Shown here: piece by piece, positions 1 to 64,000 of the stretch
Layout of the letters: each line of letters opens with the position of its first letter
How positions within the stretch are numbered: the first letter of the stretch is position 1
Made by a program: the position numbers and the translations under genes
NCBI GenBank assembly: GCA_964414895.1
Contig: CAYPXO010000002.1
Location: 35,211-99,210, forward strand
Direction: 5' to 3'
Source of the DNA: an uncultured Pseudomonadales bacterium
GTDB taxonomy: Bacteria > Patescibacteriota > Microgenomatia > UBA1400 > CAYNMC01
DNA: 64,000 bases
The notes under the pieces: model-generated
Database searches by the model: none
Seen by the model: only the letters and a program-made list of their open reading frames with translations
What the model was told of the DNA's origin: nothing

Positions 1-925
1 CTGGCGGAAAATAATCATAAAGCGGTAAATATTGCAAAGCGATTAATTTCTCTCCTCTTAGCTCTGAGATTAGCTTATAGTCAAGTTTATCTAGTACTTG
101 GTTTGCTCTTTTTTTAGCCAAAATATACAAACCTCTTTTTCCAGTAATTCTAACCACTAAATAGTTCTCATTTTTTGCCACTACCAAAGCCCTGTTGGAA
201 GGCAAAGTCCAGGGGGTAGTTGTCCATGCCAATAAATAGACAGGTTGCTTAAATTTATTCAAAAAAGAAGGAGGGCTTTTCAATTTAAACTTTACGGTTA
301 TCGCCGGATCTCTCATCAGCTTATATGAATTATCCATCGCTATCTCAAAGTTGGAAACCGGCGTTCCGCAACGAGGGCAATAAAGAGAAGTCCGAACCCC
401 TTTATAAATCAAGCCTTTGTTATATAACTGCTTAAAAACCCAAATAACTGACTCCATGTAACTAATGTCCATCGTCCGGTAAGCGTTTTCCATATCTACC
501 CAACGACCAATATGGTCAATGTACCACCTCCACTGCAAAGAAACACTTTCTACATAAACCTGGCATTCTTTAATAAACTTACTGATTCCAAAATTTTCTA
601 TTTCTCGACGATTAGTCAGGCCTAGCTTTTCCTCAACTTTATTTTCAATTGGTAAGCCATGGCAATCCCATCCCCAAACTCGCCGCACTTTTTTGCCTTT
701 CATGGTAAAAAAACGAGGAATGACATCTTTAGCAATACTGCCAATAAGATGACCATAATGAGGATAGCCGGTTACAAAAGGAGGTCCATCATAAAAAGTG
801 TAAGGGTTGCTATCCGGCCGTTGCTCAATTGATTTCTCAAAAATTTTGTTTTTCTTCCAAAAAGACAAAATTTTCTCTTCCATCTTAAAAAAATCTGGTT
901 TTGCCTCAACCGGCTCAAAATTCAT
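1..925 (-). CDS. ileS: Isoleucyl-tRNA synthetase, N-terminal part; gene continues past the window start
   Basis: Reverse-strand translation from the ATG at 925 gives MNFEPVEAKPDFFKMEEKILSFW...PPFVTGYPHYGHLIGS...GWDCHGLPIE...WTTTPWTLPSN. The class I HIGH-region, the GWDCHGLPIE and the TTTPWTLP motifs are characteristic of IleS. No stop occurs before position 1. Confidence 0.85.
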   Translation of the reverse strand, partial: MNFEPVEAKPDFFKMEEKILSFWKKNKIFEKSIEQRPDSNPYTFYDGPPFVTGYPHYGHLIGSIAKDVIPRFFTMKGKKVRRVWGWDCHGLPIENKVEEKLGLTNRREIENFGISKFIKECQVYVESVSLQWRWYIDHIGRWVDMENAYRTMDISYMESVIWVFKQLYNKGLIYKGVRTSLYCPRCGTPVSNFEIAMDNSYKLMRDPAITVKFKLKSPPSFLNKFKQPVYLLAWTTTPWTLPSNRALVVAKNENYLVVRITGKRGLYILAKKRANQVLDKLDYKLISELRGEKLIALQYLPLYDYFPP

Positions 926-959
926 AGGGGTATTATATAATTTTTTTCTTCATCCGTCG

Positions 960-1700
960 AATTCCGGGACGGGGCCAGAAATTACTAATATAGCAGTAAT
1001 TATTAGCTATATTTTTTTATCCTGTTTACAACAAAGGCTTTAGAACCAAAAGCCTCTCTACTACCTTTCCATGGATTTAAATCTGAAAGGTCTAAATCAA
1101 CTCCTGCATAAACAAACTCAATGTAATCTTTTAAAGAAAATTCTGATTTGCCTATTAATCTCTCTATTTTCTCCTCATTAACAATTTTTGATTCTTTTCT
1201 CCCCACAATCTCAGCAAAACTGGAGTATGGGTAGCTAACAGGATCAGTTACTAACTTTGCTTTTACAGGATTGAGGTGAATATAGCGAGAAAGCTGTAAA
1301 AAATAGCTCTCTTTTTGAACGAGAATACTTTTATAACGATCCTCAAAAATGGGCCCTCTTCTTTCATTCTTCTTATTGAAGTAAACTCCATAGCTGGTTA
1401 GAAGCCTACTCATTATTTTTGCTAATGGGGTTTTATTTATCTCTATCAAAAAATGAAAATGGTTTGGTAAAAGCACATAAGAATAAACAATAAAATCTAA
1501 CTCCCTGTTTAAATCTCCAAATTTATTTAAGAATTTCAAGTAGTCACCTGTAGAGATAAAAATTTTTTGCTTATTTAAACCACGATTGTAGATATGATAA
1601 AAACCACCTTGATAAGTCAACCTTCTAGCTCTAGGCATCTAAGAAGAATATAGCCTTTTTAAACTGTTATGTCAAGCTTTTCTGCCCCCGTCCCAGGTGG
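960..1700 (-). mobile_element. RAYT/IS200-like transposon unit: Y1 transposase gene flanked by inverted GC-rich repeats
   Basis: CCGGGACGGGGCC at 964-976 and GCCCCCGTCCCAGG at 1684-1697 are reverse complements of each other (12/13 match) and bracket the transposase ORF. A tandem GTCCCAGGTGGAA x2 sits at 1690-1715. The unit is inserted in the ileS-ftsZ spacer. Confidence 0.6.
1003..1638 (-). CDS. REP-associated tyrosine transposase (RAYT, TnpA_REP / IS200-like Y1 HUH transposase)
   Basis: MPRARRLTYQGGFYHIYNRG...YVLLPNHFHFLIE (HuH motif)...RRGPIFEDRYKS...YIHLNPVKA...YPYSSF. Motif order and spacing match E. coli RayT/YafM-type TnpA_REP. Confidence 0.85.
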   Translation of the reverse strand: MPRARRLTYQGGFYHIYNRGLNKQKIFISTGDYLKFLNKFGDLNRELDFIVYSYVLLPNHFHFLIEINKTPLAKIMSRLLTSYGVYFNKKNERRGPIFEDRYKSILVQKESYFLQLSRYIHLNPVKAKLVTDPVSYPYSSFAEIVGRKESKIVNEEKIERLIGKSEFSLKDYIEFVYAGVDLDLSDLNPWKGSREAFGSKAFVVNRIKKYS

Positions 1701-1718
1701 AAGTCCCAGGTGGAAATA

Positions 1719-2873
1719 TTACTTCTTGTTTCGCAAGAAGGCGGGGATATCAAACTTCGTATCCTCAGGAGAAAGTTCTTCTTCTTGCTGATCCTCTTCT
1801 GTCTGTTCTCTTTTTATCAAGCGAGGAATATCAAATTCTCCTTGGTTTAGTCTTTTCTTTTTTTCTAACTGAGGTCTTACCGGACCCACTGAAGTTAACT
1901 GTTGCAATCTTTGTTTAGTCTCATCAAAACCGGCGGCAATAACAGTTATTTTTATCTGATCAACCATTTTCTCATCAATTGTCGCCCCAAAAATAATATT
2001 AGCATCAGCCCCGGCCGCGCTAGTGATAACCTCTGCTGCTTGAGAAACCTCGTCCATCGTTAAATCGGAACCGCCAATTATATTAAAAAGAATTCCCTGA
2101 GCTCCTTCTATAGAAATTTCTAGCAAAGGAGAGGAAATAGCAGCGCGGGCGGCCATTTGAGCGCGATTTTCTCCGCTTCCTGCCCCAATTCCCATTAAAG
2201 CAGAACCAGCATCGGTCATCACCGTACGTACATCGGCAAAATCTACATTAATAAGGCCAGGAATTGTTATTAAGTCAGCAATTCCCTGAACTCCCTGGGA
2301 TAAAACCGAATCAGCAACTTTAAAGGCTTCAAGCAAACTCATCTTTTTATCAACAACGTCCAAAAGCCGCTGATTAGGAATAACAATTAATGTATCAACC
2401 TTTTCCTTTAGCCTCTCTATGCCTTCTTCTGCTACCACCATTCTTCTGGTGCCTTCAAACAAAAAAGGCTTAGTAACAACAGCAACTGTCAAAGCACCGC
2501 TTTCTTTGGCTACTTCGGCAATAATTGGAGAAGCACCTGTCCCTGTCCCTCCTCCCATTCCGCAAGTTAAAAAAACCATATCACTATCAAGCAATAAATC
2601 CTTTATCTTTTCTCTTGACTCCTCGGCCGCTTGCTGGCCAATCTCCGGGTTGGCTCCCGATCCCAATCCTTTAGTTAATTTATCTCCAATCTGCACTTTT
2701 GTCGGTGCCTGAGAAGTAAGAAGAGCTTGCGCATCAGTATTTACGGCCACAAAATCCACCCCTTTTATTTTTTCTCCGGTAACCATTGAGGTAACAGCAT
2801 TGCTACCGCCACCACCAACTCCCAAAACTTTTATCTTAGCAAAGGTGTTTAAATCAGGTTTAACTAAAGCCAT
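1719..2873 (-). CDS. ftsZ: Cell division GTPase FtsZ
   Basis: [10 protein letters not shown] and [10 protein letters not shown] tubulin-signature motifs; T7 loop NVDFADV. Confidence 0.95.
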
Positions 2874-2902
2874 AACTTACTTATTTCTTGGGCAGGAGAA
2901 AT

Positions 2903-4192
2903 TCAGGGTAAGAAGGACTTTATAAATTCTATTGTTTTTGCCAACGAACCTCTTACAGGTATCCTTCTAAATATTTTACCAAAATTGTTAAAAGAAAAGG
3001 AAGACTCTCTTGAAATCATATTCCTAATTCCATAAAGAATCAAGCCGTGAGAAACAGCAAAGCGACAACCGGAAACTTCCTCCACTAGTCCAGAAAGTTT
3101 TGATAAAGAAGCAACCCTTACCGGTAAGGAAAGAGTGCCCTTGCAGGCGTCAGAAATACCAATAGTTTCTGCCCCTCCACCACAAAGGACAACACCTGCC
3201 GGTGTTGCTCCTCCAAATCCCGATCTTTTAAGCTCCTCTCCAATAAGAGAAAAAATCTCATTCAATCTGGGTCTTATTATTCCCATCACCAAAGTTTTAT
3301 AAGAAATTTTCCCTGTTTTCTCATTTATTCCTAGCTTCTGAGGGTCAATTTCATCTTTTTTCTTTTCACTTAAATCCAAAATTTCCTCTTTTTTTCTACT
3401 AGAGAGAGCAATTTTTATTTTTTCTGCTGTTTCCAGACTAACCCGCAAACCAATAGCTATATCATTGGTAATATTTTTCGCTCCAACCGGCAAAACAGAA
3501 GAATAAGCTAAAGAGTTATTCGTAAAAATAGCAATACTCGTTGTCCCCCCGCCAATGTCCACCAAACAAACACCTAATTCTTTCTCTGTTTCTGTTAAAC
3601 AAGCCTCGGCAGCCGCTAAACCGGAAAAAACCAACCCATTTATCTCCACCCCTACTTCATTAATGCACTTGGCCAAATTTCTCATTGCCGTTGATGAACC
3701 GCTTACAATATGAGCTTCTGCCTCCAGTCTAACACCGGTCATCCCCAAAGGATCTTTTATTCCTTCCTGGGAATCAAGCTTAAACTCCCGAGGAATAACA
3801 TGAACAACTTCTCTAGAAGAAGGCAAAGAAATTGCTTGAGCCGCCTCTATGACTCGGTTAACATCATTGGAAGTAATTTCCTCTTCTGGATTGGCAACGG
3901 CTACTACCCCTTTTGAGTTCTGCGAATGTACATGAGTTCCTCCAACAGAAATAAAGGCACTGGATAAAGAACAACCAGCCATCCTTTCAGTTGCCTCTAC
4001 ACAAGCCGCTATTGCTTCTATCGCCTCCTCTATATCAACTACTTGACTCTTTTTTAGCCCTTTACTTTCAAGGGAAGAAGCCCCAATAACACTAACCTTG
4101 TCTGACTCCTCAGATAAAGAAGCAATAATCGTAGCAATTTTACAACTCCCTATATCAATACCGGCTATTATTTTTGATTTATTCATTGTCAT
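2903..4192 (-). CDS. ftsA: Cell division protein FtsA (actin-like ATPase)
   Basis: N-terminal IAGIDIGS phosphate-1 motif, DIGGGTT phosphate-2 motif; located immediately upstream of ftsZ. Confidence 0.9.
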   Translation of the reverse strand: MTMNKSKIIAGIDIGSCKIATIIASLSEESDKVSVIGASSLESKGLKKSQVVDIEEAIEAIAACVEATERMAGCSLSSAFISVGGTHVHSQNSKGVVAVANPEEEITSNDVNRVIEAAQAISLPSSREVVHVIPREFKLDSQEGIKDPLGMTGVRLEAEAHIVSGSSTAMRNLAKCINEVGVEINGLVFSGLAAAEACLTETEKELGVCLVDIGGGTTSIAIFTNNSLAYSSVLPVGAKNITNDIAIGLRVSLETAEKIKIALSSRKKEEILDLSEKKKDEIDPQKLGINEKTGKISYKTLVMGIIRPRLNEIFSLIGEELKRSGFGGATPAGVVLCGGGAETIGISDACKGTLSLPVRVASLSKLSGLVEEVSGCRFAVSHGLILYGIRNMISRESSFSFNNFGKIFRRIPVRGSLAKTIEFIKSFLP

Positions 4193-4946
4193 CAGTTGTT
4201 ATCACTGGTTTATCAAAACGTAAGTCAATCTTTAATTTTCCCGTATGTTCGTTTATTTTACTGCTTTGCAATAATAATTGTAAAGAGCCTGCCTGAATAA
4301 AAAAATCCTCGGAGGAAGAAAAAACAGCCCTAAAGCCGGAAAAATGAACAACAAAATTGTCTTTCTCAACAACTACTTTCTCAAAAGGCAAAAAGAAACT
4401 CTCTAAGGCTTTTACCAATTCTAAAGACTTCGCTGTCTGTCCTTGAACTTGTGTCCCCAAAGAAATTCCTTGGTTTTTGTCAACTTCGACAACAGGCAAA
4501 ACCGAATTTTCTCTTTTGTCCAAAGAAAAAACAAAACCTTCCTCGTCAAGCAAAAAGTAATCTTTGCCACTTGATAAAACCACTAAAGGTTCTCTTTTTT
4601 CAAGTCTAACAATCAAGCAATTGGGAAACTTTTTCTTCAGAGTAATCTTTTTTAAAGAAATATCTTTAAACCTAATTTCATTTAAAATCTCTTCTTTTTT
4701 AATAAAAAAAATATTTCGCCCTAAAACAAAATTGAACAATTCTTTTTCTTTGTCTGAACAAGAAAAACCTTCGTTTTTACAATCAATAACAGATATCTCA
4801 AACAAACCCGATTGCCAAAAAAAAATTAAGACCAAAACAAAAAGGAGAGCTAAAAAAATCTTAATCAAAACAGAAAAATGTAAAATAAAATATTTTCCAG
4901 GAGGCGGTTTAAAAAGTCTTTTCTTAATTTCTCTTCTTTTTTTCAT
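4179..4946 (-). CDS. ftsQ: FtsQ/DivIB-like division protein (single TM plus POTRA)
   Basis: N-terminal TM helix, then a POTRA-like segment IFFIKKEEILNEI...CLIVRLEKREPLVVL; position between murG and ftsA. Confidence 0.55.
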   Translation of the reverse strand: MKKRREIKKRLFKPPPGKYFILHFSVLIKIFLALLFVLVLIFFWQSGLFEISVIDCKNEGFSCSDKEKELFNFVLGRNIFFIKKEEILNEIRFKDISLKKITLKKKFPNCLIVRLEKREPLVVLSSGKDYFLLDEEGFVFSLDKRENSVLPVVEVDKNQGISLGTQVQGQTAKSLELVKALESFFLPFEKVVVEKDNFVVHFSGFRAVFSSSEDFFIQAGSLQLLLQSSKINEHTGKLKIDLRFDKPVITTDDNE

Positions 4947-6054
4947 AACTAAATTTTTCTATCTCTTCAACTATTTTATCAGTGGCATCTTTTCTTATCT
5001 TTGCAGTTAAAAATTGAGCGTTTTTTTTGTAAAAATTAAAGTTTTTCTCAACTTCTCTTATTGCTTTCAGCAAACTCTCTTTATTTAACTCTTCCTGGAG
5101 GATAATTTTTCCAGCCCTATGTTTTGTAAATAATCGAGCATTTCTCTCCTGCTCCTGAGCAAAAGCAAAAGGAAGAGGAATAAAAATTGCCGGTTTTCCT
5201 TTCAAAGCTAGTTCATAAACGATATGAGCGCCAGCCCGGCCGACAAAAAAGTGAGCCGTTGCCAAGTTTTCTCCCATTTCCTGATCGGAAAAAAATTTTT
5301 TCAAAATATATCTCTTTTTCAAAGAGAGAAAGTTCCTTTTTTTGGATAAACGGCTAAAATCCTCCGCTTCTAAAATGCTGCCACACTGATGGATCAAATT
5401 AAAATTCTGCAAGACCTCTTCCAAAATTTCTTCTATACAAGAATTAATCACATGGCTGCCTTGCTTGCCGCCAGCTACTAAAATAGTCGGTAATTTTTCG
5501 GGAAAAAGCTTAGTCTTACGACTAAAAACTATTTCTTTTCTCACAGGCAAACCAACAAAAACCGATTTTCGAAAAGGAAAAAACTTTCTTGAGGACGACC
5601 AAGTAAGAAAAACCTTTTTAACAAAAAATTTCAAAAAACGATTGGCCAAACCGGCAGTCCGTGTCTGTTCATGAGTAAAACTGGGAATACCTAAAAACCA
5701 AGCGCTTAAAACAACAGGGACGGCTAAATAGCCTCCAAAAGAAAAAACCAAATCCGGCTTAAGATGGAAAAGATAAGCCCAAGCTCTAAAAAAACCAAAA
5801 AAGACCCTCCACCAATCTTTAAAATTTTTATGGAACTTTCCTGCTCTTAAATTAAAAAAAGCAAAACCACTTGCTTTTACCTGTTTATATTCTTGTCCTT
5901 CTGTTTTTTCCGGCCAACGAGGATAACGTGTTCCTATCCAAAAAACCTGATAGCCTTTTTGCCGCAAGGCTTTTGCTAGAACAAGGGCAGAAATATGATG
6001 CCCGCCGGTAATAACTATTCTTCTTTTCATTCGTTTCTTAACTTTGCCTGGCAA
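4924..6054 (-). CDS. murG: UDP-GlcNAc:lipid I N-acetylglucosaminyltransferase MurG
   Basis: N-terminal ITGGHHISAL (GGTGGH-type) motif; C-terminal GT-B domain with GRAGAHIVYELA; dcw context. Confidence 0.85.
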   Translation of the reverse strand: MPGKVKKRMKRRIVITGGHHISALVLAKALRQKGYQVFWIGTRYPRWPEKTEGQEYKQVKASGFAFFNLRAGKFHKNFKDWWRVFFGFFRAWAYLFHLKPDLVFSFGGYLAVPVVLSAWFLGIPSFTHEQTRTAGLANRFLKFFVKKVFLTWSSSRKFFPFRKSVFVGLPVRKEIVFSRKTKLFPEKLPTILVAGGKQGSHVINSCIEEILEEVLQNFNLIHQCGSILEAEDFSRLSKKRNFLSLKKRYILKKFFSDQEMGENLATAHFFVGRAGAHIVYELALKGKPAIFIPLPFAFAQEQERNARLFTKHRAGKIILQEELNKESLLKAIREVEKNFNFYKKNAQFLTAKIRKDATDKIVEEIEKFSYEKKKRN

Positions 6055-7132
6055 TATTAATTAGTATACCAACCGCTACCATCGCTACAACCAATGAAGA
6101 ACCTCCGTAAGAAATAAAGGGCAAAGGAATACCAGTAAGAGGCAAAAGAGAAACCATCGCCGAAAAATTAACAAAAGCTTGCAATCCCAGCCAAGTTGTT
6201 AAACTGCAAGCCAAAAGTTGCCCGAAGCGGTCTTTTGCCTGCCTAACAACTTTGAATCCCAAAAAAATCAATAAAAGATAAAAAAGAACTAAAAAGCTTG
6301 CGCCTAAAAAACCAACCTCCTCGGCAATAACGGCAAAAATAGAATCGGTAGTCGCCTCTGGCAAATATTGATATTTTTGCCGCGACTGTCCCAACCCTAA
6401 ACCCCAAAAACCCCCAGAGCCAAGAGCAATTAAAATCTGCTGCATATGATAAGATTTTCCCAGGGGATCCAAAGAGGGATCTAAAAAAGTCAAAATCCTA
6501 TTGCGTCGATACTCCGAGGAAAAAATCAAACCTAAACCTAGCAAAAGAGCAAAGAAGGAAAAGAAAAGTAATTTTTTAATTGGCGCCCCGGAAACAAAAT
6601 AAACAAAAAAAGCACTAGCAACAATGACCACTCCTGTTCCCAAATCCGGCTGAAGAATAAGCAAAAATAGTAAAACAAAAATTACTATTAAGAAAGGTAA
6701 AATCGGCCGCTTTTCTTCAAGCCAGGCCGCTAGATAAAGACTTAGGCAGAGCTTTAAAAGTTCCGAAGGCTGAAAACCAAGAAACTCCCTTCCTCCAAAG
6801 AAGTTTCCAAAACTAATCCATCGCCTAGCACCGGAAATCCTCACTCCGACCCCAGGGATTAAAACAATAAGTAAAAGAAAAAAATTAAAAACAAGTAAAG
6901 GTAGGGCAGCTATTTTTAATCTTTTATAATCAAAAAAAGAAGCTAAACTTAAGCCAAGAAATCCCACTCCTCCCCAAATTGCTTGATTGCGTAAAAAGTG
7001 ATATTTATTCCCAAAAATCCTATAGGATTCAAAACTGGAGGCATTATAAATCATTAAAAAACCCAAAAGAACCAAGCTTGCGACAAGAGATAAAAGGAAA
7101 AAGGGAAGATTTTTTTTGGTTTTTGCTTTCAT
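6038..7132 (-). CDS. ftsW: SEDS family lipid II polymerase FtsW
   Basis: Ten-TM profile with C-terminal LPLTGIPLPFISYGGSSL motif. The start is set at the internal MKAKTKK; the longer ORF to 7243 would overlap mraY. Confidence 0.85.
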   Translation of the reverse strand: MKAKTKKNLPFFLLSLVASLVLLGFLMIYNASSFESYRIFGNKYHFLRNQAIWGGVGFLGLSLASFFDYKRLKIAALPLLVFNFFLLLIVLIPGVGVRISGARRWISFGNFFGGREFLGFQPSELLKLCLSLYLAAWLEEKRPILPFLIVIFVLLFLLILQPDLGTGVVIVASAFFVYFVSGAPIKKLLFFSFFALLLGLGLIFSSEYRRNRILTFLDPSLDPLGKSYHMQQILIALGSGGFWGLGLGQSRQKYQYLPEATTDSIFAVIAEEVGFLGASFLVLFYLLLIFLGFKVVRQAKDRFGQLLACSLTTWLGLQAFVNFSAMVSLLPLTGIPLPFISYGGSSLVVAMVAVGILINIARQS

Positions 7133-7140
7133 TTTTAAGA

Positions 7141-8196
7141 TTAAATAATCGCCAACCAAATACCAAAAATGGCCAGCATAATTCCTGCCAGCCAAGTACG
7201 ACTGACAATTTTTGGCTCTTCCCAGCCAAGCAGTTGCAGCCACAAATGTAGAGGAGCTACCGGAAAGACCTTTTTCTTTCTAAACTTTTTAGACAAAAGT
7301 TGTATTAAGCTTGAAGCAACCTCAGCCACAAAAATACCACCAATTACCATTAAAGCCATCACCTTGCCTAGCAATAAAGCAACTACTGCTAGAGTAGCGC
7401 CAAAAGACAAAGAACCAACATCACCAAGCCAAACCCTAGCAGGATAAATATTAAAATAAAGAAAAGAAATCAAAGCACCCAGCCAAAGAGCCAAAAAAAT
7501 AGACAAAGGAGTGTCTAAAATCGCTGCCGATAAAAACCAAAAAACAAAAAGACAAATCATTAAAAGGCCCGAAGCCAAACCATCAAGTCCGTCAGTAATA
7601 TTAACCGCATTGGCAAAAGAAACTATCGTTAAAGCTGACAAAGGAACAAAAAACCAGCCCAGTTTTAACACCCCGTAAAAAGGAATATAAAAAATGTCAA
7701 TCTTTAAGTTTACATACAAAAGAATGCCAATAATCAAAGCCAAAATCCACTGGATTAAAAATTTATGCCTCAATCGCAACCCAAAAAAACCGGTTTGTGA
7801 AAAGCGAAAAAACTTCATTAAATCATCATAAAAACCAAGTAAAGCAAAAGAAACAAAGGTAAAAAAGATTATATTTACTTCTTCTTTAACAGAATAAATA
7901 TGAGTAGCTTCTACACCCAAAAAACTAAGAAGAGGGACCAAAAGGAAAAAGAGAATTCCTGTAGTAAAAATTATCAACAAGCCACCACCAACCGGCGTCC
8001 CTGCTTTGCCTTTGTGAAAACGGTCAAAAATAGGGGTTTTTTTTCCAAAAGCGTCTTTTGTTTTTTGCTGTTGTCTTAAAAATTTAAGCTTATACAAAAA
8101 ATCAATAAAAGGGACAATTAAAATACTGTTTACAATAAAAGAAAAAATAAGCAAACCTAATAGTAAAGCCATTGGGTTTTTCAAATCATCTGTCAT
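7141..8196 (-). CDS. mraY: Phospho-N-acetylmuramoyl-pentapeptide transferase MraY
   Basis: NAVNITDGLDGLA and DVGSLSFGA motifs; the start ATG lies inside the terminal arm of class I repeat copy A. Confidence 0.95.
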   Translation of the reverse strand: MTDDLKNPMALLLGLLIFSFIVNSILIVPFIDFLYKLKFLRQQQKTKDAFGKKTPIFDRFHKGKAGTPVGGGLLIIFTTGILFFLLVPLLSFLGVEATHIYSVKEEVNIIFFTFVSFALLGFYDDLMKFFRFSQTGFFGLRLRHKFLIQWILALIIGILLYVNLKIDIFYIPFYGVLKLGWFFVPLSALTIVSFANAVNITDGLDGLASGLLMICLFVFWFLSAAILDTPLSIFLALWLGALISFLYFNIYPARVWLGDVGSLSFGATLAVVALLLGKVMALMVIGGIFVAEVASSLIQLLSKKFRKKKVFPVAPLHLWLQLLGWEEPKIVSRTWLAGIMLAIFGIWLAII

Positions 8197-8294
8197 TCAT
8201 GGCTTACACCAGGAATCTATACGGATAAATCTATCTTTATAGATCCTGAATCCCCAGCACCATTCGGTGCGGGGCAGGCAAGTTCAGAATGACA
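8191..8294. repeat. Class I nested-palindrome (REPIN-like) element, copy A
   Basis: TGTCATTCATGG...CCAGGAATCTATAC...TATAGATCCTGAATC...GTTCAGAATGACA; fills the dgkA-mraY spacer. Confidence 0.7.
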
Positions 8295-8343
8295 AGGTAG
8301 TAACAAAATTCTAAATTGCCTTACCTACAGCTTAACTGCTATC

Positions 8344-8721
8344 TTACAGATTGTCTACTAAATGCGGAATGACAATCAACACTCCAACTAAGGCAGCGAA
8401 ACAAGCCAATAAAAAAACCGCTCCTGCTGCCATATTCCTTATTTGTCTTGTTTCCTTATATTCCAATTTTAATTTTTCATTTAAAAGATTGCAAATAGCC
8501 TCAATGGCAGAATTCAAAATTTCCGCTGACAAAACAAGAGCTATTAAAACAAAAACAATAAACCATTCAAAAACCTCAAAGCCCAAAATAAAACCGACCA
8601 AAATAATCCCTAAGGCAAAGCCAAGTTCTATTTTTAAATTTCTTTCTTTCTTAAATGCCTGGCAGATGCCTTCTATGGCAAAACTGAATGATTGCAGCAA
8701 ATTATATCTTTTATTTTTCAT
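8344..8721 (-). CDS. dgkA: Diacylglycerol/undecaprenol kinase (DgkA family)
   Basis: 125-aa, 3-TM protein with SFxxAxxG N-terminus and ELLNSAIE-type catalytic motif (AEILNSAIEAI). Confidence 0.75.
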   Translation of the reverse strand: MKNKRYNLLQSFSFAIEGICQAFKKERNLKIELGFALGIILVGFILGFEVFEWFIVFVLIALVLSAEILNSAIEAICNLLNEKLKLEYKETRQIRNMAAGAVFLLACFAALVGVLIVIPHLVDNL

Positions 8722-8739
8722 TTTCAGAGACGCTTATAT

Positions 8740-9762
8740 TCAAAGCCTGCGCCACATCCTTCGTCCTGTCTCAAACAAAAAAACCGGCCAATAATTCCAT
8801 TTTAACGGCAAATCCTGCGCCGGTAAATAGGAAAAAGCCTGCCCCCCAAAACCCTTTTTAAAAAGAGTCACTCCGTAAAAACGATGTTTACGATCTTCTT
8901 TTAAGGTAATTCCCCAAAAATCATAAATAGCACAACCTCTCTTTTTTGCCTCTTTAATTGCTTCCCACTGAATTAAATAAGAAGCAGGAACTTTAGAGAA
9001 AGCCGATGAGGAAGCCGAGTAATGATAAACCGCCCTTTTTCCATAAAAAACAATCATTGCAATAGATAAAACTTTCCCTTTATAAATCGCTTTGAAAATT
9101 TTTATCTGGTCATCAGCGACAAAGGCTTTAAAATGGGCCTGAAGAAAATCAAAAGGAAAGGGGATAAAATTGTGTCTTTTGGCAGTCTCTTTTTGCAGTT
9201 TATACAAAATTTCCACATCTGTCTCTTTAACACTCTTAACTACTTTAACTTTTTCTTTGATTGCTTTCCTTATACAATACCTCGTTGTCTTGCGCATTTG
9301 ACTAAGCAAAGTCTTCTCATCCTTGGTAATATCTAAAATCCAAGTGTCTTGAGCATGAAGATGCATTGGTGCCGGCAAAAAGCCGGCTTTTTTAAACCTT
9401 CCTTTATTAGTTCTATCTCTAACAATCTGCGGTCTTACTCGAACAAAAAGACAGCCCTCTCTCTTTCCTGTTTCTTTTAAAAGCTGGACAAACTTTTCAA
9501 AACAGCTAGGCTCCTGCCAATTAATAATCGGCCCGCCCGGAGACTCTAAATAATTGCCTCTTTTTGCCTCCTGTTTTACCAAAAGAGCAACGCCCTGCAA
9601 ACTACTCCCTCTGTAAAAACCAAAGCGAAAAACTTTACGGCCCAAAAGCCGATGAGTTTCCCCCCAATTCCAAGACTGCAAAAAATTGCCCTGCTCTTTT
9701 TGCCCTAGAACAAAATCCTCCCAAAGCTTCTTATTTGTAATTTCTTCCGTCTGCAAATCCAT
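8740..9762 (-). CDS. FemAB-family peptidoglycan bridge aminoacyl transferase
   Basis: About 340 aa with two GNAT-like halves; KAVYHYSASS...WEAIKEAKKRG region typical of FemX/FemAB; dcw context. Confidence 0.65.
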   Translation of the reverse strand: MDLQTEEITNKKLWEDFVLGQKEQGNFLQSWNWGETHRLLGRKVFRFGFYRGSSLQGVALLVKQEAKRGNYLESPGGPIINWQEPSCFEKFVQLLKETGKREGCLFVRVRPQIVRDRTNKGRFKKAGFLPAPMHLHAQDTWILDITKDEKTLLSQMRKTTRYCIRKAIKEKVKVVKSVKETDVEILYKLQKETAKRHNFIPFPFDFLQAHFKAFVADDQIKIFKAIYKGKVLSIAMIVFYGKRAVYHYSASSSAFSKVPASYLIQWEAIKEAKKRGCAIYDFWGITLKEDRKHRFYGVTLFKKGFGGQAFSYLPAQDLPLKWNYWPVFLFETGRRMWRRL

Positions 9763-9827
9763 ATTTCAAAATTTCAAAAATCTAGAAATTCCTTCATATT
9801 AACTTAAATTACGAAATACTATATCTG

Positions 9828-9962
9828 TTATTCTTCGAGCGGATCCCGAGCCTGCCTGCCGGCAGGCAGGTCTGTCAAGGGAGTAGTCGAGAAGTCTTCT
9901 CTAGTAGGGTTCTCGACTTTGCCCCGCACCGTCTGGTGCAGGGCTTCGCTCGAACAATAAAA
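9828..9962. repeat. Class II GC-rich TIR element, copy 1 (intergenic)
   Basis: TTATTCTTCGAGCG...CCTGCCTGCCGGCAGGCAGG...GTCGAGAAG/CTTCTCGAC...GCCCCGCACCgtctGGTGCAGGGC...CGCTCGAACAATAA; the ends are inverted repeats. Confidence 0.7.
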
Positions 9963-10031
9963 ACTAACAAGCTAACAATTTCGTAACTCACACTAGCATA
10001 AACAAACAAGCAGCTACAACCAGTTGACCAT

Positions 10032-11291
10032 TTATCCATAAAACTTCTTCAAACAGCCAATTACCCTCTCAGCATCACTTAAACTCATTTTAGGATAAGT
10101 TGGCAGGTTTATCACTTTTTTGACTGCTCTCTCAGCGTTGGGACAACTGCCTAGCTTATAGCCAACCCTTTTCAAATTTGTTCCTTTAGGAGCAATTACT
10201 TTACTATACCAATTGCCCAAAATTATTTTTCTTTTTTTTGCAAATTTTAACAATTTTTCTTGTTTTTCAACCAATATGGGAAATCTTAAAAAAATAGGCC
10301 GGTAATCCTTTAACAATTTTGGAAATTGAATATTTTTCATACTTGATAAATTATTAATATAATATTGAGCAATTTTTGGTCTCTTTTTATTAAATTCTTC
10401 TAATTTATTAAACTGTTTAAGGAGTAAAGTTGCTAAACCATTGGGCAATTTTTTTGGATAATCTTTCAGCTTCTCACCAATCTTTTCCTTTCTTTTAACA
10501 GGAAAGTCAAGCAAGCCGATCTTCTGCATTAAAAATAAAATCCCCTTACCTAAACTAAATTTACCAATCCTAAAGCAAAAATAGGCAGGGATAACTAAAG
10601 AAAAAATAATCGGGTGGCCTAACTGTTTAAAAATCCAAAAACTGGAAGGAAAGTCAAGTTTTTGGTAAATTCTTTTCACTCTGGCGGCAAGAAATTTATC
10701 TCCGGTAATCAAAACTCCTCCAAAAACAGAAGAAATCACTTTATCTCTGCCAGAGGAAAAAAAAGCAAACTTTCCAAACTGACCAATTTTCTTTTTCCCG
10801 AAAGTCGCTCCTAAAGACTGAGCACAATCCTCTATTAAAATCAGTTTATGTTTTTTAGCAATCTTTAAAATCTTTTGTAAATCGTCGGGAATTCCAAAAA
10901 GATTTTGAACAATGATAGCTTTTGTCTTTGAGGTGATCTTCTTTTCTAAATCAACAACATCAAGAGAAAATGAATTTTTCCTAATATCGACAAAAACCGG
11001 TTTAAGGCCGGCAAAGCGAACACTATTAGCAACAACAACACAAGAAAAAGCCTGGAGAATAACTTCACTTCCCTTTGGTAAAGCTAAAGCCTGCAAACCA
11101 ACCTGCAAAGCTGAACGTCCGCTATTAAAAGAAAAAGCAAAAGGAACTTTAAAATACTCTTTAAATTTTTGTTCTATTTTTCCAATCGCTTCTCCTTTTT
11201 TCCAAGAAAAGGGAAAAAACAGCTGATTAACTGCCAAAAAAACATCATCCGGAAAGGTATTTGGAGATAGAGAGATGATAACAGGTTTCAT
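10032..11291 (-). CDS. DegT/DnrJ/EryC1/StrS-family PLP aminotransferase
   Basis: N-terminal fold-type-I aminotransferase core (GKIEQKFKEYF...FNSGRSALQVGLQAL...GSEVILQAFSCVVVANS...KPVFVDI). Confidence 0.65.
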   Translation of the reverse strand: MKPVIISLSPNTFPDDVFLAVNQLFFPFSWKKGEAIGKIEQKFKEYFKVPFAFSFNSGRSALQVGLQALALPKGSEVILQAFSCVVVANSVRFAGLKPVFVDIRKNSFSLDVVDLEKKITSKTKAIIVQNLFGIPDDLQKILKIAKKHKLILIEDCAQSLGATFGKKKIGQFGKFAFFSSGRDKVISSVFGGVLITGDKFLAARVKRIYQKLDFPSSFWIFKQLGHPIIFSLVIPAYFCFRIGKFSLGKGILFLMQKIGLLDFPVKRKEKIGEKLKDYPKKLPNGLATLLLKQFNKLEEFNKKRPKIAQYYINNLSSMKNIQFPKLLKDYRPIFLRFPILVEKQEKLLKFAKKRKIILGNWYSKVIAPKGTNLKRVGYKLGSCPNAERAVKKVINLPTYPKMSLSDAERVIGCLKKFYG

Positions 11292-11319
11292 TGAATTTTA
11301 AATTATTTTCGGCGTTTTA

Positions 11320-12771
11320 TTAGGAAACTATTTCTTTTTTTGTTTTTAATTTTTTAAATAAGCTAATAACATTTTTTGGCACTCTTCCTTCCAGCAAAAC
11401 TACCCAATTGCTATTTAATTTTTCACCTAGCCACTTTAAAATCTCCACTTCATTTTGAGAAACCAAAAACTTTTTCTCAAACTGTTCCTTTGCTCCTTTT
11501 TTAAAATAAAAAGCAAAATTCTCATTGGTAATCACCACTTTGTCAGCAACCTTGGCTAGAACTGCTCCCAATTGCTGATGTATTTCCTCACTTTTCTTAC
11601 CTAATTCTATAATACCGGGTGTTACAACTAATTTTTTCCTTTTATACTCAGCAATTTTTTCTAAAGCTCTGAAAAAACCATCAGGGTTACTGGAATAACT
11701 ATCATCAAAGAGTAAATATCCTTCCTTTGTCTTTCCTTTTTTAAATTGAAGCTTTTTTCGTAACTTAGGAATGAACCTTCTCATTTTTGTCTTGGGAATC
11801 TTCAAGTAATCTCCTATTTGCCAGGCTGCTTCAATTGCTTCCTCATACTTTTTTATTTTTCTTCCATAAAGTAAAGAGTTTAACTTTCTACGCCTCTTGG
11901 ATAAACTTAAAGTATATTTATTTCTGGCATTAAACAAAGCTAAACCATCAGCTGGCAGGCTTTTTATCAATTCATATTTAGCGGCTTTGGTATTGGCTAA
12001 ATTCCCAAAAAGAGCTAAATGTTGAGCGTTTATTCCTGTTAAAACCCCAATCTTAGGTTTAACTAGTTGACATATTTCTTCTATTTCTCCTCTTTTATAA
12101 GCCCCCATTTCCACAACAAAAATTTGATGACTCTTATCTAAAGAAAACAGAATAGTTTTAGCCACCCCTATTTGCGTATTGGTATTAGCCGGTGTTCTGG
12201 CAACTTTGTATTTTAAAGAAAGCATCCCAGCAATTACTTCTTTGGTAGAGCTTTTTCCAAAACTACCAGTAATCCCAATAACCAGCAGAGCGTTAAGCTC
12301 TTCTATTTTCTTTTTAGCAAAAAAAACTATAAATCTTTTTGCCGGCCAAAGAAGCAAGGAAAAGAAAAAAGTAATCAGCGAAGTCAAAAGCGGAGTAAAA
12401 TAATAAAAGACAATAATGATTAAAAAAAGGGTTAAAACAAAGCGCTGGTTAAGCAATGAGGACTTAATCAATGGCCGATAGATCAAGAAAAGCAATTGAT
12501 AGCCAATAAAAAAGTGGCTAAAAACTGTCAGTATTGTTCTAAAAGTAATCTTTGGATATTTATTAAAGGGATAAAAATTCAAAAAATTAAAATAGCGCAA
12601 TAGCTCTTTTTTATCTCCTTTATTGCTGATTCTGACCAAAAACCTATCCAATCGATACTCAACAATTTGCCATAAATATAAACAATAAAGGGAAAACTTA
12701 AGAATTTGAAAAATTAAAAAAAAGAAGAAAAGACAAACAAAAAATCCAAAAAAAACCATTATCGCTAACAA
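11320..12771 (-). CDS. murF: UDP-MurNAc-tripeptide:D-Ala-D-Ala ligase MurF with an N-terminal ~150-aa multi-TM extension
   Basis: GITGSFGKSST P-loop, Mur ligase central domain, MurF-type C-terminal DDSYSSNP motif; adjacent to mraY. The N-terminal 150 aa are hydrophobic (about 4 TM helices) and in frame. Confidence 0.7.
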   Translation of the reverse strand: MLAIMVFFGFFVCLFFFFLIFQILKFSLYCLYLWQIVEYRLDRFLVRISNKGDKKELLRYFNFLNFYPFNKYPKITFRTILTVFSHFFIGYQLLFLIYRPLIKSSLLNQRFVLTLFLIIIVFYYFTPLLTSLITFFFSLLLWPAKRFIVFFAKKKIEELNALLVIGITGSFGKSSTKEVIAGMLSLKYKVARTPANTNTQIGVAKTILFSLDKSHQIFVVEMGAYKRGEIEEICQLVKPKIGVLTGINAQHLALFGNLANTKAAKYELIKSLPADGLALFNARNKYTLSLSKRRRKLNSLLYGRKIKKYEEAIEAAWQIGDYLKIPKTKMRRFIPKLRKKLQFKKGKTKEGYLLFDDSYSSNPDGFFRALEKIAEYKRKKLVVTPGIIELGKKSEEIHQQLGAVLAKVADKVVITNENFAFYFKKGAKEQFEKKFLVSQNEVEILKWLGEKLNSNWVVLLEGRVPKNVISLFKKLKTKKEIVS

Positions 12772-13469
12772 AAAGAAATAATTTCTCTTGCTACTTTTTC
12801 TACCAATTTAAAAGGCAAGCCGTGATCGCCGTCTTTAAAAACTTTCAAACGAGAATCTTTTATTTCTCCGGCAAAAATATAAGCATCGGCTACTGGGGTA
12901 ATTTTATCCTTTTTTCCCCATAAAATCAAAGTGGAAACTTGAATTTTCTTCAAGAGTGGTTCTAGTCTTTCCCTAAGAACATTCCTCATTGTCAATTTCA
13001 AAAACTCATCAGCCCGGAAATAATCTTGCTCTCTGGCTAATTTATAAAGAAACCAAACAGCAAATCTTCTAAAAAAAGAAAAAGGAGGAAGAAGAAAAAA
13101 AACTTTTCCTGTTTTGGCTAAAAGTAAAAAAATGGCTTTTTTAAAATTATTTTTTGGATCAATACCGGAGCTGGCGATTAAAATTAACTTTCTTGCCCTA
13201 TTTCCCCGGCTTAGAAACTTTACTGCTAACTGGCCGCCAAAAGAATGACCAACCAAAACAGGATTGTCTATTTTTTTCTTGGCTAAATAATCTTCTAACC
13301 AATCAGCATAATCCTTAAGTTTCCAAGCCTTGGTTAACTTCTTTTCAAAACCAGGCAAAGAGGGTAAAAAAACTTTAAATTTCTTCTGCAAGATCTCAAC
13401 CAGTGGCTGCCACCGAGATAGCCTTGACTGCCAGCCGTGAAGAATAACGATTGTTCGCCTTTGTTTCAT
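12765..13469 (-). CDS. Alpha/beta hydrolase fold protein
   Basis: IVILHGW...VGHSFGG (GxSxG nucleophile elbow). Confidence 0.6.
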   Translation of the reverse strand: MKQRRTIVILHGWQSRLSRWQPLVEILQKKFKVFLPSLPGFEKKLTKAWKLKDYADWLEDYLAKKKIDNPVLVGHSFGGQLAVKFLSRGNRARKLILIASSGIDPKNNFKKAIFLLLAKTGKVFFLLPPFSFFRRFAVWFLYKLAREQDYFRADEFLKLTMRNVLRERLEPLLKKIQVSTLILWGKKDKITPVADAYIFAGEIKDSRLKVFKDGDHGLPFKLVEKVAREIISFC

Positions 13470-14797
13470 TACTTCCCCTCCAGTCTTTTTATTTTTGCTC
13501 CCAGTTGACGAAGCCTCCCATCCAAATCCTCATAACCTCTATCAATATGCTCTACTCCCTCCAAAACTGTTTCTCCACCATCAGTTACCAAACCAGCCAA
13601 CACTAAAGTTGCCCCCGCCCTTAAATCGCTAATTTTTGCTTTTATCCCCTTTAACCGCCTTGACCCTTTAATTTGAATGCCATGAGGATAACCTTGCCAA
13701 TCATTCTCTAAATTAAAATTATAAAATTCTCCAGGGTCATCAACAGTCGGATGGAAAAAAGATATCTCCGCTCCCATCCTTCTTAAGTCTTTTACATATC
13801 CAAAGCGGCTAAGATAGATTGTTTCTATAATCGTTGTTATTCCTCTTAGTTGAGTAGCCAGCACTGCCCACAAAGGTTGCCAATCGGTCATAAAGCCGGG
13901 ATAAGGCTGAGTTACTATGTCTAAGGCGGAAAGAGGTTTTTTATAAAAAAAGCGAATCCCATAATTTCCTACCTCAAAACCACCACCGGCTTCTTCCAAT
14001 TTTTCCAAAAATGTCCTTAAATCTTTACTGCGAGCATTTTCCACTACAATATCTCCTTTAGTCATAATGGCTGCCACCGCATAAGAAACGGCCTCATTTC
14101 TATCGGGCATAATTTGATAAATTACCGGCTCAAGTTTAGCTACACCATAAATATCAATTCTTCTGTTAGTTCGTCTTTTAACTTTTGCTCCCATTTTATT
14201 CAAAAACTCTATAAGGTCGTCAACTTCCGGCTCCTCGGCAGCATTCTCCAAAGTTGTCTTACCTTTGGCTAAAACCGCCGTCATTATCAAAGCCTCTGTT
14301 CCCGTATGGGTATTTTTGTCAAAACGGTAGTTGGCACCAACAAGCTGAGAGCAACCAGCCTCAATTACTCCCCTTTTTACTTTTAGACTAACTCCAAATT
14401 TTTCTAAACCCTTAAAATGACGTTCAAGTGGACGGGGACCAATTTTGTCTCCTCCGGGAAAAGGAACAACTGCTTTGTTAAAGCGCGAAAGAAGAGGACC
14501 AATGAACATTGTTGAAGCTCGTGAGAGCCGGCCCCATTTTTCAGGAATAGCAAATCTATTGACTAAAGAAGTATCTATTAAAAGAGTCCTCTCACCGCAC
14601 TTTCGAATTTTTCCTCCCAAAAGACAAATAATATCTTTAGTTGTTTGAACATCGGCAATTTTAGAAAAATTAAGAAGCCGTGTCTCTCCTTTAGCCAATA
14701 AAGAAGCAATCATTAATTTGAAAGAGGCGTTTTTTGCTCCGCCCAAGCGAACTGCCCCTTTTAAAGGACAACCGCCTTCGATAATTAATCTTTTAGA
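13469..14797 (-). CDS. murA: UDP-GlcNAc 1-carboxyvinyltransferase MurA
   Basis: MSKRLIIEGG...LGGAKNASFKLMIASLLA...; start set at MSKRL. The ORF-track extension to 14821 runs into a GC-rich hairpin island. Confidence 0.9.
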   Translation of the reverse strand, partial: SKRLIIEGGCPLKGAVRLGGAKNASFKLMIASLLAKGETRLLNFSKIADVQTTKDIICLLGGKIRKCGERTLLIDTSLVNRFAIPEKWGRLSRASTMFIGPLLSRFNKAVVPFPGGDKIGPRPLERHFKGLEKFGVSLKVKRGVIEAGCSQLVGANYRFDKNTHTGTEALIMTAVLAKGKTTLENAAEEPEVDDLIEFLNKMGAKVKRRTNRRIDIYGVAKLEPVIYQIMPDRNEAVSYAVAAIMTKGDIVVENARSKDLRTFLEKLEEAGGGFEVGNYGIRFFYKKPLSALDIVTQPYPGFMTDWQPLWAVLATQLRGITTIIETIYLSRFGYVKDLRRMGAEISFFHPTVDDPGEFYNFNLENDWQGYPHGIQIKGSRRLKGIKAKISDLRAGATLVLAGLVTDGGETVLEGVEHIDRGYEDLDGRLRQLGAKIKRLEGK

Positions 14798-14902
14798 CAT
14801 AAAAATAAGCCAAGGGGTCACAGCGGGTGTGATCTTTCGCCTACCTGTCCCCTAGCAAATAGTTCTGGGGCGGCTCACGCCCGGTGTGAAAGAATTGGCA
14901 CA

Positions 14903-15778
14903 CTAAAATTCCCCTAAAAAGAAAATCTCCGGTTCGAGTTCTATCTTACAGTCCATCTTCACTTTTTTACAAACCAGCTTAATTAATTTTACAACTTGTT
15001 CGGCTTTACCTCCACCAACGTTGATAAAAAAATTAGCGTGTCTCTCACTTATTTTTACCCCTCCTATTTTCTTGCCTTTCAAACCTACTTTATCAATCAA
15101 ATAACCGGCCGATTTACCTTTAGGGTTTTTAAAAATACAGCCAGCTGATTTGCCTTTCGGCTGATTGCTTCTTTCCTTTAATGTTTCCTTTATTTTTCTC
15201 TTCAAAGTACTTTCATTCTCTTTGTTTAATTTAAAACTAGCGCTAAGAACTATCATCCCTTTTTTTCGTAAGCTCGACCAGTCATAAGAAAAATCCAAGT
15301 CCTTCTTTTTAAAAACTTTTCTTTCAAGATTTTTATTTAAAACTTCCACTTTCTCCAAACAGTCGGAAAAAAAGTGATCCTTCCAATGACTGTTATTATA
15401 AACTGCTCCACCAACTGTTCCCGGCAGGCCAGCGAAAAATTCCAAACCTCCTAAACCTCTATTCACCGTTTCTTCTACAATTCTATTCACCATCACTCCT
15501 CCTTCGCAATAGGCTTTCTCATTTTGAATTTTGAATTTTGAATTTTGAATTTTTATTACCAATCCCCTCACTCCCTTATCAGCTACCAATAAATTACTTC
15601 CCCCACCTAAAATATAAAAAGGTAATTTTTTGGCTTTTGCCCAGTTAACGGCTTTGACAATCTGCTGGCTGTTTCTAGCCTCAAAAAAATAATCGGCCGG
15701 CCCGCCAATACCAAAAGTAGTAAAAGGAGCCAAATCAATATCCTTTTTAATCTTGAATTTTAATCTTGAATTTTGCAT
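14903..15778 (-). CDS. murB: UDP-N-acetylenolpyruvoylglucosamine reductase MurB
   Basis: FAD-binding N-terminus FTTFGIGGPADYF...ILGGGSNLL; carries an in-frame (AATTTTG)4 array. Confidence 0.85.
   Translation of the reverse strand: MQNSRLKFKIKKDIDLAPFTTFGIGGPADYFFEARNSQQIVKAVNWAKAKKLPFYILGGGSNLLVADKGVRGLVIKIQNSKFKIQNEKAYCEGGVMVNRIVEETVNRGLGGLEFFAGLPGTVGGAVYNNSHWKDHFFSDCLEKVEVLNKNLERKVFKKKDLDFSYDWSSLRKKGMIVLSASFKLNKENESTLKRKIKETLKERSNQPKGKSAGCIFKNPKGKSAGYLIDKVGLKGKKIGGVKISERHANFFINVGGGKAEQVVKLIKLVCKKVKMDCKIELEPEIFFLGEF
15521..15554. repeat. Heptanucleotide tandem array (AATTTTG/CAAAATT)x4.5 inside murB
   Basis: attttgaattttgaattttgaattttgaattttt; translated in frame as KIQNSKFKIQN. Confidence 0.8.
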
Positions 15779-17184
15779 TTTAAATTATTAATTATTTTAT
15801 CGTGCCATAAAAATATATCCCCCGCCCCTAAGGTAAAAATGACATCGCCAGCTTTAATATTCTCTTCCAAAAACCGGCAAACCGCCTGACAACCGGCCTG
15901 ATAGCAAACTTTTTTACCTCTTTTAGCAATTTCTTGAGCAAGAATCGCTCCGCTTATTTGTAAATCGGCTTTTTCTCTTGCCGAAGCATAAATCTTAGTA
16001 ATAATTATTTGATCAGCATCCTGAAAACTATCGGCAAACTCAGTTAGTAAAAACTTTGTTCGACTATAAGTATGAGGTTGAAAAATAACAACAATTTTCC
16101 TGTTGTTAAACCAAGACTTTGCCGCTTTAAGTGTTGCTTTAATTTCCAAAGGGTGGTGGGCATAATCATCGTAAAGCAGAACTTTTCCAACTTCAGCAAC
16201 TTTTTCAAATCTTCTTTCTGTTCCTAAAAAAGCTAACAAACCCTGCTTTAATTTGTCAAACTTTAATCCTAAAAAATTCCCCACCACAAAACTGGCAGTT
16301 GCGTTCAAAATATTAAATCTCCCTGGAACTTTTAAGGTTAAATCTTTAAAAACATCTCCTTTGTGTCTAAGGGAAAAAACTGTCTTTCCTGGTTCCAAGT
16401 GCCAGTCTATAATTTGCCAATCAGCATATTTGCAAAAACCATAAGTTTTAACTGGCACTTTAATTGACTGAATTAAATTAGCTACATTCTTATTATCAAG
16501 ACAAGCCACTAAAAGACAATCGGAACTAAGTTTAACAATAAAATTTCTAAAAGCTTTTAAGGTGCTCTTAATATTTGGATAAACATCAGGGTGGTCATGC
16601 TCAATATTGGTCAAAACTACAATTTTTGGTTTTTGGAACATAAACCTGGGAGTTCTATCTGAAGGAGAAGTGGCATACTCATCGGCCTCGGCCACAAAGG
16701 CTTTACCTTTTTCATTAAACCTACCAGGAAAGCCCAAAGGGAAAATCTCGCCAGCGCCGATAGCAAAACTTGGGTTTAAGCCAGCAGTTTGCAAAAGGAT
16801 AGCAATCATCGAAGCTGTTGTTGTCTTCCCACCAACTCCACAAGTAGAAATACCAATCTTTCCTTTCATAAATCTTGCCAATGCTTGAGCATGGGAAAAA
16901 GTAACAACTCCTTTTTGCTGAGCAGCAACTACTTCTCTATTAGCTTCTCCACCATGAGCACCAGTAAAAATCAGCAAGTCAGTATCTTCAGGAATATTTT
17001 CTGGAGAAAAACCAGTCTGCCATTTAATCCCTCGCCTTTCTAAAACCGCATCGGTAACAAACTCCTCTTTAACATCGCTACCGCTAACTTCCAGGCCCAA
17101 ATCTTGAGCACAAAAAGCCAGAGCCGCCATCCCAACTCCCTTAATACCGGTAAAATGAACTTTTTTGATTCTTCTTAAATCCAA
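15760..17184 (-). CDS. murC: UDP-MurNAc:L-Ala ligase MurC
   Basis: HFTGIKGVGMAALA...GLEVSGSD N-terminus, GTHGKTTT-type P-loop (GVGGKTTTASMIA). Confidence 0.9.
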   Translation of the reverse strand: MDLRRIKKVHFTGIKGVGMAALAFCAQDLGLEVSGSDVKEEFVTDAVLERRGIKWQTGFSPENIPEDTDLLIFTGAHGGEANREVVAAQQKGVVTFSHAQALARFMKGKIGISTCGVGGKTTTASMIAILLQTAGLNPSFAIGAGEIFPLGFPGRFNEKGKAFVAEADEYATSPSDRTPRFMFQKPKIVVLTNIEHDHPDVYPNIKSTLKAFRNFIVKLSSDCLLVACLDNKNVANLIQSIKVPVKTYGFCKYADWQIIDWHLEPGKTVFSLRHKGDVFKDLTLKVPGRFNILNATASFVVGNFLGLKFDKLKQGLLAFLGTERRFEKVAEVGKVLLYDDYAHHPLEIKATLKAAKSWFNNRKIVVIFQPHTYSRTKFLLTEFADSFQDADQIIITKIYASAREKADLQISGAILAQEIAKRGKKVCYQAGCQAVCRFLEENIKAGDVIFTLGAGDIFLWHDKIINNLKCKIQD

Positions 17185-17230
17185 AATTCCTCCTTATTAT
17201 TTAGTATATATAGTATACTGAATAATAAGC

Positions 17231-18145
17231 TCAACTTCTTAAACCAATAATAGAGGCAAATCTTCCCTCCACTTCTCCTTTCCTTAAAGCACGAAAGTGA
17301 GAAAAAAAACGCTTATTGCAAATCGTGCAAATCCCTGTATCTTCAATATTGCCTCTTTCTACACCAAAAGAAACAAGTTTGTCTGTTATAAAGGAAGCAA
17401 TATCTAAAGATTTAACGGGGATCCTTCGCGCGCCTGCAGCCAGGCAGGCAGGCTCAGGATGACGGTTTGATCTTAGTATGTACTGCTTCCATTCCGGCAA
17501 TTTCTCTTGAATATAATGGCTGTGGACAAAGCAACATTTCCTTGCTCCCGGCCCAATAACTACCTTAATGTTGACAGGTTGACAAGCAAATTTCTTCATC
17601 ATAATCAGCAAAGTTTCTAAAAAAATTTTCTCTACCGCCCCTCGCCAGCCAACATGAACAGCAGCAACCACTCGTTTCATAGGATCAAAAAACAAAAGAG
17701 GAAAACAATCAGCCGTTTTTACCATCAAAAAAATCCCCGGTTTATCACTAATCAAAGCGTCAACTTCAGAAATAATATTAGTTAAGTGGTTTCTTCTTCG
17801 AGCGAGTCTCGATTTTAATCGAGAGGAGTCGAGAAGCTCATCTGGAATATCTTGAAAAGTTCTTAACTTCTCCCTCTCCGCCTCTTTGGCGGATCGGGAA
17901 CCGCTCGAACAATAAAAAATCTTGTTTAAATCCTGATCATCTAAAACTCTAACCTTGCTTCCGTGAACCTGATCCATTTCAAAAAGAGTCTCTAAATCAA
18001 TTCCTAATTGTCTTGCCAATCTTTTTCTATTGCCTAAAACCTTTCCATCTTCCCCAAAACGAAGGTCAATATTTCCTGAAGCCTTATCAGAAATTCCACA
18101 AACAAGCTTTTCTTCTTTTTTAAAAATTTTAAAATTTTTAAGCAC
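17231..18145 (-). CDS. pgeF: Peptidoglycan editing factor PgeF/YfiH (DUF152) carrying two in-frame repeat-element insertions
   Basis: QVHGSKV...ADALISDKPGIFLMVKTADCFPLLF...AAVHVGWRG core motifs. 304 aa versus ~250 typical; the extra segments correspond exactly to class II element sequence. Confidence 0.7.
   Translation of the reverse strand: MLKNFKIFKKEEKLVCGISDKASGNIDLRFGEDGKVLGNRKRLARQLGIDLETLFEMDQVHGSKVRVLDDQDLNKIFYCSSGSRSAKEAEREKLRTFQDIPDELLDSSRLKSRLARRRNHLTNIISEVDALISDKPGIFLMVKTADCFPLLFFDPMKRVVAAVHVGWRGAVEKIFLETLLIMMKKFACQPVNIKVVIGPGARKCCFVHSHYIQEKLPEWKQYILRSNRHPEPACLAAGARRIPVKSLDIASFITDKLVSFGVERGNIEDTGICTICNKRFFSHFRALRKGEVEGRFASIIGLRS
17419..17465. repeat. Class II fragment (GATCC...GCCTGCCTGG.CAGGC) fused to a class I-like end (CTCAGGATGACGG), in frame in pgeF
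   Basis: ggatccttcgcgcgcctgcagccaggcaggcaggctcaggatgacgg; encodes RHPEPACLAAGARRIP. Confidence 0.6.
17791..17917. repeat. Class II GC-rich TIR element, copy 2, inserted in frame (126 bp, 42 codons) in pgeF
   Basis: TTCTTCTTCGAGCG...AGTCTCGATTTTAATCGAGAGG...CGCTCGAACAATAAAA; encodes FYCSSGSRSAKEAEREKLRTFQDIPDELLDSSRLKSRLARRR between the conserved VHG and ADAL motifs. Confidence 0.75.
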
Positions 18146-18893
18146 TTTTTTTAGTTAATCTTTCTTTCATAAGCTTATCGGCTATTCCTAATTCTTCTTT
18201 GGTATTAACACCATAAGCAACCAAGGGATCATCAATCTTAAAGATCTCCACTGAGAGATTGTTTTCTACCGCCAGCCTTGCTAAATCTGTTAAATAATAC
18301 TCACCACTGGGATTTTCTTTAATTTTAGGCAAAAATCTTCTTAAAAAAGAAAGTTTAAAAAGGTAAAGGCCAAGATTTAGTTCTTTTATTTTCTTTTGTT
18401 CTTTTGTGCAAAATCTCTCCTCGACAATTTCCTTAAATTTTCCTTTTTTATCCCTTAGTATTCGTCCATAGGCAAAATGTCTTGAAGGGATAACAGTTGC
18501 CACCGTCATTACCGCCTTTCTCTTTTGATGATCGTTAATTAACTTTTTTAAGGAATCAGGAGAATAAAAAGCACAATGATCACCATACATAACCAAAATG
18601 TCTTTTTCTTCGCTTTTCATTTTTTTGACGGCATCATAAACAGCAGCCCCGGTTCCCCACCTCTTTCCTTGTCTAACAAAAATAAGATTTTCTCCATTTA
18701 ATTTATTTTTAATTGAATCAACAGCAAAATTAACTACTATAAAAATGTCTTTTATTCCTACTTTTTTCAAGCTTTTTAACCCATAAGTTATCATTGGTTT
18801 GCCGGCAAGCTTCATTATCACTTTGTTTTTTCTCTGGCAATTTAGCCTTGTCCCTTTTCCTGCTGCCAGCACTACAGCGGCAAGCTTAACCAA
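18138..18893 (-). CDS. GlmU N-terminal-domain-like sugar-1-phosphate nucleotidyltransferase (start uncertain; TTG at 18893 proposed)
   Basis: VVLAAGKGTRL...KLAGKPMITYGL matches the GlmU pyrophosphorylase N-terminus; no LbH acetyltransferase domain. The upstream in-frame ORF to 19115 is class II element sequence. Confidence 0.6.
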   Translation of the reverse strand: MVKLAAVVLAAGKGTRLNCQRKNKVIMKLAGKPMITYGLKSLKKVGIKDIFIVVNFAVDSIKNKLNGENLIFVRQGKRWGTGAAVYDAVKKMKSEEKDILVMYGDHCAFYSPDSLKKLINDHQKRKAVMTVATVIPSRHFAYGRILRDKKGKFKEIVEERFCTKEQKKIKELNLGLYLFKLSFLRRFLPKIKENPSGEYYLTDLARLAVENNLSVEIFKIDDPLVAYGVNTKEELGIADKLMKERLTKKSA

Positions 18894-18934
18894 TTTTCTC
18901 TTTGAAAAATTGTCTTTTACAGGACTTACGCGCT

Positions 18935-19015
18935 TTATTCTTCGAGCGATCCCGGTGTAATACCGGGAGAGTCGAGAAGTTCTCGACTTCGCTGACGCTC
19001 CGCTCGAACAGTAAG
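18935..19015. repeat. Class II GC-rich TIR element, copy 3
   Basis: TTATTCTTCGAGCG-ATCCCGGTgtaatACCGGGA-GAGTCGAGAAGTTCTCGACTT-...CCGCTCGAACAGTAAG. Confidence 0.7.
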
Positions 19016-19045
19016 AAATACTGTGTAATTCCTGTTTCATATAAT

Positions 19046-20245
19046 TCATAAATTTCTTAAGGCCTTCTTGACTGCTTTGTGTTCTGACCAAGGATGTTCT
19101 TTTTCCCCAAAACACATTGACTGTTCGTGGCCCTTGCCAAAAAGAGTAACAATATCTCCTTTTTTAGCAAGCTTCCTAATAGCAAAATTTATTGCTTTTT
19201 GTCTATCTGCAATTTTACAAAGCTTTCTTTTATTTTTACATCCTGAAGCTATTTCTTCAATAATTTCCTTGACATTCTCAGTCCGTGGGTCCTCGGCCGT
19301 CAAAACCACCTTATCAGCCAATCGGCAAGCAATTTTCCCCATTGCTGGTCTTTTATAATGATCGCGCAAGCCAGCGCAACCAAAAATGGCAATTAACTTC
19401 CGATGAGAAAAAGTTCTTAAAGTTTTCAGAGCGTTCTTTAAAGCGTTAGGGGTATGAGCAAAATCAATAATCACCTTAAAATTCTTATCATAAACTTTCT
19501 CCATTCTTCCCTTAACTCCTTTGAATTGAGCAATAACCTTTCTAACAACAGGTTCTTTTACTTTAAGAATTTTAGCAACACTAATAGCGGCTAAACAATT
19601 AAGTCTGTTGTATTCTCCTGGCAAAGAAGTCTTAAAAGGAAACTTTTTTAAATTAAGATCACCTTTTTTTAAACCATAAGTAATAACTTTTCCCTTAGCG
19701 ATTTTTTTTAAATAGCCAAAAGACTTGTCTTCAATGTTTAAAACAGCAAACTTTGTCTTTTGAAATAATCGAGCCTTGGCTGACAAATAGTCTTGCCAAT
19801 TTCCATGATAATCTAAATGCTCGTCAGTCACATTTGTAACCACTCCTATATTAAAATTAACCCCAAGGAGACGGTGTTGATCCAAGCCATGGGAAGTTGT
19901 TTCTAAAATTATAAACTTAAATTTCCTATCGGCAATGCGGCGCAAAAGCTTCTGCAACTTACAAGAGTCTGGAGTAGTCACATGCAAGCCGGTGTCTAAA
20001 ACCTCCTCTCCAATTTTGGCACAAACACTGGTTATCAAAGCTACTCTTTTCCCTGCTTTTTTGAGAATTTCATAAATTAAAGTAGAAGTTGTTGTTTTCC
20101 CGTCTGTGCCAGTAACGCCAATAACAACCAAATTCTTAGCCGGATAGCGATAAAAAACAACCGCCAGAATAGAAATAGGGAGATGGTAAAAAGTATTAAC
20201 AAGCCAGTGAGGGATAAAATTTCGCAGAGTTTGTAAGAAAGACAT
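19046..20245 (-). CDS. murE: Mur ligase (MurE-like; MurD not excluded) lacking the usual N-terminal domain
   Basis: GVTGTDGKTTTSTL P-loop near the N-terminus, NVTDEHLDYHG and Y..AKARLF motifs; position between ftsI and murF/mraY. Confidence 0.65.
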   Translation of the reverse strand: MSFLQTLRNFIPHWLVNTFYHLPISILAVVFYRYPAKNLVVIGVTGTDGKTTTSTLIYEILKKAGKRVALITSVCAKIGEEVLDTGLHVTTPDSCKLQKLLRRIADRKFKFIILETTSHGLDQHRLLGVNFNIGVVTNVTDEHLDYHGNWQDYLSAKARLFQKTKFAVLNIEDKSFGYLKKIAKGKVITYGLKKGDLNLKKFPFKTSLPGEYNRLNCLAAISVAKILKVKEPVVRKVIAQFKGVKGRMEKVYDKNFKVIIDFAHTPNALKNALKTLRTFSHRKLIAIFGCAGLRDHYKRPAMGKIACRLADKVVLTAEDPRTENVKEIIEEIASGCKNKRKLCKIADRQKAINFAIRKLAKKGDIVTLFGKGHEQSMCFGEKEHPWSEHKAVKKALRNL

Positions 20246-20287
20246 ATCTAATTTAGAAATTAGTCTATGGGCTTGGGTATAGAAACT

Positions 20288-20313
20288 TGTTTGCCTGCCT
20301 GCCGGCAGGCAAA
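20288..20313. repeat. Isolated perfect GC palindrome GTTTGCCTGCCTGCCGGCAGGCAAAC (class II core) between ftsI and the Mur ligase
   Basis: 26-bp perfect hairpin sharing the GCCTGCCGGCAGGC core. Confidence 0.7.
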
Positions 20314-20344
20314 CCTAAACCCATTTTCTGATTAACTTATTATA

Positions 20345-22087
20345 TCATTCTGGCGGAATCCCATAATAAAAGAAAAGTTTCTCTGCAATTTTAAAAAAAA
20401 GCGGGGCGGCTGTTTCTGAACCCCAAGGAGAACTAGTCGGTTCTCTAAGATAGGTAAGCATTACAAACCTCGGCTTATCTGCCGGGGCAAAGCCGATAAA
20501 AGAAGCAATCGTTTTTTCTTTATCATAATGTCCGGCTACCGGAATTTGCGCTGTTCCTGTTTTTCCGGCTATCTTGTAACCGTCAAGCTTTGTCCATTTA
20601 ACTTCTCCCTCCTCTACTGCATTAACCATCATTTCTGTTATTTCCCGAGTCGCCTTCTCTTTTAAAACTCTAGTTATAATCTTTGGTTTTATCTCTAAAC
20701 TCTTTTTCTCTCCTTCTATTTTCGCTACAACATGTGGCTCCGGTAAGCTACCTCCGTTAGCAATTGCCGCCACCGCCCTAACCATTTGAATGCCAGTTAC
20801 TGCCAAGCCTTGCCCAAAAGAAGCAGTTGCTAAATCTACGTTGCTCCATTGCTTTTTGTCTTTAAGAGAAACATTTCCTTCCTCTTGAAGGTCAATCCCG
20901 GTTTTCTTGCCAACTCCCAACCTTTCTAGGTATTCTGCCAATTTATCTTTACCTAACTTCTGACCTACAAAAACCATCCCAACATTATCAGAATTTTTTA
21001 TAACCTCGCGCATCGTTTGATTGGGATAATACTCATCATTCCAAGTTTTTATAATATATTTATCAATTTTAAAAGGTTTTTCACAAATAGCGCATTTTGT
21101 CTCTGGCGTAATAACCTCTTGGTCTAAAGCCGCTGCCATCACCAAAACCTTAAAAGTAGAACCCGGTTCATAGCTTTCGGCAATACAAGGATTTTTATAC
21201 ACTTCTTTGGAATAATCTGAAAACCTGGCCTGCTCATATCTTGGATAAGCAGCCATTGAAAGAACTGCCCCGCTATAAGGTTCTATAACAACTACCCAGC
21301 CGGATTTCGCTTTGTATTTCTCAACTGCTTTCTCTAACTCTTTCTCTACTGAAAGTTGAAAAGAGCGGTCTAGGTGTAAAATTAAGTTCTTACCATCTTT
21401 TTTTTCTTCTTTGTTAAAAAATCCCGTTAAAATTGGATCGTTGGAAACATCCTTTTCTTGAACTAAAACTCCTTGCTGCCCTTCAAGTTCAAAATTGTAA
21501 AAACCTTCAATTCCAAAATAACCAGTTTGTTCGCCGGCAAAATTAGCACCAACAAAACCGGTTAGATGAGCAGCCATCGAAGCCTCTGGGTAAAATCTAA
21601 GCATCTCCTGCTCAAAACCCAATCCCTCAATTTCTAAATTTTCTATTTGTTCCTTCTGGACCAAAGAAAGCTTTTTTTGTAAAGGAACCCACAATTTCTC
21701 TTCTGGCTCAAGAAGAGCTTTTAATTTTTCACTGTTTTCGTCTAGTATTTCCTCTTTTTTTTTAGCAGAAGAGGTTGCTTCAATTTGAGGTGCGGCTATA
21801 ATTGGAGTTAAACTCTTGACTATCTTTTTCTTTTCTTCCTCTTTTATCTTTTTCAAGTTAGCAAAAAGTAAATAAGATTCCTTGCTGGAAACCAAAGGGA
21901 AGCCATCAGCCGTCAAGATCTCACCCCTAACAGGATTAATTTTCTTAATTTTCTCCCATTGGTCTGATCCTAAAATGGCCAACTCTTCCGCTTTAATTAC
22001 CTGCCAATAAAAAAGCCTAACAATTATTAGGCCTGTAAAAAAAATAAAAAGAAAAACTAAGACAGACAATCGCCTTTCGATATCCAT
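20345..22087 (-). CDS. ftsI: Penicillin-binding protein transpeptidase FtsI (class B PBP)
   Basis: N-terminal TM; STFK (SxxK), SDN and KTGTA active-site motifs. Confidence 0.85.
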   Translation of the reverse strand: MDIERRLSVLVFLFIFFTGLIIVRLFYWQVIKAEELAILGSDQWEKIKKINPVRGEILTADGFPLVSSKESYLLFANLKKIKEEEKKKIVKSLTPIIAAPQIEATSSAKKKEEILDENSEKLKALLEPEEKLWVPLQKKLSLVQKEQIENLEIEGLGFEQEMLRFYPEASMAAHLTGFVGANFAGEQTGYFGIEGFYNFELEGQQGVLVQEKDVSNDPILTGFFNKEEKKDGKNLILHLDRSFQLSVEKELEKAVEKYKAKSGWVVVIEPYSGAVLSMAAYPRYEQARFSDYSKEVYKNPCIAESYEPGSTFKVLVMAAALDQEVITPETKCAICEKPFKIDKYIIKTWNDEYYPNQTMREVIKNSDNVGMVFVGQKLGKDKLAEYLERLGVGKKTGIDLQEEGNVSLKDKKQWSNVDLATASFGQGLAVTGIQMVRAVAAIANGGSLPEPHVVAKIEGEKKSLEIKPKIITRVLKEKATREITEMMVNAVEEGEVKWTKLDGYKIAGKTGTAQIPVAGHYDKEKTIASFIGFAPADKPRFVMLTYLREPTSSPWGSETAAPLFFKIAEKLFFYYGIPPE

Positions 22088-22088
22088 T

Positions 22089-22370
22089 TTAGAATTTCAA
22101 AGCAATTCCTTTTTGGTCTGGCAGATAAACAACAGAAGGATTTTTGCTAAAACCAAGTTGTTTTGCTTTTTCTTCCAGTTCTAGTAAGCTACTACAAGAA
22201 GCAATCTGATTACTAAGTCTTCTGTTTTCCATTTTTAAAACTTCAGCCTCTTTTTCCATCTTTTGTAAAACCTCTCCCGAAGTTGCCAATTTGTTGGCAA
22301 AAATAATTTGCAACAAAGCCAAAACAGCTACAATCACAACCAAAAATAAATGGTAAGAAATTTTTTTCAT
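22089..22370 (-). CDS. ftsL: FtsL-like small bitopic division protein
   Basis: 93 aa, one TM then a coiled-coil; located between rsmH and ftsI. Confidence 0.5.
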   Translation of the reverse strand: MKKISYHLFLVVIVAVLALLQIIFANKLATSGEVLQKMEKEAEVLKMENRRLSNQIASCSSLLELEEKAKQLGFSKNPSVVYLPDQKGIALKF

Positions 22371-23125
22371 AATTTTTTTATCGCCCGCAGTTTAGCACTC
22401 CGCGCTCTAGGATTTACTTTTAGTTCTCTATCATCAGGCACAATTGGCTTTTTGGTTAACACTTGGAACAAAGCTTCTCTATCTTTCTCTTTAAAAAATT
22501 TCTTAACGATTTTGTCTTCTAACCCATGAAAGCTGATCACTACCAATTTTCCTTTTTTCTCTAAAATTTCCAAGGCTTCAGGCAATGCCTTTCTCAAATT
22601 GTTCAACTCATCATTAACAGCAATTCTCAAAGCCTGAAAAATCTTTGTTGCTGGATGGATTTTTCTCCTTCCTTTCTGTTGACAATAAACTTTCTCCACA
22701 ATTTTAGCTAGCTGCCCGGTAGTTTCAATTGGCTTTTCTCTACGGGTCCGATTAATAGCACGAGCAATTGCCAAAGAATACTTTTCTTCACCCAGCTTAG
22801 AAAAAAGTTCATAAAGCTCTTTCTGCCCCAACGCTGCAATCAGGTCGGCGGCACTCACTTTTAAATTCTCATCCATCCGCATATCCAAAAGCTCATCTTT
22901 CTGGAAAGAAAACCCTCTGCCTTTGGATTGCAGCTGGTGATGAGAGGTTCCTAGATCAAAAAGAATTCCGGCAGGACGAGCAATTCCCTGGCTTTGCCAA
23001 ACACTTTTCAAATTGGCAAAATTGGCCTTTACCAGCTTGAAAGCGTTTGTAGGGCAGGCGTGTTTCTGACAAAAAACCGCCAAACGCTTTTTGGCAAAAT
23101 CTACTGCCTCAGAATCGCAGTCCAA
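22367..23125 (-). CDS. rsmH: 16S rRNA m4C1402 methyltransferase RsmH (canonical start missing; the conserved N-terminus is encoded in frame up to 23284)
   Basis: GILFDLGTSHHQL...RGFSF...LDMRMD motifs. Upstream in frame, IISEDFSQFHQPALLKEAISYL...IDVTIGSAGHA has no ATG/GTG; the frame is closed by a TGA inside the class I element end. Confidence 0.8.
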   Translation of the reverse strand: MDCDSEAVDFAKKRLAVFCQKHACPTNAFKLVKANFANLKSVWQSQGIARPAGILFDLGTSHHQLQSKGRGFSFQKDELLDMRMDENLKVSAADLIAALGQKELYELFSKLGEEKYSLAIARAINRTRREKPIETTGQLAKIVEKVYCQQKGRRKIHPATKIFQALRIAVNDELNNLRKALPEALEILEKKGKLVVISFHGLEDKIVKKFFKEKDREALFQVLTKKPIVPDDRELKVNPRARSAKLRAIKKL

Positions 23126-23288
23126 TCCGAAAACTCTTCCTCCCTTTAATAAAATTTCTAAAGCGTGGCCGGCACTGCCAATAGTGACATCAATGTAAAG
23201 CCAGCCAGGCTTAACACTTAGGTAACTTATTGCTTCTTTTAAAAGAGCAGGCTGATGGAACTGGCTAAAATCTTCGGAAATTATTCAT

Positions 23289-23362
23289 TGTCATTCCTGG
23301 CTCGACCAGGAATCTATACAAATAATTACTGTTATAGATTCCGCATCAAGTGCGGAATGACA
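23289..23362. repeat. Class I nested-palindrome (REPIN-like) element, copy B (mraZ-rsmH spacer)
   Basis: TGTCATTCCTGGctcgaCCAGGAATCTATACAaataattacTGTTATAGATTCCGCAtcaagTGCGGAATGACA. Confidence 0.75.
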
Positions 23363-23374
23363 AGGAAAAACAAC

Positions 23375-23812
23375 TCATATTCTGATTTCAAGATTATTTA
23401 ATCTTTCGGCAATCTCATCAGAAGTCTTTTCAATTTTTGACTGATACTCCTCAAACTTATCTTTTGCCCAAATTTCTATGCGATCAAGACTGCCGGCCAC
23501 AACTGCTTGCTTCTTTAAGTAAGCAAACTTTTTAAGGACTTCCGGCAGGAGAATTCTTCCCTGACTGTCGAACTCAACTGCAAAAGCCTCATAGGTCAAA
23601 AGTCTTGTAAAAGCGCGAGCGTCCAAGCTTGTTAGAGGGGTTTGGCGCAATTTTTTAGCAATTTCTTGCCAGCGAGTTTTAGGAAAGAGAAACAAACAAC
23701 CATCCAAACCCCTAGTCAAAATCCCTTCTTTTCCTAAAGTTCCTCTGAATTTTTTGGGAATCGCCAGCCTTCCTTTGGCTTCTAAATTCCTCTCGTATAA
23801 CCCGATAAACAT
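23375..23812 (-). CDS. mraZ: Transcriptional regulator MraZ
   Basis: MFIGLYERNLEAKGRLAIPKKFR, a duplicated MraZ/SpoVT-AbrB-type fold; start set at MFIG rather than the track ATG at 23851. Confidence 0.85.
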   Translation of the reverse strand: MFIGLYERNLEAKGRLAIPKKFRGTLGKEGILTRGLDGCLFLFPKTRWQEIAKKLRQTPLTSLDARAFTRLLTYEAFAVEFDSQGRILLPEVLKKFAYLKKQAVVAGSLDRIEIWAKDKFEEYQSKIEKTSDEIAERLNNLEIRI

Positions 23813-23834
23813 ACTCTTTGCTCTATTATTATTA

Positions 23835-23854
23835 TCACCACTTTTCACCACTAA
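23835..23854 (-). promoter_or_regulatory. Candidate MraZ operator: direct repeats AGTGGTGA x2 at 10-bp spacing, with a degenerate third repeat upstream
   Basis: Minus strand TTAGTGGTGAAAAGTGGTGATAA sits between the -10 element and the mraZ ATG. The GTGG-type, 10-bp periodic repeats resemble described MraZ boxes. Confidence 0.45.
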
Positions 23855-23857
23855 TAA

Positions 23858-23890
23858 ACATTTTTATATACTCAACTCATGCTTGTCAAG
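23858..23890 (-). promoter_or_regulatory. Sigma70-like promoter of the dcw cluster (Pmra)
   Basis: Minus strand CCTCTTGACAagcatgagttgagtaTATAAAAAT: a perfect -35 TTGACA and an AT-rich -10 at 15-17 bp. Confidence 0.55.
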
Positions 23891-23899
23891 AGGGAAAAA

Positions 23900-23940
23900 T
23901 CAACAAAAAAACACTCTAATGATTCGAATCATTAGAGTGT
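23900..23940 (-). terminator. Rho-independent terminator of the upstream GDH-like gene
   Basis: Perfect 30-bp palindrome ACACTCTAATGATTCGAATCATTAGAGTGT, followed on the minus strand by TTTTTTTGTTGATTTTT. Confidence 0.65.
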
Positions 23941-24066
23941 TAAAGAAATTAATCTCTTCCTAAAACTATTCTCCCCAACCTGGATTTCCCCAACCAGTTC
24001 GAGCAGGAGAAGAGAGAGTCTTTCTGTTTTTTCTAGAGAGTTAGTTTTTTTAAATTTTTGATATTC

Positions 24067-25608
24067 TTACCTCATCCACTTCCTTACATATCTCTCCATC
24101 GCCATATAATAGAAAGCGTCAGCCAAAGAATCAACAATTCCTTTTTTAACCAACTTATTCATTTCTTCAAAATTACTCCTTAGGCAATGGGCTATATATT
24201 TTTCTGATTTTTTTTTGTTAACAGCAAAGTTGCCAACATTGCCGGCCCATTCAATCAGTGAACCAATCACTCCGCCGGAATTGGCAAAAGAGCCGGTTAA
24301 ATGATCAATTTTTCTTTTAGGCAATTGCATTTCTGCCTTGGGAGTAACCGGACCGTTGGCTCCATCAACAACCAAACTCCCTTCCGGTAAAAAACAAACA
24401 TTCTTGTTGTTTATAATCATTGCGTCTGAAGAGACAAAAAGGACATTCATTCCTGAGTCCTGCCATAAACGAACTTTACCCTTATCTAAATCCTCCCTCT
24501 TTTCAGCTATGGCTTTTACTCCTTTTTTCCCTCTGGCCCATTGGGCTAAACTACCCCGTTTTGCCTTAATTCTTCCTATTTCCTGCAAGTCTCTTGGCTT
24601 AAAACCTTCCTTTACCATAATTACTGATCTACTATCCGTCATCCCGACTACTTTAATTCCATAATTAACCAAAAAGGTTGCCGCTGGTCGCGCGGCATTA
24701 CCAGCCCCATCAAAAACAACTATTAAATCTTTCAGCTTTTTCCCTTTGGTCTTTGCCCAGGCTTTCAAGGCTTCTACTGTGCCAAAACCGGTCGCTGTTG
24801 CCCGAGCCGGATTGCCAAGATACCTATCATCGGATGTTTTCCCGGTAAGGACAGCAACCACTAAGTTCCTTTTCATCTTCACCCCTAAATTCTTTATCGC
24901 CTTTTGGTAGCCGTCAACAAAACCATCCAAAACAGAACTGCCCTTAACTTTCCCTGTTGTACCAATATCACCGGCCGGCACATCCCTGTCCCAGCCAACT
25001 ATCTGCAAAAGCCCGAGTTTATAGCCAAAAACCTCCAAAGCCCTTTTTACAAACTGGTTATGATCAGGTAAGTGTAAAGACCGAGGAGCAATAATGACTC
25101 CTTTAGAACCGCCAACAATATCCAAATCTTTAAGAGATCTCCTTTTTTTAATAAGCCCCCCTTCTTCTAAAACCCGTTTACGAAAATTAGTCCCTGAATT
25201 TTTAGCGAGCATCTCTAGTCCTAAAGCCATTACATCATCCAAGGCAGACTGGCGGGCTTTCTTCTCATCAGCAATACTTATTATCCTGCCTTGAGTTTCT
25301 TCTTCAACAGACAAAAATCTTATCCCTCCCTTAACAATTTCTCCTTTCTTGTGCAACTTGCCGTTATCAAACCAAGCTCTCATACCTAAACAAATATAAA
25401 TCTTTCCTTTAAACTCCACTGGCAAAATTACTTCTACTGTTCTTGAAGGATGAAGAATCTGATAAACAACAAAGCGATCAATATCTAAACTGGTAGTGCT
25501 CTCAAGTTGGCCTAAAGCTCGTAAAACCCGCCACTGAGCGCCAGCCATAAAGCTTTTCTCACCCTGTTCGGCTAAACTTTTTAAACTTTTTTGAAAGTCT
25601 ATAGTCAT
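24067..25608 (-). CDS. Divergent Glu/Leu/Phe/Val dehydrogenase-family protein
   Basis: KGEIVKGGIRF and DIVGGSKGVI resemble the GDH-family KGGxRF / GGxKGG motifs; the Rossmann region is divergent. Confidence 0.45.
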   Translation of the reverse strand: MTIDFQKSLKSLAEQGEKSFMAGAQWRVLRALGQLESTTSLDIDRFVVYQILHPSRTVEVILPVEFKGKIYICLGMRAWFDNGKLHKKGEIVKGGIRFLSVEEETQGRIISIADEKKARQSALDDVMALGLEMLAKNSGTNFRKRVLEEGGLIKKRRSLKDLDIVGGSKGVIIAPRSLHLPDHNQFVKRALEVFGYKLGLLQIVGWDRDVPAGDIGTTGKVKGSSVLDGFVDGYQKAIKNLGVKMKRNLVVAVLTGKTSDDRYLGNPARATATGFGTVEALKAWAKTKGKKLKDLIVVFDGAGNAARPAATFLVNYGIKVVGMTDSRSVIMVKEGFKPRDLQEIGRIKAKRGSLAQWARGKKGVKAIAEKREDLDKGKVRLWQDSGMNVLFVSSDAMIINNKNVCFLPEGSLVVDGANGPVTPKAEMQLPKRKIDHLTGSFANSGGVIGSLIEWAGNVGNFAVNKKKSEKYIAHCLRSNFEEMNKLVKKGIVDSLADAFYYMAMERYVRKWMR

Positions 25609-25642
25609 TTTTTATCCTTTAAAAGAATTGCGAAAGTGCTCT

Positions 25643-26470
25643 TTACTTCTCCACTAAAACAAAAGCTCCCAAACTGTCAACCTCTGCCGAGGCCTTGCCT
25701 CCACTGACCTCTGTTTCATATTCCTGCCAACTATCACCGTTCCATCTTAACACAACAACCCCTTCCTTTTCTACTCCTTTAAAGATCAAAGCAGCATTGG
25801 CAAGACTTCTTGGTCCGTCAGCATAAAAACCATAAGGACCGGCTATAATCTCCCCTTCGGGAATCTCCGGTAAGCCCAAAGTAGAAGCAATAACCAAGTA
25901 ATCATCGCTTTCTAAATCGCTACTGCCGACTTCAAGGCTAACTTTTTCGTCAGGACTGGTAAACAATCCTTCTACTTCTGTTTTGTTTTGCAGATTAAAG
26001 TCAGTTTTCAAAGCGGCTTCTTCTCCATTGAAAAATTGAAAAGTAAACTTCCCTTCGTAAACTCCCTCATCATACTTATATTTACCTTTAGAGGCTGACC
26101 CAAAAGCAATCTCTTTGGAAACTGGCGGTTTTTCTTTGGTAAAATCTATTCTTCCCATCCCTCCCTGGATCATCGAACCAGTCGTATATTCAAACTCATA
26201 CTCTACTTCCTCAAAACCCCCAATTTTGTCAATAGTCACCGTTACCCAATGACCTAAGCTCTTTGGCTCAATATTGCTCTTTGGCTCAAGGATAATATAA
26301 GGCCTTTTTTCTAACTCTAGGGTATTTACCTGCAAGATTTTTCTTTCTGTTAAAGGCTTTGTTGAAATCATGGAAGAATCCTCAGAAGAAAAAGGTTTAA
26401 AAAACCATAAAATAAAGGCAACCGCCAAAGAAATCAATCCTAAAATAATAAAAATAATTTTTTTATTCAT
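25643..26470 (-). CDS. Hypothetical secreted/membrane-anchored protein
   Basis: N-terminal signal/TM MNKKIIFIILGLISLAVAFILWFF; no recognisable domain. Confidence 0.4.
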   Translation of the reverse strand: MNKKIIFIILGLISLAVAFILWFFKPFSSEDSSMISTKPLTERKILQVNTLELEKRPYIILEPKSNIEPKSLGHWVTVTIDKIGGFEEVEYEFEYTTGSMIQGGMGRIDFTKEKPPVSKEIAFGSASKGKYKYDEGVYEGKFTFQFFNGEEAALKTDFNLQNKTEVEGLFTSPDEKVSLEVGSSDLESDDYLVIASTLGLPEIPEGEIIAGPYGFYADGPRSLANAALIFKGVEKEGVVVLRWNGDSWQEYETEVSGGKASAEVDSLGAFVLVEK

Positions 26471-27755
26471 TTATCAATTTTTCTTTAAAATAGTTTTCCA
26501 ATCTTTTTACTTTCATTCTCTTTTGTTTCGTTGTATCTCTGTCTCTCACTGTTACTGTCTCATCCTCCAAGGTTTGAAAATCAACGGTCACACACCAGGG
26601 GGTACCAATTTCATCCTGAGAATAATAGCGCTTGCCAATGTTGCCTCTATCATCCCAAACAACTACAAAAGACTTTCTCAAGCTATTATAAATTATCCTT
26701 GCCTTTTTTACCAAAGTCGGCTTGTTAGCCAGCAAAGGAAAAACCGCTACTTTAAAAGGAGCTATCTTAGGCTTTAGCTGTAAAACTACCCTTTTATCCT
26801 CTTGTTTATAAGCCTGGCATAAAAGAGCCAAAAATAATCTTTCTACTCCCACTGAAGGCTCAATTACAAAAGGATAAAACTCTTTTCCTTTCTCATCTTT
26901 AAAGCTTAAATTTTTCCCTGAAAACTTAGAGTGGTTTTTAAGATCAAAGTCTGTTCTACTAGCAATACCTTCCAGTTCACCCCAACCAAAAGGATAACGG
27001 TACTCAATGTCAACGGTCCTTTTGGAATAATGAGCCAAGCTTTCTTTCGGGTGATCAAAGCGCCGCAAGTTTTCTTTTTTAAGACCTAAGTTCAAATGCC
27101 AAGCCTCTCTTTTCTTAAGCCAGTAATCAAACCATCTCTCATCCTCGCCAGGATTAACAAAAAATTCCAACTCCATCATCTCTATTTCTCTATCTCTAAA
27201 AATAAAATTGCCGGTAGTAATTTCATTGCGAAAACCTTTACCGATCTGGGCAATTCCAAAAGGAAGGTGCGTCCGCATCGTATCAACTACATTGGCAAAG
27301 TTAATAAAAATCCCCTGGCAAGTCTCCGGACGAAGATAAGCCTGATGAGCAGTATCCTCTGCCGGACCAACAAAAGTCTTAAACATTAGGTTAAATTGCT
27401 TAACTTCCGTAAGTTCACCTCCACACTGAGGACATTTGTCATCCGTCAGATGGTCAGCGCGAAACCGTTGATGACACTTTTTACATTCCCGCAAAGGATC
27501 AGTAAAAGAAAGGCTGTGACCGGAAGCTCTCCATACCTTAGGATTATGAATTACTGTCGAGTCCAAGCCATAAACATCATCTCTTTCTTCTACCATTTCT
27601 CTCCACCAAAGATCTTTAATATTTTTTCTCATCAACACTCCCAAAGGCCCAAAGTCCCAAAAACCACCAATCCCTCCATAGATTTCCGAGCCCGGGAAAA
27701 CAAACCCTCTTCTTTTGCAAAGAGAAACAATTTTCTCCATAAGTTTATTTGTCAT
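26463..27755 (-). CDS. glyQS: Glycine--tRNA ligase (alpha2 dimeric type)
   Basis: Class II motifs plus a Zn-finger-like CKKCHQRF...CPQCGG insertion; C-terminal anticodon-binding domain. Confidence 0.9.
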   Translation of the reverse strand: MTNKLMEKIVSLCKRRGFVFPGSEIYGGIGGFWDFGPLGVLMRKNIKDLWWREMVEERDDVYGLDSTVIHNPKVWRASGHSLSFTDPLRECKKCHQRFRADHLTDDKCPQCGGELTEVKQFNLMFKTFVGPAEDTAHQAYLRPETCQGIFINFANVVDTMRTHLPFGIAQIGKGFRNEITTGNFIFRDREIEMMELEFFVNPGEDERWFDYWLKKREAWHLNLGLKKENLRRFDHPKESLAHYSKRTVDIEYRYPFGWGELEGIASRTDFDLKNHSKFSGKNLSFKDEKGKEFYPFVIEPSVGVERLFLALLCQAYKQEDKRVVLQLKPKIAPFKVAVFPLLANKPTLVKKARIIYNSLRKSFVVVWDDRGNIGKRYYSQDEIGTPWCVTVDFQTLEDETVTVRDRDTTKQKRMKVKRLENYFKEKLINE

Positions 27756-27814
27756 TTTTTACAATTTTACCAAATAACTTAATAATATTAAACAAAAAAC
27801 AAGCTTTTGTTTTT

Positions 27815-27850
27815 ACAATAAACGACTTGCGGGTGCAAGTCATTTATTGT
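27815..27850 (-). terminator. Near-perfect 16-bp-arm hairpin overlapping the recO stop (possible terminator/attenuator)
   Basis: ACAATAAACGACTTGCgggtGCAAGTCATTTATTGT; the downstream T-run is not immediately adjacent. Confidence 0.3.
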
Positions 27851-28406
27851 AAAATTCACAACTCTTTCCTCTTAAAAATTTTTCACTATTAAGCCTTCTG
27901 TCTAAAATGCTCTCAATATGCCTCTCTAGAGTAGACAAGTCTTGCTTTGCTGGTAAACCAAAACCTAAATGAGTCAAAAGAGACTTTTGAAAGTCAATAA
28001 TCTCAGTTCCTCCAAATTTCCTTCTTTCATTTATTCTTCTTAAGGAATTGACTAAAAGCTTGTAAATAAAAAGGCTCTCCTGGTTTTCTGCGGTTAAACA
28101 GTTAATCAATTCCACTAGATAATAAGCTGTCCTTACAAGAGAAAAATTCTTACGCAAATAAGGAAAATCTTCAAGTAGTTTTGTTTCTGTTACTAAACTC
28201 AGGCTTTTTCCTTTAACTAAAAAAAGTGAGGCTTGATTAAAAAGCTCAAGCGAAGGAGCCCGTCTGGAGTTTATTTTACGAATTCCCTTAGCAAGACAAC
28301 AAACTTTGCCTCTTTGCTTACTAAAGACTGTTAAAATCTTGTCTGTTTCTCCATAGTTTATTCTTTTTAAAATAATTGCCTCTATTCTGTAAGTTCCAGC
28401 CATCAC
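27840..28406 (-). CDS. recO: RecO-like recombination mediator (short form)
   Basis: N-terminal OB-fold pattern YRIEAIILKRINYGETDKILTVFSKQRGKV...AKGIRK. Confidence 0.5.
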   Translation of the reverse strand: MMAGTYRIEAIILKRINYGETDKILTVFSKQRGKVCCLAKGIRKINSRRAPSLELFNQASLFLVKGKSLSLVTETKLLEDFPYLRKNFSLVRTAYYLVELINCLTAENQESLFIYKLLVNSLRRINERRKFGGTEIIDFQKSLLTHLGFGLPAKQDLSTLERHIESILDRRLNSEKFLRGKSCEFYNK

Positions 28407-30373
28407 TCCACTTTCATTTTTACCTCTTTATCTGCCATCAAATCAAATTCTTCCTCTTTTCCTCCCGCTTTTATCTTGTAGCGCGAATCCTTTGTTCCTG
28501 GCTGCTTTTGAATCAAAAGTCGATACTCGTCCTCAATTTTTACACTCTCCGGTAACTCATAGCGCAAAACTACCTTGGCTCTGCCGCCACCGCCGCGAAG
28601 AGTAAAAAACCCTTCAAAAAAAGTCTTTCCTAATTCTTCTCCTTGACCAAATTCTTCCTCTGAACCTAAACCTTCAATCAACTTACTCCCCTTGGGTACA
28701 TAGACCCGTAAGTAATCCCTTAAAACTCCATTAAGACAAAGGCCCTCTTTTCTCTCCAAGCTACAATCACTCATTGGTGTTGGATTACTGTAAGTTAGAG
28801 TCAAAGTGCTTAACAAACGACCATCATCTCCAACAGAAACTTCCTTTTCTACCTCTTGTTCAACAAAAAGATTAGACTTTGCTCCCCCAAAATTAGAGTC
28901 GTTAACATGAAGGTAATCGCCATCATAATCTTTAATTCGGCCGGCAGCACCAAAAATCTCGGCCGCTTCTTGAGCCTCCTCATCAAGTAAATAAAAAAGA
29001 ATATGTTTCTGTTTAATATTCTCAATAACTGTTTTAAAAAGATTTGGCCAAACATTTTTTGGAGTTCCCATTGCTTTTAAAATCATCTCCTGCATCATCG
29101 GTCCCAAAACATCTTTGCGGGCTACTTTCACTCCAGGAATAGGAACATCGGCAATATGTTCCAACTCACAAATAATCTGAGGAATATCAAAACACCTTTC
29201 ATCCGGTTCCAAGTTAAACTCACCATAGCCAGGAACATCAATCGGCCCCAAAATCTCTACCAAATCTTTTAAAACTTCTGTATCCATAGCAATTATGCCA
29301 TCCACCTCTGGCTCTCCCTTTATCTTTTGGTAATTAGGTAAAAAAGTTTCCATTGAAAGGCGAAAATCAGGCCAAAAATTCATGTCACGAAGGTAAAAAT
29401 AAGGAACAATGCCCGTGTTTAGATCTGCACTAAGAAGATATTTAGCAATCGGCTCAGGTGGCTCAAGCCGACTATTAAACTTTTTGTCCAGAGAATAAAT
29501 ATCATCACTCTTCTCCGCCCTTATTCTTCCGGATTCTGCTCTTAAAACTCCATATGCTGTCATAAAACCACCGGTCGCCCGCAACTCACCATCATTTTGA
29601 AAAAGAGCTAAATATCTTTTGGTGTCCGGATAGCCCAAAACTGAAGGTAAAACTTCCAAAACTGGCCGAGCGTCCGTTAAGGCCAAAGTAGCATCATGTA
29701 ATAATTCTTTCGCCTCAACAATCTTCTCACGAATAATAATTCCCTTTATTTGACTTGGGTAGCGATTGGGGTTCACTTCATTTAGCTGTTTATCCATCTC
29801 TTCCATTTTCTCCCCAATCTCTTCAAATTTGGGGCTAATTTTAGATAAAGTTTCTACCATTTTGGCTATTCTGTCTTCTGCTGTTCCCCCGGTAAAACTC
29901 CCCTTGCCTTTAAATCCCAAAATATCAGCATAGGGAGTAATTGCCTTTATTAAACTTTGTCCTGCTTCTAAACCAATCTCTCCTGCCTGTAAAAAATGCT
30001 CACCGTCTTTATAATAAACTCCTAAAAGGGGAATATATTTCGACCAAAAAAAACGTTTATAAAGAGATTTTGTTTTTGCCAAACTCTGTTGCGTCTGCAT
30101 TATCTGCTCTTCGGCAGCCGTTAAATCTTGAACTTTTAATAAGTTATAGAGCTCTCTTGCTGTAGCATAAGTTTCCTTACCGCTAAGCAAAAGAGGTTTA
30201 ACTAAAACCATAAAACCAATACTGGCAATCAAGAAAAGCAAAACTAAGCCTAATCCTAAAAAAGCAAAAATTTTGATTATTTTCTTTTTTCTGCCCACTT
30301 TTTTAATCTCCACAGTATCTTCAAGTTTTTCTTCTTTTTGCTGAGCAAAATTTATTCTATTTATTTCTACCAT
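28403..30373 (-). CDS. Large membrane-anchored extracytoplasmic protein (DUF4012-like)
   Basis: N-terminal TM then a 600-aa soluble region with RYLALFQNDGELRATGGFMTAYGVL and GIIAMDTEVL segments; sits at the head of the glycan island. Confidence 0.35.
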   Translation of the reverse strand: MVEINRINFAQQKEEKLEDTVEIKKVGRKKKIIKIFAFLGLGLVLLFLIASIGFMVLVKPLLLSGKETYATARELYNLLKVQDLTAAEEQIMQTQQSLAKTKSLYKRFFWSKYIPLLGVYYKDGEHFLQAGEIGLEAGQSLIKAITPYADILGFKGKGSFTGGTAEDRIAKMVETLSKISPKFEEIGEKMEEMDKQLNEVNPNRYPSQIKGIIIREKIVEAKELLHDATLALTDARPVLEVLPSVLGYPDTKRYLALFQNDGELRATGGFMTAYGVLRAESGRIRAEKSDDIYSLDKKFNSRLEPPEPIAKYLLSADLNTGIVPYFYLRDMNFWPDFRLSMETFLPNYQKIKGEPEVDGIIAMDTEVLKDLVEILGPIDVPGYGEFNLEPDERCFDIPQIICELEHIADVPIPGVKVARKDVLGPMMQEMILKAMGTPKNVWPNLFKTVIENIKQKHILFYLLDEEAQEAAEIFGAAGRIKDYDGDYLHVNDSNFGGAKSNLFVEQEVEKEVSVGDDGRLLSTLTLTYSNPTPMSDCSLERKEGLCLNGVLRDYLRVYVPKGSKLIEGLGSEEEFGQGEELGKTFFEGFFTLRGGGGRAKVVLRYELPESVKIEDEYRLLIQKQPGTKDSRYKIKAGGKEEEFDLMADKEVKMKVE

Positions 30374-30996
30374 TTACTTATCATTGCTCTTGGCGTCTTC
30401 ACGACAATCAGCAAATCCTTCCAAAAATTATAATCTTTAGCATAACTAGCATCCATTCTAACACGTTTAACAAAAGGAATCTCATTCCTTCCTGAGGTCT
30501 GCCAAGGACCGGTAATCCCCGGCTTAACTTTAAGAATCTGGCTGACTAATTTTTTAGTTTTGGGGTGTTTCCTAGTTTGTTCCCTTATTTCTTCTTGCAC
30601 ATAGGCCCGCGGCCCAACAATACTCATTTCTCCTTTTAAAACATTTAAGATTTGAGGAAATTCATCAATGGTTAAATTACGAAGTAAACGACCCAATCTA
30701 GTAATCCGTGGATCTTTTTCTAATTTCCAATCACTATCTTTAAATTTCCTAAAAAGCTTCTTCTTTTTACGAAGGATTTCATCAGCATTGGCTACCATTG
30801 TTCTAAATTTAAACATCGCAAACTCTTTTCCCTTTTTTCCCACTCTCTTATGAGAGTAAAACACCGATCCGGGAGAATCAATAACAATCAAGAAAGGAAT
30901 TATTACCCAAATCGGCAAAAATAAAACCGCCAAAAAAATACTCAAAACAATATCTATTAAACGCTTTATGAAATCGTAACTAAAAAAGGTAATCAT
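30367..30996 (-). CDS. Small initiating phosphoglycosyl transferase (bacterial sugar transferase, WbaP/PglC-like)
   Basis: KRLIDIVLS...KFRTM...DEFPQILNVLKGEMSIVGPRA...KPGITGPWQ motifs. Confidence 0.85.
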   Translation of the reverse strand: MITFFSYDFIKRLIDIVLSIFLAVLFLPIWVIIPFLIVIDSPGSVFYSHKRVGKKGKEFAMFKFRTMVANADEILRKKKKLFRKFKDSDWKLEKDPRITRLGRLLRNLTIDEFPQILNVLKGEMSIVGPRAYVQEEIREQTRKHPKTKKLVSQILKVKPGITGPWQTSGRNEIPFVKRVRMDASYAKDYNFWKDLLIVVKTPRAMISKW

Positions 30997-32098
30997 GTGT
31001 ACTTTTTGTATTTCTTACTTTTCCCGAAAGAATTAACCAATTCTTTTATCGCCGGCATTGCCTCCTGTTGACAGACAAGAATAACATCTTTTGTAACTAC
31101 TATCGCCAAATCTTTAACTCCCACGGCAGCTACCAATTGAGAACTATAATTATATGCCAGGTTATTTTCCGATTTATAAAGGAAACTCTTGCCGAAAACA
31201 ACATTGTCCTTTTCTTCTTTTTGTAAAGCTTCCTTCAAAGCCTGCCAAGTGCCTACATCACTCCAGCCCATATCAACAACAATCACCTTTCCTTTCTCCG
31301 GTTCCAACTTCTCCAAAATAGCTTCATCAAAAGAAATTTTCTTTAAAGTCGGGTAGATTGTCTCTAAAGCTTGAAGATGGCTTTTTTGACCAAAAGAGTC
31401 AGCAAGCTTTGTCAACTTTTTATACATAACTGGCTGAAAACGTTTATATTGCTCAAGTACAAAAGAGGGCTTTACTACCCAATACCCGGGATTCCAATAG
31501 TATTTTTTGCTTTGGAAAAACTTCTCTGCTTTTTCAAGACTCGGGCGGTATTTTATACCTTTAAAAGCAAAAAGAGGTAAGCCTTTCAATTTTGTTTCAC
31601 ATCTTGCTACCTGGATCCATCCTAAATTTTGATTAGCAAAACGGGCTTTTTCCCCTATAAACAAAAATATTTTGGGATTTTTTCTAATAAACTCTTCTCC
31701 CGCCTTCAAAACTTTTTTAAAGGTAGCCAAATTTTTACGAATATGGTCACTCCAAAGAATTACTGTTGGCTCGTCTCCTGCCTTTGTTAAAATAGACATT
31801 AAATAGCCAACCGCTGGCGCCACATCTCTTCTTGCCGGTTCACCAATAACATTTTGAGAAGGAATATTGGGAAGTTGGCGACGAATTATCCCAACATATT
31901 TTTTGTTGGTAGAAATAAAAATATCTTTTGGGGAAAATTCCGGTCTTAGATGTTTAACTGTTAATTGGATTGTAGACTGGCCGTTGATAATCTTTTCAAA
32001 CTGCTTAGGAAAATTAACTCGGCTTACCGGCCACATTCTTGTTCCTACTCCGCCGGCAAAAATTACTGCCTTGGCAGCTTTAGAGATAATTTTGGCTT

Positions 32099-32102
<4 letters not shown>
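30993..32102 (-). CDS. manC: Mannose-1-phosphate guanylyltransferase-like nucleotidyltransferase
   Basis: VIFAGGVGTRMWPVSR...PKQF N-terminus. Confidence 0.65.
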
Positions 32103-33200
<1,098 letters not shown>

Positions 33201-33223
<23 letters not shown>

Positions 33224-34280
33224 AAACTTCCAGTGTTCTCTCGGCACATTTTCTCCAAGAATACTTCTCAGTTTGCTCTTTTCCCAACTTAATTAATTTC
33301 TCTTTTTCTTTCTTGTTCATCTTTAAAAACTTGTTTATTTTTCTGCTAATATTACCAATATCCTTAGGGTCAAAATAAAAAGCTGCTCTTCCATAAATCT
33401 CTCTAAAAACAGGAATGTTCGAACAAACCACCGGACAACCAAGACTCATCGCCTCCAACCCGGGTAAACCAAAACCTTCCATTAAAGAAGGATTGATAAA
33501 ACAAAGGGCATTTTTATAAAGAGAGACTAATTCTTTGTCCGAAGCCGCCCCATAGAATATAATTTTTTCTTCTAAATTACTCTTTTCCACTGTCTTTTTT
33601 AATCTTTCATAAAAATAATCCTCTGGCCCTACAAATAATAATTTTAAATTTTGAATTTCAATTTTGAATTTGTCATTTTTAATTTTGAATTTATTAAATG
33701 CCTCTATCAACCTCTCTAAATTTTTATGCGGATAAGCATTTCCCACATAAAGTAAGTAGCTGGTAGCTGGTAGCTGGTAGCTGGTAGCTGGCTTTCTCTT
33801 CTTGAACTTTGAATCAACTCCTTCATAAATAACAACTATTTTCTCTGGGCTAACTTTCAAACATCTAACAATCTCTTTCTTAGTTGTCTTAGAAACAGCA
33901 ATAATCTTCTCTGCCTTTCTTGCTCCAATAAAAAGAAGCATTTTATAACAAAAATGTTTTATTTTATAAAACAAGCCCGGAAGACTGCTTGCCCTTCCGG
34001 TTTTAAAACGCCAAGGAATCAAATCATGAATAGTAAGAACAAACTTGCCTGGATAAAAAAGAGGAAAAGAAAAATAAGTAAAGTGAACTAAATTAAAATT
34101 TTTTTTTAGCAACCAAAAAGGAAAGCAGACTTGCTCGGCCAAAGAATGCCAGCGAAATTTTGGCTTAATAAGAATATATTCGTTCCTCTTATTAAACCTC
34201 TTTAATTGATTAAAGAGGTTTTTGGCATATCTTCCAACACCGGTTTGATCTATTAAACGACCATCGATTGCAACTTTCAT
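33201..34280 (-). CDS. Glycosyltransferase family 4 (GT-B); carries an in-frame (TAGCTGG)5 array
   Basis: MKVAIDGRLIDQTGVGRY...EGFGLPGLEAMSLGCPVV; the upstream ORF extension to 34349 is a translation of a GC hairpin island. Confidence 0.7.
33757..33791. repeat. Heptanucleotide tandem array (TAGCTGG)x5 inside a GT4 gene
   Basis: tagctggtagctggtagctggtagctggtagctgg; encodes PATSYQLPATSY. Confidence 0.8.
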
Positions 34281-34286
34281 AAAAAT

Positions 34287-34345
34287 ACCGGGCGGGTCAC
34301 GACCCGCCCCTACTGTAGGGGCGGCCGGTCGGGGGCCCGGCAACA
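34287..34345. repeat. GC-rich tandem hairpin island
   Basis: GGGCGGGTCacGACCCGCCC (9-bp stem), GCCCCTActgTAGGGGC (7-bp stem), GGCCGGTCGGGGGCCCGG. Confidence 0.6.
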
Positions 34346-34350
34346 ACACG

Positions 34351-35250
34351 TTATTCTCTAAACCTGCTTACCAACCATATTCCTGCAAAAACTAACTTCC
34401 GAACTACCCAAGGATATTTCTCACTGTAATGCTTCTTATAAAAAACTTTCATTGTTTTGTAAAAATTTCGTTTTGTTGACATTCTTATTTCTTCTGTCAA
34501 ATCTTTATTTTTTTTCTTATCGGGTAATTTTTCTCTTCCTGATTTTCTCTTCGAATGAATAATTTTTGTTTTCGGGTAATAAAAGATTCTAAAACCCAAC
34601 TTTTTAATCCGGTAACACCAATCAATGTCTTCTCCATAGATAAAAAATCTCTCATCTAAAAACCCTACTTTATCAATTATTGATTTTCTTATCATGAAAA
34701 AAGCACCACTACAAACATCAATTTGATGAGCTTTATCTAAATCCTTCCAGCCTTGGTGATAACCGGCAAAAAACCTTAAACTAGGGAAAAGCCTCTCTAA
34801 ACCTAAAAAATAACAAAAAGCGTTCCAGGGAGTCGGAAAACCGCGATGAGAAGCAGGGTCAATTTTGCCATTTGGCAACTCCACTCTGCAAGTAGCCCCG
34901 TCGGCTTTTGGATGATCTCCCATAAATTTGATCATTTTGCTCAAAGTTTCAGGAAAAACTTTTGTATCTGAATTAAGTAGTAAAACCAGTTCTCCCTTCA
35001 CTTTTAAAATTCCCTGGTTGTTGGCAGCGGCAAAACCAAAATTTTTCTTATTAACAATCAACTTCACCCATTTAAACTTACTTTTAATCAGCTGTACGGT
35101 TCCATCCTGCGAATGATTATCAACTACTATTGTCTCCACCCGAAAGCCCTCTTTCTCACAAACCTCAACTGCCTTCTTTAAAGAATCTAAAAGATTAATT
35201 AGTAAATCCTTGGTATTAAAACTGACAATGATAATAGAAAGATCAATCAT
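34351..35250 (-). CDS. Glycosyltransferase family 2
   Basis: SIIIVSFNTKDLL...VVDNHSQDGT DXD-type N-terminus. Confidence 0.8.
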   Translation of the reverse strand: MIDLSIIIVSFNTKDLLINLLDSLKKAVEVCEKEGFRVETIVVDNHSQDGTVQLIKSKFKWVKLIVNKKNFGFAAANNQGILKVKGELVLLLNSDTKVFPETLSKMIKFMGDHPKADGATCRVELPNGKIDPASHRGFPTPWNAFCYFLGLERLFPSLRFFAGYHQGWKDLDKAHQIDVCSGAFFMIRKSIIDKVGFLDERFFIYGEDIDWCYRIKKLGFRIFYYPKTKIIHSKRKSGREKLPDKKKNKDLTEEIRMSTKRNFYKTMKVFYKKHYSEKYPWVVRKLVFAGIWLVSRFRE

Positions 35251-36431
35251 TTTTCTCCTAACTCCTGATAAATCTTGTCCAAATGGGAAGAAATAATCTC
35301 CCAGTTATACTTCTCTTGAACCAGCTTTTTTGCTTTTTTGGCAATCTTCCTTCCTAACAAAGGAGAAGATAATAACCTCAAAGCTTGCTTGGCTAATCTT
35401 TCAGCACTTTTAGCAATTAAAACTTCTTTTTCATTAACAACATCTATACCCTCAATACCAAGAGGGGTGGTAACAACAGGTAAACCAGTCGCCATTGCTT
35501 CCAAAACTTTATATTTTGTCCCCCGACCATTTCTAATAGGAGCTAACAAAACCGAAGCACCGCCAAAAGCTTCCCTTATATCCTCAAGGCTCTCGTCAAC
35601 TTTAATATCCGGTCCGGAGAGTGACTTTATCTCTTTGGTAGGATTTTTGCCTACAATCCAAAGTTGAGCATGAGATAGTTTTCTCTTAATCAACGGCCAA
35701 ATTTTCCGAGCTAAAAAACAGGCAGCATCTTTATTTGGCAACCATTTAAAGTTACCAACAAAAAGGACAGCTGGTTTACTTGGTTTTTTTACCTTCGTGG
35801 CATTAAAAAAATCGCTATCAACCCCGTTGGCAACAACATCTACTTTCACTCCCTTTAATGTTTTTTCAACAATTTTTTTATCTTCAACGGACATTGTTGC
35901 CAAACGAGCCGCTTTTTTCCAATAATGTTTTTCCCAAAACTGAATTTTCAAAACATCGAGAAAAAGTAAAGGCTTGAGAGGCCAAAATTTAAAATTGTGC
36001 ACAAAATTCTCATAAACCAAAGACTCAATCGTTTGCTCAACCAAAAGAATGGGCAAATTGGTTTCCGGCAAATTAGGCATTACATAAAAAGTTTCTGCAT
36101 GAATAAGGTCGTAATTATTCCTTGCCAGCTCCTTCTTAATAAGGCCCTTTAATGACAAAGAAAGATAGATTGCTACCAAAAACGGGTAAGGAGTAAAACC
36201 AGCCAAAGCGAGGTTTTTCCAACTCCAGGCTCGCCTCCTTTGGATAACTTCAACCTTCTTACAATACCTAAGAAGTTCCTTTATATGTTTTTTCTCCTTC
36301 TCTTCCCTAATAAAGGAAAACAAAGTTATCTCATGCTTTAAGCTTAAATTTTTCAAAAGATTGTAAGTCCGAATTTGCCCACCAGAAAGCAAAGGATAAG
36401 GGAAATAAGGGGTAAGCATTAGAATTTTCAA
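35247..36431 (-). CDS. Glycosyltransferase family 4
   Basis: MKILMLTPYFPYPLLSGGQIRTYNL...EGIDVVNEKE... Confidence 0.75.
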   Translation of the reverse strand: MKILMLTPYFPYPLLSGGQIRTYNLLKNLSLKHEITLFSFIREEKEKKHIKELLRYCKKVEVIQRRRAWSWKNLALAGFTPYPFLVAIYLSLSLKGLIKKELARNNYDLIHAETFYVMPNLPETNLPILLVEQTIESLVYENFVHNFKFWPLKPLLFLDVLKIQFWEKHYWKKAARLATMSVEDKKIVEKTLKGVKVDVVANGVDSDFFNATKVKKPSKPAVLFVGNFKWLPNKDAACFLARKIWPLIKRKLSHAQLWIVGKNPTKEIKSLSGPDIKVDESLEDIREAFGGASVLLAPIRNGRGTKYKVLEAMATGLPVVTTPLGIEGIDVVNEKEVLIAKSAERLAKQALRLLSSPLLGRKIAKKAKKLVQEKYNWEIISSHLDKIYQELGEK

Positions 36432-36504
36432 GTCTCGAATGTCAAGTGTTAAGTGTCAAAGTAAGTTCTTTACTGACACTGCCCCTTGAACAAAAATAAC
36501 AAAG

Positions 36505-37965
36505 TTATCTAAAATCACATCTTCGAAGGTCAACAATTGCAAAACTCTCCTGTTCTTCCAATAATAAGCATTGCTTCTTCAAATCTTTCAGCTCCTGATC
36601 CTTCTTAACCGTTACATAAAAACTTGCTCCTTTTTTTATCCTATCTTCAATATTGCCTCCAATCGGCCAGCCTTTTCTTTCGGTTTGATATAAAAAGGCT
36701 GTGTCTCCTCCATAAGGAGCAATTACCTTATCTTCCTCCTGGCTTAGCTTTTTTACTTGTTGGCCGGCAGCCACTATTTCCGGATGATTAATATTAAAAA
36801 AGTCTCTTACTTGATACCAACCAAAAGACTCCATAAACAAAAAGCAGCCAGCAGCCAGCAGCCAGCAGCCAAGGGAACTGAATATCTTTCGTGCTTCCTT
36901 TAACAAAAATAAAACCCCTCGAGCCAGAAAAATACAAACAACTGGAATGATTAAAATCTGATAATAGTCGTGGCGAACATTGCCAGTAGCTACTACTGCT
37001 AAATAAGCCAAACAGCTCAAAAACCAAAAATGAAAAAGGTAGCTTGACTTCTGGGAAGCTTTTCTTAAAAGACCAAAAGCCAAAAAAATCACCCCCCAAT
37101 AGCCCAAAATTAATTTAGCAAGCCTTTCGGCAAATAACCAATAAAACCAAGCTCCTTTAAAACGAATCTCATCACCGTTTAAAAGCCACATATTGGCGGG
37201 AATTCCTTCAGGGAACTGCTGAATCCAAAGCCGCCAGACAGCAAAAGGCAACAACCCAATAAATAAATAAATAAATAAGCCAATAAATAAATAAAGTTTT
37301 TTCTTAGATTGAAAAAACTTTTTAATAAAAATATATAAAACCGGTGGCAATATCAAAAAAAGAGCAAACGGTTTAAGAAGTAGAGCAATTATAAAAAAAA
37401 TAGAAGAAAGAAAGAAATTGAAAATTGAAAATTGAAAATTGAAAATTGAATTTGTTCCCTTTATAAAAAAATAAACAGAACCTAAACTCGTTGCTATCAT
37501 CATCGGCTCAGGCAAAATCACTCGGTTGTAATAAATGTTGTAAGGCAGAACTGCATAAAAAAAAGCTGTTATTAAAGCAAGAGGCAAACCAGCAATTTCA
37601 CCAACAATTAAAAAAAGGAAAATTATTGTTCCTAACGAAAAGAAAATTGACAATAATCTTCCTCCCGTCTCAAAACTAACAAATGAAAAAAGCTTGAAAA
37701 AAAGGCTGTGTAAAAAGGCAAAGATGGGAAACTCCACCATCCGGTATCCTTGAGGGTTCTCTTGTCCTGAAGCAATAGTGGATAAATCATCATACTTTGG
37801 TTTTAGAAGGTCAATTTCTTGATTGACAAAATTCCTTGCCACTGCCGCCGTATCTGCTTGACGCCAAGAATGCCAATCGGCCAAAGGAGCAGTTATCCTA
37901 TAAGTCCTTAAAATAAAAGCTAAAACCAAAATCAATAAAAGAAAAGCAAATTCTTTTTTAAACAT
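36505..37965 (-). CDS. GT-C fold membrane glycosyltransferase (GT39/GT83, ArnT/PMT-like) carrying three in-frame repeat arrays
   Basis: N-terminal WRQADTAAVARNF motif region, more than 10 TM helices; contains (GAAAATT)4.5, (CAGCCAG)3.7 and CCAATAAATAAATAA x2. Confidence 0.55.
   Translation of the reverse strand: MFKKEFAFLLLILVLAFILRTYRITAPLADWHSWRQADTAAVARNFVNQEIDLLKPKYDDLSTIASGQENPQGYRMVEFPIFAFLHSLFFKLFSFVSFETGGRLLSIFFSLGTIIFLFLIVGEIAGLPLALITAFFYAVLPYNIYYNRVILPEPMMIATSLGSVYFFIKGTNSIFNFQFSIFNFFLSSIFFIIALLLKPFALFLILPPVLYIFIKKFFQSKKKLYLFIGLFIYLFIGLLPFAVWRLWIQQFPEGIPANMWLLNGDEIRFKGAWFYWLFAERLAKLILGYWGVIFLAFGLLRKASQKSSYLFHFWFLSCLAYLAVVATGNVRHDYYQILIIPVVCIFLARGVLFLLKEARKIFSSLGCWLLAAGCFLFMESFGWYQVRDFFNINHPEIVAAGQQVKKLSQEEDKVIAPYGGDTAFLYQTERKGWPIGGNIEDRIKKGASFYVTVKKDQELKDLKKQCLLLEEQESFAIVDLRRCDFR
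36844..36873. repeat. Heptanucleotide tandem array (CAGCCAG)x3.7
   Basis: cagccagcagccagcagccagcagcc; in frame (WLLAAGCWLL). Confidence 0.75.
37255..37295. repeat. Tandem duplication CCAATAAATAAATAA(ATAAG) x2 with (AAAT)n
   Basis: ccaataaataaataaataagccaataaataaataaag; encodes the duplicated LFIYLFIG. Confidence 0.7.
37414..37453. repeat. Heptanucleotide tandem array (GAAAATT)x4.5
   Basis: gaaattgaaaattgaaaattgaaaattgaaaattgaattt; encodes FNFQFSIFNF in frame. Confidence 0.85.
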
Positions 37966-39637
37966 GACTCTTTCTTGCTTTTAATTTTAGGACAACTAAT
38001 AAAACTGCCATCAATCCCCAAAAAGTGAAAGCTACTTTTGAAGCTTCAAAAACATCAATATAGGCAGCATTAACCAAAATTGCTACAATTCCTCCCATCA
38101 TCCCAGCTACCAAAGCGGAAAAAAATCTATCCCTAATTCGCCTAAAAGAAAAATAACTAATCTTCAAAATCAAAGCGATAATAACAAAAAAGCTCATAAA
38201 ACCAAAAAGTCCTGTTTCTCCCAAAGCCCGAAGATAATCATTGTCTGTTGACTCTGCTTCGGTAAAATCACTAACTTTCTCTTTAGTTAAGGTTGAATAG
38301 CCAGAACCAAAGAAAGGATTTTTTAAAAAGCCTCTAATTGCTTTTGGCCAGAGGGAATCAAAACGAATAGCCGAAGATAAGCCAACAGCAAAAGCAGTTG
38401 GTGAATAGTCACGGGGCACTTTGACAACGGCTGTTTCTGTTGCCTCGTCTTGGCCTTTAAATAGATCTTCTCCTTCCTTCGCGCTCGGCGTGCTAACAAC
38501 ATCAGGAATGTCCTCATAAACATCAGGGGGCAATTTTCTTTTCTTTTCACCATCGCCTTCAGTTCCATCTTTAACAACAATCTTTGGCGGTTGATCTGAT
38601 CGAGAATAAACCAAATCTAGATCTCCTTCCAAGACAATATATCTTAAGTCTTTCTCTTCTATCCCAAATATCTTCTCTTTCACCAAATAACCAATCAAAT
38701 AATCATCCCAAAAATCAACTTTTAAAAAATCGGCAAATCTCTCTGAAAGATCGCCGCCCCAAAAAAACATCACCAAAAAACTAAAGCAAACAACTGTCAA
38801 CCAACGTGATAAACCCCAAAAAATCTTTCTTTTTTCAATCTTTAGGGCTAAAAGGCCAATAGAAACAGAAATCCCTATTAGGTAAGCAATAAAAGAAGTC
38901 CGCGAAGCAGTATAAATGAGCAAAAAGAAACTAACAAAAAAAACAACAAAAAAGAAAAATCTCTTCTTTTCGTCTTTTATAAAAATAGCCAAGCTTGCAA
39001 AAAGCGTTAAGAAAAAAGCCAAATAAGCGGCTAAATCATAGTGCCCGGCAAAAGTCGAAGGAATCCGAGCGTGTTCGGTTAAAACCAAGCGCCAGCCTTT
39101 AGAAAACTCTCTATTCATTGTTGAGTAAACCGGCCAACCAAAAAATTTCTGCCCAAAACCGTAAAAAGAAATAAACATAAGAGTAATTCCTAAAAAAACA
39201 ACCAGTCTTTTAATCTGATTTGAGTCTTTAATCGCTGAATAAAGAATAAAAAACAAAGACATATATTCAACTCTTCTCAGAAAGTGCAAAACTAGTTTAC
39301 TTATATGAATTAGCTGAAAGGGGACCGTTTTACTGATTAAAACGGCATAGAATGAAGAAAAAAGACCAACCGCTAAATACACGCCAATCGGCACCAATAA
39401 AGGATTAGGGAAAATTTTTACCTTTTTCCTTAAAACTTGAATTAAGCAAACTAAAAAAACAAAAGCTACTAAAAAATCTTCAATTCTCACTCTAACTATA
39501 TAACCGGGCAGAACATCAAAAAGCGGCCATTTAGGGTAAAGAGGAATAAAAACTAGTAAAAAAGTGGCTAAAACAAACAAAAGATTCTCTTCAAGCCACT
39601 TTGAAAGCCTGCCAATAGATTTTCTTTTTTTCTTCAT
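37958..39637 (-). CDS. O-antigen ligase/polymerase-like polytopic membrane protein
   Basis: About 12 TM helices with a large periplasmic loop and TASRTSFIAYLIG segment; family assignment tentative. Confidence 0.4.
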   Translation of the reverse strand: MKKKRKSIGRLSKWLEENLLFVLATFLLVFIPLYPKWPLFDVLPGYIVRVRIEDFLVAFVFLVCLIQVLRKKVKIFPNPLLVPIGVYLAVGLFSSFYAVLISKTVPFQLIHISKLVLHFLRRVEYMSLFFILYSAIKDSNQIKRLVVFLGITLMFISFYGFGQKFFGWPVYSTMNREFSKGWRLVLTEHARIPSTFAGHYDLAAYLAFFLTLFASLAIFIKDEKKRFFFFVVFFVSFFLLIYTASRTSFIAYLIGISVSIGLLALKIEKRKIFWGLSRWLTVVCFSFLVMFFWGGDLSERFADFLKVDFWDDYLIGYLVKEKIFGIEEKDLRYIVLEGDLDLVYSRSDQPPKIVVKDGTEGDGEKKRKLPPDVYEDIPDVVSTPSAKEGEDLFKGQDEATETAVVKVPRDYSPTAFAVGLSSAIRFDSLWPKAIRGFLKNPFFGSGYSTLTKEKVSDFTEAESTDNDYLRALGETGLFGFMSFFVIIALILKISYFSFRRIRDRFFSALVAGMMGGIVAILVNAAYIDVFEASKVAFTFWGLMAVLLVVLKLKARKSHV

Positions 39638-40403
39638 TGCCTAATAGTATACCAAAAATAAAAATCCTTAGGAGAGCTCCAATCTTCAATAAAAGTTCAA
39701 GAATAACTTTTTCCCAAGAAGGTTTGTGTTTTTCAAAAAACAGCTTTAATCCCTTATATTCTGCCAAGATCGCTTTTTGAGATAAACTTCTAGGGCTTGC
39801 CTCTTTATAATGGATAATTTCCGGCTCCGGCACATAAAAAACTCGAAAGTCCTTTTTCTTGGCCCGAAAACAAAAATCGACTTCTTCGGCATACATAAAA
39901 TAGTCTTCATCAAAGCCACCAATTTCCTCCACTAATTTTCTCTTGGTTAACAAGAAGGCTCCGGTCACCCAATCAACTTTTCTCTGCTTTCTGTAAAAAC
40001 TTCTCCTCTGTTGGTGATAAGGCTTTAAAAAGAGATTAAAAACAGGCAAGTCATCTAAAAAAAACATCATATAAAAAATCTGGCGCAGTTTTGGGAAAAA
40101 ACCGGCTGATGGTTGGAGTGTCCTGTCTTTGTTTAAAAGCTTGCAACCCAAAATATCAATCTTCTCATTTTTATCTATTATTTTTACTGCCCTTTCTATT
40201 GCTTTTTCCAAAACAACTGTATCCGAGTTTAAAAAAAGAACATATTCACCCTTTGCCTTTCCAATCGCCTGATTACATGCTTTAGCAAACCCCAAATTTT
40301 TTTTGTTTCGGATAAGCCTAATATTTAAGCTTGCATATTTCTTCTTGACACTTGACACTTGACACTTGACACTATAATCCGATCCATTATCAACAACGAT
40401 CAC
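39591..40403 (-). CDS. Glycosyltransferase family 2 (GTG start per ORF track; the conserved N-terminus LTLTIIIPSFNTKEYLEDCIRSI continues in frame to 40520 without a canonical start)
   Basis: VVDNGSD...; in-frame upstream codons encode the typical GT2 IIIPSFN motif and run to a TGA lying inside the class I element end. Confidence 0.7.
   Translation of the reverse strand: MIVVDNGSDYSVKCQVSSVKKKYASLNIRLIRNKKNLGFAKACNQAIGKAKGEYVLFLNSDTVVLEKAIERAVKIIDKNEKIDILGCKLLNKDRTLQPSAGFFPKLRQIFYMMFFLDDLPVFNLFLKPYHQQRRSFYRKQRKVDWVTGAFLLTKRKLVEEIGGFDEDYFMYAEEVDFCFRAKKKDFRVFYVPEPEIIHYKEASPRSLSQKAILAEYKGLKLFFEKHKPSWEKVILELLLKIGALLRIFIFGILLGNEEKKKIYWQAFKVA
40344..40373. repeat. Heptanucleotide tandem array (GACACTT)x4
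   Basis: cttgacacttgacacttgacacttgacact; encodes SVKCQVSSVK in frame. Confidence 0.8.
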
Positions 40404-40518
40404 TTCATAATCGATCCCTTTTGTCTCTCGCCATATGGAACGAATACAGTCTTCTAGATATTCTTTAGTATTAAAACTAGGGATGATGATGGTAAGAGTT
40501 AGTTGAGAAATTCTATTT

Positions 40519-40594
40519 TGTCATTCCTGCGAAAGCAGGAATCTATAAAAATAAATATTATCTGTATAGATTCCTGATCAAATCAGGAATGACC
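40519..40594. repeat. Class I nested-palindrome (REPIN-like) element, copy C
   Basis: TGTCATTCCTGCgaaaGCAGGAATCTATAAAAataaatattatcTGTATAGATTCCTGATcaaATCAGGAATGACC. Confidence 0.75.
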
Positions 40595-40601
40595 ACGAAG
40601 T

Positions 40602-41198
40602 TCACTGAAAAAGTCTTGCTCTGCCTAAACGATAATCAAGTTTCTTTACTTTTCTTTTACCAATCTCTTTGGCGGGAACGCCGCCAACCATTGTCAGCGG
40701 AGCAACATTTTCGGTGACAACGGCACCAGCGGCCACTACTGCTCCTTTACCAATCTTTACTCCCGGAAGAATAACTGCTCTCGCACCGACAAAAACATAA
40801 TCTTTTATCTCCACCGGCTCTTCTATGGGAGCAAAGTCTTCACTGCTAATATCATGCTCGCTGTTGTAAATTAAAACTTGAGAAGCAATCGCTACATGAC
40901 TGCCAATTTTTAAAGAGGCCCGGCCGTCCAAAAAACAATGATCTCCAATAATTGTTCCCTCGCCGATTTCGATATTTTTCGGCTGGAAAAATCTTGCCGC
41001 CATATGTATTGTTGAACCCTTGCCCATTTTGATCCCAAAGAAACTATAAACAACCCTTCGAAAAAGATGACTAGGAATATATCCCGTCCATCTTAGAACC
41101 AGCAAAACAAAATCAAGATAGTAGTTATAAAACCTATTTATGATTTTCGGCCAAGCTTGGCTTAATGTTAATTTATTTCCCATGCGATCGTAAAACAT
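40602..41198 (-). CDS. Hexapeptide-repeat (LbH) acetyltransferase
   Basis: Repeated [LIV]G..x..I hexapeptides; GAVVAAGAVVTENVAPLTMVGGVPAK. Confidence 0.75.
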   Translation of the reverse strand: MFYDRMGNKLTLSQAWPKIINRFYNYYLDFVLLVLRWTGYIPSHLFRRVVYSFFGIKMGKGSTIHMAARFFQPKNIEIGEGTIIGDHCFLDGRASLKIGSHVAIASQVLIYNSEHDISSEDFAPIEEPVEIKDYVFVGARAVILPGVKIGKGAVVAAGAVVTENVAPLTMVGGVPAKEIGKRKVKKLDYRLGRARLFQ

Positions 41199-41241
41199 AA
41201 TTTATTTCTTGTACAATAAATTGCGCCACTACAAAAAGCCC

Positions 41242-42336
41242 TTAATTATCAGTAGTCTTCTGCAAAACCCTTATTGTCTTTTTGGCACATTTCTCCCAAG
41301 AGAATTTTTTTACTTGCTGCAAACCTTTTTTTATTAAATTATTCCTTTCCCTTTGCTTTGATTTTAACATCTTTGACAAACTTTTATAAATCGAATTATC
41401 AGAATAAGGGTTTTCAATATAAACCGCCGCCTCCCCTGCCACCTCAGGCAGGGAAGAAGTCTTGCTGGTTACAACCGGACAGCCGGCTGCCATTGCTTCA
41501 AGCACTGGTATGCCAAAGCCTTCATAGAGTGAAGGGTAAACAAAGCATAAGGCATTCTTTAATAAAGCTTGTTTTTCTTTTTCGCTGACAAAACCGGTAA
41601 AAATAACTTCTTTTTCTAAACCTAACTGTTTTACTTTATTAAATATCTCTTTGTAAAGCCAACCCTTCTTTCCAGCTATTACTAATTTAGTATTTAGGGA
41701 TAAGTATTTAGTATTTAGGGAAGCGAAAGCTTCTATAAGACGAGTGAGGTTTTTTCTGGGCTGGAGAGTGCCGAGGTAAAGAAGATAATTGCTAGCTGGT
41801 AGCTTTTTAAATTCATTCTTTATTCTTGATTCTTTATTCTTGATTCTTTTACTTAGTCCCGGATAAGTAACGGTAATTTTCTCCTCCGGATAATCATAAA
41901 AATGGATAATCTCCTTTTTAGTAAACTCTGAGATGGTAAAAATATGAGCCGCTTTTTTAATTGAATACCTTGTCCAGTTTTTTAGCTGCCAAAGATCGCT
42001 CTTTTTAAACTGCTCAGGAAAACGCCAGAAAGCTAAATCCATAATAGAAATCACCCTTGGGCAAGAAGAAAACCGAGGAGCATAATGACCCGGAGTAAAA
42101 AATAAATCCGGTTTAGGCCGCAAAAAGAATAATTCCAAAGGCAGCCGCCACTGCGTCCACCATAACCCCGGCCGCAAAACCTTATATCGCCACCAACCTG
42201 TCTCTTTAGGTAAATCATCTAAAAGTTTATCTTTCAAAAAAATTTTGAATTTTAAACTGCAATCCTGCCTGCCGGCAGGCAAGGTTTTAATTTTTAATTT
42301 TTCATTTTTAATTTGTCTATATATTTCCCACAACAA
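41242..42336 (-). CDS. Glycosyltransferase family 4, paralog a (tandem duplicate of 42515-43693)
   Basis: C-terminal half identical to paralog b (YLLYLGTLQPRKNL...EGFGIPVLEAMAAGCPVVTSKTSSLPEVAGEAAV). Confidence 0.75.
   Translation of the reverse strand: MLWEIYRQIKNEKLKIKTLPAGRQDCSLKFKIFLKDKLLDDLPKETGWWRYKVLRPGLWWTQWRLPLELFFLRPKPDLFFTPGHYAPRFSSCPRVISIMDLAFWRFPEQFKKSDLWQLKNWTRYSIKKAAHIFTISEFTKKEIIHFYDYPEEKITVTYPGLSKRIKNKESRIKNEFKKLPASNYLLYLGTLQPRKNLTRLIEAFASLNTKYLSLNTKLVIAGKKGWLYKEIFNKVKQLGLEKEVIFTGFVSEKEKQALLKNALCFVYPSLYEGFGIPVLEAMAAGCPVVTSKTSSLPEVAGEAAVYIENPYSDNSIYKSLSKMLKSKQRERNNLIKKGLQQVKKFSWEKCAKKTIRVLQKTTDN
41682..41721. repeat. 21-bp tandem duplication TAAGTATTTAGTATTTAGGGA x1.9
   Basis: Encodes the duplicated KYLSLNT in the GT4-a interdomain linker. 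Confidence 0.75.
41814..41848. repeat. Heptanucleotide tandem array (ATTCTTK)x5
   Basis: attctttattcttgattctttattcttgattcttt; encodes RIKNKESRIKNE. Confidence 0.75.
42263..42283. repeat. Class II core palindrome CCTGCCTGCCGGCAGGCAAGG inserted in frame near the GT4-a N-terminus
   Basis: Encodes LPAGRQDCS; paralog b has NCNA at the homologous position. Confidence 0.7.
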
Positions 42337-42416
42337 CTCATAAGAATAAACATTACTACCTACTCTTTCTTTTATATTCGCTTCGTTACCGTCAATGGCA
42401 ATAAAAATAGTAGTTA

Positions 42417-42449
42417 GTAGTTAGTAGTTAGTAGTTAGGGATCCTCTGT
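42417..42449. repeat. Heptanucleotide tandem array (TAGTAGT)x4.5, intergenic, abutting class I half-element D
   Basis: tagtagttagtagttagtagttagtagttaggg. Confidence 0.8.
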
Positions 42450-42455
42450 CATTCC

Positions 42456-42496
42456 TGGCTCCGACCAGGAATCTATACAAATAAATCTTATTACTT
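42456..42496. repeat. Class I half element (solo REP-like hairpin), copy D
   Basis: TGTCATTCCTGGctccgaCCAGGAATCTATACAAATAAATC with no right half. Confidence 0.65.
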
Positions 42497-42514
42497 ACCC
42501 TCAACCACTGACTA

Positions 42515-43693
42515 TCAACTACCTACTTCCTCATAAACTTTTAGTGTTTCCCTTGCACATTTTTCCCAAGAGAATTTTTTTACTTGCTGCAAACCTTTTT
42601 TTCTTAGATTGCTTTGCAACCGTTTACTTCCCAAAACTTTTTTAATTGCTAAACCAATTTCATCGACCTTCTGCGGATTAACTAAAACCGCCGCCTCCCC
42701 TGCCACCTCAGGCAGAGAAGAAGTCTTGCTGGTTACAACCGGACAGCCGGCTGCCATTGCTTCAAGCACTGGTATGCCAAAGCCTTCATAGAGTGAAGGG
42801 TAAACAAAGCATAAGGCATTCTTTAATAAAGCTTGTTTTTCTTTTTCGCTGACAAAACCGGTAAAAATAACTTCTTTTTCCAAACCTAACTCTTTTACTT
42901 TATTAAATATCTCTTTGTAAAGCCAACCTTTCTTTCCAGCCATTACTAATTTTAGATCTTCAAGTTTTTTTGTTTTTGAGTTTGTGTTTTTGGTTTTTGG
43001 TTTTTGGTTTTTAACATTGGCAAATGCTTTGACTAGCCTAATGAGGTTCTTCCTAGGCTGGAGGGTGCCTAAATAGAGTAAGTAATTGTTGCTAATATTA
43101 TATTTTTTCTTAATAGCTTTAAGCTTTGCGCTGTGGCTTTGCGCTTTGAGCTTTGCGCTTTGAGTTTTTCCTAAATATACTATCCTGATTCTTTCTTCAC
43201 TGAAACCCAACAAACTAACCAAATCATCTTTAGTCGCCTTTGAGTCGGCTATTACTAAATCAGACTCCTCTTTTACCCAGTAAAGCCGCCTTTTCTGCGT
43301 TTTGATAATCTTTTTAGGAAAAGTTTCCGGAAAGTGCAAAAAAGACAAATCATGAACTGTAGTTACTTTTTTTGCCCTTGTTGGCGGTTGTATCCAATCC
43401 GAGGAATGAAAAATGTCAACTCTTCCAATCAACCTCTCAACTTCTAAAAGATGTAGCTTATTCCATAGAAATTCTAGAGGCGTCGGAGGAATAGGAAAAA
43501 TTTTAAATTTTGCATTGCAGTTTTTAATTTTACATTTTAAATTTTGAATTTTCTCTCTTTGCCTTAAAGAATAACCCAAAAAAATATACTCGTTCTTTTT
43601 ATCAATTCTTAAAAGATTATCTACCAGCTTTTCAGTATAACGGCTAACGCCTGTCTGGTAAACTATTTGACTAATATCAATCCCTATTTTCAT
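42515..43693 (-). CDS. Glycosyltransferase family 4, paralog b
   Basis: MKIGIDISQIVYQTGVSRY...; the linker is encoded by repeat arrays (TTTTTGG and GCTTTGCGCTTTGAG). Confidence 0.75.
   Translation of the reverse strand: MKIGIDISQIVYQTGVSRYTEKLVDNLLRIDKKNEYIFLGYSLRQREKIQNLKCKIKNCNAKFKIFPIPPTPLEFLWNKLHLLEVERLIGRVDIFHSSDWIQPPTRAKKVTTVHDLSFLHFPETFPKKIIKTQKRRLYWVKEESDLVIADSKATKDDLVSLLGFSEERIRIVYLGKTQSAKLKAQSHSAKLKAIKKKYNISNNYLLYLGTLQPRKNLIRLVKAFANVKNQKPKTKNTNSKTKKLEDLKLVMAGKKGWLYKEIFNKVKELGLEKEVIFTGFVSEKEKQALLKNALCFVYPSLYEGFGIPVLEAMAAGCPVVTSKTSSLPEVAGEAAVLVNPQKVDEIGLAIKKVLGSKRLQSNLRKKGLQQVKKFSWEKCARETLKVYEEVGS
42966..43012. repeat. Degenerate heptanucleotide array (TTTTTGG)n
   Basis: tttttgtttttgagtttgtgtttttggtttttggtttttggttttt; encodes KNQKPKTKNTNSKTKK. 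Confidence 0.7.
43116..43166. repeat. About 15-bp tandem array GCTTTGCGCTTTGAG x3
   Basis: Encodes SAKLKAQSHSAKLKA. Confidence 0.7.
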
Positions 43694-43775
43694 CTTTCTC
43701 GCCTTCTAAAACCTAATATATTTTTTAAAAAGAGCAAAGCTGTCTATTTTTAAATACATCATGGAGTGAGCTCTT

Positions 43776-44546
43776 TTATTTAATTCTCCCTTCTATTTTA
43801 ACAAAAAATATCTGCCGATAATAAGGCGGCTTATCCCAAAGCTTAAAAAAAGGAATCAAAAACAAAAAAATCTTTCTAAATAAAAAATCAACAAAAATAT
43901 TTTTTGTCATCCAACCCTTCATTAAAAAATTTCTCAAGCCTAAATTTTCATTACCCTGAATTTTAATTCCGACTTTCTTTTTTTCTCTTTTTGCTGCTAA
44001 TTTAATTAATTGAACTATTTCTTCTTTCTTTGGCAAACCATATTCCAAATGCTCTTTAAAAAAAGAAAAAGGCTGCTTAAAAACCTGTTGGTATCTTTTA
44101 TCTAATTTTTTATCTTGAATAAAACTTTTCTTTCCACAAGGAACAGCTATAAAAACCTCTCTTTTTGCCACCCGTAGAACTTCTCTTATCGCTTTTTCCC
44201 TTTTTGTCTTCTGCAAGTGTTCCAGAACATCAACACAAACAACAAAATCAAAACTATCTCTTTTAAAGGGTAGCTTTAAAACGCTTCCCTTTATCTGCTT
44301 TAACAAACCAAACTTCCTTCCTTCAAAATCCTCATCCAAACCAACAACCTCTTTTCCTAAATAAGGAGCAATCCCCAGCCACCCCGACCCCACTTCAAGA
44401 ATAGAAATTTCTTTGACACTTGACACTTGACACTTGACACTTCTTGCTATCGGCCAGTATCTAATCGCTACTTCTGGATGCCAACGAAAAAAATTGAAAA
44501 TTGAAAATTGAAAATTGAAAATTTTATTTACGATACTCATAAACAA
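43776..44546 (-). CDS. Class I SAM-dependent methyltransferase (type 11-like)
   Basis: ILEVGSGWLGIAPYLG motif I, DFVVCVDVLEHL motif; the N-terminus carries the (GAAAATT)4.5 and (GACACTT)4 arrays. Confidence 0.6.
   Translation of the reverse strand: MFMSIVNKIFNFQFSIFNFFRWHPEVAIRYWPIARSVKCQVSSVKEISILEVGSGWLGIAPYLGKEVVGLDEDFEGRKFGLLKQIKGSVLKLPFKRDSFDFVVCVDVLEHLQKTKREKAIREVLRVAKREVFIAVPCGKKSFIQDKKLDKRYQQVFKQPFSFFKEHLEYGLPKKEEIVQLIKLAAKREKKKVGIKIQGNENLGLRNFLMKGWMTKNIFVDFLFRKIFLFLIPFFKLWDKPPYYRQIFFVKIEGRIK
44413..44442. repeat. Heptanucleotide tandem array (GACACTT)x4
   Basis: ttgacacttgacacttgacacttgacactt. Confidence 0.8.
44487..44525. repeat. Heptanucleotide tandem array (GAAAATT)x4.5
   Basis: aaaattgaaaattgaaaattgaaaattgaaaatttt. 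Confidence 0.85.
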
Positions 44547-46011
44547 AACCGACTCCGGGAAAATCGACTGTTTGATTCAAGGAAAAACCACTATCACCCA
44601 ACCAGCCTGTTGCCTTTTGGTCTGGATCAGTCATTCCCGAAAGATACTGAAAGAGAAAAACCTGCTTCTTACTTGGAACTATTTCCTTTAAAAACAAAGA
44701 AATCTTCTCTCCTTTCTCAAAAATTCCCCTCGCTTCAAGGTTTCTTCTTTGATAATAACTCCAAGGCCCAAATGGAGAAGAAAACTCAAAAAGAACTAAA
44801 CTCTTGTCGCCACTTGCCTTATCTTCCACCCAAGAGACTGCCTGACGCCATTGTTCTCTTTGAAACTGAGAGTCAAAATAATATCTCCCCAAACTAAAAA
44901 AATTAATCGTCAAAACCAAACCTACTGCCAACTTCTGCCATTTTTTTTCTAAAGTAAAAACACCCATTGATAACAACAAATAAAAGAAAGGCAAAGTTAA
45001 AAGCAACCTTTTTGGGGCAATAACCGGCACAAAAAAAGATAACAAAAAAGCCCCAAAAACCGGCACTAAAAAAAAGCTTAAAACAATAAAAGCCTTTCTT
45101 CTCTCTTTTCTCCAGCTTCTTATAACAAGAAAAGAGAAGAAAAGAAATAATAAAAAGGCTAAAAAACCATAAAAAAATTTATTTTCAAAACTGGTATTTC
45201 CTATCCAAAATTTAGTTAATACTAAAGGTACTGCTTTTAATAAAGGAGTTGCCACACTAACTTTCCAGAGAGGAAAAATGGCTGCCCAACCTCGACCAAT
45301 CGCTAATTGTTTAAAAAACATCGGCAGCCAAGGCAAAAAAACAAAAAAGCTCAAAGCCAAATTCACCAGCCAATTTGATAATTTATCTTTGTAGAAAAGT
45401 AAAATAATTAAAAATTGAGTAATAAAAATGAAAGGAAAAAAATATAGACTATATAGTCCAGCGATATTGACTAATACAAAAGGGGCAAAAATTCTATAAA
45501 TATGAAAGGAACTGTCCCTAATAAAAAACTTCAAAAAGAAATAAAAAGAGGCAGTTGCTAAAAAACAAGATAACATATAGGGTCTGAATTCTTGGGAATA
45601 GTAAATATGAAAAGGAGAAGTTGCTAAAAAAAGACTAGAGAGCAAAGCGATTTTCTTATTAGTCAATTTCTTAGCAAACAAAAAAACAAACCAAATCGAT
45701 CCCAATCCTAAAAAGACCGGTAATAATCTTGACCACCATTCAGTTTGTGATATCTTTAACCAAAGCCAAGCTAAATAATGGAAAAGCGGCGGGTGAAAGT
45801 CGGCTGGGATTCGCCAAACCTGCCAAAAAGAAACCTTTGATTCCAAAACTTGAATTGCCTCATCAAGCCAAAAGGACTGGTTAATAGCAATTAGGCGCAA
45901 AAATAAAGCCAGAAACAGGATCAAATAAAACACTTCTACTTTTTTTATTGTTCGAGCAAATCTCGATCCGGCTGCGCCGGAGAGAGAGCAGTCAAGAACT
46001 ACTGCCAACAA
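44524..46011 (-). CDS. GT-C fold membrane glycosyltransferase (PMT_2/ArnT-like); the true start probably lies downstream of the ORF-track ATG
   Basis: FWLDEAIQVLE...FHPPLFHYLAW motif region, about 12 TM helices; the first ~20 codons are class II element sequence. Confidence 0.55.
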   Translation of the reverse strand: MLAVVLDCSLSGAAGSRFARTIKKVEVFYLILFLALFLRLIAINQSFWLDEAIQVLESKVSFWQVWRIPADFHPPLFHYLAWLWLKISQTEWWSRLLPVFLGLGSIWFVFLFAKKLTNKKIALLSSLFLATSPFHIYYSQEFRPYMLSCFLATASFYFFLKFFIRDSSFHIYRIFAPFVLVNIAGLYSLYFFPFIFITQFLIILLFYKDKLSNWLVNLALSFFVFLPWLPMFFKQLAIGRGWAAIFPLWKVSVATPLLKAVPLVLTKFWIGNTSFENKFFYGFLAFLLFLFFSFLVIRSWRKERRKAFIVLSFFLVPVFGAFLLSFFVPVIAPKRLLLTLPFFYLLLSMGVFTLEKKWQKLAVGLVLTINFFSLGRYYFDSQFQREQWRQAVSWVEDKASGDKSLVLFEFSSPFGPWSYYQRRNLEARGIFEKGEKISLFLKEIVPSKKQVFLFQYLSGMTDPDQKATGWLGDSGFSLNQTVDFPGVGFVYEYRK

Positions 46012-46065
46012 AACTTCTCGACTTCGCCCCGCACCGAATGGTGCAGGCTTCGCTCGAAGAATAAG
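45946..46065. repeat. Class II GC-rich TIR element, copy 4
   Basis: TTATTGTTCGAGC...CTTCTCGACTTC-GCCCCGCACCgaatGGTGCAGGC-TTCGCTCGAAGAATAAG. Confidence 0.7.
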
Positions 46066-46084
46066 TTTATCAGCTCAATCCTCT

Positions 46085-46921
46085 CTAATAATAGCCTTTA
46101 AACAATATCTTCTCCAATAAACCAACAAATGAACCAAAATCAAAAACAATTTTAAAAATTAAAAACTCCGCTTTATTAAACCAAACTGCTTTAAAAAAAC
46201 TAATTATTAAAGAAATCGGTAAAAAAGATTTAAGCAGATGAAAAAAATCGCCTAACACTCCCCCTTTATATTTTCTTTTTGCCCGCCATTTGGCTTGAAA
46301 GAAAACCTCTCTTAAATTCTCCGGATTATAATGATAATAGAAAGCTCCTTTGGCCAAACTAGCTTTGTAACCTAGTTTTTCACTCAAACTCCAGTCATCG
46401 GTGTAGCCAGTTTTTTCAAAGCCGCCTGCTTTGAGAAACTCAGATTTTAAAATCGCCCGAAAAACTGGCGAACGGTTGGGATAATTTCTAGGGATTTTTC
46501 TTTTATTCTTAAGCCCAAAATTATAGTTCCAGCATTTTGCCCAAAGATTGCTCCAGTTGGCCACATATTCATCTTTAGAAAAAGTCCCTTTAACCCTTCC
46601 TTGTTTAATTGGTTGAATTAGATTTTTAATAAAATTTTTATCAAAAACCATATCACTATCAACAAAAACTAAAATCTCTCCTTTTGCCTGTTTGGCTCCC
46701 AAATTCCTCGCCGCCCCCGCACCCTTATGTTTCTGTCTAAAAATTGAAAATTGAAAATTGAAAATTGAAAATTCTGACAAAATATCTGATATTTTGTCAG
46801 TGCTCCCATCATCAATTACAACAATTTCCAAGTCTTTAAAAGTCTGTTTTTTTAAACTTTCAAGGCACTCTGGCAAATATCTATATTTATTATAAACAGG
46901 AATAATTACGGAAACTTTCAC
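46085..46921 (-). CDS. Glycosyltransferase family 2; carries an in-frame (GAAAATT)4.5 array
   Basis: MKVSVIIPVYNKYRYL...VVIDDGSTD. Confidence 0.75.
   Translation of the reverse strand: MKVSVIIPVYNKYRYLPECLESLKKQTFKDLEIVVIDDGSTDKISDILSEFSIFNFQFSIFRQKHKGAGAARNLGAKQAKGEILVFVDSDMVFDKNFIKNLIQPIKQGRVKGTFSKDEYVANWSNLWAKCWNYNFGLKNKRKIPRNYPNRSPVFRAILKSEFLKAGGFEKTGYTDDWSLSEKLGYKASLAKGAFYYHYNPENLREVFFQAKWRAKRKYKGGVLGDFFHLLKSFLPISLIISFFKAVWFNKAEFLIFKIVFDFGSFVGLLEKILFKGYY
46738..46773. repeat. Heptanucleotide tandem array (GAAAATT)x4.5
   Basis: aaaattgaaaattgaaaattgaaaattgaaaattc; encodes EFSIFNFQFSIF. Confidence 0.85.
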
Positions 46922-48000
46922 TAGACTAAGCTTAAAAAAACCTCCTCATATTTTTTAGCAATCTTATCCCAAGAAAATTTCTCTGCTTGTTTTCTTGGTT
47001 TGTTTTGCCAATTCATCTTTAGAGCCTTTTCTAAAACAGAAGCGTATTTTTGACTCTCTTCCGGATTTTTAATAAACAAGCCGGCTCTGCCAATAATTTC
47101 CCGACGCAGGCTATCATCAGTTGCTACTACCGGCAGTCCAGAAGCCATCGCCTCCAAATAAACAATTCCAAAAGCTTCAGAACTCTCAGAAACTAAAGTA
47201 AACAAATCGCCAGCACGATAATAAGAGGGAATCTCTTTGTGTCTTACTGTCAAGCGCAAAAAGCGATTTTTTCCTAAAAGTTTTCTCCCCAGATTGTCAA
47301 TAAATTCTTCCTGCTTTTTATCACCACTGCCTATCAACAAAAGACTCCCTTTAGACAAACAAGCAACTGCTCTGATAACTGTATCTATTCTTTTATATTC
47401 TTGAAAGGCAGAAACAGTCAAAATCAGCGGTTTTTGCAAGCCTAAAGAAACCCTTTTGCCTTTTTTCCTAAATCTTTTTAAATCAACACCGTCGGGAATT
47501 CTCTTTATTTTTACCCAAGGACAAACTTTTTTTGCCCACAAAAAGCCTCTTTGAGACAAAGCAACAAAAACATCAGGGCGACAGTATAAATTAAAGCGGT
47601 CGTCCCAGCCAATTCCCGAGTGTCCGCCGACTACTATTTTCTTTCTCCAAACAAGACAAAAAAACTTAGTCAACAAAGTCTGCCAGCCTCCATTTAAAGG
47701 CAAAACCAAATCAAACCCGTCTTTCTTTACTTTTCCTAAAGCTTTTAGGCTAAATTGAAAAATAAGGCGAGAGTAGTAATCTAAAAAAAGCTTTCTTTGC
47801 CAACTTTTTGTAAAGTCTTTTGGCCAATCATTTTTTACCTTTATCCTTTTTATTTGATAATTTTTCTTTTCTTTAATCGGCCCTGTTTGAAAAATTACTA
47901 TTTCGTGTTTTTTTGCCAATCTTCTAGCTAAATTATCTACCCAGACCTCCACTCCTCTATTAACAAAACCGGAATAAAAAGACAAAACAGCAATTCTCAT
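46921..48000 (-). CDS. Glycosyltransferase family 4
   Basis: MRIAVLSFYSGFVNRGVEVWV...; C-terminal AFGIVYLEAMASGLPVVATD. Confidence 0.7.
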   Translation of the reverse strand: MRIAVLSFYSGFVNRGVEVWVDNLARRLAKKHEIVIFQTGPIKEKKNYQIKRIKVKNDWPKDFTKSWQRKLFLDYYSRLIFQFSLKALGKVKKDGFDLVLPLNGGWQTLLTKFFCLVWRKKIVVGGHSGIGWDDRFNLYCRPDVFVALSQRGFLWAKKVCPWVKIKRIPDGVDLKRFRKKGKRVSLGLQKPLILTVSAFQEYKRIDTVIRAVACLSKGSLLLIGSGDKKQEEFIDNLGRKLLGKNRFLRLTVRHKEIPSYYRAGDLFTLVSESSEAFGIVYLEAMASGLPVVATDDSLRREIIGRAGLFIKNPEESQKYASVLEKALKMNWQNKPRKQAEKFSWDKIAKKYEEVFLSLV

Positions 48001-49238
48001 GAACTTATTGCCCTAATGATTATCAATAAATTAATTACCACAAAACTAATAGCTGTGGCCAAAGCCGCGCCAGTCGCCGCCATTTTAGGAATAAAAACCA
48101 AATCTAAAGTTATTATCAAAACTACTTGGAAAAAATTAGCCAGAGCAAAAAATTTTGTCTGTCCTTTCCGATACAAAAGATAAGAAGTAAAAGGAACAGA
48201 CATAACAAAAGCAAAAAAACCAAGGCTTAAAATCTGGGTAGGCAAAATCGCTGCCTTGTAAGCCAAACCATAAAAAAAATTAATAAAAAAAGGGGCAAAG
48301 AAAATAAATCCCAAAAGCAAAAAAGCAAAGCCACTTGCCAGCAAAGCCGCTTTTTTAAGATAAGCTTTTGCTTGAATTTCTTTTTTAAAAGAAGCAAAAC
48401 GAGGAGCAAAAACAATCGATAAAACAGAAGAAAACTGATTTACCGGTAGAAAAAAACGATAACCTGCTTGATAAAAACCAACCATCTCCGGACCGGAAAA
48501 CCTCATCAAAAAAAGAGTATCTATTCGACTGTGAATAGCTACCAAAACAAAAGCTAAAGTCAACCATCCTTGAAAAGAAAAGAAGTTCCCTCTTACCTGT
48601 GAGCTAATTCTTGCCTTTAGGAAATCTAAAGAAATCATTTTAATTCCTATCAAAAAAAGAATAAAATTGGCAACAATCTGCAACCAAAAAACATTATTAA
48701 CCGTTAAGCTGCCGGCAAATATAAAAAATAGAAGAAAGGCCAATCTTAACAAGCTCGCTCCTATATCCAAACCAACGCTCTTGACAAATTTTTTTTCTCC
48801 TTGAAAAATCGCCCTAGGTAAACGATAAAGAAAAATAACAAAAACTAAAAAGGAGGCAATTTTTAAAGGTAAACTAATCTCTTGACGCAAAACTAAGGAA
48901 AAACTTCTTGCTAGAGAAAAAAGCAAAAGAAAGAAAAAAGCACCAAGCATTACTTTTAATAAAAAGGCAAACTTAAGATATGATTTCTTTTCCTTTAAAC
49001 CAATAAAGCGGACAATGCTGCTATCCAAAGACAAATCAACAGTATCAGTCACCATAATAACTACCGCCGTTACTGTTGTATAAATGCCTAATTTGGCCGG
49101 GCCCAAAACTCTGGCAATAAGAAAAAAGAACAAAGCAGAAATCAAAGCCCAAATAAGCTGGCCAAAAAAAACTATCCCCGTATCTTTTATTGTTGCCGTT
49201 TTGGAAATTTTCTTTAGCTTTTTAACAAGAAGCTTCAT
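47997..49238 (-). CDS. wzx: Wzx-like oligosaccharide flippase (polysaccharide biosynthesis protein, MOP superfamily)
   Basis: About 12 TM helices; N-terminal KDTGIVFFGQLIWALISALFFFLIARVLGPAKLGIY pattern. Confidence 0.6.
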   Translation of the reverse strand: MKLLVKKLKKISKTATIKDTGIVFFGQLIWALISALFFFLIARVLGPAKLGIYTTVTAVVIMVTDTVDLSLDSSIVRFIGLKEKKSYLKFAFLLKVMLGAFFFLLLFSLARSFSLVLRQEISLPLKIASFLVFVIFLYRLPRAIFQGEKKFVKSVGLDIGASLLRLAFLLFFIFAGSLTVNNVFWLQIVANFILFLIGIKMISLDFLKARISSQVRGNFFSFQGWLTLAFVLVAIHSRIDTLFLMRFSGPEMVGFYQAGYRFFLPVNQFSSVLSIVFAPRFASFKKEIQAKAYLKKAALLASGFAFLLLGFIFFAPFFINFFYGLAYKAAILPTQILSLGFFAFVMSVPFTSYLLYRKGQTKFFALANFFQVVLIITLDLVFIPKMAATGAALATAISFVVINLLIIIRAISS

Positions 49239-49247
49239 AAAAACAAG

Positions 49248-49607
49248 CTAACTTTTAGCTACACAAATAATGCCTGTCAAAATCAGGCTCAAACCAAACC
49301 AGCGGAATAAAGAAACATCCTCTTTTAAAATCACCTTTGCCAAGATCGTTGTCAACACATAAGAAAAGGCAACCATTGGATAAGCAAAGCTCAAATTTTC
49401 GCGAGACAAAACCACCAGCCAAATAATCAAACTAACCCCATACAAAAAAAGCCCTCCTAAAACAAAAGGGTTGCTAAAAGCACGAAAAAGAGGGCCAAAG
49501 GCTAGACTAATCTCTCCATTTTTGGCCATTCCTATCTTCAAAACGATCTGGCCTATTGCCGCCAAGCCAATAGAAGAAAAGATTAAAGAGTATCTTAAAA
49601 ACTGCAT
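49248..49607 (-). CDS. ArnE/ArnF-like small EamA/SMR-type undecaprenyl-phosphate-aminosugar flippase subunit
   Basis: 119 aa, 4 TM helices; GQIVLKIG...YPMVAFSYVLTTILAKVILKE typical of ArnE/ArnF. Confidence 0.55.
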   Translation of the reverse strand: MQFLRYSLIFSSIGLAAIGQIVLKIGMAKNGEISLAFGPLFRAFSNPFVLGGLFLYGVSLIIWLVVLSRENLSFAYPMVAFSYVLTTILAKVILKEDVSLFRWFGLSLILTGIICVAKS

Positions 49608-49655
49608 TCTAAAAAATTACTAATTACTTCCTTTTTATGTTAATATCATATCATT

Positions 49656-50633
49656 GTGAAGAAACAAAAGGCAAAAAGTTACCTTATCACCGGCGGAGCC
49701 GGTTTTATCGGCTCTTTTTTATGCCAGAAACTAGTCAACAAAGGAGAAAAAGTTGTCTGCCTTGATAATCTTTGTACCGGATCAAAAAAAAACATAAAAT
49801 ATCTTCTTAAGGAAAAAAACTTTACTTTCATCAAAGCCAATGTTTACTCTCAAAAAGAGCTTGGTAAAGTTTCCAATTTTCCCTTTGATTTTATTCTTCA
49901 TTTGGCTTCTCCGGCCGGTCCTAATCCTCAAAGTCCCAAAAGCTACCATCAGCTTTGGCAGGAAACATATTTGGTCAATTCTCTTGGCACTCATCTTTTG
50001 TGCCAGCTGGCAGAAAAAAGAAAAGCCGTTTTTCTTTTCGCCTCAAGCTCAGAAGTTTATGGCAACCCAAAAGTCCATCCGCAAAAAGAGAACTACTTTG
50101 GTAATGTCAATCCCAATGGCCCAAGAGCTATTTATGACGAGGGAAAAAGACTGGGGGAAGCAATTGTTTCCAACTTCACCCGCCACAAAAACCTGAAAAC
50201 TCGAATTGTTCGCATCTTTAACACCTATGGGCCAAGAATGAATGTTGATGACGGCCGAGTTCTTTCCTTATTCGTCTATCAAATTCTTAATAAAAAAGAG
50301 GTTACCATTCATGGTGATGGCCAGCAAACTCGTAGCTTTTGTTATATTGATGACCAAGTAGAAGGAATATTAAAACTTCTTTATTGTAAAAAAGCTAACG
50401 GCTTGCCGGTTAACATCGGCAATCCCCAAGAAATTACTATTCTCAAACTTCTGGAGAAAATAAAAAAACTAACCAAGCTGACTCCAAAAATAAAATACGC
50501 TCCTCTCCCTAAAGATGATCCTAAAAGGAGAAAGCCGGATATTAGCCGCGCCAAAAAACTGCTTGGCTGGCAACCAAAGATTGGTTTGGAGAAAGGCCTA
50601 AGGAGAACCGTTAAGTATTTTCAAAAAAACTAA
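49656..50633 (+). CDS. UDP-glucuronate decarboxylase (UXS/ArnA C-terminal-domain-like SDR)
   Basis: LITGGAGFIGS...DNLCTG...YxxxK region, C-terminal SRAKKLLGWQPK typical of UXS. Confidence 0.75.
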   Translation: MKKQKAKSYLITGGAGFIGSFLCQKLVNKGEKVVCLDNLCTGSKKNIKYLLKEKNFTFIKANVYSQKELGKVSNFPFDFILHLASPAGPNPQSPKSYHQLWQETYLVNSLGTHLLCQLAEKRKAVFLFASSSEVYGNPKVHPQKENYFGNVNPNGPRAIYDEGKRLGEAIVSNFTRHKNLKTRIVRIFNTYGPRMNVDDGRVLSLFVYQILNKKEVTIHGDGQQTRSFCYIDDQVEGILKLLYCKKANGLPVNIGNPQEITILKLLEKIKKLTKLTPKIKYAPLPKDDPKRRKPDISRAKKLLGWQPKIGLEKGLRRTVKYFQKN

Positions 50634-50644
50634 ATCCAGAAATT

Positions 50645-50694
50645 AGAAGAGCGAAGCTATCTATATTTAAAATACATCATGAAGTGAGCTTATT
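50645..50694 (+). repeat. Conserved ~45-nt motif, copy 2 (AGCTRTCTAT.TTTAAAATACATCATGRAGTGAGCT)
   Basis: Near-identical to 43727-43776 in the same orientation. Confidence 0.5.
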
Positions 50695-50822
50695 ACCAAC
50701 TCCCAACATGTCACTGAGTAAATGGTGCGAACGCAATGTTGAGCAAGCGCAGAATCCAAAATAAAGACCAAAATAGCCAGCGCAAGCGCTATTTAAAAAT
50801 ACGATAGCAAGCTCTTTTAAGC

Positions 50823-51782
50823 ATGGAAATTCTCATCACCGGCTGTGCCGGTTTTATCGGCGCTCATTTAAGCAAAAACCTCATTACCAAAAACCATTCT
50901 ATAATCGGCATTGACAACCTAAACAATTACTACAGCCCCCATTTTAAAAAACTCCGTTTAAAAAAACTTGTCGGCAAAGATAAAAATTTCCAATTTATAA
51001 AAGGAGATATTTGTAACAAAAAACTCCTCTATGAAGTTTTTAAGAAAAATAAATTTGATTTGGTAATTCATCTGGCCGCTCAGGCGGGAGTCAGATATTC
51101 CTTAATCAATCCCTTTGTTTACGAGTCAAGCAATCTCAAGGGAACCCTAAATATTTTAGAAATGATAAGACACCACCATAAACCCAGGCTTATCTTTACC
51201 TCCTCCAGCAGTGTTTATGGTAACAACAAAAAGGTTCCCTTTTCTGAAAATGATGCCTGCAATCAGCCAGCTTCTCTTTATTCGGCTAGCAAAAGAGCAG
51301 GAGAATTGATGATCAAAGCCTACCATTACCTTTACGGTATTAAAAGCTGCTGCTTAAGGCTCTTTACTGTTTATGGCCCCTGGGGACGGCCGGACATGGC
51401 TTATTTTATTTTCACCAAAGCTCTTCTGGAAAACAAACCATTAACCGTTTTCCAAAAAGAAACCGCCAGAGACTTTACCTATATTGACGATATTATCAAG
51501 GGAATCACTGCCGCTATGAAAAAAGATTTTAACTTTGAGATTATCAATCTGGGAAACTCCCATCCGATCACTTTAGCCCAACTTATCACTCGCCTAGAAA
51601 AAGAAACCGGTAAAAAAGCAAAAATAAAAATAAAACCGCTTCCTCCTGGTGATGTTAAAAAAACTTACGCGGATATAAACTATGCTAAAAAAAAATTAGG
51701 CTGGAGGCCAAAAACCAAAATAGAAAAGGGCTTAAAAAACTTTGTCGTTTGGTATAGAAAAGAAGGAATAAAAATAAGTTAA
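50823..51782 (+). CDS. NAD-dependent sugar-nucleotide epimerase (UDP-GlcA/UDP-GlcNAc 4-epimerase-like, WbpP/GalE family)
   Basis: ILITGCAGFIGAHL...NLNNYYSPHFKKLRL...SSSSVYG...YSASKRAGE. Confidence 0.7.
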   Translation: MEILITGCAGFIGAHLSKNLITKNHSIIGIDNLNNYYSPHFKKLRLKKLVGKDKNFQFIKGDICNKKLLYEVFKKNKFDLVIHLAAQAGVRYSLINPFVYESSNLKGTLNILEMIRHHHKPRLIFTSSSSVYGNNKKVPFSENDACNQPASLYSASKRAGELMIKAYHYLYGIKSCCLRLFTVYGPWGRPDMAYFIFTKALLENKPLTVFQKETARDFTYIDDIIKGITAAMKKDFNFEIINLGNSHPITLAQLITRLEKETGKKAKIKIKPLPPGDVKKTYADINYAKKKLGWRPKTKIEKGLKNFVVWYRKEGIKIS

Positions 51783-51807
51783 TCTGTGGAAGGAAATCCA
51801 TCTTACT

Positions 51808-52542
51808 CTAAGCGACCCGCGATTGCGTGTCAGCTAGACTATATAAAACTTCCGGTAACTCCTCTTTTTTCATTTTTAGTGCCTTGCCTTTTCCTAAAAA
51901 TTTATATTTCTTAAGTCTATCAATCACCCGTAACTGATGCTGCCAACCACTTCTTTTAAGATGGGTGGCGTGCAAATACCAAGTATCAACAAACTCCAGC
52001 CGAGAGACCAACTCTTGGATTGGCTTACCTTTCAGGCTATAGGCTTCCAGTGGATATTCTCCTTTTACTTGCAAACCATCAATTTTCCTTATTGCCCGGA
52101 TGTTAAGATGGCCTTCCCAAGGTCCTATTTGATATTCTCCCTCGCTTTCAGGCGAATAATGATAAACATCGCTAATACAATTCCTAGTTTTATTTACTAA
52201 AGCAATTGTCTGTTTCTTGGCTTTCTTCATCGCTTTAATTAAATAAACTAAATTTCTCTTAGGCCAAATCTCATCTCCATCAACAAGTAAAAACCAGGGT
52301 GTCTTTGTTTCTTTGAGCTGCTGGTTGCGCAACTCAACTAATTGTTTTCTATTAACTTTTCCACATTGTTTAAATTTAATTTTATTTGATTTCATTGATT
52401 CTATTATCTTTACTGTCTTGTCTGTTGAGCCGGTATCCCAAACAAGCAACTCCTCGGCATAATCCAAAACCGAAAGCAAAGCCGATTTTATAAACTGCTC
52501 TTCATTCTTAACAACAGTGTGAACCGTAAATTTTACAGACAT
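51808..52542 (-). CDS. Glycosyltransferase family 2-like protein
   Basis: VHTVVKNEEQFIKSAL...LVWDTGSTDKT...LLVDGDE (DXD). Confidence 0.5.
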   Translation of the reverse strand: MSVKFTVHTVVKNEEQFIKSALLSVLDYAEELLVWDTGSTDKTVKIIESMKSNKIKFKQCGKVNRKQLVELRNQQLKETKTPWFLLVDGDEIWPKRNLVYLIKAMKKAKKQTIALVNKTRNCISDVYHYSPESEGEYQIGPWEGHLNIRAIRKIDGLQVKGEYPLEAYSLKGKPIQELVSRLEFVDTWYLHATHLKRSGWQHQLRVIDRLKKYKFLGKGKALKMKKEELPEVLYSLADTQSRVA

Positions 52543-52562
52543 TTTTGTCGTAAATATCAATT

Positions 52563-54059
52563 TTAAAATTCAATCTCATATGCTTTACTAGAATTATCCA
52601 AAATATAAACCCGCCAGCCTTCAAAATCTTTTTTGTCAATTATCGGCAAAACTGGCTGATAATCCTTATGGGACCAATTGTCAACAAAAAGAACCACAAT
52701 TTTGGGAAAAACCTCAGCCGGCTTTTCCCGATAAAGCCAAAAGAAATCCGGATCAATAAAACTGATTGCCGGCGGGCTTTCTTTTATTTCAAACAAATAA
52801 CGAAGCCCATTATAGCGAAAACATTTGCTCTTAACATCTAAAGCAAAATCTCTGTCTTTTAATTTTTCGATTGTCCAATTGACTGCTTCTTTAGTACTAG
52901 CCAGTCCATAGGCATTTCTGGCCTTAAAAACCAAACCTATATTGGAAAAAACGAAAAAAATCAGCAAAAAAAATCCTATTGCCCAAAATCGAACAAAAAC
53001 TTTGGCCGTAATTACCGCAAAAACAGGCAAAAGCCCGGCCAGATAATGCTCATAAATAGGCTTTCCCAGCAAACCTCCATAAACTAAAAGTCCTAAAAGG
53101 TAAATCATCAAAAGTCGGGCGAAATAAATCTCGCCAGACTTTCCAGCTCTCTTTTTGCCAAAATAGTAAACAGTCAAAAGCACTAAAGCCAAAAACTGCA
53201 GAAAAACCGGCTGGCCAAACTGCCTTATAAAAGCTACTGGCGAGCAATAAGTATGAAAAAAACTAACCTCTTTCTGTGGAGAATACCAAAATCGAGATAG
53301 GCTCCGAGTCGGCAGAAGGAAGGCAGCCAAAAAGCTCTTTGGATCAAGACTTACCTCTCCTTTCTTTTCAAAGAACTGCAAAATTCCTTGGACGTTGCTT
53401 CCCTGATGGCGAAGGTCAAAGAAAATCAAAGGGGTTAAAAAGAGCGCCCCAAAAATAAGAACAAAAACTAAGCCTTTGCCAAAAATTTCTCTTTCTTCCC
53501 ATAAAGAATAACCGGTTAGCAAAAGTAAAACTAAATTGGAAGGGTCAGCCGTTATCGCAAAAGCCAAAAGCAAACCCAGCCAAAACCAACGCCAGTAAAG
53601 GTTTTTCTTTACCAGTAAAAAAACGACTAAAATTGTAAATAACGGATTTAAGCTTAAAGGCCACCAGTGCCGGTCAAAAAAAACTGCTGTAAAAGAAACT
53701 CCATAAACCAAAGACGTCACCAATCCCATCCTGGTATTGTGAAACTCTTTGGCTAAACAAAAAAGGGCAAAAACAGTCATCACTCCAAAGACTGCTGTTA
53801 ACCAACCCCAAACTAAGGGATTAAAATCAGTCAAAGGTAAAAAGAATGCCGAAAAATAATAAAAGTAAGGAGGAAGATGAAAACCCAAAGAACTAATTCC
53901 ACCAATCAAAAAGGGATGTTTTAAAGCAAACAGTCCCCAACCGCGAAAGGCCAAAAGAGCCTCATCCATCATAAAATAAAAAAGCTCCTCAAGCCTAAAA
54001 ACTCTCAAAAAAAAAGCAAGGCCCAATATTATCCAAAGAAAAAAAGGGGCTTTTCTCAT
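52563..54059 (-). CDS. GT-C fold membrane glycosyltransferase (ArnT/PMT-like)
   Basis: Polytopic; N-terminal FYFMMDEALLAFRGW motif region. Confidence 0.5.
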   Translation of the reverse strand: MRKAPFFLWIILGLAFFLRVFRLEELFYFMMDEALLAFRGWGLFALKHPFLIGGISSLGFHLPPYFYYFSAFFLPLTDFNPLVWGWLTAVFGVMTVFALFCLAKEFHNTRMGLVTSLVYGVSFTAVFFDRHWWPLSLNPLFTILVVFLLVKKNLYWRWFWLGLLLAFAITADPSNLVLLLLTGYSLWEEREIFGKGLVFVLIFGALFLTPLIFFDLRHQGSNVQGILQFFEKKGEVSLDPKSFLAAFLLPTRSLSRFWYSPQKEVSFFHTYCSPVAFIRQFGQPVFLQFLALVLLTVYYFGKKRAGKSGEIYFARLLMIYLLGLLVYGGLLGKPIYEHYLAGLLPVFAVITAKVFVRFWAIGFFLLIFFVFSNIGLVFKARNAYGLASTKEAVNWTIEKLKDRDFALDVKSKCFRYNGLRYLFEIKESPPAISFIDPDFFWLYREKPAEVFPKIVVLFVDNWSHKDYQPVLPIIDKKDFEGWRVYILDNSSKAYEIEF

Positions 54060-54592
54060 TTCTTTTTTATTTTTGCCGGCACACCAACAGCCAAAGAGTC
54101 GGCAACAACATCTTTAGTAACTACCGCTCCTGCTCCAATCATCGCTCTTTTACTTATTTTAAGACCGGGTAAAATTATCGCTCCAAGCCCAATAAAAGAG
54201 CCACTTTCAATAACAGTCTTTTTGACAAACTTGGGATATTTGTCCACCAAAGGATGGTTGGAAAATCCAACTGAGAAATGAGAAATCAGAGAAGCCCGAG
54301 CAGAAACAGTAATCTGATCTTGCAAAACTATCTCTCCTGCCAGATCAAAAAGTGCTCCCCGACCCAAGAAAGACTCTCTCCCTACCTGAAATCCAGCTAA
54401 ACCAGTCCTGTCAAGATTAATAAAATCAATCCTGTCGACAACACATCTCTTCCCAATTTTTGCTCCCCCTAATTTTAGCCAAAAAACCCTTAAAGGCGAA
54501 AAAGGCAAAAAGTCAAAGACCATTTGCCAAAAAGAAAAAATAAAATGGCGAAAGAGTCTTTTAAAACCAATTTCTCTCAAGAGCCTTTTCAT
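54056..54592 (-). CDS. Hexapeptide-repeat (LbH) acetyltransferase
   Basis: IGAGAVVTKDVVADSLAVGVPAKI plus hexapeptide repeats. Confidence 0.7.
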   Translation of the reverse strand: MKRLLREIGFKRLFRHFIFSFWQMVFDFLPFSPLRVFWLKLGGAKIGKRCVVDRIDFINLDRTGLAGFQVGRESFLGRGALFDLAGEIVLQDQITVSARASLISHFSVGFSNHPLVDKYPKFVKKTVIESGSFIGLGAIILPGLKISKRAMIGAGAVVTKDVVADSLAVGVPAKIKKK

Positions 54593-54751
54593 AAAGAGAA
54601 AATTGCGAAAGTAGTCTCCGAGCTACTGAGCAATTTGACTATAATAATTTTAAACGAAAAGCAAGATACTGGCACGAACATTATTTAAAAATATAGCTCT
54701 TTAAAAACAAAATGGCGGGTTTTTAAAACCTTCTCTTTTTTATTTCTCATT

Positions 54752-54854
54752 TGTCATTCTCGACCTGAAAGCGAAAGCGCTTCAAGATCGGGAATCTATA
54801 AAAATATTAAAGCTGAATTATTTGTATAGATTCTGAATCAAGTTCAGAATGACA
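54752..54854. repeat. Class I nested-palindrome (REPIN-like) element, copy E
   Basis: TGTCATTCTCGACC...GGGAATCTATAAAAATATTAAAGCTGAATTATTTGTATAGATTCTGAATCAAGTTCAGAATGACA. Confidence 0.75.
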
Positions 54855-54905
54855 AAGGTGACATTTTGTTTTAACATTGCTATAGGACGCCAAGCTCTCA
54901 AAGAA

Positions 54906-55616
54906 CTAAAGATTAAAACGAAAGCTTATTAAATTTCTCAAATATCTAAAGCTGTCAGGAATCAATCTAACGGTTGAGGTCTTGTCAAACCGCCTTACAA
55001 AAGCAACCGGAATTTCCCTAACTTCAAGTTTTGCCCTGTAGGCCCTAGCCATTATTTCCGTATCCCAAAACCAAGCCGGATAAACAGAGTTTTCGAAAAT
55101 CTTTTTGCTGGTTTTTTTTCTAAAAAACTTATAACCGGCTTCCGTATCTTTAAAAGGCAATCCCAAAAAGATCTTTCTCAACAAAATATAGCCTTTACTG
55201 CTAATCCAGCGAGCAAGGGTAGCCAGCCTAAAATCGTATATCCGCCAAGCAATAGCCACATCAGCACCCTTCTCAATCGTCTGGATAAACTTGGACAAAT
55301 ACCACTCACCTATTTCCAAATCAACATCAATAAAGCCAACCATCTTCCCATGAGCCTTTAAAAATCCCTCAACTACTGTCTTGCCTCTTCCTTTGTTTTT
55401 CCAATGAAAAAAGGCCCGCAGGTTTTTTCTGGGATATTTTTTCAGTGCCTCTTTTATAAGTTTTTTGGTTTTATCTTTCGATTTATCATCAATAAAAATT
55501 ATCTCCCAGGTATAGCTTGTTTCATCCAAAACCTCTATTATCCTGGCAAGAGAATCAACAAAAATCTCTCCTTCATTGTAACAAGGTAAAATCAGAGAAA
55601 AATCAAACTTGCTCAT
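54906..55616 (-). CDS. Polyprenyl-phosphate sugar synthase, GT2 (ArnC/DPM1/GtrB-like)
   Basis: SLILPCYNE...FIDDKSKDKT...DVDL motifs; 236 aa soluble GT2 typical of the Und-P-sugar-forming enzymes. Confidence 0.75.
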   Translation of the reverse strand: MSKFDFSLILPCYNEGEIFVDSLARIIEVLDETSYTWEIIFIDDKSKDKTKKLIKEALKKYPRKNLRAFFHWKNKGRGKTVVEGFLKAHGKMVGFIDVDLEIGEWYLSKFIQTIEKGADVAIAWRIYDFRLATLARWISSKGYILLRKIFLGLPFKDTEAGYKFFRKKTSKKIFENSVYPAWFWDTEIMARAYRAKLEVREIPVAFVRRFDKTSTVRLIPDSFRYLRNLISFRFNL

Positions 55617-55663
55617 AATCTTTATCTTACAATATTGCCCTATTTTAGTCTATAATAGTAACA

Positions 55664-56827
55664 GTGAGAAAAAATTTTTTAATCTTTGGCCAGCCGAGAT
55701 TTTTTAAAGAAGAGCTAACGGGAATCTTGGAAACGCTGCGCTCCGGTTGGTGGGGAACCGGACCAAAAACACAAAAATTCCAAAAACTTTTTGCTAAATA
55801 TACTAAAGCCAAATACGCTCTGGGTTTAAATTCCTGCACTGCCGCTTTAGAGCTGGCCTTGGATGTTTTAAAGATTGGCCCTGGCGATGAGGTTATCACC
55901 ACTCCAATTACTTTTGTTTCTACTGTTAATGTTATTGTCCACCGTGGTGCCAAACCGGTTTTTGCTGACATCAATCCTTCTACTTGGAACATCAATCCCC
56001 GTAAGATTGAAAAAAAGATAACCAAAAAAACCAAAGCAATTATCCCCGTTCATCTCCATGGCCGACCATGTCAAATGGATGAAATCTTAAAACTTGCCAA
56101 AAAACATAAGCTCTTTGTCGTTGAAGACGCTGCCCATGCACTGGAGGCTTGGCATAAAGGTAAAAAAATCGGCTCAATTTCCGATTTTACCGCTTTTTCT
56201 TTTTATGTCACCAAAAATCTGGCTACCGGCGAAGGCGGGATGTTAACGACCAACAATAAAACTTGGTTTAGGCAAGCAACCATAAAAAGCCTGCACGGCA
56301 TTTCTGCCGATGCCTGGAAAAGATATTCGGCCAGCGGCTTTAAACCTTATGAAGCCGTTTATGCCGGCTATAAATTCAACATGACTGATCTGCAGGCCTC
56401 TTTGGGTATTCCTCAGCTTAAAAGAGTCAACAAAAACTTAAAAATTCGCCAAAAGTATTGGCAAGTTTATATGCGAGCTTTTGAAAACCTAAAGGAAATT
56501 AGCTTGCCAGCGCCGATAGAAAAAAATACCATCCATGGTATGCACATCTTCGCTATTTTATTGAACCTAAAAAGACTAAAAATCAACCGTAATCAATTTA
56601 TAGAAGCTCTGCAAAAAGAAAACATTGGCGCCGGTATCCACTTTACTGCCGTGCATCTGCACAAGTTTTACCGGCAAAGATTTGGTTTTAAAAAAGGAGT
56701 TCTACCGGTTGCCGAAAGGATCGGCAACCGCCTTGTTTCCCTCCCCTTCTACCCCCACATGACTAAAAAAGATCTAAACGATGTTATCGCTGCTGTTCAT
56801 AAAATCATCCGTCTTTATAAAAAGTAA
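55664..56827 (+). CDS. ArnB-like UDP-4-amino-sugar aminotransferase (DegT family)
   Basis: IFGQPRFFKEELTGILETLRSGWWGTGPKTQKFQKLFAKYT...NSCTAALELAL...GDEVITTPITFVSTVN aligns closely with ArnB/perosamine synthase N-termini. Confidence 0.8.
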   Translation: MRKNFLIFGQPRFFKEELTGILETLRSGWWGTGPKTQKFQKLFAKYTKAKYALGLNSCTAALELALDVLKIGPGDEVITTPITFVSTVNVIVHRGAKPVFADINPSTWNINPRKIEKKITKKTKAIIPVHLHGRPCQMDEILKLAKKHKLFVVEDAAHALEAWHKGKKIGSISDFTAFSFYVTKNLATGEGGMLTTNNKTWFRQATIKSLHGISADAWKRYSASGFKPYEAVYAGYKFNMTDLQASLGIPQLKRVNKNLKIRQKYWQVYMRAFENLKEISLPAPIEKNTIHGMHIFAILLNLKRLKINRNQFIEALQKENIGAGIHFTAVHLHKFYRQRFGFKKGVLPVAERIGNRLVSLPFYPHMTKKDLNDVIAAVHKIIRLYKK

Positions 56828-56883
56828 TAAAAATACCTAGCTGTCTCGGCTTTAACACCTCCCAAGTGATAAAGCCTGAACAC

Positions 56884-58662
56884 CTAGGAAGTTTTTTTAA
56901 AGATCAAAAAAGCAAGGCAAGAAAAAGCAGCAATGGAAAGCAAGTCGGCAAATAAACGCAACTTTGTCTCTCCAAATTTCAACTTAACTTGAAATTCTCC
57001 TGCCGGTGCAGAAAACAAAACCAAACCTTTGGATTTTTTAAAGTCCTTTAGATTTTCTTTTACTTCTTCCGTTAATTCTCTTCCATCAACAAACAACCGC
57101 CAGCCAGGATAATAATAGTTGTGAATCAAAATTTCTGATTTTTGTCTGCAAGCAAGATTAAAAGAAATTAAATTGCTTTTTTGTAAAAGTTTTTCCACTC
57201 GGCAATCACCCTGGTTAATTTCAACTTTTTGCTCTGGCGGTAGCTGGTATGGTTTTTTTCTTGCCCAGCGAGGAATATATTCATTCCAACCGCTGCCTAC
57301 CCAATAATAAGTCTTAAAATAGTTATCCGGATAGTCAATGGTGTCATTAATACGCAAATGATTGCGATTACCATAAAAAGCAAGAATTAAAAGCATCATA
57401 GAAGCAAAAATTAAAAACTTTCTCTCTTTTAAATTAGCAATCAGCCAACCAGACAAAAAAGCGGCTGTAAAAACGGAAAGAGCCAAAAAGCGCCAAGGAG
57501 TATCTACCTTTTGTAGTGGAGAAAAAAGAACCCAAATCGGCTTGGAAATCTCAAGCATTAAAAAGATTGAAAGAAAAAAATTAAAGAGAAGAATAATAAT
57601 AAGGCTTAAGTTTTTTCGCTTATTTTTCTTTTTTATTATAAAGTATATATAGTATACAGGAGTACACTTAATAATAAGAAAAATGCTTAGAAAAACTGCT
57701 AGCCATTGGGCAATTCCAATTCTTAAGGTCAGATCATTACCAAAGCCCGGCGCTCCATAGCCCCAAGGCGAATAGAGGAGTTTTTTAAAAGAAACAAATT
57801 GGTCATAATTGGCAGAAACAATCTCTGTGTAGTAAGTGTAAGCAGCTTCCCAAACGGCAGGGATTAAATAAAAACTACAAATTCCCACCGCCAGCAAAAT
57901 GGCAACCAGCCACCGTTTTATTATCCTTTTTTTCTTTTTTGAATAACTAACTAGCCAAAAAGAGAATAAAAACCAAAGAGGAAAGAAAATAACCAAAGTT
58001 ATCAAATGAGAAAGAATCAAACCAGCCAAAGCAAAAACAAGAGCGACAAAATTTTTCTTTGTCGATTTTTTGGAAAACCGAAAGACAAAAAGAAAAACTA
58101 AAGGAACAAAAGCAAAGCCAACTGCTTCCCCTAGAGAGGCAGTCACAAAAATCTTGACAAAGCGATAAGGAGCCCAAGACCAAAGAATGCTAGAGACAAA
58201 AGCGGCCCAACTGTTCTTAAAAAGCTCTCTTGCCAAAAAATACATTCCCAAAGCAGAAGTAAAATAGGAAAAAACAATAACCAGCTTAACCGATTCGGCC
58301 AAATTAAAACCAGCAAAATGAAAGCCTTCGGCCAGCCAGTAAGGCAAAGGATAGGCAAAAATAAAAACCGGGTAACCTCTAGTGCCGGAAAACTGGCCGG
58401 CCCAGCGAGGAGGAAACTGGCCTTCTTTTAAAATACGATCAAATTCATAAAGCCTGGCCAGGTGTGACTGTCCATCATGGGAAGTATAAAATTTCGGCCC
58501 CCAAAGATCTTTAAGAGCAAAAAGAGATATAACAAAAATTGCAACAATCAACAATAAATTTATTCCTTTTTTCACTTTTTTAAGGTATAGATAAAACAAA
58601 TAATAATTATTGTTCGAGCCCTGCCTGCCGGACGGGCAGGCAGGCAGGCGTGTCGAGAACAT
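56884..58662 (-). CDS. Large polytopic membrane protein, GT-C-like (YfhO/ArnT-like); the N-terminus reads through a class II element
   Basis: More than 12 TM helices, HDGQSHLARLYEFDR motif; the first ~20 codons (MFSTRLPACPSGRQGS) are element sequence. Confidence 0.4.
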   Translation of the reverse strand: MFSTRLPACPSGRQGSNNNYYLFYLYLKKVKKGINLLLIVAIFVISLFALKDLWGPKFYTSHDGQSHLARLYEFDRILKEGQFPPRWAGQFSGTRGYPVFIFAYPLPYWLAEGFHFAGFNLAESVKLVIVFSYFTSALGMYFLARELFKNSWAAFVSSILWSWAPYRFVKIFVTASLGEAVGFAFVPLVFLFVFRFSKKSTKKNFVALVFALAGLILSHLITLVIFFPLWFLFSFWLVSYSKKKKRIIKRWLVAILLAVGICSFYLIPAVWEAAYTYYTEIVSANYDQFVSFKKLLYSPWGYGAPGFGNDLTLRIGIAQWLAVFLSIFLIIKCTPVYYIYFIIKKKNKRKNLSLIIILLFNFFLSIFLMLEISKPIWVLFSPLQKVDTPWRFLALSVFTAAFLSGWLIANLKERKFLIFASMMLLILAFYGNRNHLRINDTIDYPDNYFKTYYWVGSGWNEYIPRWARKKPYQLPPEQKVEINQGDCRVEKLLQKSNLISFNLACRQKSEILIHNYYYPGWRLFVDGRELTEEVKENLKDFKKSKGLVLFSAPAGEFQVKLKFGETKLRLFADLLSIAAFSCLAFLIFKKTS

Positions 58663-58696
58663 CGGAATTTGAACTTCCCGATTTCACTCGAAGAGT
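58608..58696. repeat. Class II GC-rich TIR element, copy 5
   Basis: TTATTGTTCGAGCC-CTGCCTGCCGGACGGGCAGGCAGG-CGTGTCGAGAAC...CACTCGAAGAGTAAAA. Confidence 0.7.
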
Positions 58697-58715
58697 AAAA
58701 TTCTATTAGTCTTGT

Positions 58716-60167
58716 CTATAGATAAAAATAACTATACATTGTCCAAAAGCCAACTGCATTAAGAGCTATGCTTCCGGCTATTAAAAACAAGCTCAAGATT
58801 TTCTCAAATTTTTCCGGCACCAAAGTTTTCAATCCCAAAAGCAAAAGAGCCATTTGGGCCGTAATTATAGGAATAAAGTAGCGGCCTTGCAAACCAAAAG
58901 CTTTGCCGGTATCAACAAAAACTTTAAAATCATTGAAAACAAGTCCCAAAAAATATATCAAAATTGTTGCCAGTAAAAAAACTGCCGATCGGAATTGAAA
59001 AGTTTTTCTTCTCTTAAAATATAAATAAAACCATCTTGCCAAGCCAATTATGCCTAATCCGCAAATTATCTTTAAAATCCGGTAAACTACCAAAGGCATT
59101 GTTACCTCCAGCCAGCCAAAAACTCCCCAATACCAAGGAAAAAGATTGTTTAAATAAAACTCTTTAGTGGAAGAAAAATAACTGCTTATTTGTTTAAAAA
59201 CTTGGCCATTTCTAATTTGAGAGAAGAAAAAAGAAAAAAGATCCAGATATTGACCAAAAGCCACCTGAAACCTTAACCGATTTAAAAAAGCAGGACATCG
59301 CCCTTGTTTTACTACCATTCTTTCTAAAATTCCAAAGAAAAAATAAGCAATTATCAAAATAGTAAAAAAGGTTACTAAAGTCACCAAAACCCCTCTCTTT
59401 GCTTTTTTTCTCCAAAGCAAGGGAAAAATAAAAAGGAAAATCAAAAATTGAGGTTTGACAAAAAGGCCAAAAATAATTGTCAAAAAAGCAAAAAAAAGCA
59501 GTTCTTTTTTTTCTTCTTTAATAACTTTTAAACCAAAATATATAAAAACTGTTGCTAAAAAAATCAGCAAAACATCGTTATTTATGCTGGCGGTCATAAA
59601 AGAAAAGCTTGGCTGAAAAGCAACCAAAGTGGCAAGAGAAATAGCCATTAATTTGCCCTTTTCACCAAACAACAAAATCCCAATCCTGTAAGCAAGAAAA
59701 ACAGTAAATAAGGAAATTAATAAAGAAAAAAACCTGACCGTAAAAAAGCGATACAAAAAATTAGCCAAATAAAAAAACCTATAAAAACAAGCAGCCAAAG
59801 AATAATAGAGAGGTGGGTTTTTATAACTTCTGCTGATTCCTGATGGAAGAGAAGTTTTGGGAATAAACTCTTTTCTGTCATTAAAAGGAATCTCTTCTAT
59901 TTTCTCCTGCCAGTTTTCTTGATATTCCTGCCAAACAGGATGGCTTTTCCCCCAATTGAAATTCAAAATTCGAGCCACTTTCAAAAGCTCGCTGGAAACA
60001 ATCTTAACATTTCTTGGATCGCTGCGGTTTCCTGTTTCTGCAACCCTCTGAACATAAGCAAAATGGTTGGCTTCATCAGGTGACTGAAAAATTGGAATGG
60101 CAAACAGCCATAAAAAGCTTTTAATAATAATCAAAGCAGCAATGAAATACACTAGATTATTTCTCAT
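58716..60167 (-). CDS. Polytopic membrane protein with PDE..HF N-terminal motif (GT-C/DUF2142-like), paralog 1
   Basis: IPIFQSPDEANHFAYVQRVAE; about 12 TM helices; paralogous to 60241-61896. Confidence 0.4.
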   Translation of the reverse strand: MRNNLVYFIAALIIIKSFLWLFAIPIFQSPDEANHFAYVQRVAETGNRSDPRNVKIVSSELLKVARILNFNWGKSHPVWQEYQENWQEKIEEIPFNDRKEFIPKTSLPSGISRSYKNPPLYYSLAACFYRFFYLANFLYRFFTVRFFSLLISLFTVFLAYRIGILLFGEKGKLMAISLATLVAFQPSFSFMTASINNDVLLIFLATVFIYFGLKVIKEEKKELLFFAFLTIIFGLFVKPQFLIFLFIFPLLWRKKAKRGVLVTLVTFFTILIIAYFFFGILERMVVKQGRCPAFLNRLRFQVAFGQYLDLFSFFFSQIRNGQVFKQISSYFSSTKEFYLNNLFPWYWGVFGWLEVTMPLVVYRILKIICGLGIIGLARWFYLYFKRRKTFQFRSAVFLLATILIYFLGLVFNDFKVFVDTGKAFGLQGRYFIPIITAQMALLLLGLKTLVPEKFEKILSLFLIAGSIALNAVGFWTMYSYFYL

Positions 60168-60180
60168 TTCCTTCTTTTCT

Positions 60181-60291
60181 CGTCATTCTGAGTCCCACAT
60201 TTTGCGGGACGAAGAATCCCCTTCGGAATTATTCAGACTTCTAGGGAGATCCTTCGCTCCGCTCAGGATGACATAGAATTTCAGAATGACA
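60181..60291. repeat. Class I-family element, copy F (variant internal hairpins)
   Basis: CGTCATTCTGAGtcccacattttGCGGGACGAAGAATCCCCttcgg...CTCAGGATGACAtagaatttCAGAATGACA; overlaps the stop of 60241-61896. Confidence 0.65.
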
Positions 60292-61896
60292 TGAAATTGC
60301 ACAAAATCTTACTAGCTTAAATATAAAAACCAATAAGGCCAATAAATAAACAGCCAATAGAACCACCAAGTAATATCCCTTAGCAAACCAGGGCTTATAT
60401 TGACTGGCTTGAATGATAAACTTTCTAAAATTTGACAGATCATAATAAGAGCCGATCACCCAAAAAAAGGCAAAAGAGTTTATAAAAATAAACCATAAAC
60501 AGAGCGAAAAGCGAAAAGCGAAAAGCGAAAAGCGAATTATTTTTTTATTTATTTTTAAAACTCTCCTTATTATTCTCACAATCAAAGCCCAAAAAGTTTC
60601 CAAACCTACAACTAATAAAATTATATGAGGAATAATTACTGGAAAATAATACCTGCCTTGAATTCCAAAAGAAAAACCATGAGCTCGAAAAAAACACCAA
60701 TCCCAAACAAAAAGAGCAAAGAAATAAACTAAAGCAGTGTAAAAAATAAAAAGTAAAAGCAAATTTTGTCTATTAAACCGCCTGTTTTTTGCTAATAAAA
60801 ACTTTATTAATAACCCGACAAGCCCAGCGGCCAAAAGACGCATCAAAACTCGGTTGATCCACCTTGGTAAAACTAAAGACAGCCAACGAAAGACTCCCCA
60901 ATACCAGGGAATCACTTCTTTTATTGTATGCCTCACCGTCCAGCCAAAGTGCTTCCAAATACTATAATTCTTGAGTGAAGGCAAAACATTATAATCAAAA
61001 TAAGGAAGTTCTCCGGAGAATATAGATTTAACCAAAGCGTATATCAAACCCTCCCTAAACTTCACAATTATCAATACAAAAATAAGTAAAAATAATAACT
61101 TCAAAAACAATCTACGCCTATAAAGAACTAAAAATATAACTGGCACTAAAATAATAGCAAGTCCTACAAGAAAATTATGCTTTGTAAAAGAACCAAAAAT
61201 GAAACAAGTTAGCAATAAAGATAAATTAACTAAATTAGGTTTTGCCATCAATAAAATTGAAAAACAAATCAAGCCACTGAAAAACAAATTTAAAATGTTG
61301 TCTATGGAAACTCCAGAACTTACAAAAGTAAACATCGGATGAAAAGAAACTAATAAAGGAACAGTAAGTTGATATTCTACTTTGCTGGGAAAAATTTCTT
61401 TAGCAATCAAAAAAGATAAATAAACCATCAAAACAATAGAGAAAAGCCAAAAAATTCTTATCACAAAAACCCGAACAAACAAATTCTCATAATAAAATAA
61501 TTTATAAACCAATCCGGAAATTTTATAAAAAAAAGAATTATAAGCTGCTGCTTCTTTCCCGACAAAGTCCTTCCGGGTCGAAAGAGGAACATTTTTAATT
61601 TCCTCTTCTCTTAATCCAAAGGAATCATCCGAATATCCAATATTGAACTCTGGATGATAAGTAAATTTATTATTACCCCCGCCGTCCCGTTTAGTTCCCA
61701 GGATTTTTTCAGAAAGCAAAATTTCCTCAGAAAGATTCAAGCCCTGCCCAATTGATTCACCTCCTTCGGCTAAATACTCTACATGGGCAAAATGAGCCTG
61801 TTCGTCAGGAAAATGCCAAAGAGGAATAAAAAAAGACCAAACTAAACCTTTTAAAAAAGTAATTGCAATAATTAAAAATAGTAATCGTTTCATCAT
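60241..61896 (-). CDS. Polytopic membrane protein with PDE..HF motif (GT-C/DUF2142-like), paralog 2
   Basis: IPLWHFPDEQAHFAHVEYLAE; the C-terminal residues (HSEILCHPERSEGSP) are translated from class I element F; carries a (GCGAAAA)4 array. Confidence 0.4.
   Translation of the reverse strand: MMKRLLFLIIAITFLKGLVWSFFIPLWHFPDEQAHFAHVEYLAEGGESIGQGLNLSEEILLSEKILGTKRDGGGNNKFTYHPEFNIGYSDDSFGLREEEIKNVPLSTRKDFVGKEAAAYNSFFYKISGLVYKLFYYENLFVRVFVIRIFWLFSIVLMVYLSFLIAKEIFPSKVEYQLTVPLLVSFHPMFTFVSSGVSIDNILNLFFSGLICFSILLMAKPNLVNLSLLLTCFIFGSFTKHNFLVGLAIILVPVIFLVLYRRRLFLKLLFLLIFVLIIVKFREGLIYALVKSIFSGELPYFDYNVLPSLKNYSIWKHFGWTVRHTIKEVIPWYWGVFRWLSLVLPRWINRVLMRLLAAGLVGLLIKFLLAKNRRFNRQNLLLLFIFYTALVYFFALFVWDWCFFRAHGFSFGIQGRYYFPVIIPHIILLVVGLETFWALIVRIIRRVLKINKKIIRFSLFAFRFSLCLWFIFINSFAFFWVIGSYYDLSNFRKFIIQASQYKPWFAKGYYLVVLLAVYLLALLVFIFKLVRFCAISCHSEILCHPERSEGSP
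60504..60538. repeat. Heptanucleotide tandem array (GCGAAAA)x4.5
   Basis: gcgaaaagcgaaaagcgaaaagcgaaaagcgaatt; encodes FAFRFSLC in frame. Confidence 0.8.
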
Positions 61897-61982
61897 TAAT
61901 CTACCCTTGTTATGAAATTATACTTTAACTTCTTCTTAAAAGTATATTTACACAAGTTTTGCACTTTAACTGAACAAGACTC

Positions 61983-62080
61983 TGTCATCCTGGGAGATCA
62001 GGCACAGCCTGAAACTGATAGGATCTCTTGAGAGATCCTATCGTTCCTCCGCCAGCTGGCGAACTCACTCCAGAATGACA
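61983..62080. repeat. Class I-family element, copy G (variant internal hairpins)
   Basis: TGTCATCCTGGGAG...AGGATCTCTtgagAGAGATCCT...GCCAGCTGGC...CTCCAGAATGACA. Confidence 0.65.
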
Positions 62081-62114
62081 CGGAACTGCGAAACTCGTAA
62101 TTTATATTCAGTCT

Positions 62115-62290
62115 TGACAGATTGTGTAATAAGTGTTCAGACTTTAGGAATAAAAATCAAGTTGTAGTGGTGCCATTTATAGCACCCTAAATTATTTAAG
62201 GTGTGATAAATCACACCACTACATTTTTTTATCATAGATAAATGAAAAAAACTCTTCCTATAGTCTGAACAGTTACATTGTGTAATCTTT
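62115..62290. repeat. IR-flanked structured element upstream of the rfbF remnant
   Basis: Inverted copies of A.STGTTCAGACT.TA at 62131-62146 and 62259-62274; direct ATTGTGTAAT at 62119 and 62276. The centre is a compound hairpin GTAGTG-GTGCcatttataGCAC-...-GTGTGATaaATCACAC-CACTAC. Confidence 0.5.
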
Positions 62291-62356
62291 CTGGAAAAGT
62301 AGAAAAAGCGGTGCTAAAATTAAACTGTCTAAGAATACTTAACAAGAAGCTTCTAA

Positions 62357-62521
62357 ATGAAAAAAAAATTAAAAGTCGTTATTTTGGCCGGTGGGCTTGG
62401 TACGAGACTTGAAAAAGAAACTGTTGTGACTCCCAAACCAATGGTGGTGATTGGGCAATATCCAATACTGTTCCATACAATAGAAGTCTATTCTCATTTT
62501 GAGTTCAATGTCTTTCAGTAA
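62357..62521 (+). pseudogene. rfbF: N-terminal remnant of glucose-1-phosphate cytidylyltransferase (rfbF-like), 54 codons
   Basis: MKKKLKVVILAGGLGTRLEKETVVTPKPMVVIGQYPILFHTIEVYSHF matches the RfbF/DdhA N-terminus (about 257 aa when full length), then an immediate stop. Confidence 0.6.
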
Positions 62522-62616
62522 AAAAAGTCAAAAAATCTTGGAGTGGAAACTTAAATTTCTGTCAGTTGAAGGATTTAAGAAAACGGTAACTTGTTATAAA
62601 AATTAATTGAGAATCC

Positions 62617-63339
62617 ATGTTGCTAAATAATCATTGTATAAATATTAGAAGAAATGTTCTCCGTCTAAGTTATAAATATCATTGGGGACATATCGGTTCA
62701 GCTTTATCATGCGTAGATATTTTAATGGTTCTTTACTTTAAAGTGATGAAAAAAACCGATCGTTTTATTCTCTCAAAAGGCCACGCCGCTATGACCTTAT
62801 ATTCTATACTATTAGAAAAAGGGCAATTAACAAAGAAAGAAATCGCTAAATTAGGAGAACATCCTGATAAAAATGAAAAATTAGGTATTTGGTGTTCTAC
62901 CGGTAGTCTTGGACATGGTTTACCAATTGGTTTAGGGATGGCCTTGGCGGGGAGAAAAACTTTTGTTTTGTTATCTGATGGAGAATTTGATGAAGGTTCA
63001 AATTGGGAAGCAATAAAAATTGCCTCGGGTCATAAAATAGATATTACTGCTATTATTGACTTTAATGACTTGCAGGCTTATCGCAAACTACCTTATGGGG
63101 CTCAAATTTTAGCCAAGAGGCTTAAATCTTTTGGTTGGAAAGCACAAATCATTGATGGTCATAATTATTCTGCGATCATTAAAGCCTTAAAATTTAAACA
63201 TAAAAATACTCCTTATGCAATTATTGCTAAAACAATAAAGGGAAAAGGTATTGCTTTTTTAGAAAATCAACTGGAAAGTCATTATCTTAAACTCAATCAT
63301 AATTCTTTAAAAGAAGCGTTAAATTTTCTAACTTCTTAA
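62617..63339 (+). CDS. Transketolase, N-terminal (TPP-binding) subunit
   Basis: HIGSALSCVDIL...LSKGHAAMTLYSIL...GSLGHGLPIGLGMA. Confidence 0.8.
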   Translation: MLLNNHCINIRRNVLRLSYKYHWGHIGSALSCVDILMVLYFKVMKKTDRFILSKGHAAMTLYSILLEKGQLTKKEIAKLGEHPDKNEKLGIWCSTGSLGHGLPIGLGMALAGRKTFVLLSDGEFDEGSNWEAIKIASGHKIDITAIIDFNDLQAYRKLPYGAQILAKRLKSFGWKAQIIDGHNYSAIIKALKFKHKNTPYAIIAKTIKGKGIAFLENQLESHYLKLNHNSLKEALNFLTS

Positions 63340-63341
63340 GT

Positions 63342-63842
63342 ATGCGTCAGACATTTGCTAAATCTTTACATCAGGCAATGAAAAAAGATAACCGAATTTA
63401 TCTACTAGTTGGTGATCTAGGTTGGGGTATATTTGATCAAATAAAAAAGCAATTCTCAGATAAACTTAAAGATAAGAAAAGAGCTCGTTTTATAAACTGC
63501 GGTGTGGCAGAACAAGCAATGGTGGGAATGGCAGTAGGATTGGCTTCGGTTGGTAAAATACCTTTTGTCTATTCCATAAGCTCTTTTTTAATTTATCGCG
63601 CTTATGAGTTTATTAGAAATGACGTTGGTCGAGATCAAGCAAATGTTAAGCTGATAGGCAGTGGGAGAAACCGGGAATATGGCAATCAAGGATTTACTCA
63701 CTGGTGTACTGATGATAAGGAAATTATGGCAAAATGTAATATAAGGGTTTTTTATCCTGACAAAAAAGAAGAGATTCCTCTTATTCTAAAGTTAATGATA
63801 ACAAATAAAAAACCAGCCTATTTGAATCTGTCCCGTGGCTAA
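63342..63842 (+). CDS. Transketolase, C-terminal (pyrimidine-binding) subunit, unusually short
   Basis: IYLLVGDLGWG...FINCGVAEQAMVGMAVGLA; 166 aa versus about 300 typical (no C-terminal domain). Confidence 0.6.
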   Translation: MRQTFAKSLHQAMKKDNRIYLLVGDLGWGIFDQIKKQFSDKLKDKKRARFINCGVAEQAMVGMAVGLASVGKIPFVYSISSFLIYRAYEFIRNDVGRDQANVKLIGSGRNREYGNQGFTHWCTDDKEIMAKCNIRVFYPDKKEEIPLILKLMITNKKPAYLNLSRG

Positions 63843-64000
63843 ATAATTTTAAAGAAGACACTAATCTTTTTCTACATCAAAAAGATTAGTTTATTGTTAT
63901 TAACCAAAATTGCAAGTCAAAATTTGTACAGAAGAAGGAGAAAGGCCTTTTCAAATATGAAATCTAAAAATATTATCAGGGTTAATTGTTCCCAATGTGG

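What the first reader, a model, noticed from the sequence alone, without database searches (positions are those of the whole stretch)
960..1700. RAYT (REP-associated tyrosine transposase) unit inserted between ileS and ftsZ
The 211-aa ORF has the complete Y1/HUH signature (HFHFL, RRGPIFEDRY, YIHLNP, YPYSSF) and aligns in motif order with E. coli RayT. It is bracketed by inverted GC-rich 13-mers at 964-976 and 1684-1697, with a tandem 13-mer at 1690-1715. RAYTs are domesticated single-copy transposases that disperse REP/REPIN elements. Finding one inside a dcw/ileS housekeeping neighbourhood, together with three repeat families in the same window, is notable. Which repeat family is its substrate remains open.
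Basis: partly seen in the sequence, partly recalled or inferred. Interest (0 to 1): 0.55.

Follow-up and report, generated by a model that had tools for sequence, protein, structure and literature searches.

The report
TIR-flanked RAYT-like tyrosine transposase unit
The ORF is a real RAYT-like HUH/tyrosine nuclease gene, but it belongs to the already described, biochemically unstudied "TIRtron" kind, bracketed by its own terminal inverted repeats rather than by REP hairpins, and sits as a single 733-bp insertion between ftsZ and ileS of a Patescibacteria genome.

Summary
A 211-aa ORF (1003-1638, minus strand) with intact HUH and Tyr motifs is bracketed by inverted 18-mers (964-981 and 1679-1696, 16/18). 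A perfect 13-nt tandem duplication (1690-1715) overlaps one repeat tip.

The protein is RAYT-like: its best structural match is E. coli TnpA_REP. It falls just below the NCBIfam RAYT cutoff and fits TnpAY1 subclass 2.1, which equals Bertels RAYT group 1 and the TIRYT of Di Nocera 2013. Such genes are flanked by terminal inverted repeats, not by REP hairpins ("TIRtrons").

The repeat core occurs only twice in the 64 kb. None of the window's other repeat families flanks the gene.

Closest relatives (53-66% identity) carry the same repeats, GGGACGGGGGCA, and the same internal promoter in unrelated gene contexts. A relative with 80%-identical FtsZ has ftsZ-53 nt-ileS with no insert. So the unit is, or was, mobile.

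One finding appears new. Short tandem duplications spanning the flank/repeat junction recur across the family: 13 of 130 repeat tips against 2 expected, and 8 of 10 of the loci whose TIR core is GGGAC. This looks like a footprint of nick, extend and reseal.

The element itself is a new member of a known kind, of modest interest.

The parts
964..981 (+). Terminal inverted repeat arm on the 3' side of the gene: CCGGGACGGGGCCAGAAA, reading inward
   Evidence: It matches the other arm at 16 of 18 positions. The homologous arm, TGCCCCCGTCCC on the gene strand, lies after the stop codon in L002, L083, L163, L164 and L186.
981..1000 (-). Short AT-rich hairpin (ATTACT-N8-AGTAAT) in the 21-nt spacer between the stop codon and the repeat arm. 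It is not conserved in relatives and is probably incidental or a weak terminator.
   Evidence: Read from the sequence. The spacers differ in L002, L163 and L164.
1003..1638 (-). Gene for a 211-aa Y1 HUH nuclease/transposase (TIRYT, RAYT group 1, TnpAY1 subclass 2.1, in a short form without the C-terminal HTH). The HUH histidines are H60 and H62; the catalytic Tyr is Y119 in SRYIHLNP; the SS motif is at S139-S140.
   Evidence: these residues are invariant in 34 homologs; pLDDT 86; 4er8_A E=8.5e-10, TM 0.70.
1647..1675 (-). Sigma-70-like promoter of the gene, just inside the 5' repeat arm: TTGACA-17 nt-TATATT (11 of 12 consensus positions). The -10 box ends 8 nt before the ATG, so the transcript is leaderless or has a very short leader with no Shine-Dalgarno sequence.
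   Evidence: The same arrangement is conserved in L002, L163, L170, L184 and L185.
1679..1696 (-). Terminal inverted repeat arm on the 5' side of the gene: CTGGGACGGGGGCAGAAA, reading inward on the minus strand
   Evidence: The same arm lies about 40 nt upstream of the ATG in L002, L163, L164 and L186.
1690..1715 (.). Exact tandem duplication GTCCCAGGTGGAA x2. On the gene strand it reads TTCCACCTGGGAC x2. It spans the junction between the outside flank (8 nt) and the outer 5 nt of the repeat arm.
   Evidence: The same kind of junction-spanning duplication is seen in relatives.
1719..2873 (-). Context: ftsZ. A terminator-like hairpin at 1740-1722 lies just upstream of the insertion.
1..960 (-). 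Context: 5' part of ileS (start codon at 925) with a promoter-like site TCGACG-17 nt-TATAAT (960..932). That site begins 4 nt outside the repeat arm.
   Evidence: The TATAAT region is conserved in the empty site of L166.

Best explanation
Positions 964-1696 are one compact 733-bp 'TIRtron'. This is a gene for a RAYT-like Y1 HUH tyrosine nuclease (TIRYT, RAYT group 1, TnpAY1 subclass 2.1), here in the short Patescibacteria form without the C-terminal HTH. The gene has its own promoter and is bracketed by 18-nt terminal inverted repeats with the core GGGACGGGG(G/C)CAGAAA. The unit was inserted, in the same orientation as its neighbours, into the short ftsZ-ileS spacer. It lies between the ftsZ terminator and the ileS promoter, so it disrupts nothing.

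The likely mechanism is inferred from IS608 and E. coli TnpA_REP biochemistry. The enzyme acts on single-stranded DNA, where the two arms can pair into a panhandle. It nicks near the repeat tips through Y119, forming a 5'-phosphotyrosyl link and a free 3'-OH, and it rejoins strands. This gives rare excision and insertion of the whole unit. The substrate is its own two repeats, not a dispersed REP/REPIN family.

The 13-nt duplication over the repeat tip is best read as a footprint of that activity: a nick 6-10 nt outside the core, polymerase extension of the 3'-OH into the repeat, then resealing of the enzyme-linked 5' end.
For: Shown by tool results:
- Domain, motifs and fold.
- The repeats are statistically real and unique in the window.
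- The closest homologs (53-66% identity) in L002, L163, L164, L184, L185 and L186 lie in unrelated gene neighbourhoods. They keep the same repeat core (GGGACGGGGGCA in L002, L163, L164, L186; GGGACGGGGAT in L184, L185). L002, L163, L184 and L185 also keep the TTGACA promoter just inside the 5' arm.
- Across 75 distant homologs from many phyla, most have a significant flanking inverted repeat. Its upstream arm ends 36-75 nt before the ATG and its downstream arm begins 0-5 nt after the stop. 28 arms are of the GGGTC type and 9 of the GGGAC type.
- This architecture and its GGGGWSAS core are described as TIRtron/TIRYT (PMC3733652) and equated with subclass 2.1 and Bertels group 1 (PMC6006769). 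The subclass motifs NH[YF]H, Y[IV]HLNP and SS are present here.
- Empty site: relatives with 80%-identical FtsZ have ftsZ-53 nt-ileS.
- As ssDNA, the MFE and centroid folds both pair the two arms.
- Junction-spanning tandem duplications occur at 13 of 130 repeat tips against 2.0 expected from the intergenic background, P about 1e-7. They occur in 8 of 10 loci whose repeat core is GGGAC, some iterated or at both ends.
- The nick, extend and rejoin model was proposed for TnpA_REP (PMC3333891, Fig. 7B).
Against: - No second copy, solo repeat, circle junction or polymorphic empty site of this exact element was seen, so current mobility is not shown.
- The identical proteins P0044 and P0082 were each found in a single context, on 11 and 24 contigs. 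This points to mostly vertical inheritance.
- The empty site comes from a genome that is only 80% identical in FtsZ, so the insertion boundaries are not nucleotide-precise.
- The repeat core GGGACGGG deviates from the published GGGGWSAS.
- The C-terminal HTH/DnaA_C domain reported in the 20 published TIRYTs that fall in subclass 2.1 is absent here.
- A 47%-identical homolog also sits in the ftsZ-ileS gap of a more distant genome. Ancient residence followed by repeated loss cannot be excluded.
- No TIRYT has been tested biochemically.
- The window genome has many short tandem arrays, so its own 13-mer duplication is not significant alone.
Confidence: 0.72

Rival explanations
1. This is a canonical domesticated RAYT (REPtron) whose substrate is one of the dispersed repeat families of this genome. 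One candidate is the GTCATTC-stem-GAATCTATA hairpins, which often occur as inverted doublets.
For: The protein is RAYT-like, and its nearest solved structure is TnpA_REP. It scores 77.7 bits on the NCBIfam RAYT equivalog. The window does hold a REPIN-like hairpin family with 7 copies and compensatory stem changes.
Against: The score is below the equivalog cutoff of 80. Canonical RAYT genes are flanked by their own REPs, whereas here the flanks are non-palindromic TIRs unrelated to the hairpin family. The nearest hairpin copy is 6.5 kb away. The hairpins are absent from every relative's locus that carries the same gene and repeats. Subclass 2.1 / group 1 genes are reported to lack REPs and to have few repeated flanking 16-mers.
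Confidence: 0.06
2. This is an ordinary IS200/IS605-family insertion sequence.
For: It hits Pfam PF01797, 'Transposase IS200 like'. It is a discrete insertion that recurs in different contexts.
Against: It has the Y---NP motif, not Y---Q. It is 211 aa, not about 150. It has terminal inverted repeats rather than different subterminal hairpins at the two ends. There is no tnpB. It is single-copy in 64 kb. A genuine IS200-type fragment with hairpins sits next to the homolog in L002 and looks quite different.
Confidence: 0.03
3. This is a domesticated, no longer mobile gene. The two repeats would be binding sites for the protein, for autoregulation at the promoter-proximal arm or for a host ssDNA-processing role. 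The tandem duplications would then be replication slippage at a protein-bound or structured roadblock, not enzyme-made nicks.
For: The identical proteins P0044 and P0082 stay in one context across many samples. Group 1 RAYTs behave largely like vertically inherited genes. The promoter abuts the 5' arm. Some duplications have 1-3 nt of microhomology (L027, L163). The genome is rich in short tandem arrays.
Against: The same unit, both repeats included, is found in unrelated neighbourhoods. An empty site exists. All catalytic residues are invariant. In the iterated cases every unit starts at one fixed point in the flank and ends at variable depth in the repeat (L174, L184, L185). The window's duplication has no microhomology. 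Both features fit a site-specific nick better than slippage.
Confidence: 0.19

Closest known systems
TIRtron / TIRYT (Di Nocera, De Gregorio & Rocco 2013, PMC3733652) = TnpAY1 subclass 2.1 (Quentin et al. 2018, PMC6006769) = RAYT group 1 (Bertels et al. 2017, PMC5581495)
   Same: It is a RAYT-like Y1 protein with NH[YF]H, Y[IV]HLNP and SS motifs. The gene is bracketed by terminal inverted repeats at a characteristic distance, with a G-rich outer core. No REP family is present. Copy number is low.
   Different: The protein is a short 211-aa form without the C-terminal Bac_DnaA_C/HTH domain. The repeat core is GGGACGGGGGCA rather than GGGGWSAS. The host is a Patescibacteria (Microgenomates-like) genome, a group not covered in those surveys. 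Junction-spanning tandem duplications are not mentioned in Di Nocera 2013 (searched for 'duplicat', 'direct repeat' and 'tandem'); the subclass sections of Quentin 2018 that were read do not mention them.
E. coli TnpA_REP / REPtron (PDB 4ER8; Ton-Hoang et al. 2012, PMC3333891; subclass 2.2, RAYT group 2)
   Same: It has the same fold and the same catalytic HUH and Tyr layout. It is a single gene flanked by inverted copies of its presumed substrate. The proposed nick, extend and rejoin amplification model fits the duplications seen here.
   Different: Sequence identity is only 21% and the phmmer E-value is 0.02. The flanks are not GTAG-tagged palindromic hairpins. There are not hundreds of dispersed copies. 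The gene is found in different contexts in close relatives.
IS200/IS605 elements (IS608, ISDra2)
   Same: They share the Y1 HUH chemistry on single-stranded DNA. Cleavage occurs at a distance from the recognised structure, and there are no classical target-site duplications on both sides.
   Different: They have the Y---Q motif and a protein of about 150 aa. Their left and right subterminal hairpins differ, rather than forming inverted repeats. They are often multi-copy and often carry tnpB.
REPIN (two inverted REPs that form one long hairpin)
   Same: Two inverted arms are predicted to pair in single-stranded DNA.
   Different: Here the 'loop' is about 700 nt and contains the enzyme gene. There is one copy, not a population.

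Membership tests
Y1 HUH transposase superfamily (Pfam PF01797) | Score above the Pfam gathering threshold | tested here: met
   36.5 bits against a cutoff of 23, residues 14-121.
Y1 HUH transposase superfamily (Pfam PF01797) | HUH motif and a single catalytic tyrosine, in the right order and on the right fold | tested here: met
   H60-F-H62 and Y119 are invariant in 34 homologs. They align with the motifs of 4ER8. The model has pLDDT 86 and its best PDB hits are 4er8_A, then the IS608 and ISDra2 TnpA structures.
Class 2 TnpAY1 (RAYT-like), as opposed to IS200 TnpA | Y---NP motif instead of Y---Q | tested here: met
   YIHLNP. The criterion comes from PMC6006769.
Canonical RAYT / REPtron (NCBIfam NF047646, subclasses 2.2 and 2.5) | Score above the NCBIfam equivalog cutoff | tested here: not met
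   77.7 bits against a cutoff of 80.
Canonical RAYT / REPtron | Gene flanked by REP hairpins (individually palindromic, GTAG-tagged) in inverted orientation | tested here: not met
   The arms CCGGGACGGGGCCAGAAA and CTGGGACGGGGGCAGAAA are G-rich and not self-complementary. They pair only with each other.
Canonical RAYT / REPtron | The flanking sequence is a high-copy dispersed family in the genome | tested here: not met
   There are only the 2 flanking copies in 64 kb. No extra copy appears in the 4-12 kb loci of relatives. The whole genome was not available.
Canonical RAYT / REPtron | Single copy per genome, vertically inherited | tested here: inconclusive
   There is one copy in the window. 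The identical proteins P0044 and P0082 stay in one context. But close relatives sit in unrelated contexts and an empty site exists.
TIRtron / TIRYT = TnpAY1 subclass 2.1 = RAYT group 1 | Protein motifs NH[YF]H, FQ/W[EQ], Y[IV]HLNP and an SS tail | tested here: met
   The protein has NHFH, YIHLNP and YPYSS. The FQ position reads FE here and FQ in most homologs. No subclass HMM was available, so the assignment rests on motifs and on close homology (E about 1e-39) to 320-aa proteins with Y1_Tnp and Bac_DnaA_C.
TIRtron / TIRYT | Gene bracketed by terminal inverted repeats unrelated to REPs, at a similar distance from the CDS | tested here: met
   The 16/18 inverted repeat lies 40 nt upstream of the ATG and 21 nt after the stop codon. 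The same layout is seen family-wide.
TIRtron / TIRYT | TIR core fits GGGGWSAS | tested here: not met
   The core is GGGACGGG, a GGGAC subtype shared by 9 loci. 28 other loci have the GGGTC type and 11 fit the strict consensus. The published consensus applies to 'some' or 'the majority' of TIRs, not all.
TIRtron / TIRYT (subclass 2.1) | C-terminal HTH (Bac_DnaA_C, HTH_23 or HTH_28) | tested here: not met
   Pfam finds only Y1_Tnp in this protein and in its 204-218-aa relatives. In the 318-320-aa relatives Bac_DnaA_C lies at residues 234-299, beyond where this protein ends.
IS200/IS605 insertion sequence | Y---Q motif, different subterminal hairpins at the two ends, multi-copy, often with tnpB | tested here: not met
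   It has the Y---NP motif, inverted repeats rather than hairpins, one copy in 64 kb and no tnpB next to it.

The most novel reading that the evidence does not exclude
The short tandem duplications that span the flank/repeat junction may be natural footprints of TIRYT catalysis. The proposed sequence is a site-specific nick 6-10 nt outside the G-rich repeat core, limited strand-displacement synthesis into the protein-bound repeat, and resealing of the tyrosine-linked 5' end. The duplications are 8-19 nt long, usually at one end (both ends in L185 and L186), and sometimes iterated 3-7 times. In the iterated cases each unit has a fixed outer start and a variable inner end. If this reading is correct, it would be the first in vivo evidence that the largest and untested RAYT group is catalytically active. 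It would predict the cleavage position. It would also be natural evidence for the 'nick, extend, rejoin' amplification model proposed for REP/BIME arrays, that is, for how REP-like tandem clusters are seeded.
Probability: 0.4. Interest if true: 0.6.

Novelty: new member of a known kind. Interest (0 to 1): 0.36.

Why it matters
Group 1 RAYTs (TIRYTs, subclass 2.1) are the largest RAYT-like group, and no one has tested their substrate or activity. This window adds a minimal representative. It is 733 bp with a 211-aa enzyme, no HTH domain, a promoter inside one repeat and a clean empty site in a relative. That makes it a convenient model for biochemistry.

The family-wide enrichment of junction-spanning duplications gives a concrete, testable prediction of where the enzyme cuts. 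It also suggests how tandem REP/TIR clusters might arise.

For annotation, the practical point is that "RayT" or "IS200-like transposase" labels on such genes in Patescibacteria should not be read as implying a REP/REPIN system.

Tried and rejected
1. The genome-contig scan with a 34-sequence alignment saturated at 600 hits with distant relatives of at most 45% identity. It did not recover the source genome or close relatives. It was useful only for the family-wide architecture.
2. The metagenome scan with the single protein gave only two close loci, at 54% identity. The rest were distant.
3. The locus set for P0082 looked as if variable defence islands (Thoeris ThsB, restriction-modification) began right at the 3' end of the gene. 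This suggested an integron-like role. Inspection showed that the break point is the 3' end of an adjacent tRNA gene, so it is an ordinary tRNA-targeted island. The idea was rejected.
4. I looked for a classical target-site duplication on both sides of the unit and found none. The flanks are partly inverted (TTCC...GGAA here, GAGCCA...TGGCTC in L163), which reflects either a palindromic target or longer repeats.
5. Alignment to the empty site was too diverged to fix the insertion boundaries to the nucleotide.
6. Rfam found nothing in the 64 kb.
The Patescibacteria/Microgenomates assignment rests on the names of FtsZ and Y1 homologs.
8. L001 is 100% identical to the window, so it gives no polymorphism data on the 13-mer.
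9. The first crude six-frame coding mask over-masked. The background was recomputed with greedy ORF selection.
Full report
**1. Observation**

It passes Pfam Y1_Tnp at 36.5 bits against a cutoff of 23. It is transcribed in the same direction as its neighbours. Upstream lies ftsZ (1719..2873), and downstream lies ileS, whose start codon is at 925.

The inverted repeats are real and somewhat longer than reported. They read CCGGGACGGGGCCAGAAA at 964-981 and CTGGGACGGGGGCAGAAA at 1696-1679 on the minus strand, matching at 16 of 18 positions.
- The exact 9-mer core GGGACGGGG occurs only at these two sites in 64 kb, against 0.16 expected.
- The 16-mer with up to three mismatches also occurs only there.
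- Against shuffled flanks, the flank-to-flank inverted repeat has z about 10-11.
- The 13-nt tandem repeat at 1690-1715 is exact. It overlaps the outer 5 nt of the right-hand arm.

**2. The protein**

HMMER against PDB sequences finds only E. coli TnpA_REP (4ER8). The match is weak (E=0.02), but the HUH and YxxxNP motifs align. An AlphaFold model built from 34 homologs has mean pLDDT 86. Foldseek puts 4er8_A first (E=8.5e-10, target TM 0.70), followed by the IS608 and ISDra2 transposases. H60, H62, Y119, N123, P124, S139 and S140 are invariant in the 34 homologs.

So it is an intact Y1 HUH enzyme of the RAYT-like class, with Y---NP rather than the Y---Q of IS200. However, it scores 77.7 bits on the NCBIfam REP-associated tyrosine transposase equivalog, whose cutoff is 80.

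Its relatives number more than 5,800. Proteins of about 205-220 aa come from Patescibacteria, and sources name Gottesmanbacteria, Shapirobacteria and Microgenomates. Proteins of about 320 aa from many other phyla carry an additional C-terminal Bac_DnaA_C helix-turn-helix at residues 234-299. That domain lies beyond where the short form ends.

**3. The unit in relatives**

The closest homologs lie in unrelated gene neighbourhoods:

| Locus | Identity to window protein | Neighbouring genes |
|---|---|---|
| L002 | 66% | a glycoside hydrolase and hrcA-grpE-dnaK |
| L163 | 66% | genes without Pfam hits |
| L184 | 61% | a 912-aa ORF downstream (contig ends 100 nt upstream of the gene) |
| L164 | 57% | a penicillin-binding protein gene downstream |
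| L185 | 56% | a radical-SAM gene |
| L186 | 53% | a CHAP-domain gene nearby |

Nevertheless each locus has the same inverted repeat core: GGGACGGGGGCA in L002, L163, L164 and L186, and GGGACGGGGAT in L184 and L185. The upstream arm ends about 40 nt before the ATG and the downstream arm lies shortly after the stop codon. L002, L163, L184 and L185 also keep a TTGACA -35 box immediately inside the upstream arm, as the window does.

In the window this promoter is TTGACA-17 nt-TATATT, matching 11 of 12 consensus positions. It ends 8 nt before the ATG, with no Shine-Dalgarno sequence.

The 12-mer GGGACGGGGGCA never occurs in the fetched loci except as these flanking arms.

**4. The architecture is family-wide and already named**

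I searched for the best inverted repeat between the 200 nt upstream and the 200 nt downstream of each homolog's ORF. Among 75 loci from many phyla, most showed a significant pair. The upstream arm typically ended 36-75 nt before the start codon, and the downstream arm began 0-5 nt after the stop. Twenty-eight arms contain a GGGTC or GGTGTC core such as GGGGTCAGGTCT. Nine contain GGGAC, as the window does.

This is what Di Nocera et al. 2013 called TIRtrons, encoding TIRYTs, with a shared GGGGWSAS motif (PMC3733652). Quentin et al. 2018 equate it with TnpAY1 subclass 2.1, which has the motifs NH[YF]H, Y[IV]HLNP and SS, no REPs, and often a DnaA_C/HTH tail. They also equate it with Bertels group 1 (PMC6006769).

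Bertels et al. 2017 found group 1 to be the largest RAYT group. They found it one of the two most IS-like groups (with group 6), with 6.3% near-identical duplicates and some plasmid copies. Its flanking 16-mers are only slightly repeated (PMC5581495). Only these papers mention TIRYTs in the searched library, and none reports biochemistry.

More distant homologs (about 30-37% identity) in my set are flanked by individually palindromic hairpins, which are classical REP-like flanks. This shows the contrast with the window's arms.

**5. The unit is an insertion**

Relatives whose FtsZ is 80% identical (L166, L167) have ftsZ, 53 nt of spacer, then ileS. The TATAAT region of the ileS promoter is recognisably conserved with the window. 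Other relatives have other small genes in this gap: a 113-aa ORF in L168 and a dCTP deaminase in L169.

A genome whose FtsZ is only 66% identical (L170) has a different TIRtron in the same gap, among several small ORFs. Its protein is 47% identical and its repeats are GGGACGGTCCT / AGGACCGTCCC. Because nearer relatives lack it and the repeats differ, I favour independent insertions into a permissive or preferred gap. Ancient residence with repeated loss is not excluded.

In the window the unit lies between the ftsZ terminator-like hairpin (1740-1722) and the ileS -35-like hexamer (960-955). It therefore interrupts neither gene.

**6. Copy number and the other repeat families**

tblastn finds no second copy of the gene in the window. 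The window does contain other repeats:
- a hairpin family, GTCATTC-stem-loop-stem-GAATCTATA, with 7 copies and compensatory stem changes, often as inverted doublets;
- about a dozen perfect heptamer arrays;
- a 268-nt direct repeat;
- GC-rich palindromes.

None resembles the repeat arms and none flanks the gene. The hairpin family is absent from every relative's locus that carries the same unit.

**7. Junction-spanning tandem duplications**

The window's 13-mer duplication reads TTCCACCTGGGAC x2 on the gene strand. It consists of 8 nt of outside flank plus the outer 5 nt of the repeat arm, and it has no microhomology at its edges. The same kind of event recurs in relatives:

| Locus | Junction duplication |
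|---|---|
| L002 | 15 nt x2 at the 3' arm |
| L083 | 10 nt x2 at the 3' arm |
| L163 | 8 nt x2 at the 5' arm |
| L185 | 9 nt x2 at the 5' arm, and 13 nt x2 plus a partial third copy at the 3' arm |
| L186 | 9 nt x2 at the 5' arm, and an imperfect array at the 3' arm |
| L184 | iterated arrays, 6 units |
| L174 | iterated arrays, 7 units |

Only L164 and L170 lack a clear case. That makes 8 of the 10 loci whose repeat core is GGGAC.

I also tested the pattern on 65 non-redundant loci with a significant flanking inverted repeat. Thirteen of 130 repeat tips carry an exact, non-simple tandem duplication of period 7-20 that abuts or spans the tip. The intergenic background in the same loci is 1.5%, which predicts 2.0 tips (binomial P about 1e-7). 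Against all positions the background is 0.6%. Hits include distant GGGGTC-type elements from other phyla: L027, L045, L048, L060, L064, L068 and L119.

I then read the cases in flank-to-repeat orientation, directly from the sequences. The unit next to the intact repeat starts 6-10 nt outside the G-rich core. In the iterated arrays all units start at the same flank position. Their inner ends vary, at +1/+2, +5/+6 or about +12 nt into the repeat.

Di Nocera 2013 does not mention such duplications. [quoted passage not shown]

**8. Mechanism (inferred)**

This account draws on IS608 and on E. coli TnpA_REP, which cleaves ssDNA at a distance from the REP, forms a 5'-phosphotyrosyl intermediate and recombines strands (PMC3333891). 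I propose that the enzyme recognises the G-rich repeat arms on single-stranded DNA. As ssDNA, the two arms of the window unit are predicted to pair as a 15-bp panhandle in both the MFE and the centroid structure.

Cleavage at both ends followed by strand exchange would excise and reinsert the whole 733-bp unit. This would be rare, which fits the single-context results for the identical proteins P0044 and P0082.

The duplications are explained by a single nick at a fixed site 6-10 nt outside the core. A host polymerase would then extend the free 3'-OH until it meets the bound repeat. The enzyme-linked 5' end would finally be rejoined to the new 3' end. This is the 'amplification' scheme that Ton-Hoang et al. 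drew for BIMEs (their Fig. 7B).

What is shown:
- the anatomy of the unit;
- its conservation across contexts;
- the empty site;
- the statistical enrichment of junction duplications.

What is inferred:
- binding of the enzyme to the repeats;
- the position and the strand of the nick;
- any current mobility.

The main rival for the duplications is replication slippage at a protein-bound or structured barrier. A few cases do have 1-3 nt of microhomology, and the window genome is generally rich in short tandem arrays.

**9. Comparison and verdict**

The finding is real and correctly located. It is not a canonical REP-associated RAYT and not an IS200. It is a member of the known but functionally untested TIRtron/TIRYT group.

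This member has some variant features: a short enzyme without the HTH domain, a GGGAC-type repeat core, and a Patescibacteria host. As such it is a new member of a known kind and of modest interest.

The recurrent junction-spanning duplications are the one aspect I could not find described. They give a testable handle on the enzyme's cleavage site and on how tandem REP/TIR clusters are seeded.

Noticed in passing
window 15521-15553, 33756-33791, 36843-36871, 37415-37450, 40344-40373, 42408-42438, 44413-44442, 44490-44523, 46740-46773, 60503-60536: There are about a dozen perfect heptamer tandem arrays (7 nt x 4-5 copies, 100% identical within an array). Their units differ (ATTTTGA, GTAGCTG, AGCAGCC, AAATTGA, CTTGACA, TAGTAGT, AAAATTG, AGCGAAA). 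Some units recur at several sites, and some contain TTGACA, a -35-like hexamer. This is an unusual density for 64 kb.
   Followed up: partly
window 8192-8221, 23290-23318 / 23333-23361, 40520-40547 / 40565-40593, 42448-42477, 54825-54853: A hairpin family has conserved feet, (T)GTCATTC ... GAATCTATA(C)AAATAA, and stems that differ by compensatory changes (CCTGG/CCAGG, CCGCA/TGCGG, TGAAC../..TTCAGA). Two pairs form inverted doublets about 15 nt apart, like REPINs. The family is absent from all other loci fetched except L001 (the same genome as the window) and is not adjacent to the Y1 gene. No cognate enzyme was identified.
   Followed up: partly
window 41421-41688 and 42685-42952 (also 41265-41340 / 42535-42610): A 268-nt direct repeat at 98% identity, spaced 1264 nt apart, with a further 76-nt repeat at 86% beside it. 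This looks like a recent local duplication in a region dense with tandem arrays.
   Followed up: no
window 9843-9870, 17433-17460, 42238-42309: GC-rich palindromes of the type CCTGCCTGCCGGCAGGCAGG stand out in an AT-rich genome.
   Followed up: no
window 1-64000 (composition): GC skew is strongly and uniformly negative (-0.1 to -0.3) across the first 62 kb and flips to +0.12 in the last 2 kb. This may mark a replication origin or terminus, or a switch in gene orientation, near 62 kb.
   Followed up: no
L174-L183, about 3615-3650 and downstream: Next to a 42%-identical homolog (P0082), strains differ completely downstream of the gene. The variable regions include Thoeris ThsB with a LexA-like gene and a DNA methylase, a Tsp45I-type restriction-modification system, or other genes. 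The break point is the 3' end of an adjacent tRNA gene, so this is a tRNA-targeted defence island and not an effect of the Y1 enzyme.
   Followed up: yes
L174 2875-2955 and L184 770-850: The flank/repeat junction is reiterated many times. In L174 the unit TAATCAG plus variable parts of GGGACGGGTTTC occurs 7 times. In L184 the unit AACATT plus variable parts of the repeat occurs 6 times. Every unit starts at the same flank base.
   Followed up: partly
L002 6730-7300: Immediately downstream of the closest homolog's unit lies a 116-aa IS200-type Y1_Tnp fragment. It is flanked by CCCCCAG-N8-CTGGGGG hairpins, so two different kinds of Y1 element sit side by side.
   Followed up: no
L166-L170, ftsZ-ileS gap: The spacer between ftsZ and ileS varies among Microgenomates-like genomes. 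It is empty (53 nt) in L166, holds a 113-aa ORF in L168 and a dCTP deaminase in L169, and holds several small ORFs, a TIRtron and a GIY-YIG-like ORF in L170.
   Followed up: partly
window 1-64000: No Rfam family reaches its gathering score anywhere in the 64 kb on either strand.
   Followed up: no

What the first reader, a model, noticed from the sequence alone, without database searches (positions are those of the whole stretch)
8191..8294. Class I REPIN-like nested-palindrome family, 7 copies, mostly placed exactly at gene boundaries
Copies sit at 8191, 23289, 40519, 42456 (half element), 54752, 60181 and 61983. Each has terminal arms TGTCATTCYKG / CMGRATGACA. Within the most conserved copies (A-E) each half is itself a hairpin (GTCATTCC-loop-GGAATC) around a central TATACA..TGTATA palindrome, which is the architecture of REP doublets (REPINs). 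Hairpin arms differ between copies by compensatory changes, which implies selection on the fold. The window also holds an RAYT gene, although its own flanking repeats (GGCCCCGTCCCGG) are of a different sequence.
Basis: partly seen in the sequence, partly recalled or inferred. Interest (0 to 1): 0.6.

Follow-up and report, generated by a model that had tools for sequence, protein, structure and literature searches.

The report
Paired Ssn-type hairpin repeats (CGTC REPs)
The repeats are real, but they are back-to-back pairs of a short DNA hairpin motif already known from Neisseria and many other bacteria (dRS3/NTS, "CGTC REPs"), which is linked to a small single-strand DNA nuclease (Ssn) and not to the RAYT transposase; finding them in a Patescibacterium widens their host range but is not a new kind of element.

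Summary
The window carries four canonical nested-palindrome dimers (A, B, C, E), one solo unit (D), one degenerate solo unit and two diverged dimers (F, G). All are intergenic and far above chance.

Each half is a tagged hairpin, [T/C]GTC-ATTCC-stem-loop-stem-GGAAT-C-TATA. This is the CGTC/TGTC-tagged REP of Di Nocera 2013 (Neisseria dRS3 = CGTC-1) and the NTS/"Ssn-related motif" of Chenal 2025. The pairs have their tags outward (HH dimers), which is the usual arrangement for CGTC REPs.

A pattern scan found the same dimer in more than 83 genome stretches. These come from many Patescibacteria classes, Proteobacteria, Bacteroidota isolates and others. A covariance model built only from those foreign units finds seven window units at E ≤ 2e-5.

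The linked protein is a ~90-aa GIY-YIG nuclease (Ssn), not the RAYT:
- In 80 metagenome loci fetched by Ssn-like proteins, 46 have such units within 150 nt, with tags outward.
- RAYT homologues are rare near the dimers and never adjacent to them.
- The window RAYT-like gene has unrelated flanking repeats.

No ssn gene lies in these 64 kb.

Verdict: a real feature and a new host clade for a known family. The REP-doublet reading is right; the RAYT link is wrong.

The parts
8191..8294 (.). Dimer A, tags outward. Left unit 8191-8221(+), centre CTATA..TATAG 8217-8242, right unit 8238-8294(-). The CTTGA loop of the right unit carries a 27-nt GC-rich hairpin insert at 8252-8278.
   Evidence: left unit E = 2.2e-5; fold z -4.95. 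The predicted ATG of the mraY-like gene (8194-8196, minus strand) lies inside the left tag.
8344..8377 (-). Degenerate solo unit GATTGTCATTCCGCATTTAGTAGACAATCTGTAA. It overlaps the last codons and the TAA stop of the dgkA-like gene.
   Evidence: 14.3 bits, E = 0.2. It is within 1 substitution of the published SRM pattern. Weak; listed as a probable remnant.
23289..23362 (.). Dimer B, the canonical copy. Left unit 23289-23318(+), stem CCTGG/CCAGG, loop CTCGA. Spacer CAAATAATTACTGT. Right unit 23333-23362(-), stem CCGCA/TGCGG, loop CTTGA.
   Evidence: E = 4e-11 and 1e-12; z -6.05. It lies 12 nt after the mraZ stop. It is absent from the mraZ-mraW junction of relatives L085 and L086.
40519..40594 (.). 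Dimer C. Left unit 40519-40547(+) with a 4-nt GAAA loop. Right unit 40565-40594(-) with a TTTGA loop and tag GGTC.
   Evidence: E = 2e-6 and 2.4e-10; z -7.97. It lies 7 nt after the hexapeptide-transferase stop.
42447..42477 (+). Solo unit D, TGTCATTCCTGGCTCCGACCAGGAATCTATA, followed by a spacer-like CAAATAAATCTTATT.
   Evidence: (E = 4.2e-8). It lies 37 nt after a GT1 stop.
54752..54854 (.). Dimer E. Left unit 54752-54800(+) with an enlarged 24-nt loop. Right unit 54825-54854(-), TGAA/TTCA stem, CTTGA loop.
   Evidence: right unit E = 2.7e-13, left unit E = 0.049; z -5.82. The same-strain short-read contig ends here.
60181..60291 (.). Diverged dimer F. The CGTCATTCT left unit has a nested GTCCC..GGGAC hairpin in its loop. 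The right end is AGGATGACA, followed by an 18-nt tandem duplicate that ends in CAGAATGACA.
   Evidence: (z -2.73, weak). Not detected by model R1, so membership rests on the tags and stem feet only.
61983..62080 (.). Diverged dimer G. Tags TGTCATCC / GAATGACA, both loops enlarged, centre AGGATCTCTTGAGAGATCCT (62020-62039).
   Evidence: (z -5.46). Not detected by R1.

Best explanation
Identity. The elements are tags-outward (HH) dimers, plus one or two solo units, of the CGTC/TGTC-tagged REP family. This family is also called dRS3/NTS or 'Ssn-related motif' (SRM). The host is a Patescibacteria (Microgenomates-like) genome.

Anatomy of one unit: a 5' tag [T/C]GTC, an 8-bp stem that begins ATTCC, a 4-5-nt loop, the return stem ending GGAAT, an obligatory C, and a short tail (TATA here). 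Two units face each other across an AT-rich spacer with consensus around AAATAATTAT. Either DNA strand, once single-stranded, therefore shows one correctly oriented hairpin.

Most likely mechanism (inferred from the Neisseria and Wolbachia work, not shown in this genome). The hairpin is bound as ssDNA by a ~90-aa single-domain GIY-YIG nuclease (Ssn). Ssn cuts a few nucleotides 5' of the tag, which for a dimer is just outside each end. In Neisseria this restricts incoming transforming ssDNA.

Likely origin (inferred). The SRM-ssn-SRM gene unit has the same tags-outward geometry. The dimers therefore look like ssn-less miniatures of that unit and were probably spread by it.

What is shown and what is inferred. 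Shown here: family membership of the units, the cross-phylum distribution, the Ssn association for this exact unit model, the shared orientation, and the gain of copy B relative to relatives. Inferred: that this genome encodes an Ssn, that Ssn cuts these sites, and that Ssn or an Ssn-dependent process copies them.
For: 1. Sequence match to the published motifs. NTS is CGTCATTCCCGCGMAVGCGGGAATCYRG (PMC11893778). Window unit B-right is TGTCATTCCGCACTTGATGCGGAATCTAT. The positions that mutagenesis found critical are present: GTC before the palindrome and C after it.

2. Match to the CGTC-REP definition (PMC3733652). TGTC variants are allowed, stems are 8-9 bp starting with A-T and T-A, loops are 4-5 nt, there is a short tail, and HH dimers with conserved spacers predominate.

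3. Distribution. These come from many Patescibacteria classes, Gamma-, Delta- and Alphaproteobacteria, Bacteroidota isolates (Christiangramia, Nubsella), Omnitrophota and others. Of the 173 units extracted from these loci and the window together, 50 match the strict published SRM pattern; all 50 are from the foreign loci, since the window has no strict match.

4. Independent model. Model R1, built only from non-window units, finds 7 window units at E from 2.7e-13 to 2.2e-5.

5. Ssn association in the dimer loci. Single-domain GIY-YIG ORFs of 87-114 aa (Pfam PF01541) occur in 7 of the 83 loci. They directly abut units in L004, L056 and L064.

6. Ssn association tested the other way. In 80 metagenome loci fetched by Ssn-like protein, R1 hits lie within 150 nt of the gene in 46 loci and on both sides in 12. 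Of 85 hits, 66 fall in the 7.6% of bases near the gene. Orientation is tags-outward: upstream hits are + in 28 and - in 6; downstream hits are - in 27 and + in 5.

7. Gain of copy B. MraZ relatives at 73% and 81% identity have mraW abutting or overlapping mraZ, with no unit.

8. Short-read contigs of the same strain end at elements A and E, as expected for multi-copy repeats.
Against: - No GIY-YIG/ssn gene lies in the 64-kb window, by regex, tblastn and hmmsearch. The rest of the genome could not be read.
- The strict published SRM pattern gives 0 hits in the window. Window units are 1-2 substitutions away, because their stems are 8 bp and more AT-rich, and the pattern is not specific at that tolerance.
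- F and G are not recognised by the model, so their membership is by anatomy only.
- No target-site duplication or clean empty site is available. The mraZ-mraW comparison is between diverged genomes, and about 41 extra nt accompany the dimer.
- No experiment anywhere has shown that Ssn copies or moves SRMs.
- Many of the foreign hits are MAGs, whose binning could be wrong. Two isolates and the published Neisseria, Wolbachia and Rickettsia cases do not depend on binning.
Confidence: 0.75

Rival explanations
1. True REPINs. The doublets are mobilised in trans by the RAYT-like Y1 transposase encoded at 1003-1638.
For: The inverted-doublet architecture is present. A RAYT-like ORF is present: Pfam Y1_Tnp E = 6e-9 and NCBIfam REP_Tyr_transpos 77.7 bits against a cut-off of 80. 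A RAYT homologue occurs in 2 of the 83 dimer loci.
Against: The RAYT gene's flanking repeats (GGCCCCGTCCCGG) are unrelated to the units. The tag is TGTC/CGTC, not GTAG. Published surveys find no RAYT association for CGTC REPs. The two RAYT hits lie kilobases from the dimers, while ssn-like genes abut them.
Confidence: 0.06
2. An ordinary MITE. A deletion derivative of a DDE-type insertion sequence whose terminal inverted repeats are TGTCATTCC...GGAATGACA.
For: The ends are TG...CA-type inverted repeats. The size is 74-110 bp. The location is intergenic. Short-read contigs break at the elements.
Against: No target-site duplication is visible at any copy. Solo units exist that have one 'end' plus its own hairpin. 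The conserved part is a hairpin with covarying stem, not a linear end sequence. The same unit is conserved across phyla and flanks a nuclease gene with no transposase domain.
Confidence: 0.04
3. The elements act mainly at the RNA level, as 3'-UTR or inter-cistronic hairpins that stabilise or punctuate operon transcripts. The DNA-level nuclease link is irrelevant in this organism.
For: Five of seven copies lie 7-51 nt after a stop codon inside co-directional gene arrays. The hairpins are strong. Di Nocera 2013 proposes RNA roles for many REPs.
Against: There is no U-tract or terminator-like signature and no Rfam match, even at E <= 1. The dimers are strand-symmetric. SsnA does not bind RNA. This reading does not explain the cross-phylum conservation of the unpaired GTC tag and of the C after the stem. 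It is not exclusive of the main explanation.
Confidence: 0.1

Closest known systems
NTS / Ssn-related motifs (SRM) and the Ssn GIY-YIG ssDNA nucleases (Chenal et al. 2025, PMC11893778)
   Same: - The tag-stem-loop-stem-C layout is the same: [C/T]GTC ATTCC... ...GGAAT C.
- The critical nucleotides are the same.
- The family, modelled from the window's relatives, clusters tags-outward around small GIY-YIG genes.
- The units are intergenic and clustered near envelope and glycosyltransferase genes.
   Different: - The window stems are 8 bp and AT-richer, so the strict SRM pattern does not match.
- The tail is CTATA rather than CYRG.
- Units are organised almost entirely as dimers with a conserved AT-rich spacer.
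- The host is a Patescibacterium, a group absent from the RefSeq-based survey. The paper never mentions Patescibacteria or Candidatus taxa.
- No ssn gene is seen in the 64 kb.
CGTC-tagged REPs, families CGTC-1 to CGTC-4 (Di Nocera et al. 2013, PMC3733652). Includes Neisseria dRS3 and Rickettsia RPE-4 and RPE-6.
   Same: TGTC is an accepted tag variant. Stems are 8-9 bp starting A-T, T-A. Both 4-nt (GAAA-type) and 5-nt (CTTGA-type) loops occur. There is a short tail. HH dimers predominate, many as heterodimers, with conserved spacers.
   Different: The published tail consensus is CCA; here it is CTA(TA). The published hosts were five phyla, mostly Alphaproteobacteria. Several units here carry 20-30-nt GC-rich hairpins nested in the loop.
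REPIN-RAYT systems (Bertels & Rainey) and E. coli REP/BIME with TnpA-REP
   Same: Inverted doublets of a tagged hairpin. There is a single-copy gene flanked by the same hairpins. The dimers look like the gene-less form.
   Different: The tag is different (GTAG for RAYT-associated REPs). The enzyme fold is different (HUH Y1 transposase against GIY-YIG nuclease). REPIN sequences are lineage-specific, whereas this unit is conserved across phyla.

Membership tests
CGTC-tagged REP (Di Nocera 2013) | Unpaired CGTC (or TGTC/CCTC) tag at one end of the palindrome | tested here: met
   The tag is TGTC in 11 of the unit ends, CGTC in F-left and GGTC in C-right.
CGTC-tagged REP (Di Nocera 2013) | Stem of 8-9 bp with A-T and T-A at positions 1 and 2, and a loop of 4-5 nt | tested here: met
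   The stem is ATTCC + 3 bp. Loops are GAAA, CTCGA, CTTGA, TTTGA and CTCCGA in units B, C, D and E-right. A-right, E-left, F and G have enlarged loops.
CGTC-tagged REP (Di Nocera 2013) | Short unpaired tail (consensus CCA) and predominance of tags-outward HH dimers with conserved spacers | tested here: met
   The tail is C-TA(TA). Six dimers against one or two solo units. The spacer motif AAATAATTAT recurs across genomes. The tail sequence differs from CCA at one position.
NTS/SRM, the Ssn-related motif (Chenal 2025) | Match to the published degenerate pattern HGTCWYN(0-2)YYVSBRHN(0-5)WNVSBRGN(0-2)RNCYNB | tested here: not met
   There are 0 exact matches in the window. Three units are within 1 substitution and more are within 2, but the pattern is unspecific at that tolerance. 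All 50 of the 173 extracted units that match exactly come from the other genomes.
NTS/SRM, the Ssn-related motif (Chenal 2025) | The nucleotides shown by mutagenesis to matter: three nt 5' of the palindrome (GTC) for cleavage and the C right after the palindrome for binding | tested here: met
   GTC and the post-stem C are invariant in all canonical window units and in alignments A1, A2 and A4. In those alignments they were fixed by the extraction pattern. R1 scoring is independent of the window.
NTS/SRM, the Ssn-related motif (Chenal 2025) | Physical association with a cd10448-type single-domain GIY-YIG gene (ssn) | tested here: inconclusive
   There is none in the 64-kb window. At family level the feature is met: 7 of 83 dimer loci, and 46 of 80 ssn-like loci have R1 units within 150 nt. 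The cd10448 assignment itself could not be tested; only Pfam GIY-YIG and protein size were checked.
NTS/SRM, the Ssn-related motif (Chenal 2025) | Bound and cut as ssDNA, not dsDNA or RNA, by the cognate Ssn | not testable with these tools
   A biochemical assay is required.
REPIN (RAYT-mobilised REP doublet) | The RAYT gene is flanked by the same REP sequence that forms the doublets | tested here: not met
   The RAYT-like ORF 1003-1638 is flanked by GGCCCCGTCCCGG-type inverted 13-mers. No TGTCATTCC unit lies within 5 kb.
REPIN (RAYT-mobilised REP doublet) | Two REPs in inverted orientation that form a long hairpin | tested here: met
REPIN (RAYT-mobilised REP doublet) | A lineage-specific sequence population whose size tracks RAYT presence | tested here: not met
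   The same dimer is found across phyla. RAYT homologues occur in only 2 of 83 loci. Genome-wide copy number against RAYT presence could not be tested.

The most novel reading that the evidence does not exclude
The tags-outward dimers are non-autonomous copies of an SRM-ssn-SRM unit. That would make them a REPIN-like replicator driven by a GIY-YIG single-strand nuclease instead of a Y1 transposase. In this reading the replicator is active in Patescibacteria, moves between phyla, and can land inside gene starts, as at mraW. Its hairpin loops would in turn serve as landing sites for a second layer of GC-rich mini-hairpins (the CTTG|CCTGCCC... junction seen in four genomes).
Probability: 0.3. Interest if true: 0.6.

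Novelty: new member of a known kind. Interest (0 to 1): 0.3.

Why it matters
The finding places the Ssn/SRM (dRS3-type) repeat system in Patescibacteria. These are very small-genome episymbionts thought to depend on DNA uptake, and RefSeq-based surveys did not cover them.

It shows that one particular dimer form, CTATA-spacer-TATAG, is shared almost unchanged by very distant phyla.

It adds orientation evidence: the dimers copy the geometry of the SRM-ssn-SRM gene unit. That bears on the open question of how these repeats multiply.

For annotation, it warns that a RAYT gene in the neighbourhood does not identify the repeats around it.

Tried and rejected
- Strict SRM pattern on the window: 0 hits. 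A fuzzy version is too unspecific to use.
- The idea that the ATG inside the tag (GAATGAC) regularly supplies start codons was rejected. Only 16 of 292 tags open an ORF of 80 codons or more, against 16.5% of all ATGs.
- Rfam at gathering threshold and at E <= 1: nothing at the elements.
- Terminator scan around C and D: nothing at the elements.
- Viral contigs: 0 matches to the dimer pattern, so there is no sign of a phage vector.
- Attempts to reach the rest of the source genome failed. The 100%-identical MraZ (P0001, NCBI, 108-kb contig) is not retrievable and has no name. The hexapeptide-transferase look-up found nothing.
- The combined alignment A3 put its gap inside the stem and was not used. 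Model R1 was built from the 5-nt-loop units only (A4).
- The seven-protein alignment A5 was too diverse for the locus search. The three-protein alignment A6 was used instead, so that test covers one Ssn subclade only.
- GAATGACA at 718-725 and the pattern match at 3734-3780 lie inside genes, are not found by R1, and are treated as chance.
Full report
THE OBSERVATION

The seven reported sites were read directly.
The half element starts at 42447, not 42456.
- The terminal motif is far above chance: 19 hits against 2.7 expected for TGTCATTCYKG with up to 1 mismatch, and 12 against 1.3 for GAATGACA.
- All eight GGAATCTATA sites fall inside copies A-E.

Copies A, B, C and E share one layout: TGTCATTCC-stem-loop-stem-GGAATCTATA, an AT-rich spacer of 14-24 nt, then TATAGATYC-stem-loop-stem-GRATGACA.
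- D is one complete left unit plus spacer.
- F and G keep the tags and the first stem pairs but have enlarged loops, and G has a different centre.
- As single-stranded DNA the elements fold with z-scores of -4 to -8. F is weak at -2.7.
- The inner stems differ between copies in a compensatory way: CTGG/CCAG, CTGC/GCAG, CGCA/TGCG, CTGA/TCAG and TGAA/TTCA.

HOST AND CONTEXT

The window has about 36% GC. It carries a dcw cluster (ftsZ, ftsA, mraY, mraW, mraZ) and a long run of glycosyltransferase genes, nearly all on the minus strand. The best named MraZ relatives are Microgenomates/Patescibacteria.

All elements are intergenic:
- A lies 49 nt after a dgkA-like stop and overlaps the predicted mraY ATG.
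- B lies 12 nt after the mraZ stop.
- C lies 7 nt after a hexapeptide-transferase stop.
- D lies 37 nt after a GT1 stop.
- E lies 51 nt after a GT2 stop.
- F overlaps the last 17 codons of a DUF2142 gene and ends 13 nt before the next ATG.
- G lies in a divergent region.

Short-read contigs of the same strain (Logan SRR14802572) end inside A and at E but run through the diverged F. This is what multi-copy repeats do to assemblies.

THE FAMILY IS NOT LINEAGE-SPECIFIC

I scanned one representative genome per species for GTCATTC-N(6-36)-GGAATCTATA-N(4-34)-TATAGATYC. This pattern has 26 specified bases, so I estimated about 0.25 chance matches in the collection.
- About half the hits are Patescibacteria of many classes: Roizman-, Davies-, Woese-, Shapiro-, Blackburn-, Collier-, Gottesman-, Beckwith-, Sacchari-, Peri- and Berkelbacteria.
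- The rest include Gamma-, Delta- and Alphaproteobacteria, Omnitrophota, Planctomycetia, Ignavibacteriales and two cultured Bacteroidota (Christiangramia sabulilitoris and Nubsella zeaxanthinifaciens).
- The extracted sequences show the same tags, the same two hairpin types and a recurring spacer motif around AAATAATTAT. The hairpin types are a 4-nt GAAA-like loop and a 5-nt CTTGA-like loop.
- Without any pairing filter, the four inner stem positions are 93-96% paired for 4-nt-loop units, with CG, TA, GC and AT all used. For 5-nt-loop units the outer two inner pairs are 96% paired and the middle two about 65%.
- On 38 non-window units the covariation score is 0.505 against 0.167 for shuffles. 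Sliding the partner column destroys the signal. Those rows had been pre-selected for at least 3 inner pairs.

WHAT IT IS

The consensus recalled Neisseria dRS3, so I searched the literature.

Di Nocera et al. 2013 (PMC3733652) define CGTC-tagged REPs.
- The tag is CGTC, often TGTC.
- Stems are 8-9 bp starting with A-T and T-A, loops are 4-5 nt, and there is a 3-nt tail.
- They are mostly organised as HH dimers, meaning tags outside, often as heterodimers with conserved spacers.
- dRS3 is family CGTC-1.
- They 'apparently lack a dedicated transposase', whereas RAYTs go with GTAG REPs.

Chenal et al. 2025 (PMC11893778) redefine the oriented form as NTS, CGTCATTCCCGCGMAVGCGGGAATCYRG, and generalise it as Ssn-related motifs.
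- A 94-aa single-domain GIY-YIG nuclease, SsnA, binds the hairpin as ssDNA only and cuts a few nucleotides upstream.
- The GTC before the palindrome matters for cutting, and the C after it matters for binding.
- ssn genes are typically flanked by the motif.

Every window unit has this anatomy. The strict published pattern does not match the window, because the window stems are 8 bp and carry T where the pattern demands A, C or G. Window units are 1-2 substitutions away. Among the 173 units extracted from the foreign loci and the window, 50 match the pattern exactly, all of them foreign, so the series is continuous.

MEMBERSHIP TESTED INDEPENDENTLY OF THE WINDOW

A covariance model (R1) was built from 38 units of other genomes only. 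With filters off it finds seven full units in the window at E from 2.7e-13 to 2.2e-5. It also finds E-left at E = 0.049 and a degenerate solo unit at 8344-8377 at E = 0.2. Nothing else is convincing. A-right, F and G are missed because of their loop insertions.

WHICH PROTEIN GOES WITH THE UNITS

The window has no GIY-YIG gene.

In the 83 dimer loci (563 kb):
- tblastn finds small GIY-YIG ORFs in seven (L004, L037, L052, L053, L056, L064, L076). All are Pfam PF01541 and 87-114 aa.
- Three of them directly abut units.
- Homologues of the window's RAYT-like protein occur in two loci, kilobases from the dimers.

Going the other way, 80 metagenome loci were fetched with an alignment of three Ssn-like proteins and scanned with R1.
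- 46 loci have a unit within 150 nt of the gene, and 12 have one on both sides.
- 66 of the 85 hits fall in the 7.6% of bases near the gene.
- Upstream units are on the + strand in 28 cases and on the - strand in 6. Downstream units are on the - strand in 27 cases and on the + strand in 5.

That is the tags-outward geometry of the window dimers, with the gene in place of the spacer.

The window's RAYT-like ORF is real: Pfam Y1_Tnp and NCBIfam REP_Tyr_transpos at 77.7 bits against a cut-off of 80. It is flanked by unrelated inverted 13-mers.

EVIDENCE OF GAIN

In two relatives, with MraZ 73% and 81% identical, the mraZ stop is followed within 7 nt by the conserved H-x-P-A-L-L start region of mraW. 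In L085 the mraW TTG start lies inside mraZ. In the window the same TTG context is present. However, dimer B plus about 41 nt lies between it and the H-Q-P-A-L-L motif. No units occur in the relatives' dcw regions. The genomes are too diverged to define the insertion junction.

HOW IT MOST LIKELY WORKS

Shown:
- The units belong to the CGTC-REP/SRM family.
- That family, as modelled here, surrounds ssn-like genes in tags-outward orientation.
- The dimers are intergenic, multi-copy and at least once gained.

Inferred:
- This genome encodes an Ssn.
- When either strand is single-stranded (during replication, repair or DNA uptake), the forward-oriented unit folds, is bound, and the strand is cut just outside the dimer.
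- Dimers arise as gene-less versions of SRM-ssn-SRM.

In Neisseria the outcome is restriction of incoming transforming ssDNA. Whether the same holds in a Patescibacterium is unknown.

RIVALS

- The RAYT/REPIN reading fails its defining test, because the RAYT gene's flanks are unrelated.
- An ordinary MITE reading lacks target duplications and does not explain covarying hairpins or the cross-phylum unit.
- An RNA-level role is possible but has no specific support here: no terminator features and no Rfam match. It would not explain conservation of the unpaired tag.
- The pattern is absent from 2.9 million viral contigs.

NOVELTY AND SCORE

The element type is known (2013 and 2025). What is new is modest:
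- the host clade; no paper in the searchable library links REPs and Patescibacteria;
- the CTATA-spacer-TATAG dimer form shared across phyla;
- the orientation parallel with the ssn gene unit;
- nested GC-rich hairpins in the loops.

I rate it as a new member of a known kind, with interest 0.3.

Noticed in passing
window 8252-8278; also 9922-9939 and 46027-46044; loci L022, L002, L027: A 27-nt GC-rich hairpin (CCTG-CCCCGCACC-GAAT-GGTGCTGGGG) sits exactly between CTTG and A of the CTTGA loop of unit A-right. Its core recurs as a stand-alone repeat at two other intergenic sites. The same junction, CTTG|CCTGCCC...GGG, with different hairpin sequences, is seen in unit loops of a Woesebacteria MAG and another Patescibacteria MAG. 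It could be a second-layer insertion or an inherited long-loop subfamily; this is undecided.
   Followed up: partly
window 9852-9870, 20293-20310, 42264-42280, 58618-58650: There is another GC-rich palindrome family, CCTGCCTGCCGGCAGGCAGG, in this 36% GC genome. Near-identical sequence occurs inside unit loops in L041, L032 and L045.
   Followed up: no
window 23126-23290 (mraW 5' end) and 40404-40520 (GT2 5' end), minus strand: Both genes downstream of dimers B and C have no in-frame ATG, GTG or TTG ahead of their conserved N-terminal motifs. Removing one base from a T4 run (mraW) or an A4 run (GT2) would join them to an ATG next to, or inside, the GAATGACA tag. This could be an assembly homopolymer error, a non-canonical start, or a real consequence of insertion.
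   Followed up: partly
window, about 20 sites, e.g. 15521-15553, 33756-33791, 37415-37450, 40344-40373, 42408-42438, 44413-44442, 60503-60536: There are many perfect heptanucleotide tandem arrays (4-8 copies, different units). Some lie inside or at the 5' ends of glycosyltransferase ORFs. Since 7 is not a multiple of 3, copy-number change would shift the frame, so they may be phase-variation switches.
   Followed up: no
window 60263-60298: The right end of dimer F carries an 18-nt tandem duplication, TCAGRATGACATRRAATT x2. That is the tag plus about 7 nt of flank, copied once.
   Followed up: no
window 964-976, 1684-1696, 1690-1715: The RAYT-like gene (1003-1638, minus strand) is bracketed by inverted 13-mers GGCCCCGTCCCGG / GCCCCCGTCCCAG. 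Upstream of it is a 13-nt direct repeat, GTCCCAGGTGGAA x2. The nested hairpin in the F-left loop (GTCCCA...CGGGACG) shares 6-7 nt with these arms, which may be chance.
   Followed up: no
window 41421-41688 and 42685-42952: Two adjacent GT1 glycosyltransferase paralogues share a 268-nt block at 98% identity. This suggests recent tandem duplication or gene conversion next to solo unit D.
   Followed up: no
L155 1746-3816: One metagenome contig carries an array of about 20 same-strand SRM units around its ssn-like gene. It resembles the large clusters described for Neisseria and Wolbachia.
   Followed up: no

What the first reader, a model, noticed from the sequence alone, without database searches (positions are those of the whole stretch)
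9828..9962. Class II GC-rich TIR element family (5 full copies plus core fragments)
Copies at 9828-9962, 17791-17917, 18935-19015, 45946-46065 and 58608-58696 share 13-14-bp terminal inverted repeats and a modular interior. The modules are a perfect GCCTGCCGGCAGGC-type hairpin, a GTCGAGAAG/CTTCTCGAC hairpin and a GCCCCGCACC-N4-GGTGCAGGC hairpin, with compensatory base changes between copies. Isolated core hairpins occur at 20288-20313 and 42263-42283. The GC content is far above the local background. Three ORF-track start codons (34349, 46011, 58662) fall inside these or related GC islands.
Basis: seen in the sequence. Interest (0 to 1): 0.65.

Follow-up and report, generated by a model that had tools for sequence, protein, structure and literature searches.

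The report
Mosaic palindromic mobile repeat family
The window carries five copies of a small GC-rich palindromic repeat, one inserted in frame in a cell-wall enzyme gene, and the same undescribed repeat occurs in about 50 uncultivated bacterial species labelled as several different phyla.

Summary
Five 80-135 bp copies share TA-flanked ends TTATT[C/G]TTCGAGCG and a conserved inner pair AGTCGAGAAG/GTTCTCGACT, with variable GC hairpins between them. The end 10-mer occurs 8 times against 0.18 expected. All five fold into a four-way junction on either strand.

It behaves as non-autonomous mobile DNA.
- A syntenic relative has all four window sites in the dcw cluster empty.
- All 58 PgeF homologues lack the 42-45-residue in-frame insertion made by copy 2.
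- Related CPR and Omnitrophota loci differ in whether a copy is present.

A genome-collection scan found about 105 real loci in about 51 assemblies. By record label these are Omnitrophota, many Patescibacteria and a few others.

The basic unit is a half-element. Half-elements are arranged in alternating orientation, as canonical pairs, circularly permuted pairs or solos, much like BIMEs. In CPR genomes copies often sit in frame inside genes, like Rickettsia RPEs.

I found no transposase, no match in Rfam, NCBIfam, plasmid or phage collections, and no paper describing it. The enzyme that moves it, and whether the flanking TA is a target duplication, remain unresolved. I classify it as a new variant of a known kind (MITE / REP-BIME / RPE-like selfish DNA). 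Interest is moderate to high.

The parts
9828..9962 (+). Copy 1, full canonical element of 135 bp. It lies between the DegT-type aminotransferase ORF (10032..11291, minus strand) and the FemAB ORF (8740..9762, minus strand). Sub-parts: end block 9831-9840; hairpin A 9841-9885 with the nested palindrome CCTGCCGGCAGG at 9855-9866; inner block 9886-9894; loop 9895-9908; inner block 9909-9917; hairpin B 9918-9947; end block 9948-9957; TA on both sides.
   Evidence: (four-way fold, z -7.0/-7.9)
17791..17916 (+). Copy 2, 126 bp (42 codons). It is in frame and stop-free inside the PgeF/YfiH ORF and is translated on the minus strand as YCSSGSRSAKEAEREKLRTFQDIPDELLDSSRLKSRLARRRN. The right inner block is mutated to GTTCTTAAC. 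The left flank reads TC instead of TA.
   Evidence: absent from all homologues aligned; insert pLDDT about 51, core above 85
17231..18145 (-). Host gene, peptidoglycan editing factor PgeF. It is 304 aa against about 240-250 aa in homologues. It carries copy 2 and a second in-frame GC hairpin. All columns invariant across the homologues are retained, including His61, Cys147 and His164.
17414..17459 (.). Solo GC hairpin module, a degenerate GCCTGCC...GGCAGGC palindrome. It is inserted in frame in PgeF as the peptide PEPACLAAGARRIP, which is absent from homologues.
   Evidence: pLDDT below 50 at residues 230-237
18935..19014 (+). Copy 3, an 80-bp compact element with no central loop. It lies between the MurE-like ORF (stop at 19046) and the probable start of the NTP-transferase gene. 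The mechanical ORF 18138..19115 runs through it.
   Evidence: (the orthologous gap in L118 is 1 nt)
45946..46065 (-). Copy 4, 120 bp, in the opposite orientation. It lies between a glycosyltransferase ORF (46085..46921) and a PMT_2 ORF. The mechanical TTG start at 46011 lies inside it. Its hairpin GCCCCGCACCGAATGGTGC (46026-46044) is identical to the one at 8257-8275.
58608..58698 (-). Copy 5, about 90 bp. The left half is intact (TTGTTCGAGC - GCCTGCC palindrome - GTCGAGAAC). The right half is degenerate (CTTCCCGAT ... ACTCGAAGAG). It lies between two membrane-protein ORFs, and the mechanical ATG at 58662 lies inside it.
20288..20316 (.). Isolated hairpin module TTTGCCTGCCTGCCGGCAGGCAAA, between the FtsI and MurE-like genes. 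The orthologous gap in L118 is 22 nt.
42257..42283 (.). Isolated hairpin module TCCTGCCTGCCGGCAGGCAAGG, upstream of a glycosyltransferase gene.
8251..8280 (.). Hairpin module GCCCCGCACC-GAAT-GGTGC on the minus strand. It is embedded in a member of a different repeat family (ends TGTCATTC...GAATGACA, about 8190-8296). This shows that hairpin modules are shared between families.
   Evidence: an independent unitig breaks exactly here

Best explanation
The five copies belong to a family of small (50-170 bp), non-coding, non-autonomous mobile palindromic repeats.

**Anatomy (shown).**
- The building block is a half-element: TA - TT[C/G]TTCGAGC(G) - variable GC-rich palindromic hairpin of 0-60 nt - (A)GTCGAGAA[G/C].
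- Two half-elements joined tail to tail give the canonical TA-flanked inverted-repeat element seen in this window.
- Two joined head to head over a shared TA give a circularly permuted unit, which is common in Omnitrophota.
- Both arrangements fold into the same four-helix junction.

**Behaviour (shown).**
- Copies are gained and lost between related genomes.
- They sit between co-directional genes or in frame inside genes.
- Orthologous copies keep their four conserved blocks while their hairpin modules are exchanged.
- Old intragenic copies decay into ordinary coding sequence.

**Mechanism (inferred).**
- Copies are moved in trans by an enzyme encoded elsewhere in the genome. My preferred guess, at about 35%, is a TA-targeting cut-and-paste transposase of the IS630/Tc1-mariner type that can use either pair of inverted blocks as ends.
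- Insertion is at W-TA-W sites.
- A copy persists only where it does no harm. That means an intercistronic spacer, or a stop-free in-frame insertion in a tolerant surface loop, as with Rickettsia RPEs.
- Identical blocks and shared hairpin modules in Patescibacteria and Omnitrophota imply horizontal spread among co-occurring uncultivated bacteria.
For: **Family is real and non-random.** (8 exact end 10-mers against 0.18 expected).

**Insertions are derived, not ancestral.**
- Syntenic L118 has all four sites empty and no copy in 20.7 kb.
- PgeF is 304 aa against about 245 aa in 58 homologues, and both extra segments coincide with the repeats.
- The copy at the L061 FemAB site is absent from the 70%-identical P0061/L120 and from every other homologue aligned, as an exact 26-residue gap.
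- A permuted unit is present in L041 and absent from 92%-identical L076, where stop and start codons overlap. A similar difference separates L020 and L053.

**Wide distribution.**
- About 105 hits look real, in about 51 assemblies labelled Omnitrophota, many CPR lineages, Elusimicrobia, WOR-3, Stahlbacteria and others.
- Nine hits are chance matches in high-GC genomes.

**Half-element organisation.** There are 305 half-elements. The end and inner-block C/G positions are complementary in 299 of them. They form 55 canonical pairs, 65 permuted pairs and 73 solos.

**TA association.**
- TA lies on both sides in 51 of 53 canonical copies.
- T (97%) and A (94%) precede every end block, with A or T before them.
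- Abutting units share one TA. Nested modules are bounded TA...TA. Junctions such as TATTAATA look like excision footprints.

**Non-autonomous.**
- No protein family is enriched next to copies.
- The 14 genes bracketed by half-elements are all housekeeping.

**Translated and tolerated.**
- L061 has one in-frame copy in a Mur-ligase ORF and three in a natural DegT-FemAB fusion.
- P0088 and P0089 keep decayed in-frame remnants.
- AlphaFold keeps the PgeF core at pLDDT 85-98, with both inserts as low-confidence excursions.

**DNA palindromes rather than an oriented RNA.**
- G-U-type pairs number 71 against 73 on the two strands.
- Both orientations occur relative to genes.

**Multi-copy in the sample.** Independent unitigs break exactly at the repeats.
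Against: - I found no autonomous copy or transposase with these ends in about 840 kb of flanking sequence.
- The TA is not proven to be a target duplication. The one intragenic copy with an exact empty-site comparison adds 78 nt, which is the 74-nt element plus both TAs. A 2-bp duplication would predict 76 nt.
- No intragenic copy has the length class (1 mod 3) that a 2-bp duplication needs. That class would also put TAA in the commonly used frame, so this argument is weak.
- Permuted units are gained or lost without TA flanks or a clean duplication. Solo half-elements are also common. A simple two-ended MITE model does not predict either.
- The four blocks stay invariant between orthologous copies in L061 and L120 while the coding flanks are only about 73% identical. 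This could mean selection for a function rather than selfish persistence.
- Taxon labels come from MAG records. Some are doubtful, including the 'uncultured Gammaproteobacteria' assemblies and single-locus phyla.
Confidence: 0.7

Rival explanations
1. This is a REP/BIME (REPIN)-type system. The half-elements would be REP-like imperfect palindromes that are processed as single-stranded hairpins and spread by a Y1 HUH transposase (RAYT/IS200-like) encoded once per genome.
For: - The architecture matches BIMEs closely. There are two half-element variants (C..G and G..C), always in opposite orientation, with alternating head-head and tail-tail linkers, occurring as solos, pairs and arrays, mostly between co-directional genes.
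- Y1_Tnp genes are the only transposase-like genes I came across near copies. They occur at window 1003..1638, and in L061, L120, L114 and L018.
- The window's Y1 gene is flanked by inverted GC repeats, as RAYTs are.
Against: - Where I examined the flanks of these Y1 genes, they carry their own unrelated hairpins, not this family. In the window the flanks are CCGGGACGGGGCCAG and its complement, which occur nowhere else in the window. In L061 they are the direct repeat TATAACGATCCCGTATCGTTAA.
- The hairpin, which Y1 enzymes read, is the variable part here, while the flanks are the conserved part.
- Five Y1 genes in about 840 kb is little or no enrichment for CPR genomes.
- Copies lie inside genes, and the same sequence spans phyla. 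REP families are extragenic and lineage-specific (established knowledge).
- The five window copies show no strand bias, 3 against 2.
Confidence: 0.15
2. This is a host-selected structural cis-element. The conserved, circularly permutable four-way junction would be the functional unit. It could act on RNA (intercistronic processing, mRNA stabilisation or insulation, working in either orientation) or on DNA (a binding site for a nucleoid or replication factor). Spread would be secondary.
For: - The same four helices form whether the end helix or the inner helix is the open one. In known ribozymes such permutation signals selection on the fold.
- The blocks are invariant across phyla and between orthologous copies whose hairpins were replaced.
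- In Omnitrophota nearly every intercistronic gap of a pilus operon holds one unit.
- Related species hold different palindromic families at the same gaps, as if some hairpin were needed there.
- The element looks alike on both strands, so random orientation does not argue against an RNA role.
Against: - A syntenic relative does without any copy, and its genes abut or overlap.
- Copies lie in frame inside enzymes and decay there.
- Conservation is in the helices, not in junction or loop nucleotides.
- There is no excess of G-U-type pairs on either strand.
- No T-tail terminator lies at the five copies.
- There is no Rfam similarity even at E up to 5.
Confidence: 0.1
3. These are site-specific recombination sites, either attC-like cassette boundaries or dif-like core sites, recognised by a tyrosine or serine recombinase. 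Genes bracketed by half-elements would then be cassettes.
For: - Genes in Omnitrophota loci are individually bracketed by inverted half-elements.
- The abutting ends GCTCGAACAA-TA-TTCTTCGAGC look like inverted arms around a short asymmetric spacer.
Against: - The bracketed genes are core housekeeping genes in conserved operon order, including PilB/C, MraY, FtsA, TrpRS, S1 and LeuA.
- No integrase family recurs near copies.
- The attC core GTTRRRY is not matched, since GTTCTCG has no RRR.
- The spacer between inner blocks varies from 0 to more than 20 nt.
- Copies occur inside ORFs.
Confidence: 0.02
4. The match is a chance similarity or an assembly or contamination artefact.
For: The sequences come from metagenome assemblies, and repeats can be mis-joined.
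Against: - Exact end 10-mers number 8 against 0.18 expected.
- An independent Logan unitig reproduces copy 2 and part of copy 3 at 100% identity.
- Copies are in frame within otherwise conserved proteins.
- The family recurs in about 51 independent assemblies.
Confidence: 0.01

Closest known systems
Rickettsia palindromic elements (RPEs; Ogata et al. 2000, as summarised in PMC10969869)
   Same: - Both are roughly 100-150 bp palindromic repeats in a reduced, AT-rich genome.
- Many copies are inserted in frame and stop-free into unrelated housekeeping genes and are translated as extra surface segments.
- Other copies are intergenic, and no transposase is known.
   Different: - There is no sequence relationship. 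The element-encoded peptides match no NCBIfam model.
- The hosts are Patescibacteria, Omnitrophota and others, not Rickettsia.
- The interior here is modular, with variable hairpins between four invariant blocks.
- Ends are TA-flanked, and circularly permuted and solo forms exist.
- No conserved peptide is encoded beyond what the invariant blocks dictate (YSSS.., ..ARTI).
REP / BIME / REPIN elements with RAYT transposases (Enterobacteria, Pseudomonas)
   Same: - The unit is a short imperfect palindrome.
- There are two variants, always in opposite orientation.
- Head-head and tail-tail linkers alternate.
- Units occur as solos, doublets and arrays.
- The preferred position is between co-directional genes.
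- Content differs between strains and species.
   Different: - Here the conserved part is the flanks of the hairpin, not its stem.
- Copies occur inside ORFs.
- The same sequence spans phyla.
- Where examined, the Y1 genes seen nearby are flanked by unrelated hairpins.
- TA is invariant at the head-head junction.
TA-flanked bacterial MITEs (Neisseria Correia elements; IS630/Tc1-mariner-derived MITEs such as Nezha)
   Same: - Both are 50-170 bp, non-coding and multi-copy.
- Both have terminal inverted repeats and TA at both ends.
- Both occur in either orientation.
- Both can read through into neighbouring ORFs.
   Different: - No parent IS is known for this family.
- TA duplication is not demonstrated, and one exact case disagrees with it.
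- A second, internal pair of inverted blocks can serve as the outer ends.
- The interior is a mosaic of exchangeable hairpins that are also found in another repeat family.
Pneumococcal BOX elements (modular boxA-boxB-boxC repeats)
   Same: - Both have a modular build with conserved terminal modules and a variable number or kind of internal modules.
- Both fold stably, are intergenic, and have an unknown mobilising enzyme.
   Different: - The sequence is unrelated (my own knowledge; BOX sequences were not compared here).
- BOX is restricted to one genus.
- BOX has no intragenic in-frame copies at this frequency.
- BOX has no TA-flanked inverted ends.

Membership tests
MITE (miniature inverted-repeat transposable element) | Small size (below about 500 bp), no coding capacity for a transposase, and multiple copies per genome | tested here: met
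   There are five copies of 80-135 bp in 64 kb. Across the loci, 53 canonical copies are 50-171 bp.
MITE (miniature inverted-repeat transposable element) | Terminal inverted repeats | tested here: met
   The terminal inverted repeats are 14 bp with one constant mismatch. The 10-mer occurs 8 times against 0.18 expected.
MITE (miniature inverted-repeat transposable element) | Target-site duplication | tested here: inconclusive
   TA lies on both sides in 51 of 53 copies, and a single TA is shared by abutting units. However, the only exact filled-versus-empty comparison gives element + 4 nt rather than + 2 nt.
MITE (miniature inverted-repeat transposable element) | Insertion polymorphism between related genomes | tested here: met
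   Polymorphism is seen in L118 vs the window, L061 vs L120, L041 vs L076 and L020 vs L053.
MITE (miniature inverted-repeat transposable element) | An autonomous IS with the same ends | tested here: not met
   I found none in about 840 kb around copies. The pattern tools cannot span a full-length IS, so one elsewhere in these genomes is not excluded.
REP/BIME/REPIN | Short imperfect palindromes organised in inverted pairs or arrays with alternating linkers | tested here: met
   There are 305 half-elements in 55 tail-tail pairs, 65 head-head pairs and 73 solos, with constant polarity.
REP/BIME/REPIN | Strictly extragenic location | tested here: not met
   In-frame intragenic copies occur in PgeF, in a Mur ligase and in DegT-FemAB. 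Sixteen of 53 canonical copies lie inside long ORFs.
REP/BIME/REPIN | A cognate RAYT (Y1) gene flanked by members of the family | tested here: not met
   The Y1 genes in the window and in L061 (its L120 ortholog was not inspected) are flanked by unrelated repeats. The flanks of the Y1 genes in L114 and L018 were not examined in detail.
Rickettsia palindromic elements (RPE) | In-frame insertion into unrelated protein-coding genes with the host fold preserved | tested here: met
   The PgeF core is modelled at pLDDT 85-98, with the insert at about 51. An exact 26-residue insert lies in FemAB.
Rickettsia palindromic elements (RPE) | Sequence membership in an RPE family (conserved RPE peptide or DNA) | tested here: not met
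   The element peptides match no NCBIfam model at E up to 10. That NCBIfam includes the RPE domain models is from my own knowledge. RPE DNA itself was not available for comparison.
Integron attC sites | R''/L''...L'/R' structure with the GTTRRRY core, cassette arrays and an adjacent integrase | tested here: not met
   The core is absent by reading the sequence. The bracketed genes are housekeeping operon genes. No recurrent integrase was found.
Described RNA families (Rfam 15), including self-cleaving ribozymes and tRNA-like elements | A covariance-model match | tested here: not met
   There are no hits at gathering score in the whole window and nothing relevant at E up to 5 over copies 1-3. 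ARAGORN found no tRNA.

The most novel reading that the evidence does not exclude
The selected unit may be the circularly permutable four-helix junction formed by the four invariant blocks, not a pair of transposon ends. On this reading the junction is a structured nucleic-acid signal shared across phyla. One possibility is that a so far unknown structure-specific enzyme, of a new mobile-element class, reads it and moves it. The other is that ultrasmall bacteria use it as an orientation-independent element between cistrons or on DNA. The exchangeable GC hairpins would be a second layer of mobile modules.
Probability: 0.12. Interest if true: 0.8.

Novelty: new variant of a known kind. Interest (0 to 1): 0.55.

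Why it matters
**Annotation and assembly.**
- The elements extend ORF calls and create false start codons. Three examples are in this window.
- They add 26-45 residue segments to real enzymes.
- They break short-read assemblies of CPR and Omnitrophota genomes exactly at the repeats.
- Masking this family would improve MAG annotation.

**Genome biology of reduced genomes.**
- Small, streamlined CPR genomes are usually described as poor in mobile DNA.
- Here selfish DNA sits in frame inside cell-wall and other housekeeping genes: PgeF, a Mur ligase, DegT-FemAB and a TsaD-like gene.
- It is retained for long periods and slowly turns into coding sequence. This is the Rickettsia RPE phenomenon in an unrelated radiation.

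**Horizontal exchange.** Identical 10-11-nt blocks, and even identical hairpin modules, occur in Patescibacteria and Omnitrophota. This gives a sequence marker for DNA exchange among co-occurring uncultivated bacteria, many recovered from groundwater.

**Mechanism.** The half-element and permutation structure, with no enzyme identified, leaves room for a transposition system that has not been described.

Tried and rejected
- **Known RNA or tRNA.** Rfam at gathering score and at E up to 5, and ARAGORN, gave nothing.
- **Strand-specific RNA structure.** G-U-type pairs are 71 against 73 on the two strands, and the energy difference is only 0.3 kcal/mol. Rejected as evidence for an oriented RNA.
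- **Intrinsic terminators.** None of the five copies has a T-tail. Only the isolated hairpins at 20289-20314 and 42266-42281 weakly qualify.
- **Phage or plasmid carriage.**
  - One hit in 2.9 million viral contigs was a chance match (60% GC, no TA flank).
  - There was no blastn match in PLSDB plasmids or INPHARED phages.
- **Linked protein.**
  - All-against-all clustering of 1351 ORFs from the loci found only housekeeping families shared by 7 or fewer loci.
  - ORFs bracketed by half-elements are all housekeeping.
- **Y1 transposase link.** Where examined, the Y1 genes have their own end repeats.
- **Target-site duplication from reading-frame arithmetic.** Intragenic lengths are 0 or 2 mod 3, never 1. 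Comparisons with distant homologues give variable gap sizes. Only one exact case exists. Inconclusive.
- **Extending the source contig.** One look-up found nothing. The other added 2.2 kb with no further copy.
- **Literature.**
  - No paper prints the end sequence.
  - No paper found links MITE, REP or RPE-type repeats to CPR or Omnitrophota.
- **Metagenome scan not used.** The protein search showed no close relative of this organism in the collections (best non-self PgeF 47% identity), so a search for an empty-site allele had little chance.
Full report
**Setting.** The window has 36% GC, and almost all genes lie on the minus strand. The genes are a cell-division and cell-wall cluster (FtsI, Mur ligases, PgeF, FemAB, DegT) followed by many glycosyltransferases. 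The closest named relatives of its PgeF protein are Patescibacteria (Beckwithbacteria, Woykebacteria and 'Patescibacteria group'). The best non-self match has only 47% identity. I therefore infer a CPR bacterium with no close relative in the collections.

**The observation.**
- Each is bounded by TTATTCTTCGAGCG ... CGCTCGAACAATAA. One position is always C at one end and G at the other when both ends are read inward, and this gives each copy an orientation. Copies 1-3 point one way and copies 4-5 the other.
- The 10-mer TTSTTCGAGC occurs 8 times exactly, against 0.18 expected.
- Between the ends, every copy has AGTCGAGAAG, a loop of 0-25 nt, and GTTCTCGACT. Variable GC-rich hairpins lie on either side.
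- Each copy folds as a single strand into a four-way junction on both strands, with z-scores from -3.2 to -7.9.
- GC content is 46-56% in the copies against 34-36% in the flanks.
- Two further isolated modules exist. One, at 8251-8280, is embedded in a different repeat family. The other, at 17414-17459, lies in frame in PgeF.

**Position in the window.**
- Four copies lie between co-directional genes.
- Copy 2 lies inside the PgeF gene, in frame and without stops.
- All 58 PgeF homologues are about 240-250 residues long, while this one is 304.
- The alignment shows two extra segments unique to this protein. They coincide with copy 2 and with the solo hairpin. All invariant residues are retained.
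- An AlphaFold model keeps the core at pLDDT 85-98. Both inserts are low-confidence excursions, with the first predicted as a helical hairpin.

**Are the copies ancestral or inserted?**
- L118, from another assembly, has the same gene order FtsI-MurE-NTP-transferase-PgeF-MurC. Its intergenic gaps are 22, 1 and 19 nt and its PgeF is 249 residues.
- The two window copies in that cluster (2 and 3) and two isolated hairpins therefore have empty orthologous sites.
- L118 has no family member in 20.7 kb.
- Independent Logan unitigs from the source run reproduce the sequence exactly and end inside the repeats, as expected for multi-copy DNA.

**The family elsewhere.**
- One scan of the species-representative genome collection used the exact 21 specified bases of a half-element. 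My own estimate is that about 8 hits would occur by chance.
- Nine hits, all in high-GC genomes and lacking the TA flank, look like chance.
- The rest come from about 51 assemblies:
  - 16 are labelled Omnitrophota, often with several copies per 8 kb.
  - 19 are labelled Patescibacteria of many lineages.
  - 9 are 'uncultured Gammaproteobacteria/Pseudomonadales' third-party MAGs, whose labels I doubt.
  - The others are singletons or few: Elusimicrobia, WOR-3, Stahlbacteria, 'Actinomycetota', 'Nanoarchaeia' and one unclassified 'bacterium'.
- One of the doubtful 'Gammaproteobacteria' MAGs shares an identical 23-nt hairpin with a Roizmanbacteria copy.
- Viral contigs gave one chance hit. Plasmid and phage collections gave none.

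**Anatomy from 305 half-elements.**
- The repeating unit is a half-element: TA, the end block, a hairpin of 0-60 nt (median 22), and the inner block.
- The variable base of the end block and the last base of the inner block are complementary in 299 of 305 cases (C..G 168, G..C 131).
- Half-elements occur tail to tail (the canonical element, 55), head to head across TA or TA-N-TA (a circularly permuted unit, 65), or alone (73).
- The polarity is always C..G-type half, spacer, inverted G..C-type half, TA, and so on.
- In one Omnitrophota locus, four successive gaps between type IV pilus-operon genes each hold a permuted unit.
- The end side is preceded by T (97%) and A (94%), with A or T before them. 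The inner side has no conserved flank.
- The hairpins fold better than shuffles (median z -2.5). They show no strand asymmetry in G-U-type pairs, 71 against 73. They therefore behave as DNA palindromes.
- Hairpin modules are shared between phyla and with a second repeat family in this window.

**Gain, loss, retention and decay.**
- L061 (Patescibacteria) carries one in-frame copy in a Mur-ligase ORF and three in a DegT-FemAB protein. The 89 homologues show that this protein is a natural fusion.
- The FemAB-site copy is an exact 26-residue insertion. It is absent from the 70%-identical P0061 and from every other homologue aligned.
- The two other copies are shared with P0061/L120 at the same sites and in the same orientation.
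  - Their four blocks are fully conserved.
  - Their hairpins and loops have been replaced.
  - The coding flanks are about 73% identical.
- More distant relatives (P0088, P0089) keep a decayed in-frame remnant.
- In Omnitrophota a permuted unit is present in L041 and absent from 92%-identical L076, where the stop and start codons overlap.
- L020 and L053 carry this family or a different palindromic family at the same gaps.
- Window copy 1 lies at the DegT/FemAB boundary, as does the L061/L120 copy. It has the opposite orientation and different hairpins.

**What moves it?**
- Clustering of 1351 ORFs from the loci shows no enriched neighbour.
- The 14 genes bracketed by half-elements are all housekeeping.
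- The only transposase-like genes I came across are Y1_Tnp genes: window 1003..1638, and L061, L120, L114 and L018. Where I examined their flanks, these are unrelated repeats of their own.
- Several features fit a TA-targeting cut-and-paste enzyme:
  - the invariant TA;
  - the single TA shared by abutting units;
  - nested modules bounded TA...TA;
  - junctions such as TATTAATA, which read as TA + TT + AA + TA.
- A model in which either inverted pair of blocks can serve as ends would inter-convert the canonical and permuted forms through tandem arrays. This is inference.
- Against it:
  - The one exact intragenic case adds 78 nt for a 74-nt element.
  - Permuted units come and go without TA flanks.

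**Reading frames.**
- Most intragenic copies are read in the frame TAT TCT TCG AGC (Y-S-S-S), or Y-C-S-S on the other strand.
- Lengths of 1 mod 3 are absent among intragenic copies. In that frame such a length would place the flanking TAA in frame, so the absence does not by itself settle the duplication size.

**Comparison with known kinds.**
- The family works like Rickettsia RPEs (in-frame selfish palindromes, PMC10969869).
- It is organised like REP/BIME elements.
- It has the outward features of a TA-flanked MITE.
- It fails a defining feature of each:
  - no RPE sequence relationship;
  - not extragenic, and no family-flanked RAYT;
  - no parent IS and no proven duplication.
- It matches no Rfam family and has no terminator tails.
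- I found no description in the searchable literature.

**Verdict.**
- It is a new variant of a known kind, not a new category.
- Three features raise its interest:
  - it spans several labelled phyla with invariant blocks;
  - it is circularly permutable;
  - it inserts in frame into housekeeping genes of reduced genomes.
- The enzyme and the exact insertion chemistry remain open.

Noticed in passing
window 8190-8296, 23281-23370, 54742-54864, 60176-60296, 61984-62082; also L061 7110-7190: A second repeat family has ends TGTCATTC/TGTCATCC ... GAATGACA and interior modules such as CCAGGAATCTATA / TATAGATTCCTG. It carries the same GC hairpin modules as the family studied here: GCCCCGCACC..GGTGC at 8251-8280, and CTCCGCCAGCTGGCGAAC at about 62040-62062.
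   Followed up: partly
window 37415-37443, 44491-44519, 46741-46769; 40345-40372, 44413-44440; 15521-15552, 33641-33692, 43500-43551: Short tandem heptamer arrays recur at several places: (AAATTGA)x4, (TTGACAC)x4 and ATTTTGA-type arrays. A related palindrome, AACTTGACACTT...AAGTGTCAAGTT, flanks a permuted unit on both sides in Omnitrophota locus L030 (4094-4131 and 4237-4274).
   Followed up: no
window 1003-1638 (minus strand) with 963-978 and 1682-1697: An IS200-like Y1 transposase gene (PF01797) is flanked by inverted GC-rich repeats, CCGGGACGGGGCCAG and CTGCCCCCGTCCCAGG. These repeats occur nowhere else in the window, which is a RAYT-like arrangement. Homologous genes lie near family copies in L061, L120, L114 and L018.
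   Followed up: partly
window 34284-34351: A 68-bp island of about 75% GC holds two GC hairpins (GGGCGGGTCACGACCCGCCC and a second one). It sits exactly at the junction of two glycosyltransferase ORFs and contains the mechanical GTG start at 34349. It has none of the family's conserved blocks.
   Followed up: partly
window about 61900-62620: Gene orientation switches from the minus to the plus strand and the GC skew changes sign here. The 700-bp gap holds nested inverted repeats (62130-62275) and a truncated NTP-transferase-like ORF fragment (about 62358-62520). It could be a replication origin or terminus, or a rearrangement point.
   Followed up: no
L041 1065-1224 and 4191-4305; L020 / L053 intergenic gaps: Omnitrophota relatives at 83-92% identity differ by insertions of several unrelated palindromic families. 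One is in frame in an IF-2-like gene (peptide ...VGEGLKPSPTK...). Orthologous gaps are filled by different families in different species.
   Followed up: partly
proteins P0088 and P0089 (DegT homologues), alignment A3 columns 100-131: These homologues carry other repeat-derived peptide insertions: NPHPNPLPKGEGRDEGGYG and PNRHSGEPELVEGGSRISNGKKRFSARQNDE. This suggests CPR proteins are commonly interrupted by several families of such elements.
   Followed up: no
L117 (window 17199-18998) and L121 (window 1-8275 plus 2.2 kb): Independent Logan unitigs of the source run end inside copy 3 and start inside the hairpin at 8257-8275. These repeats therefore fragment short-read assemblies.
   Followed up: yes
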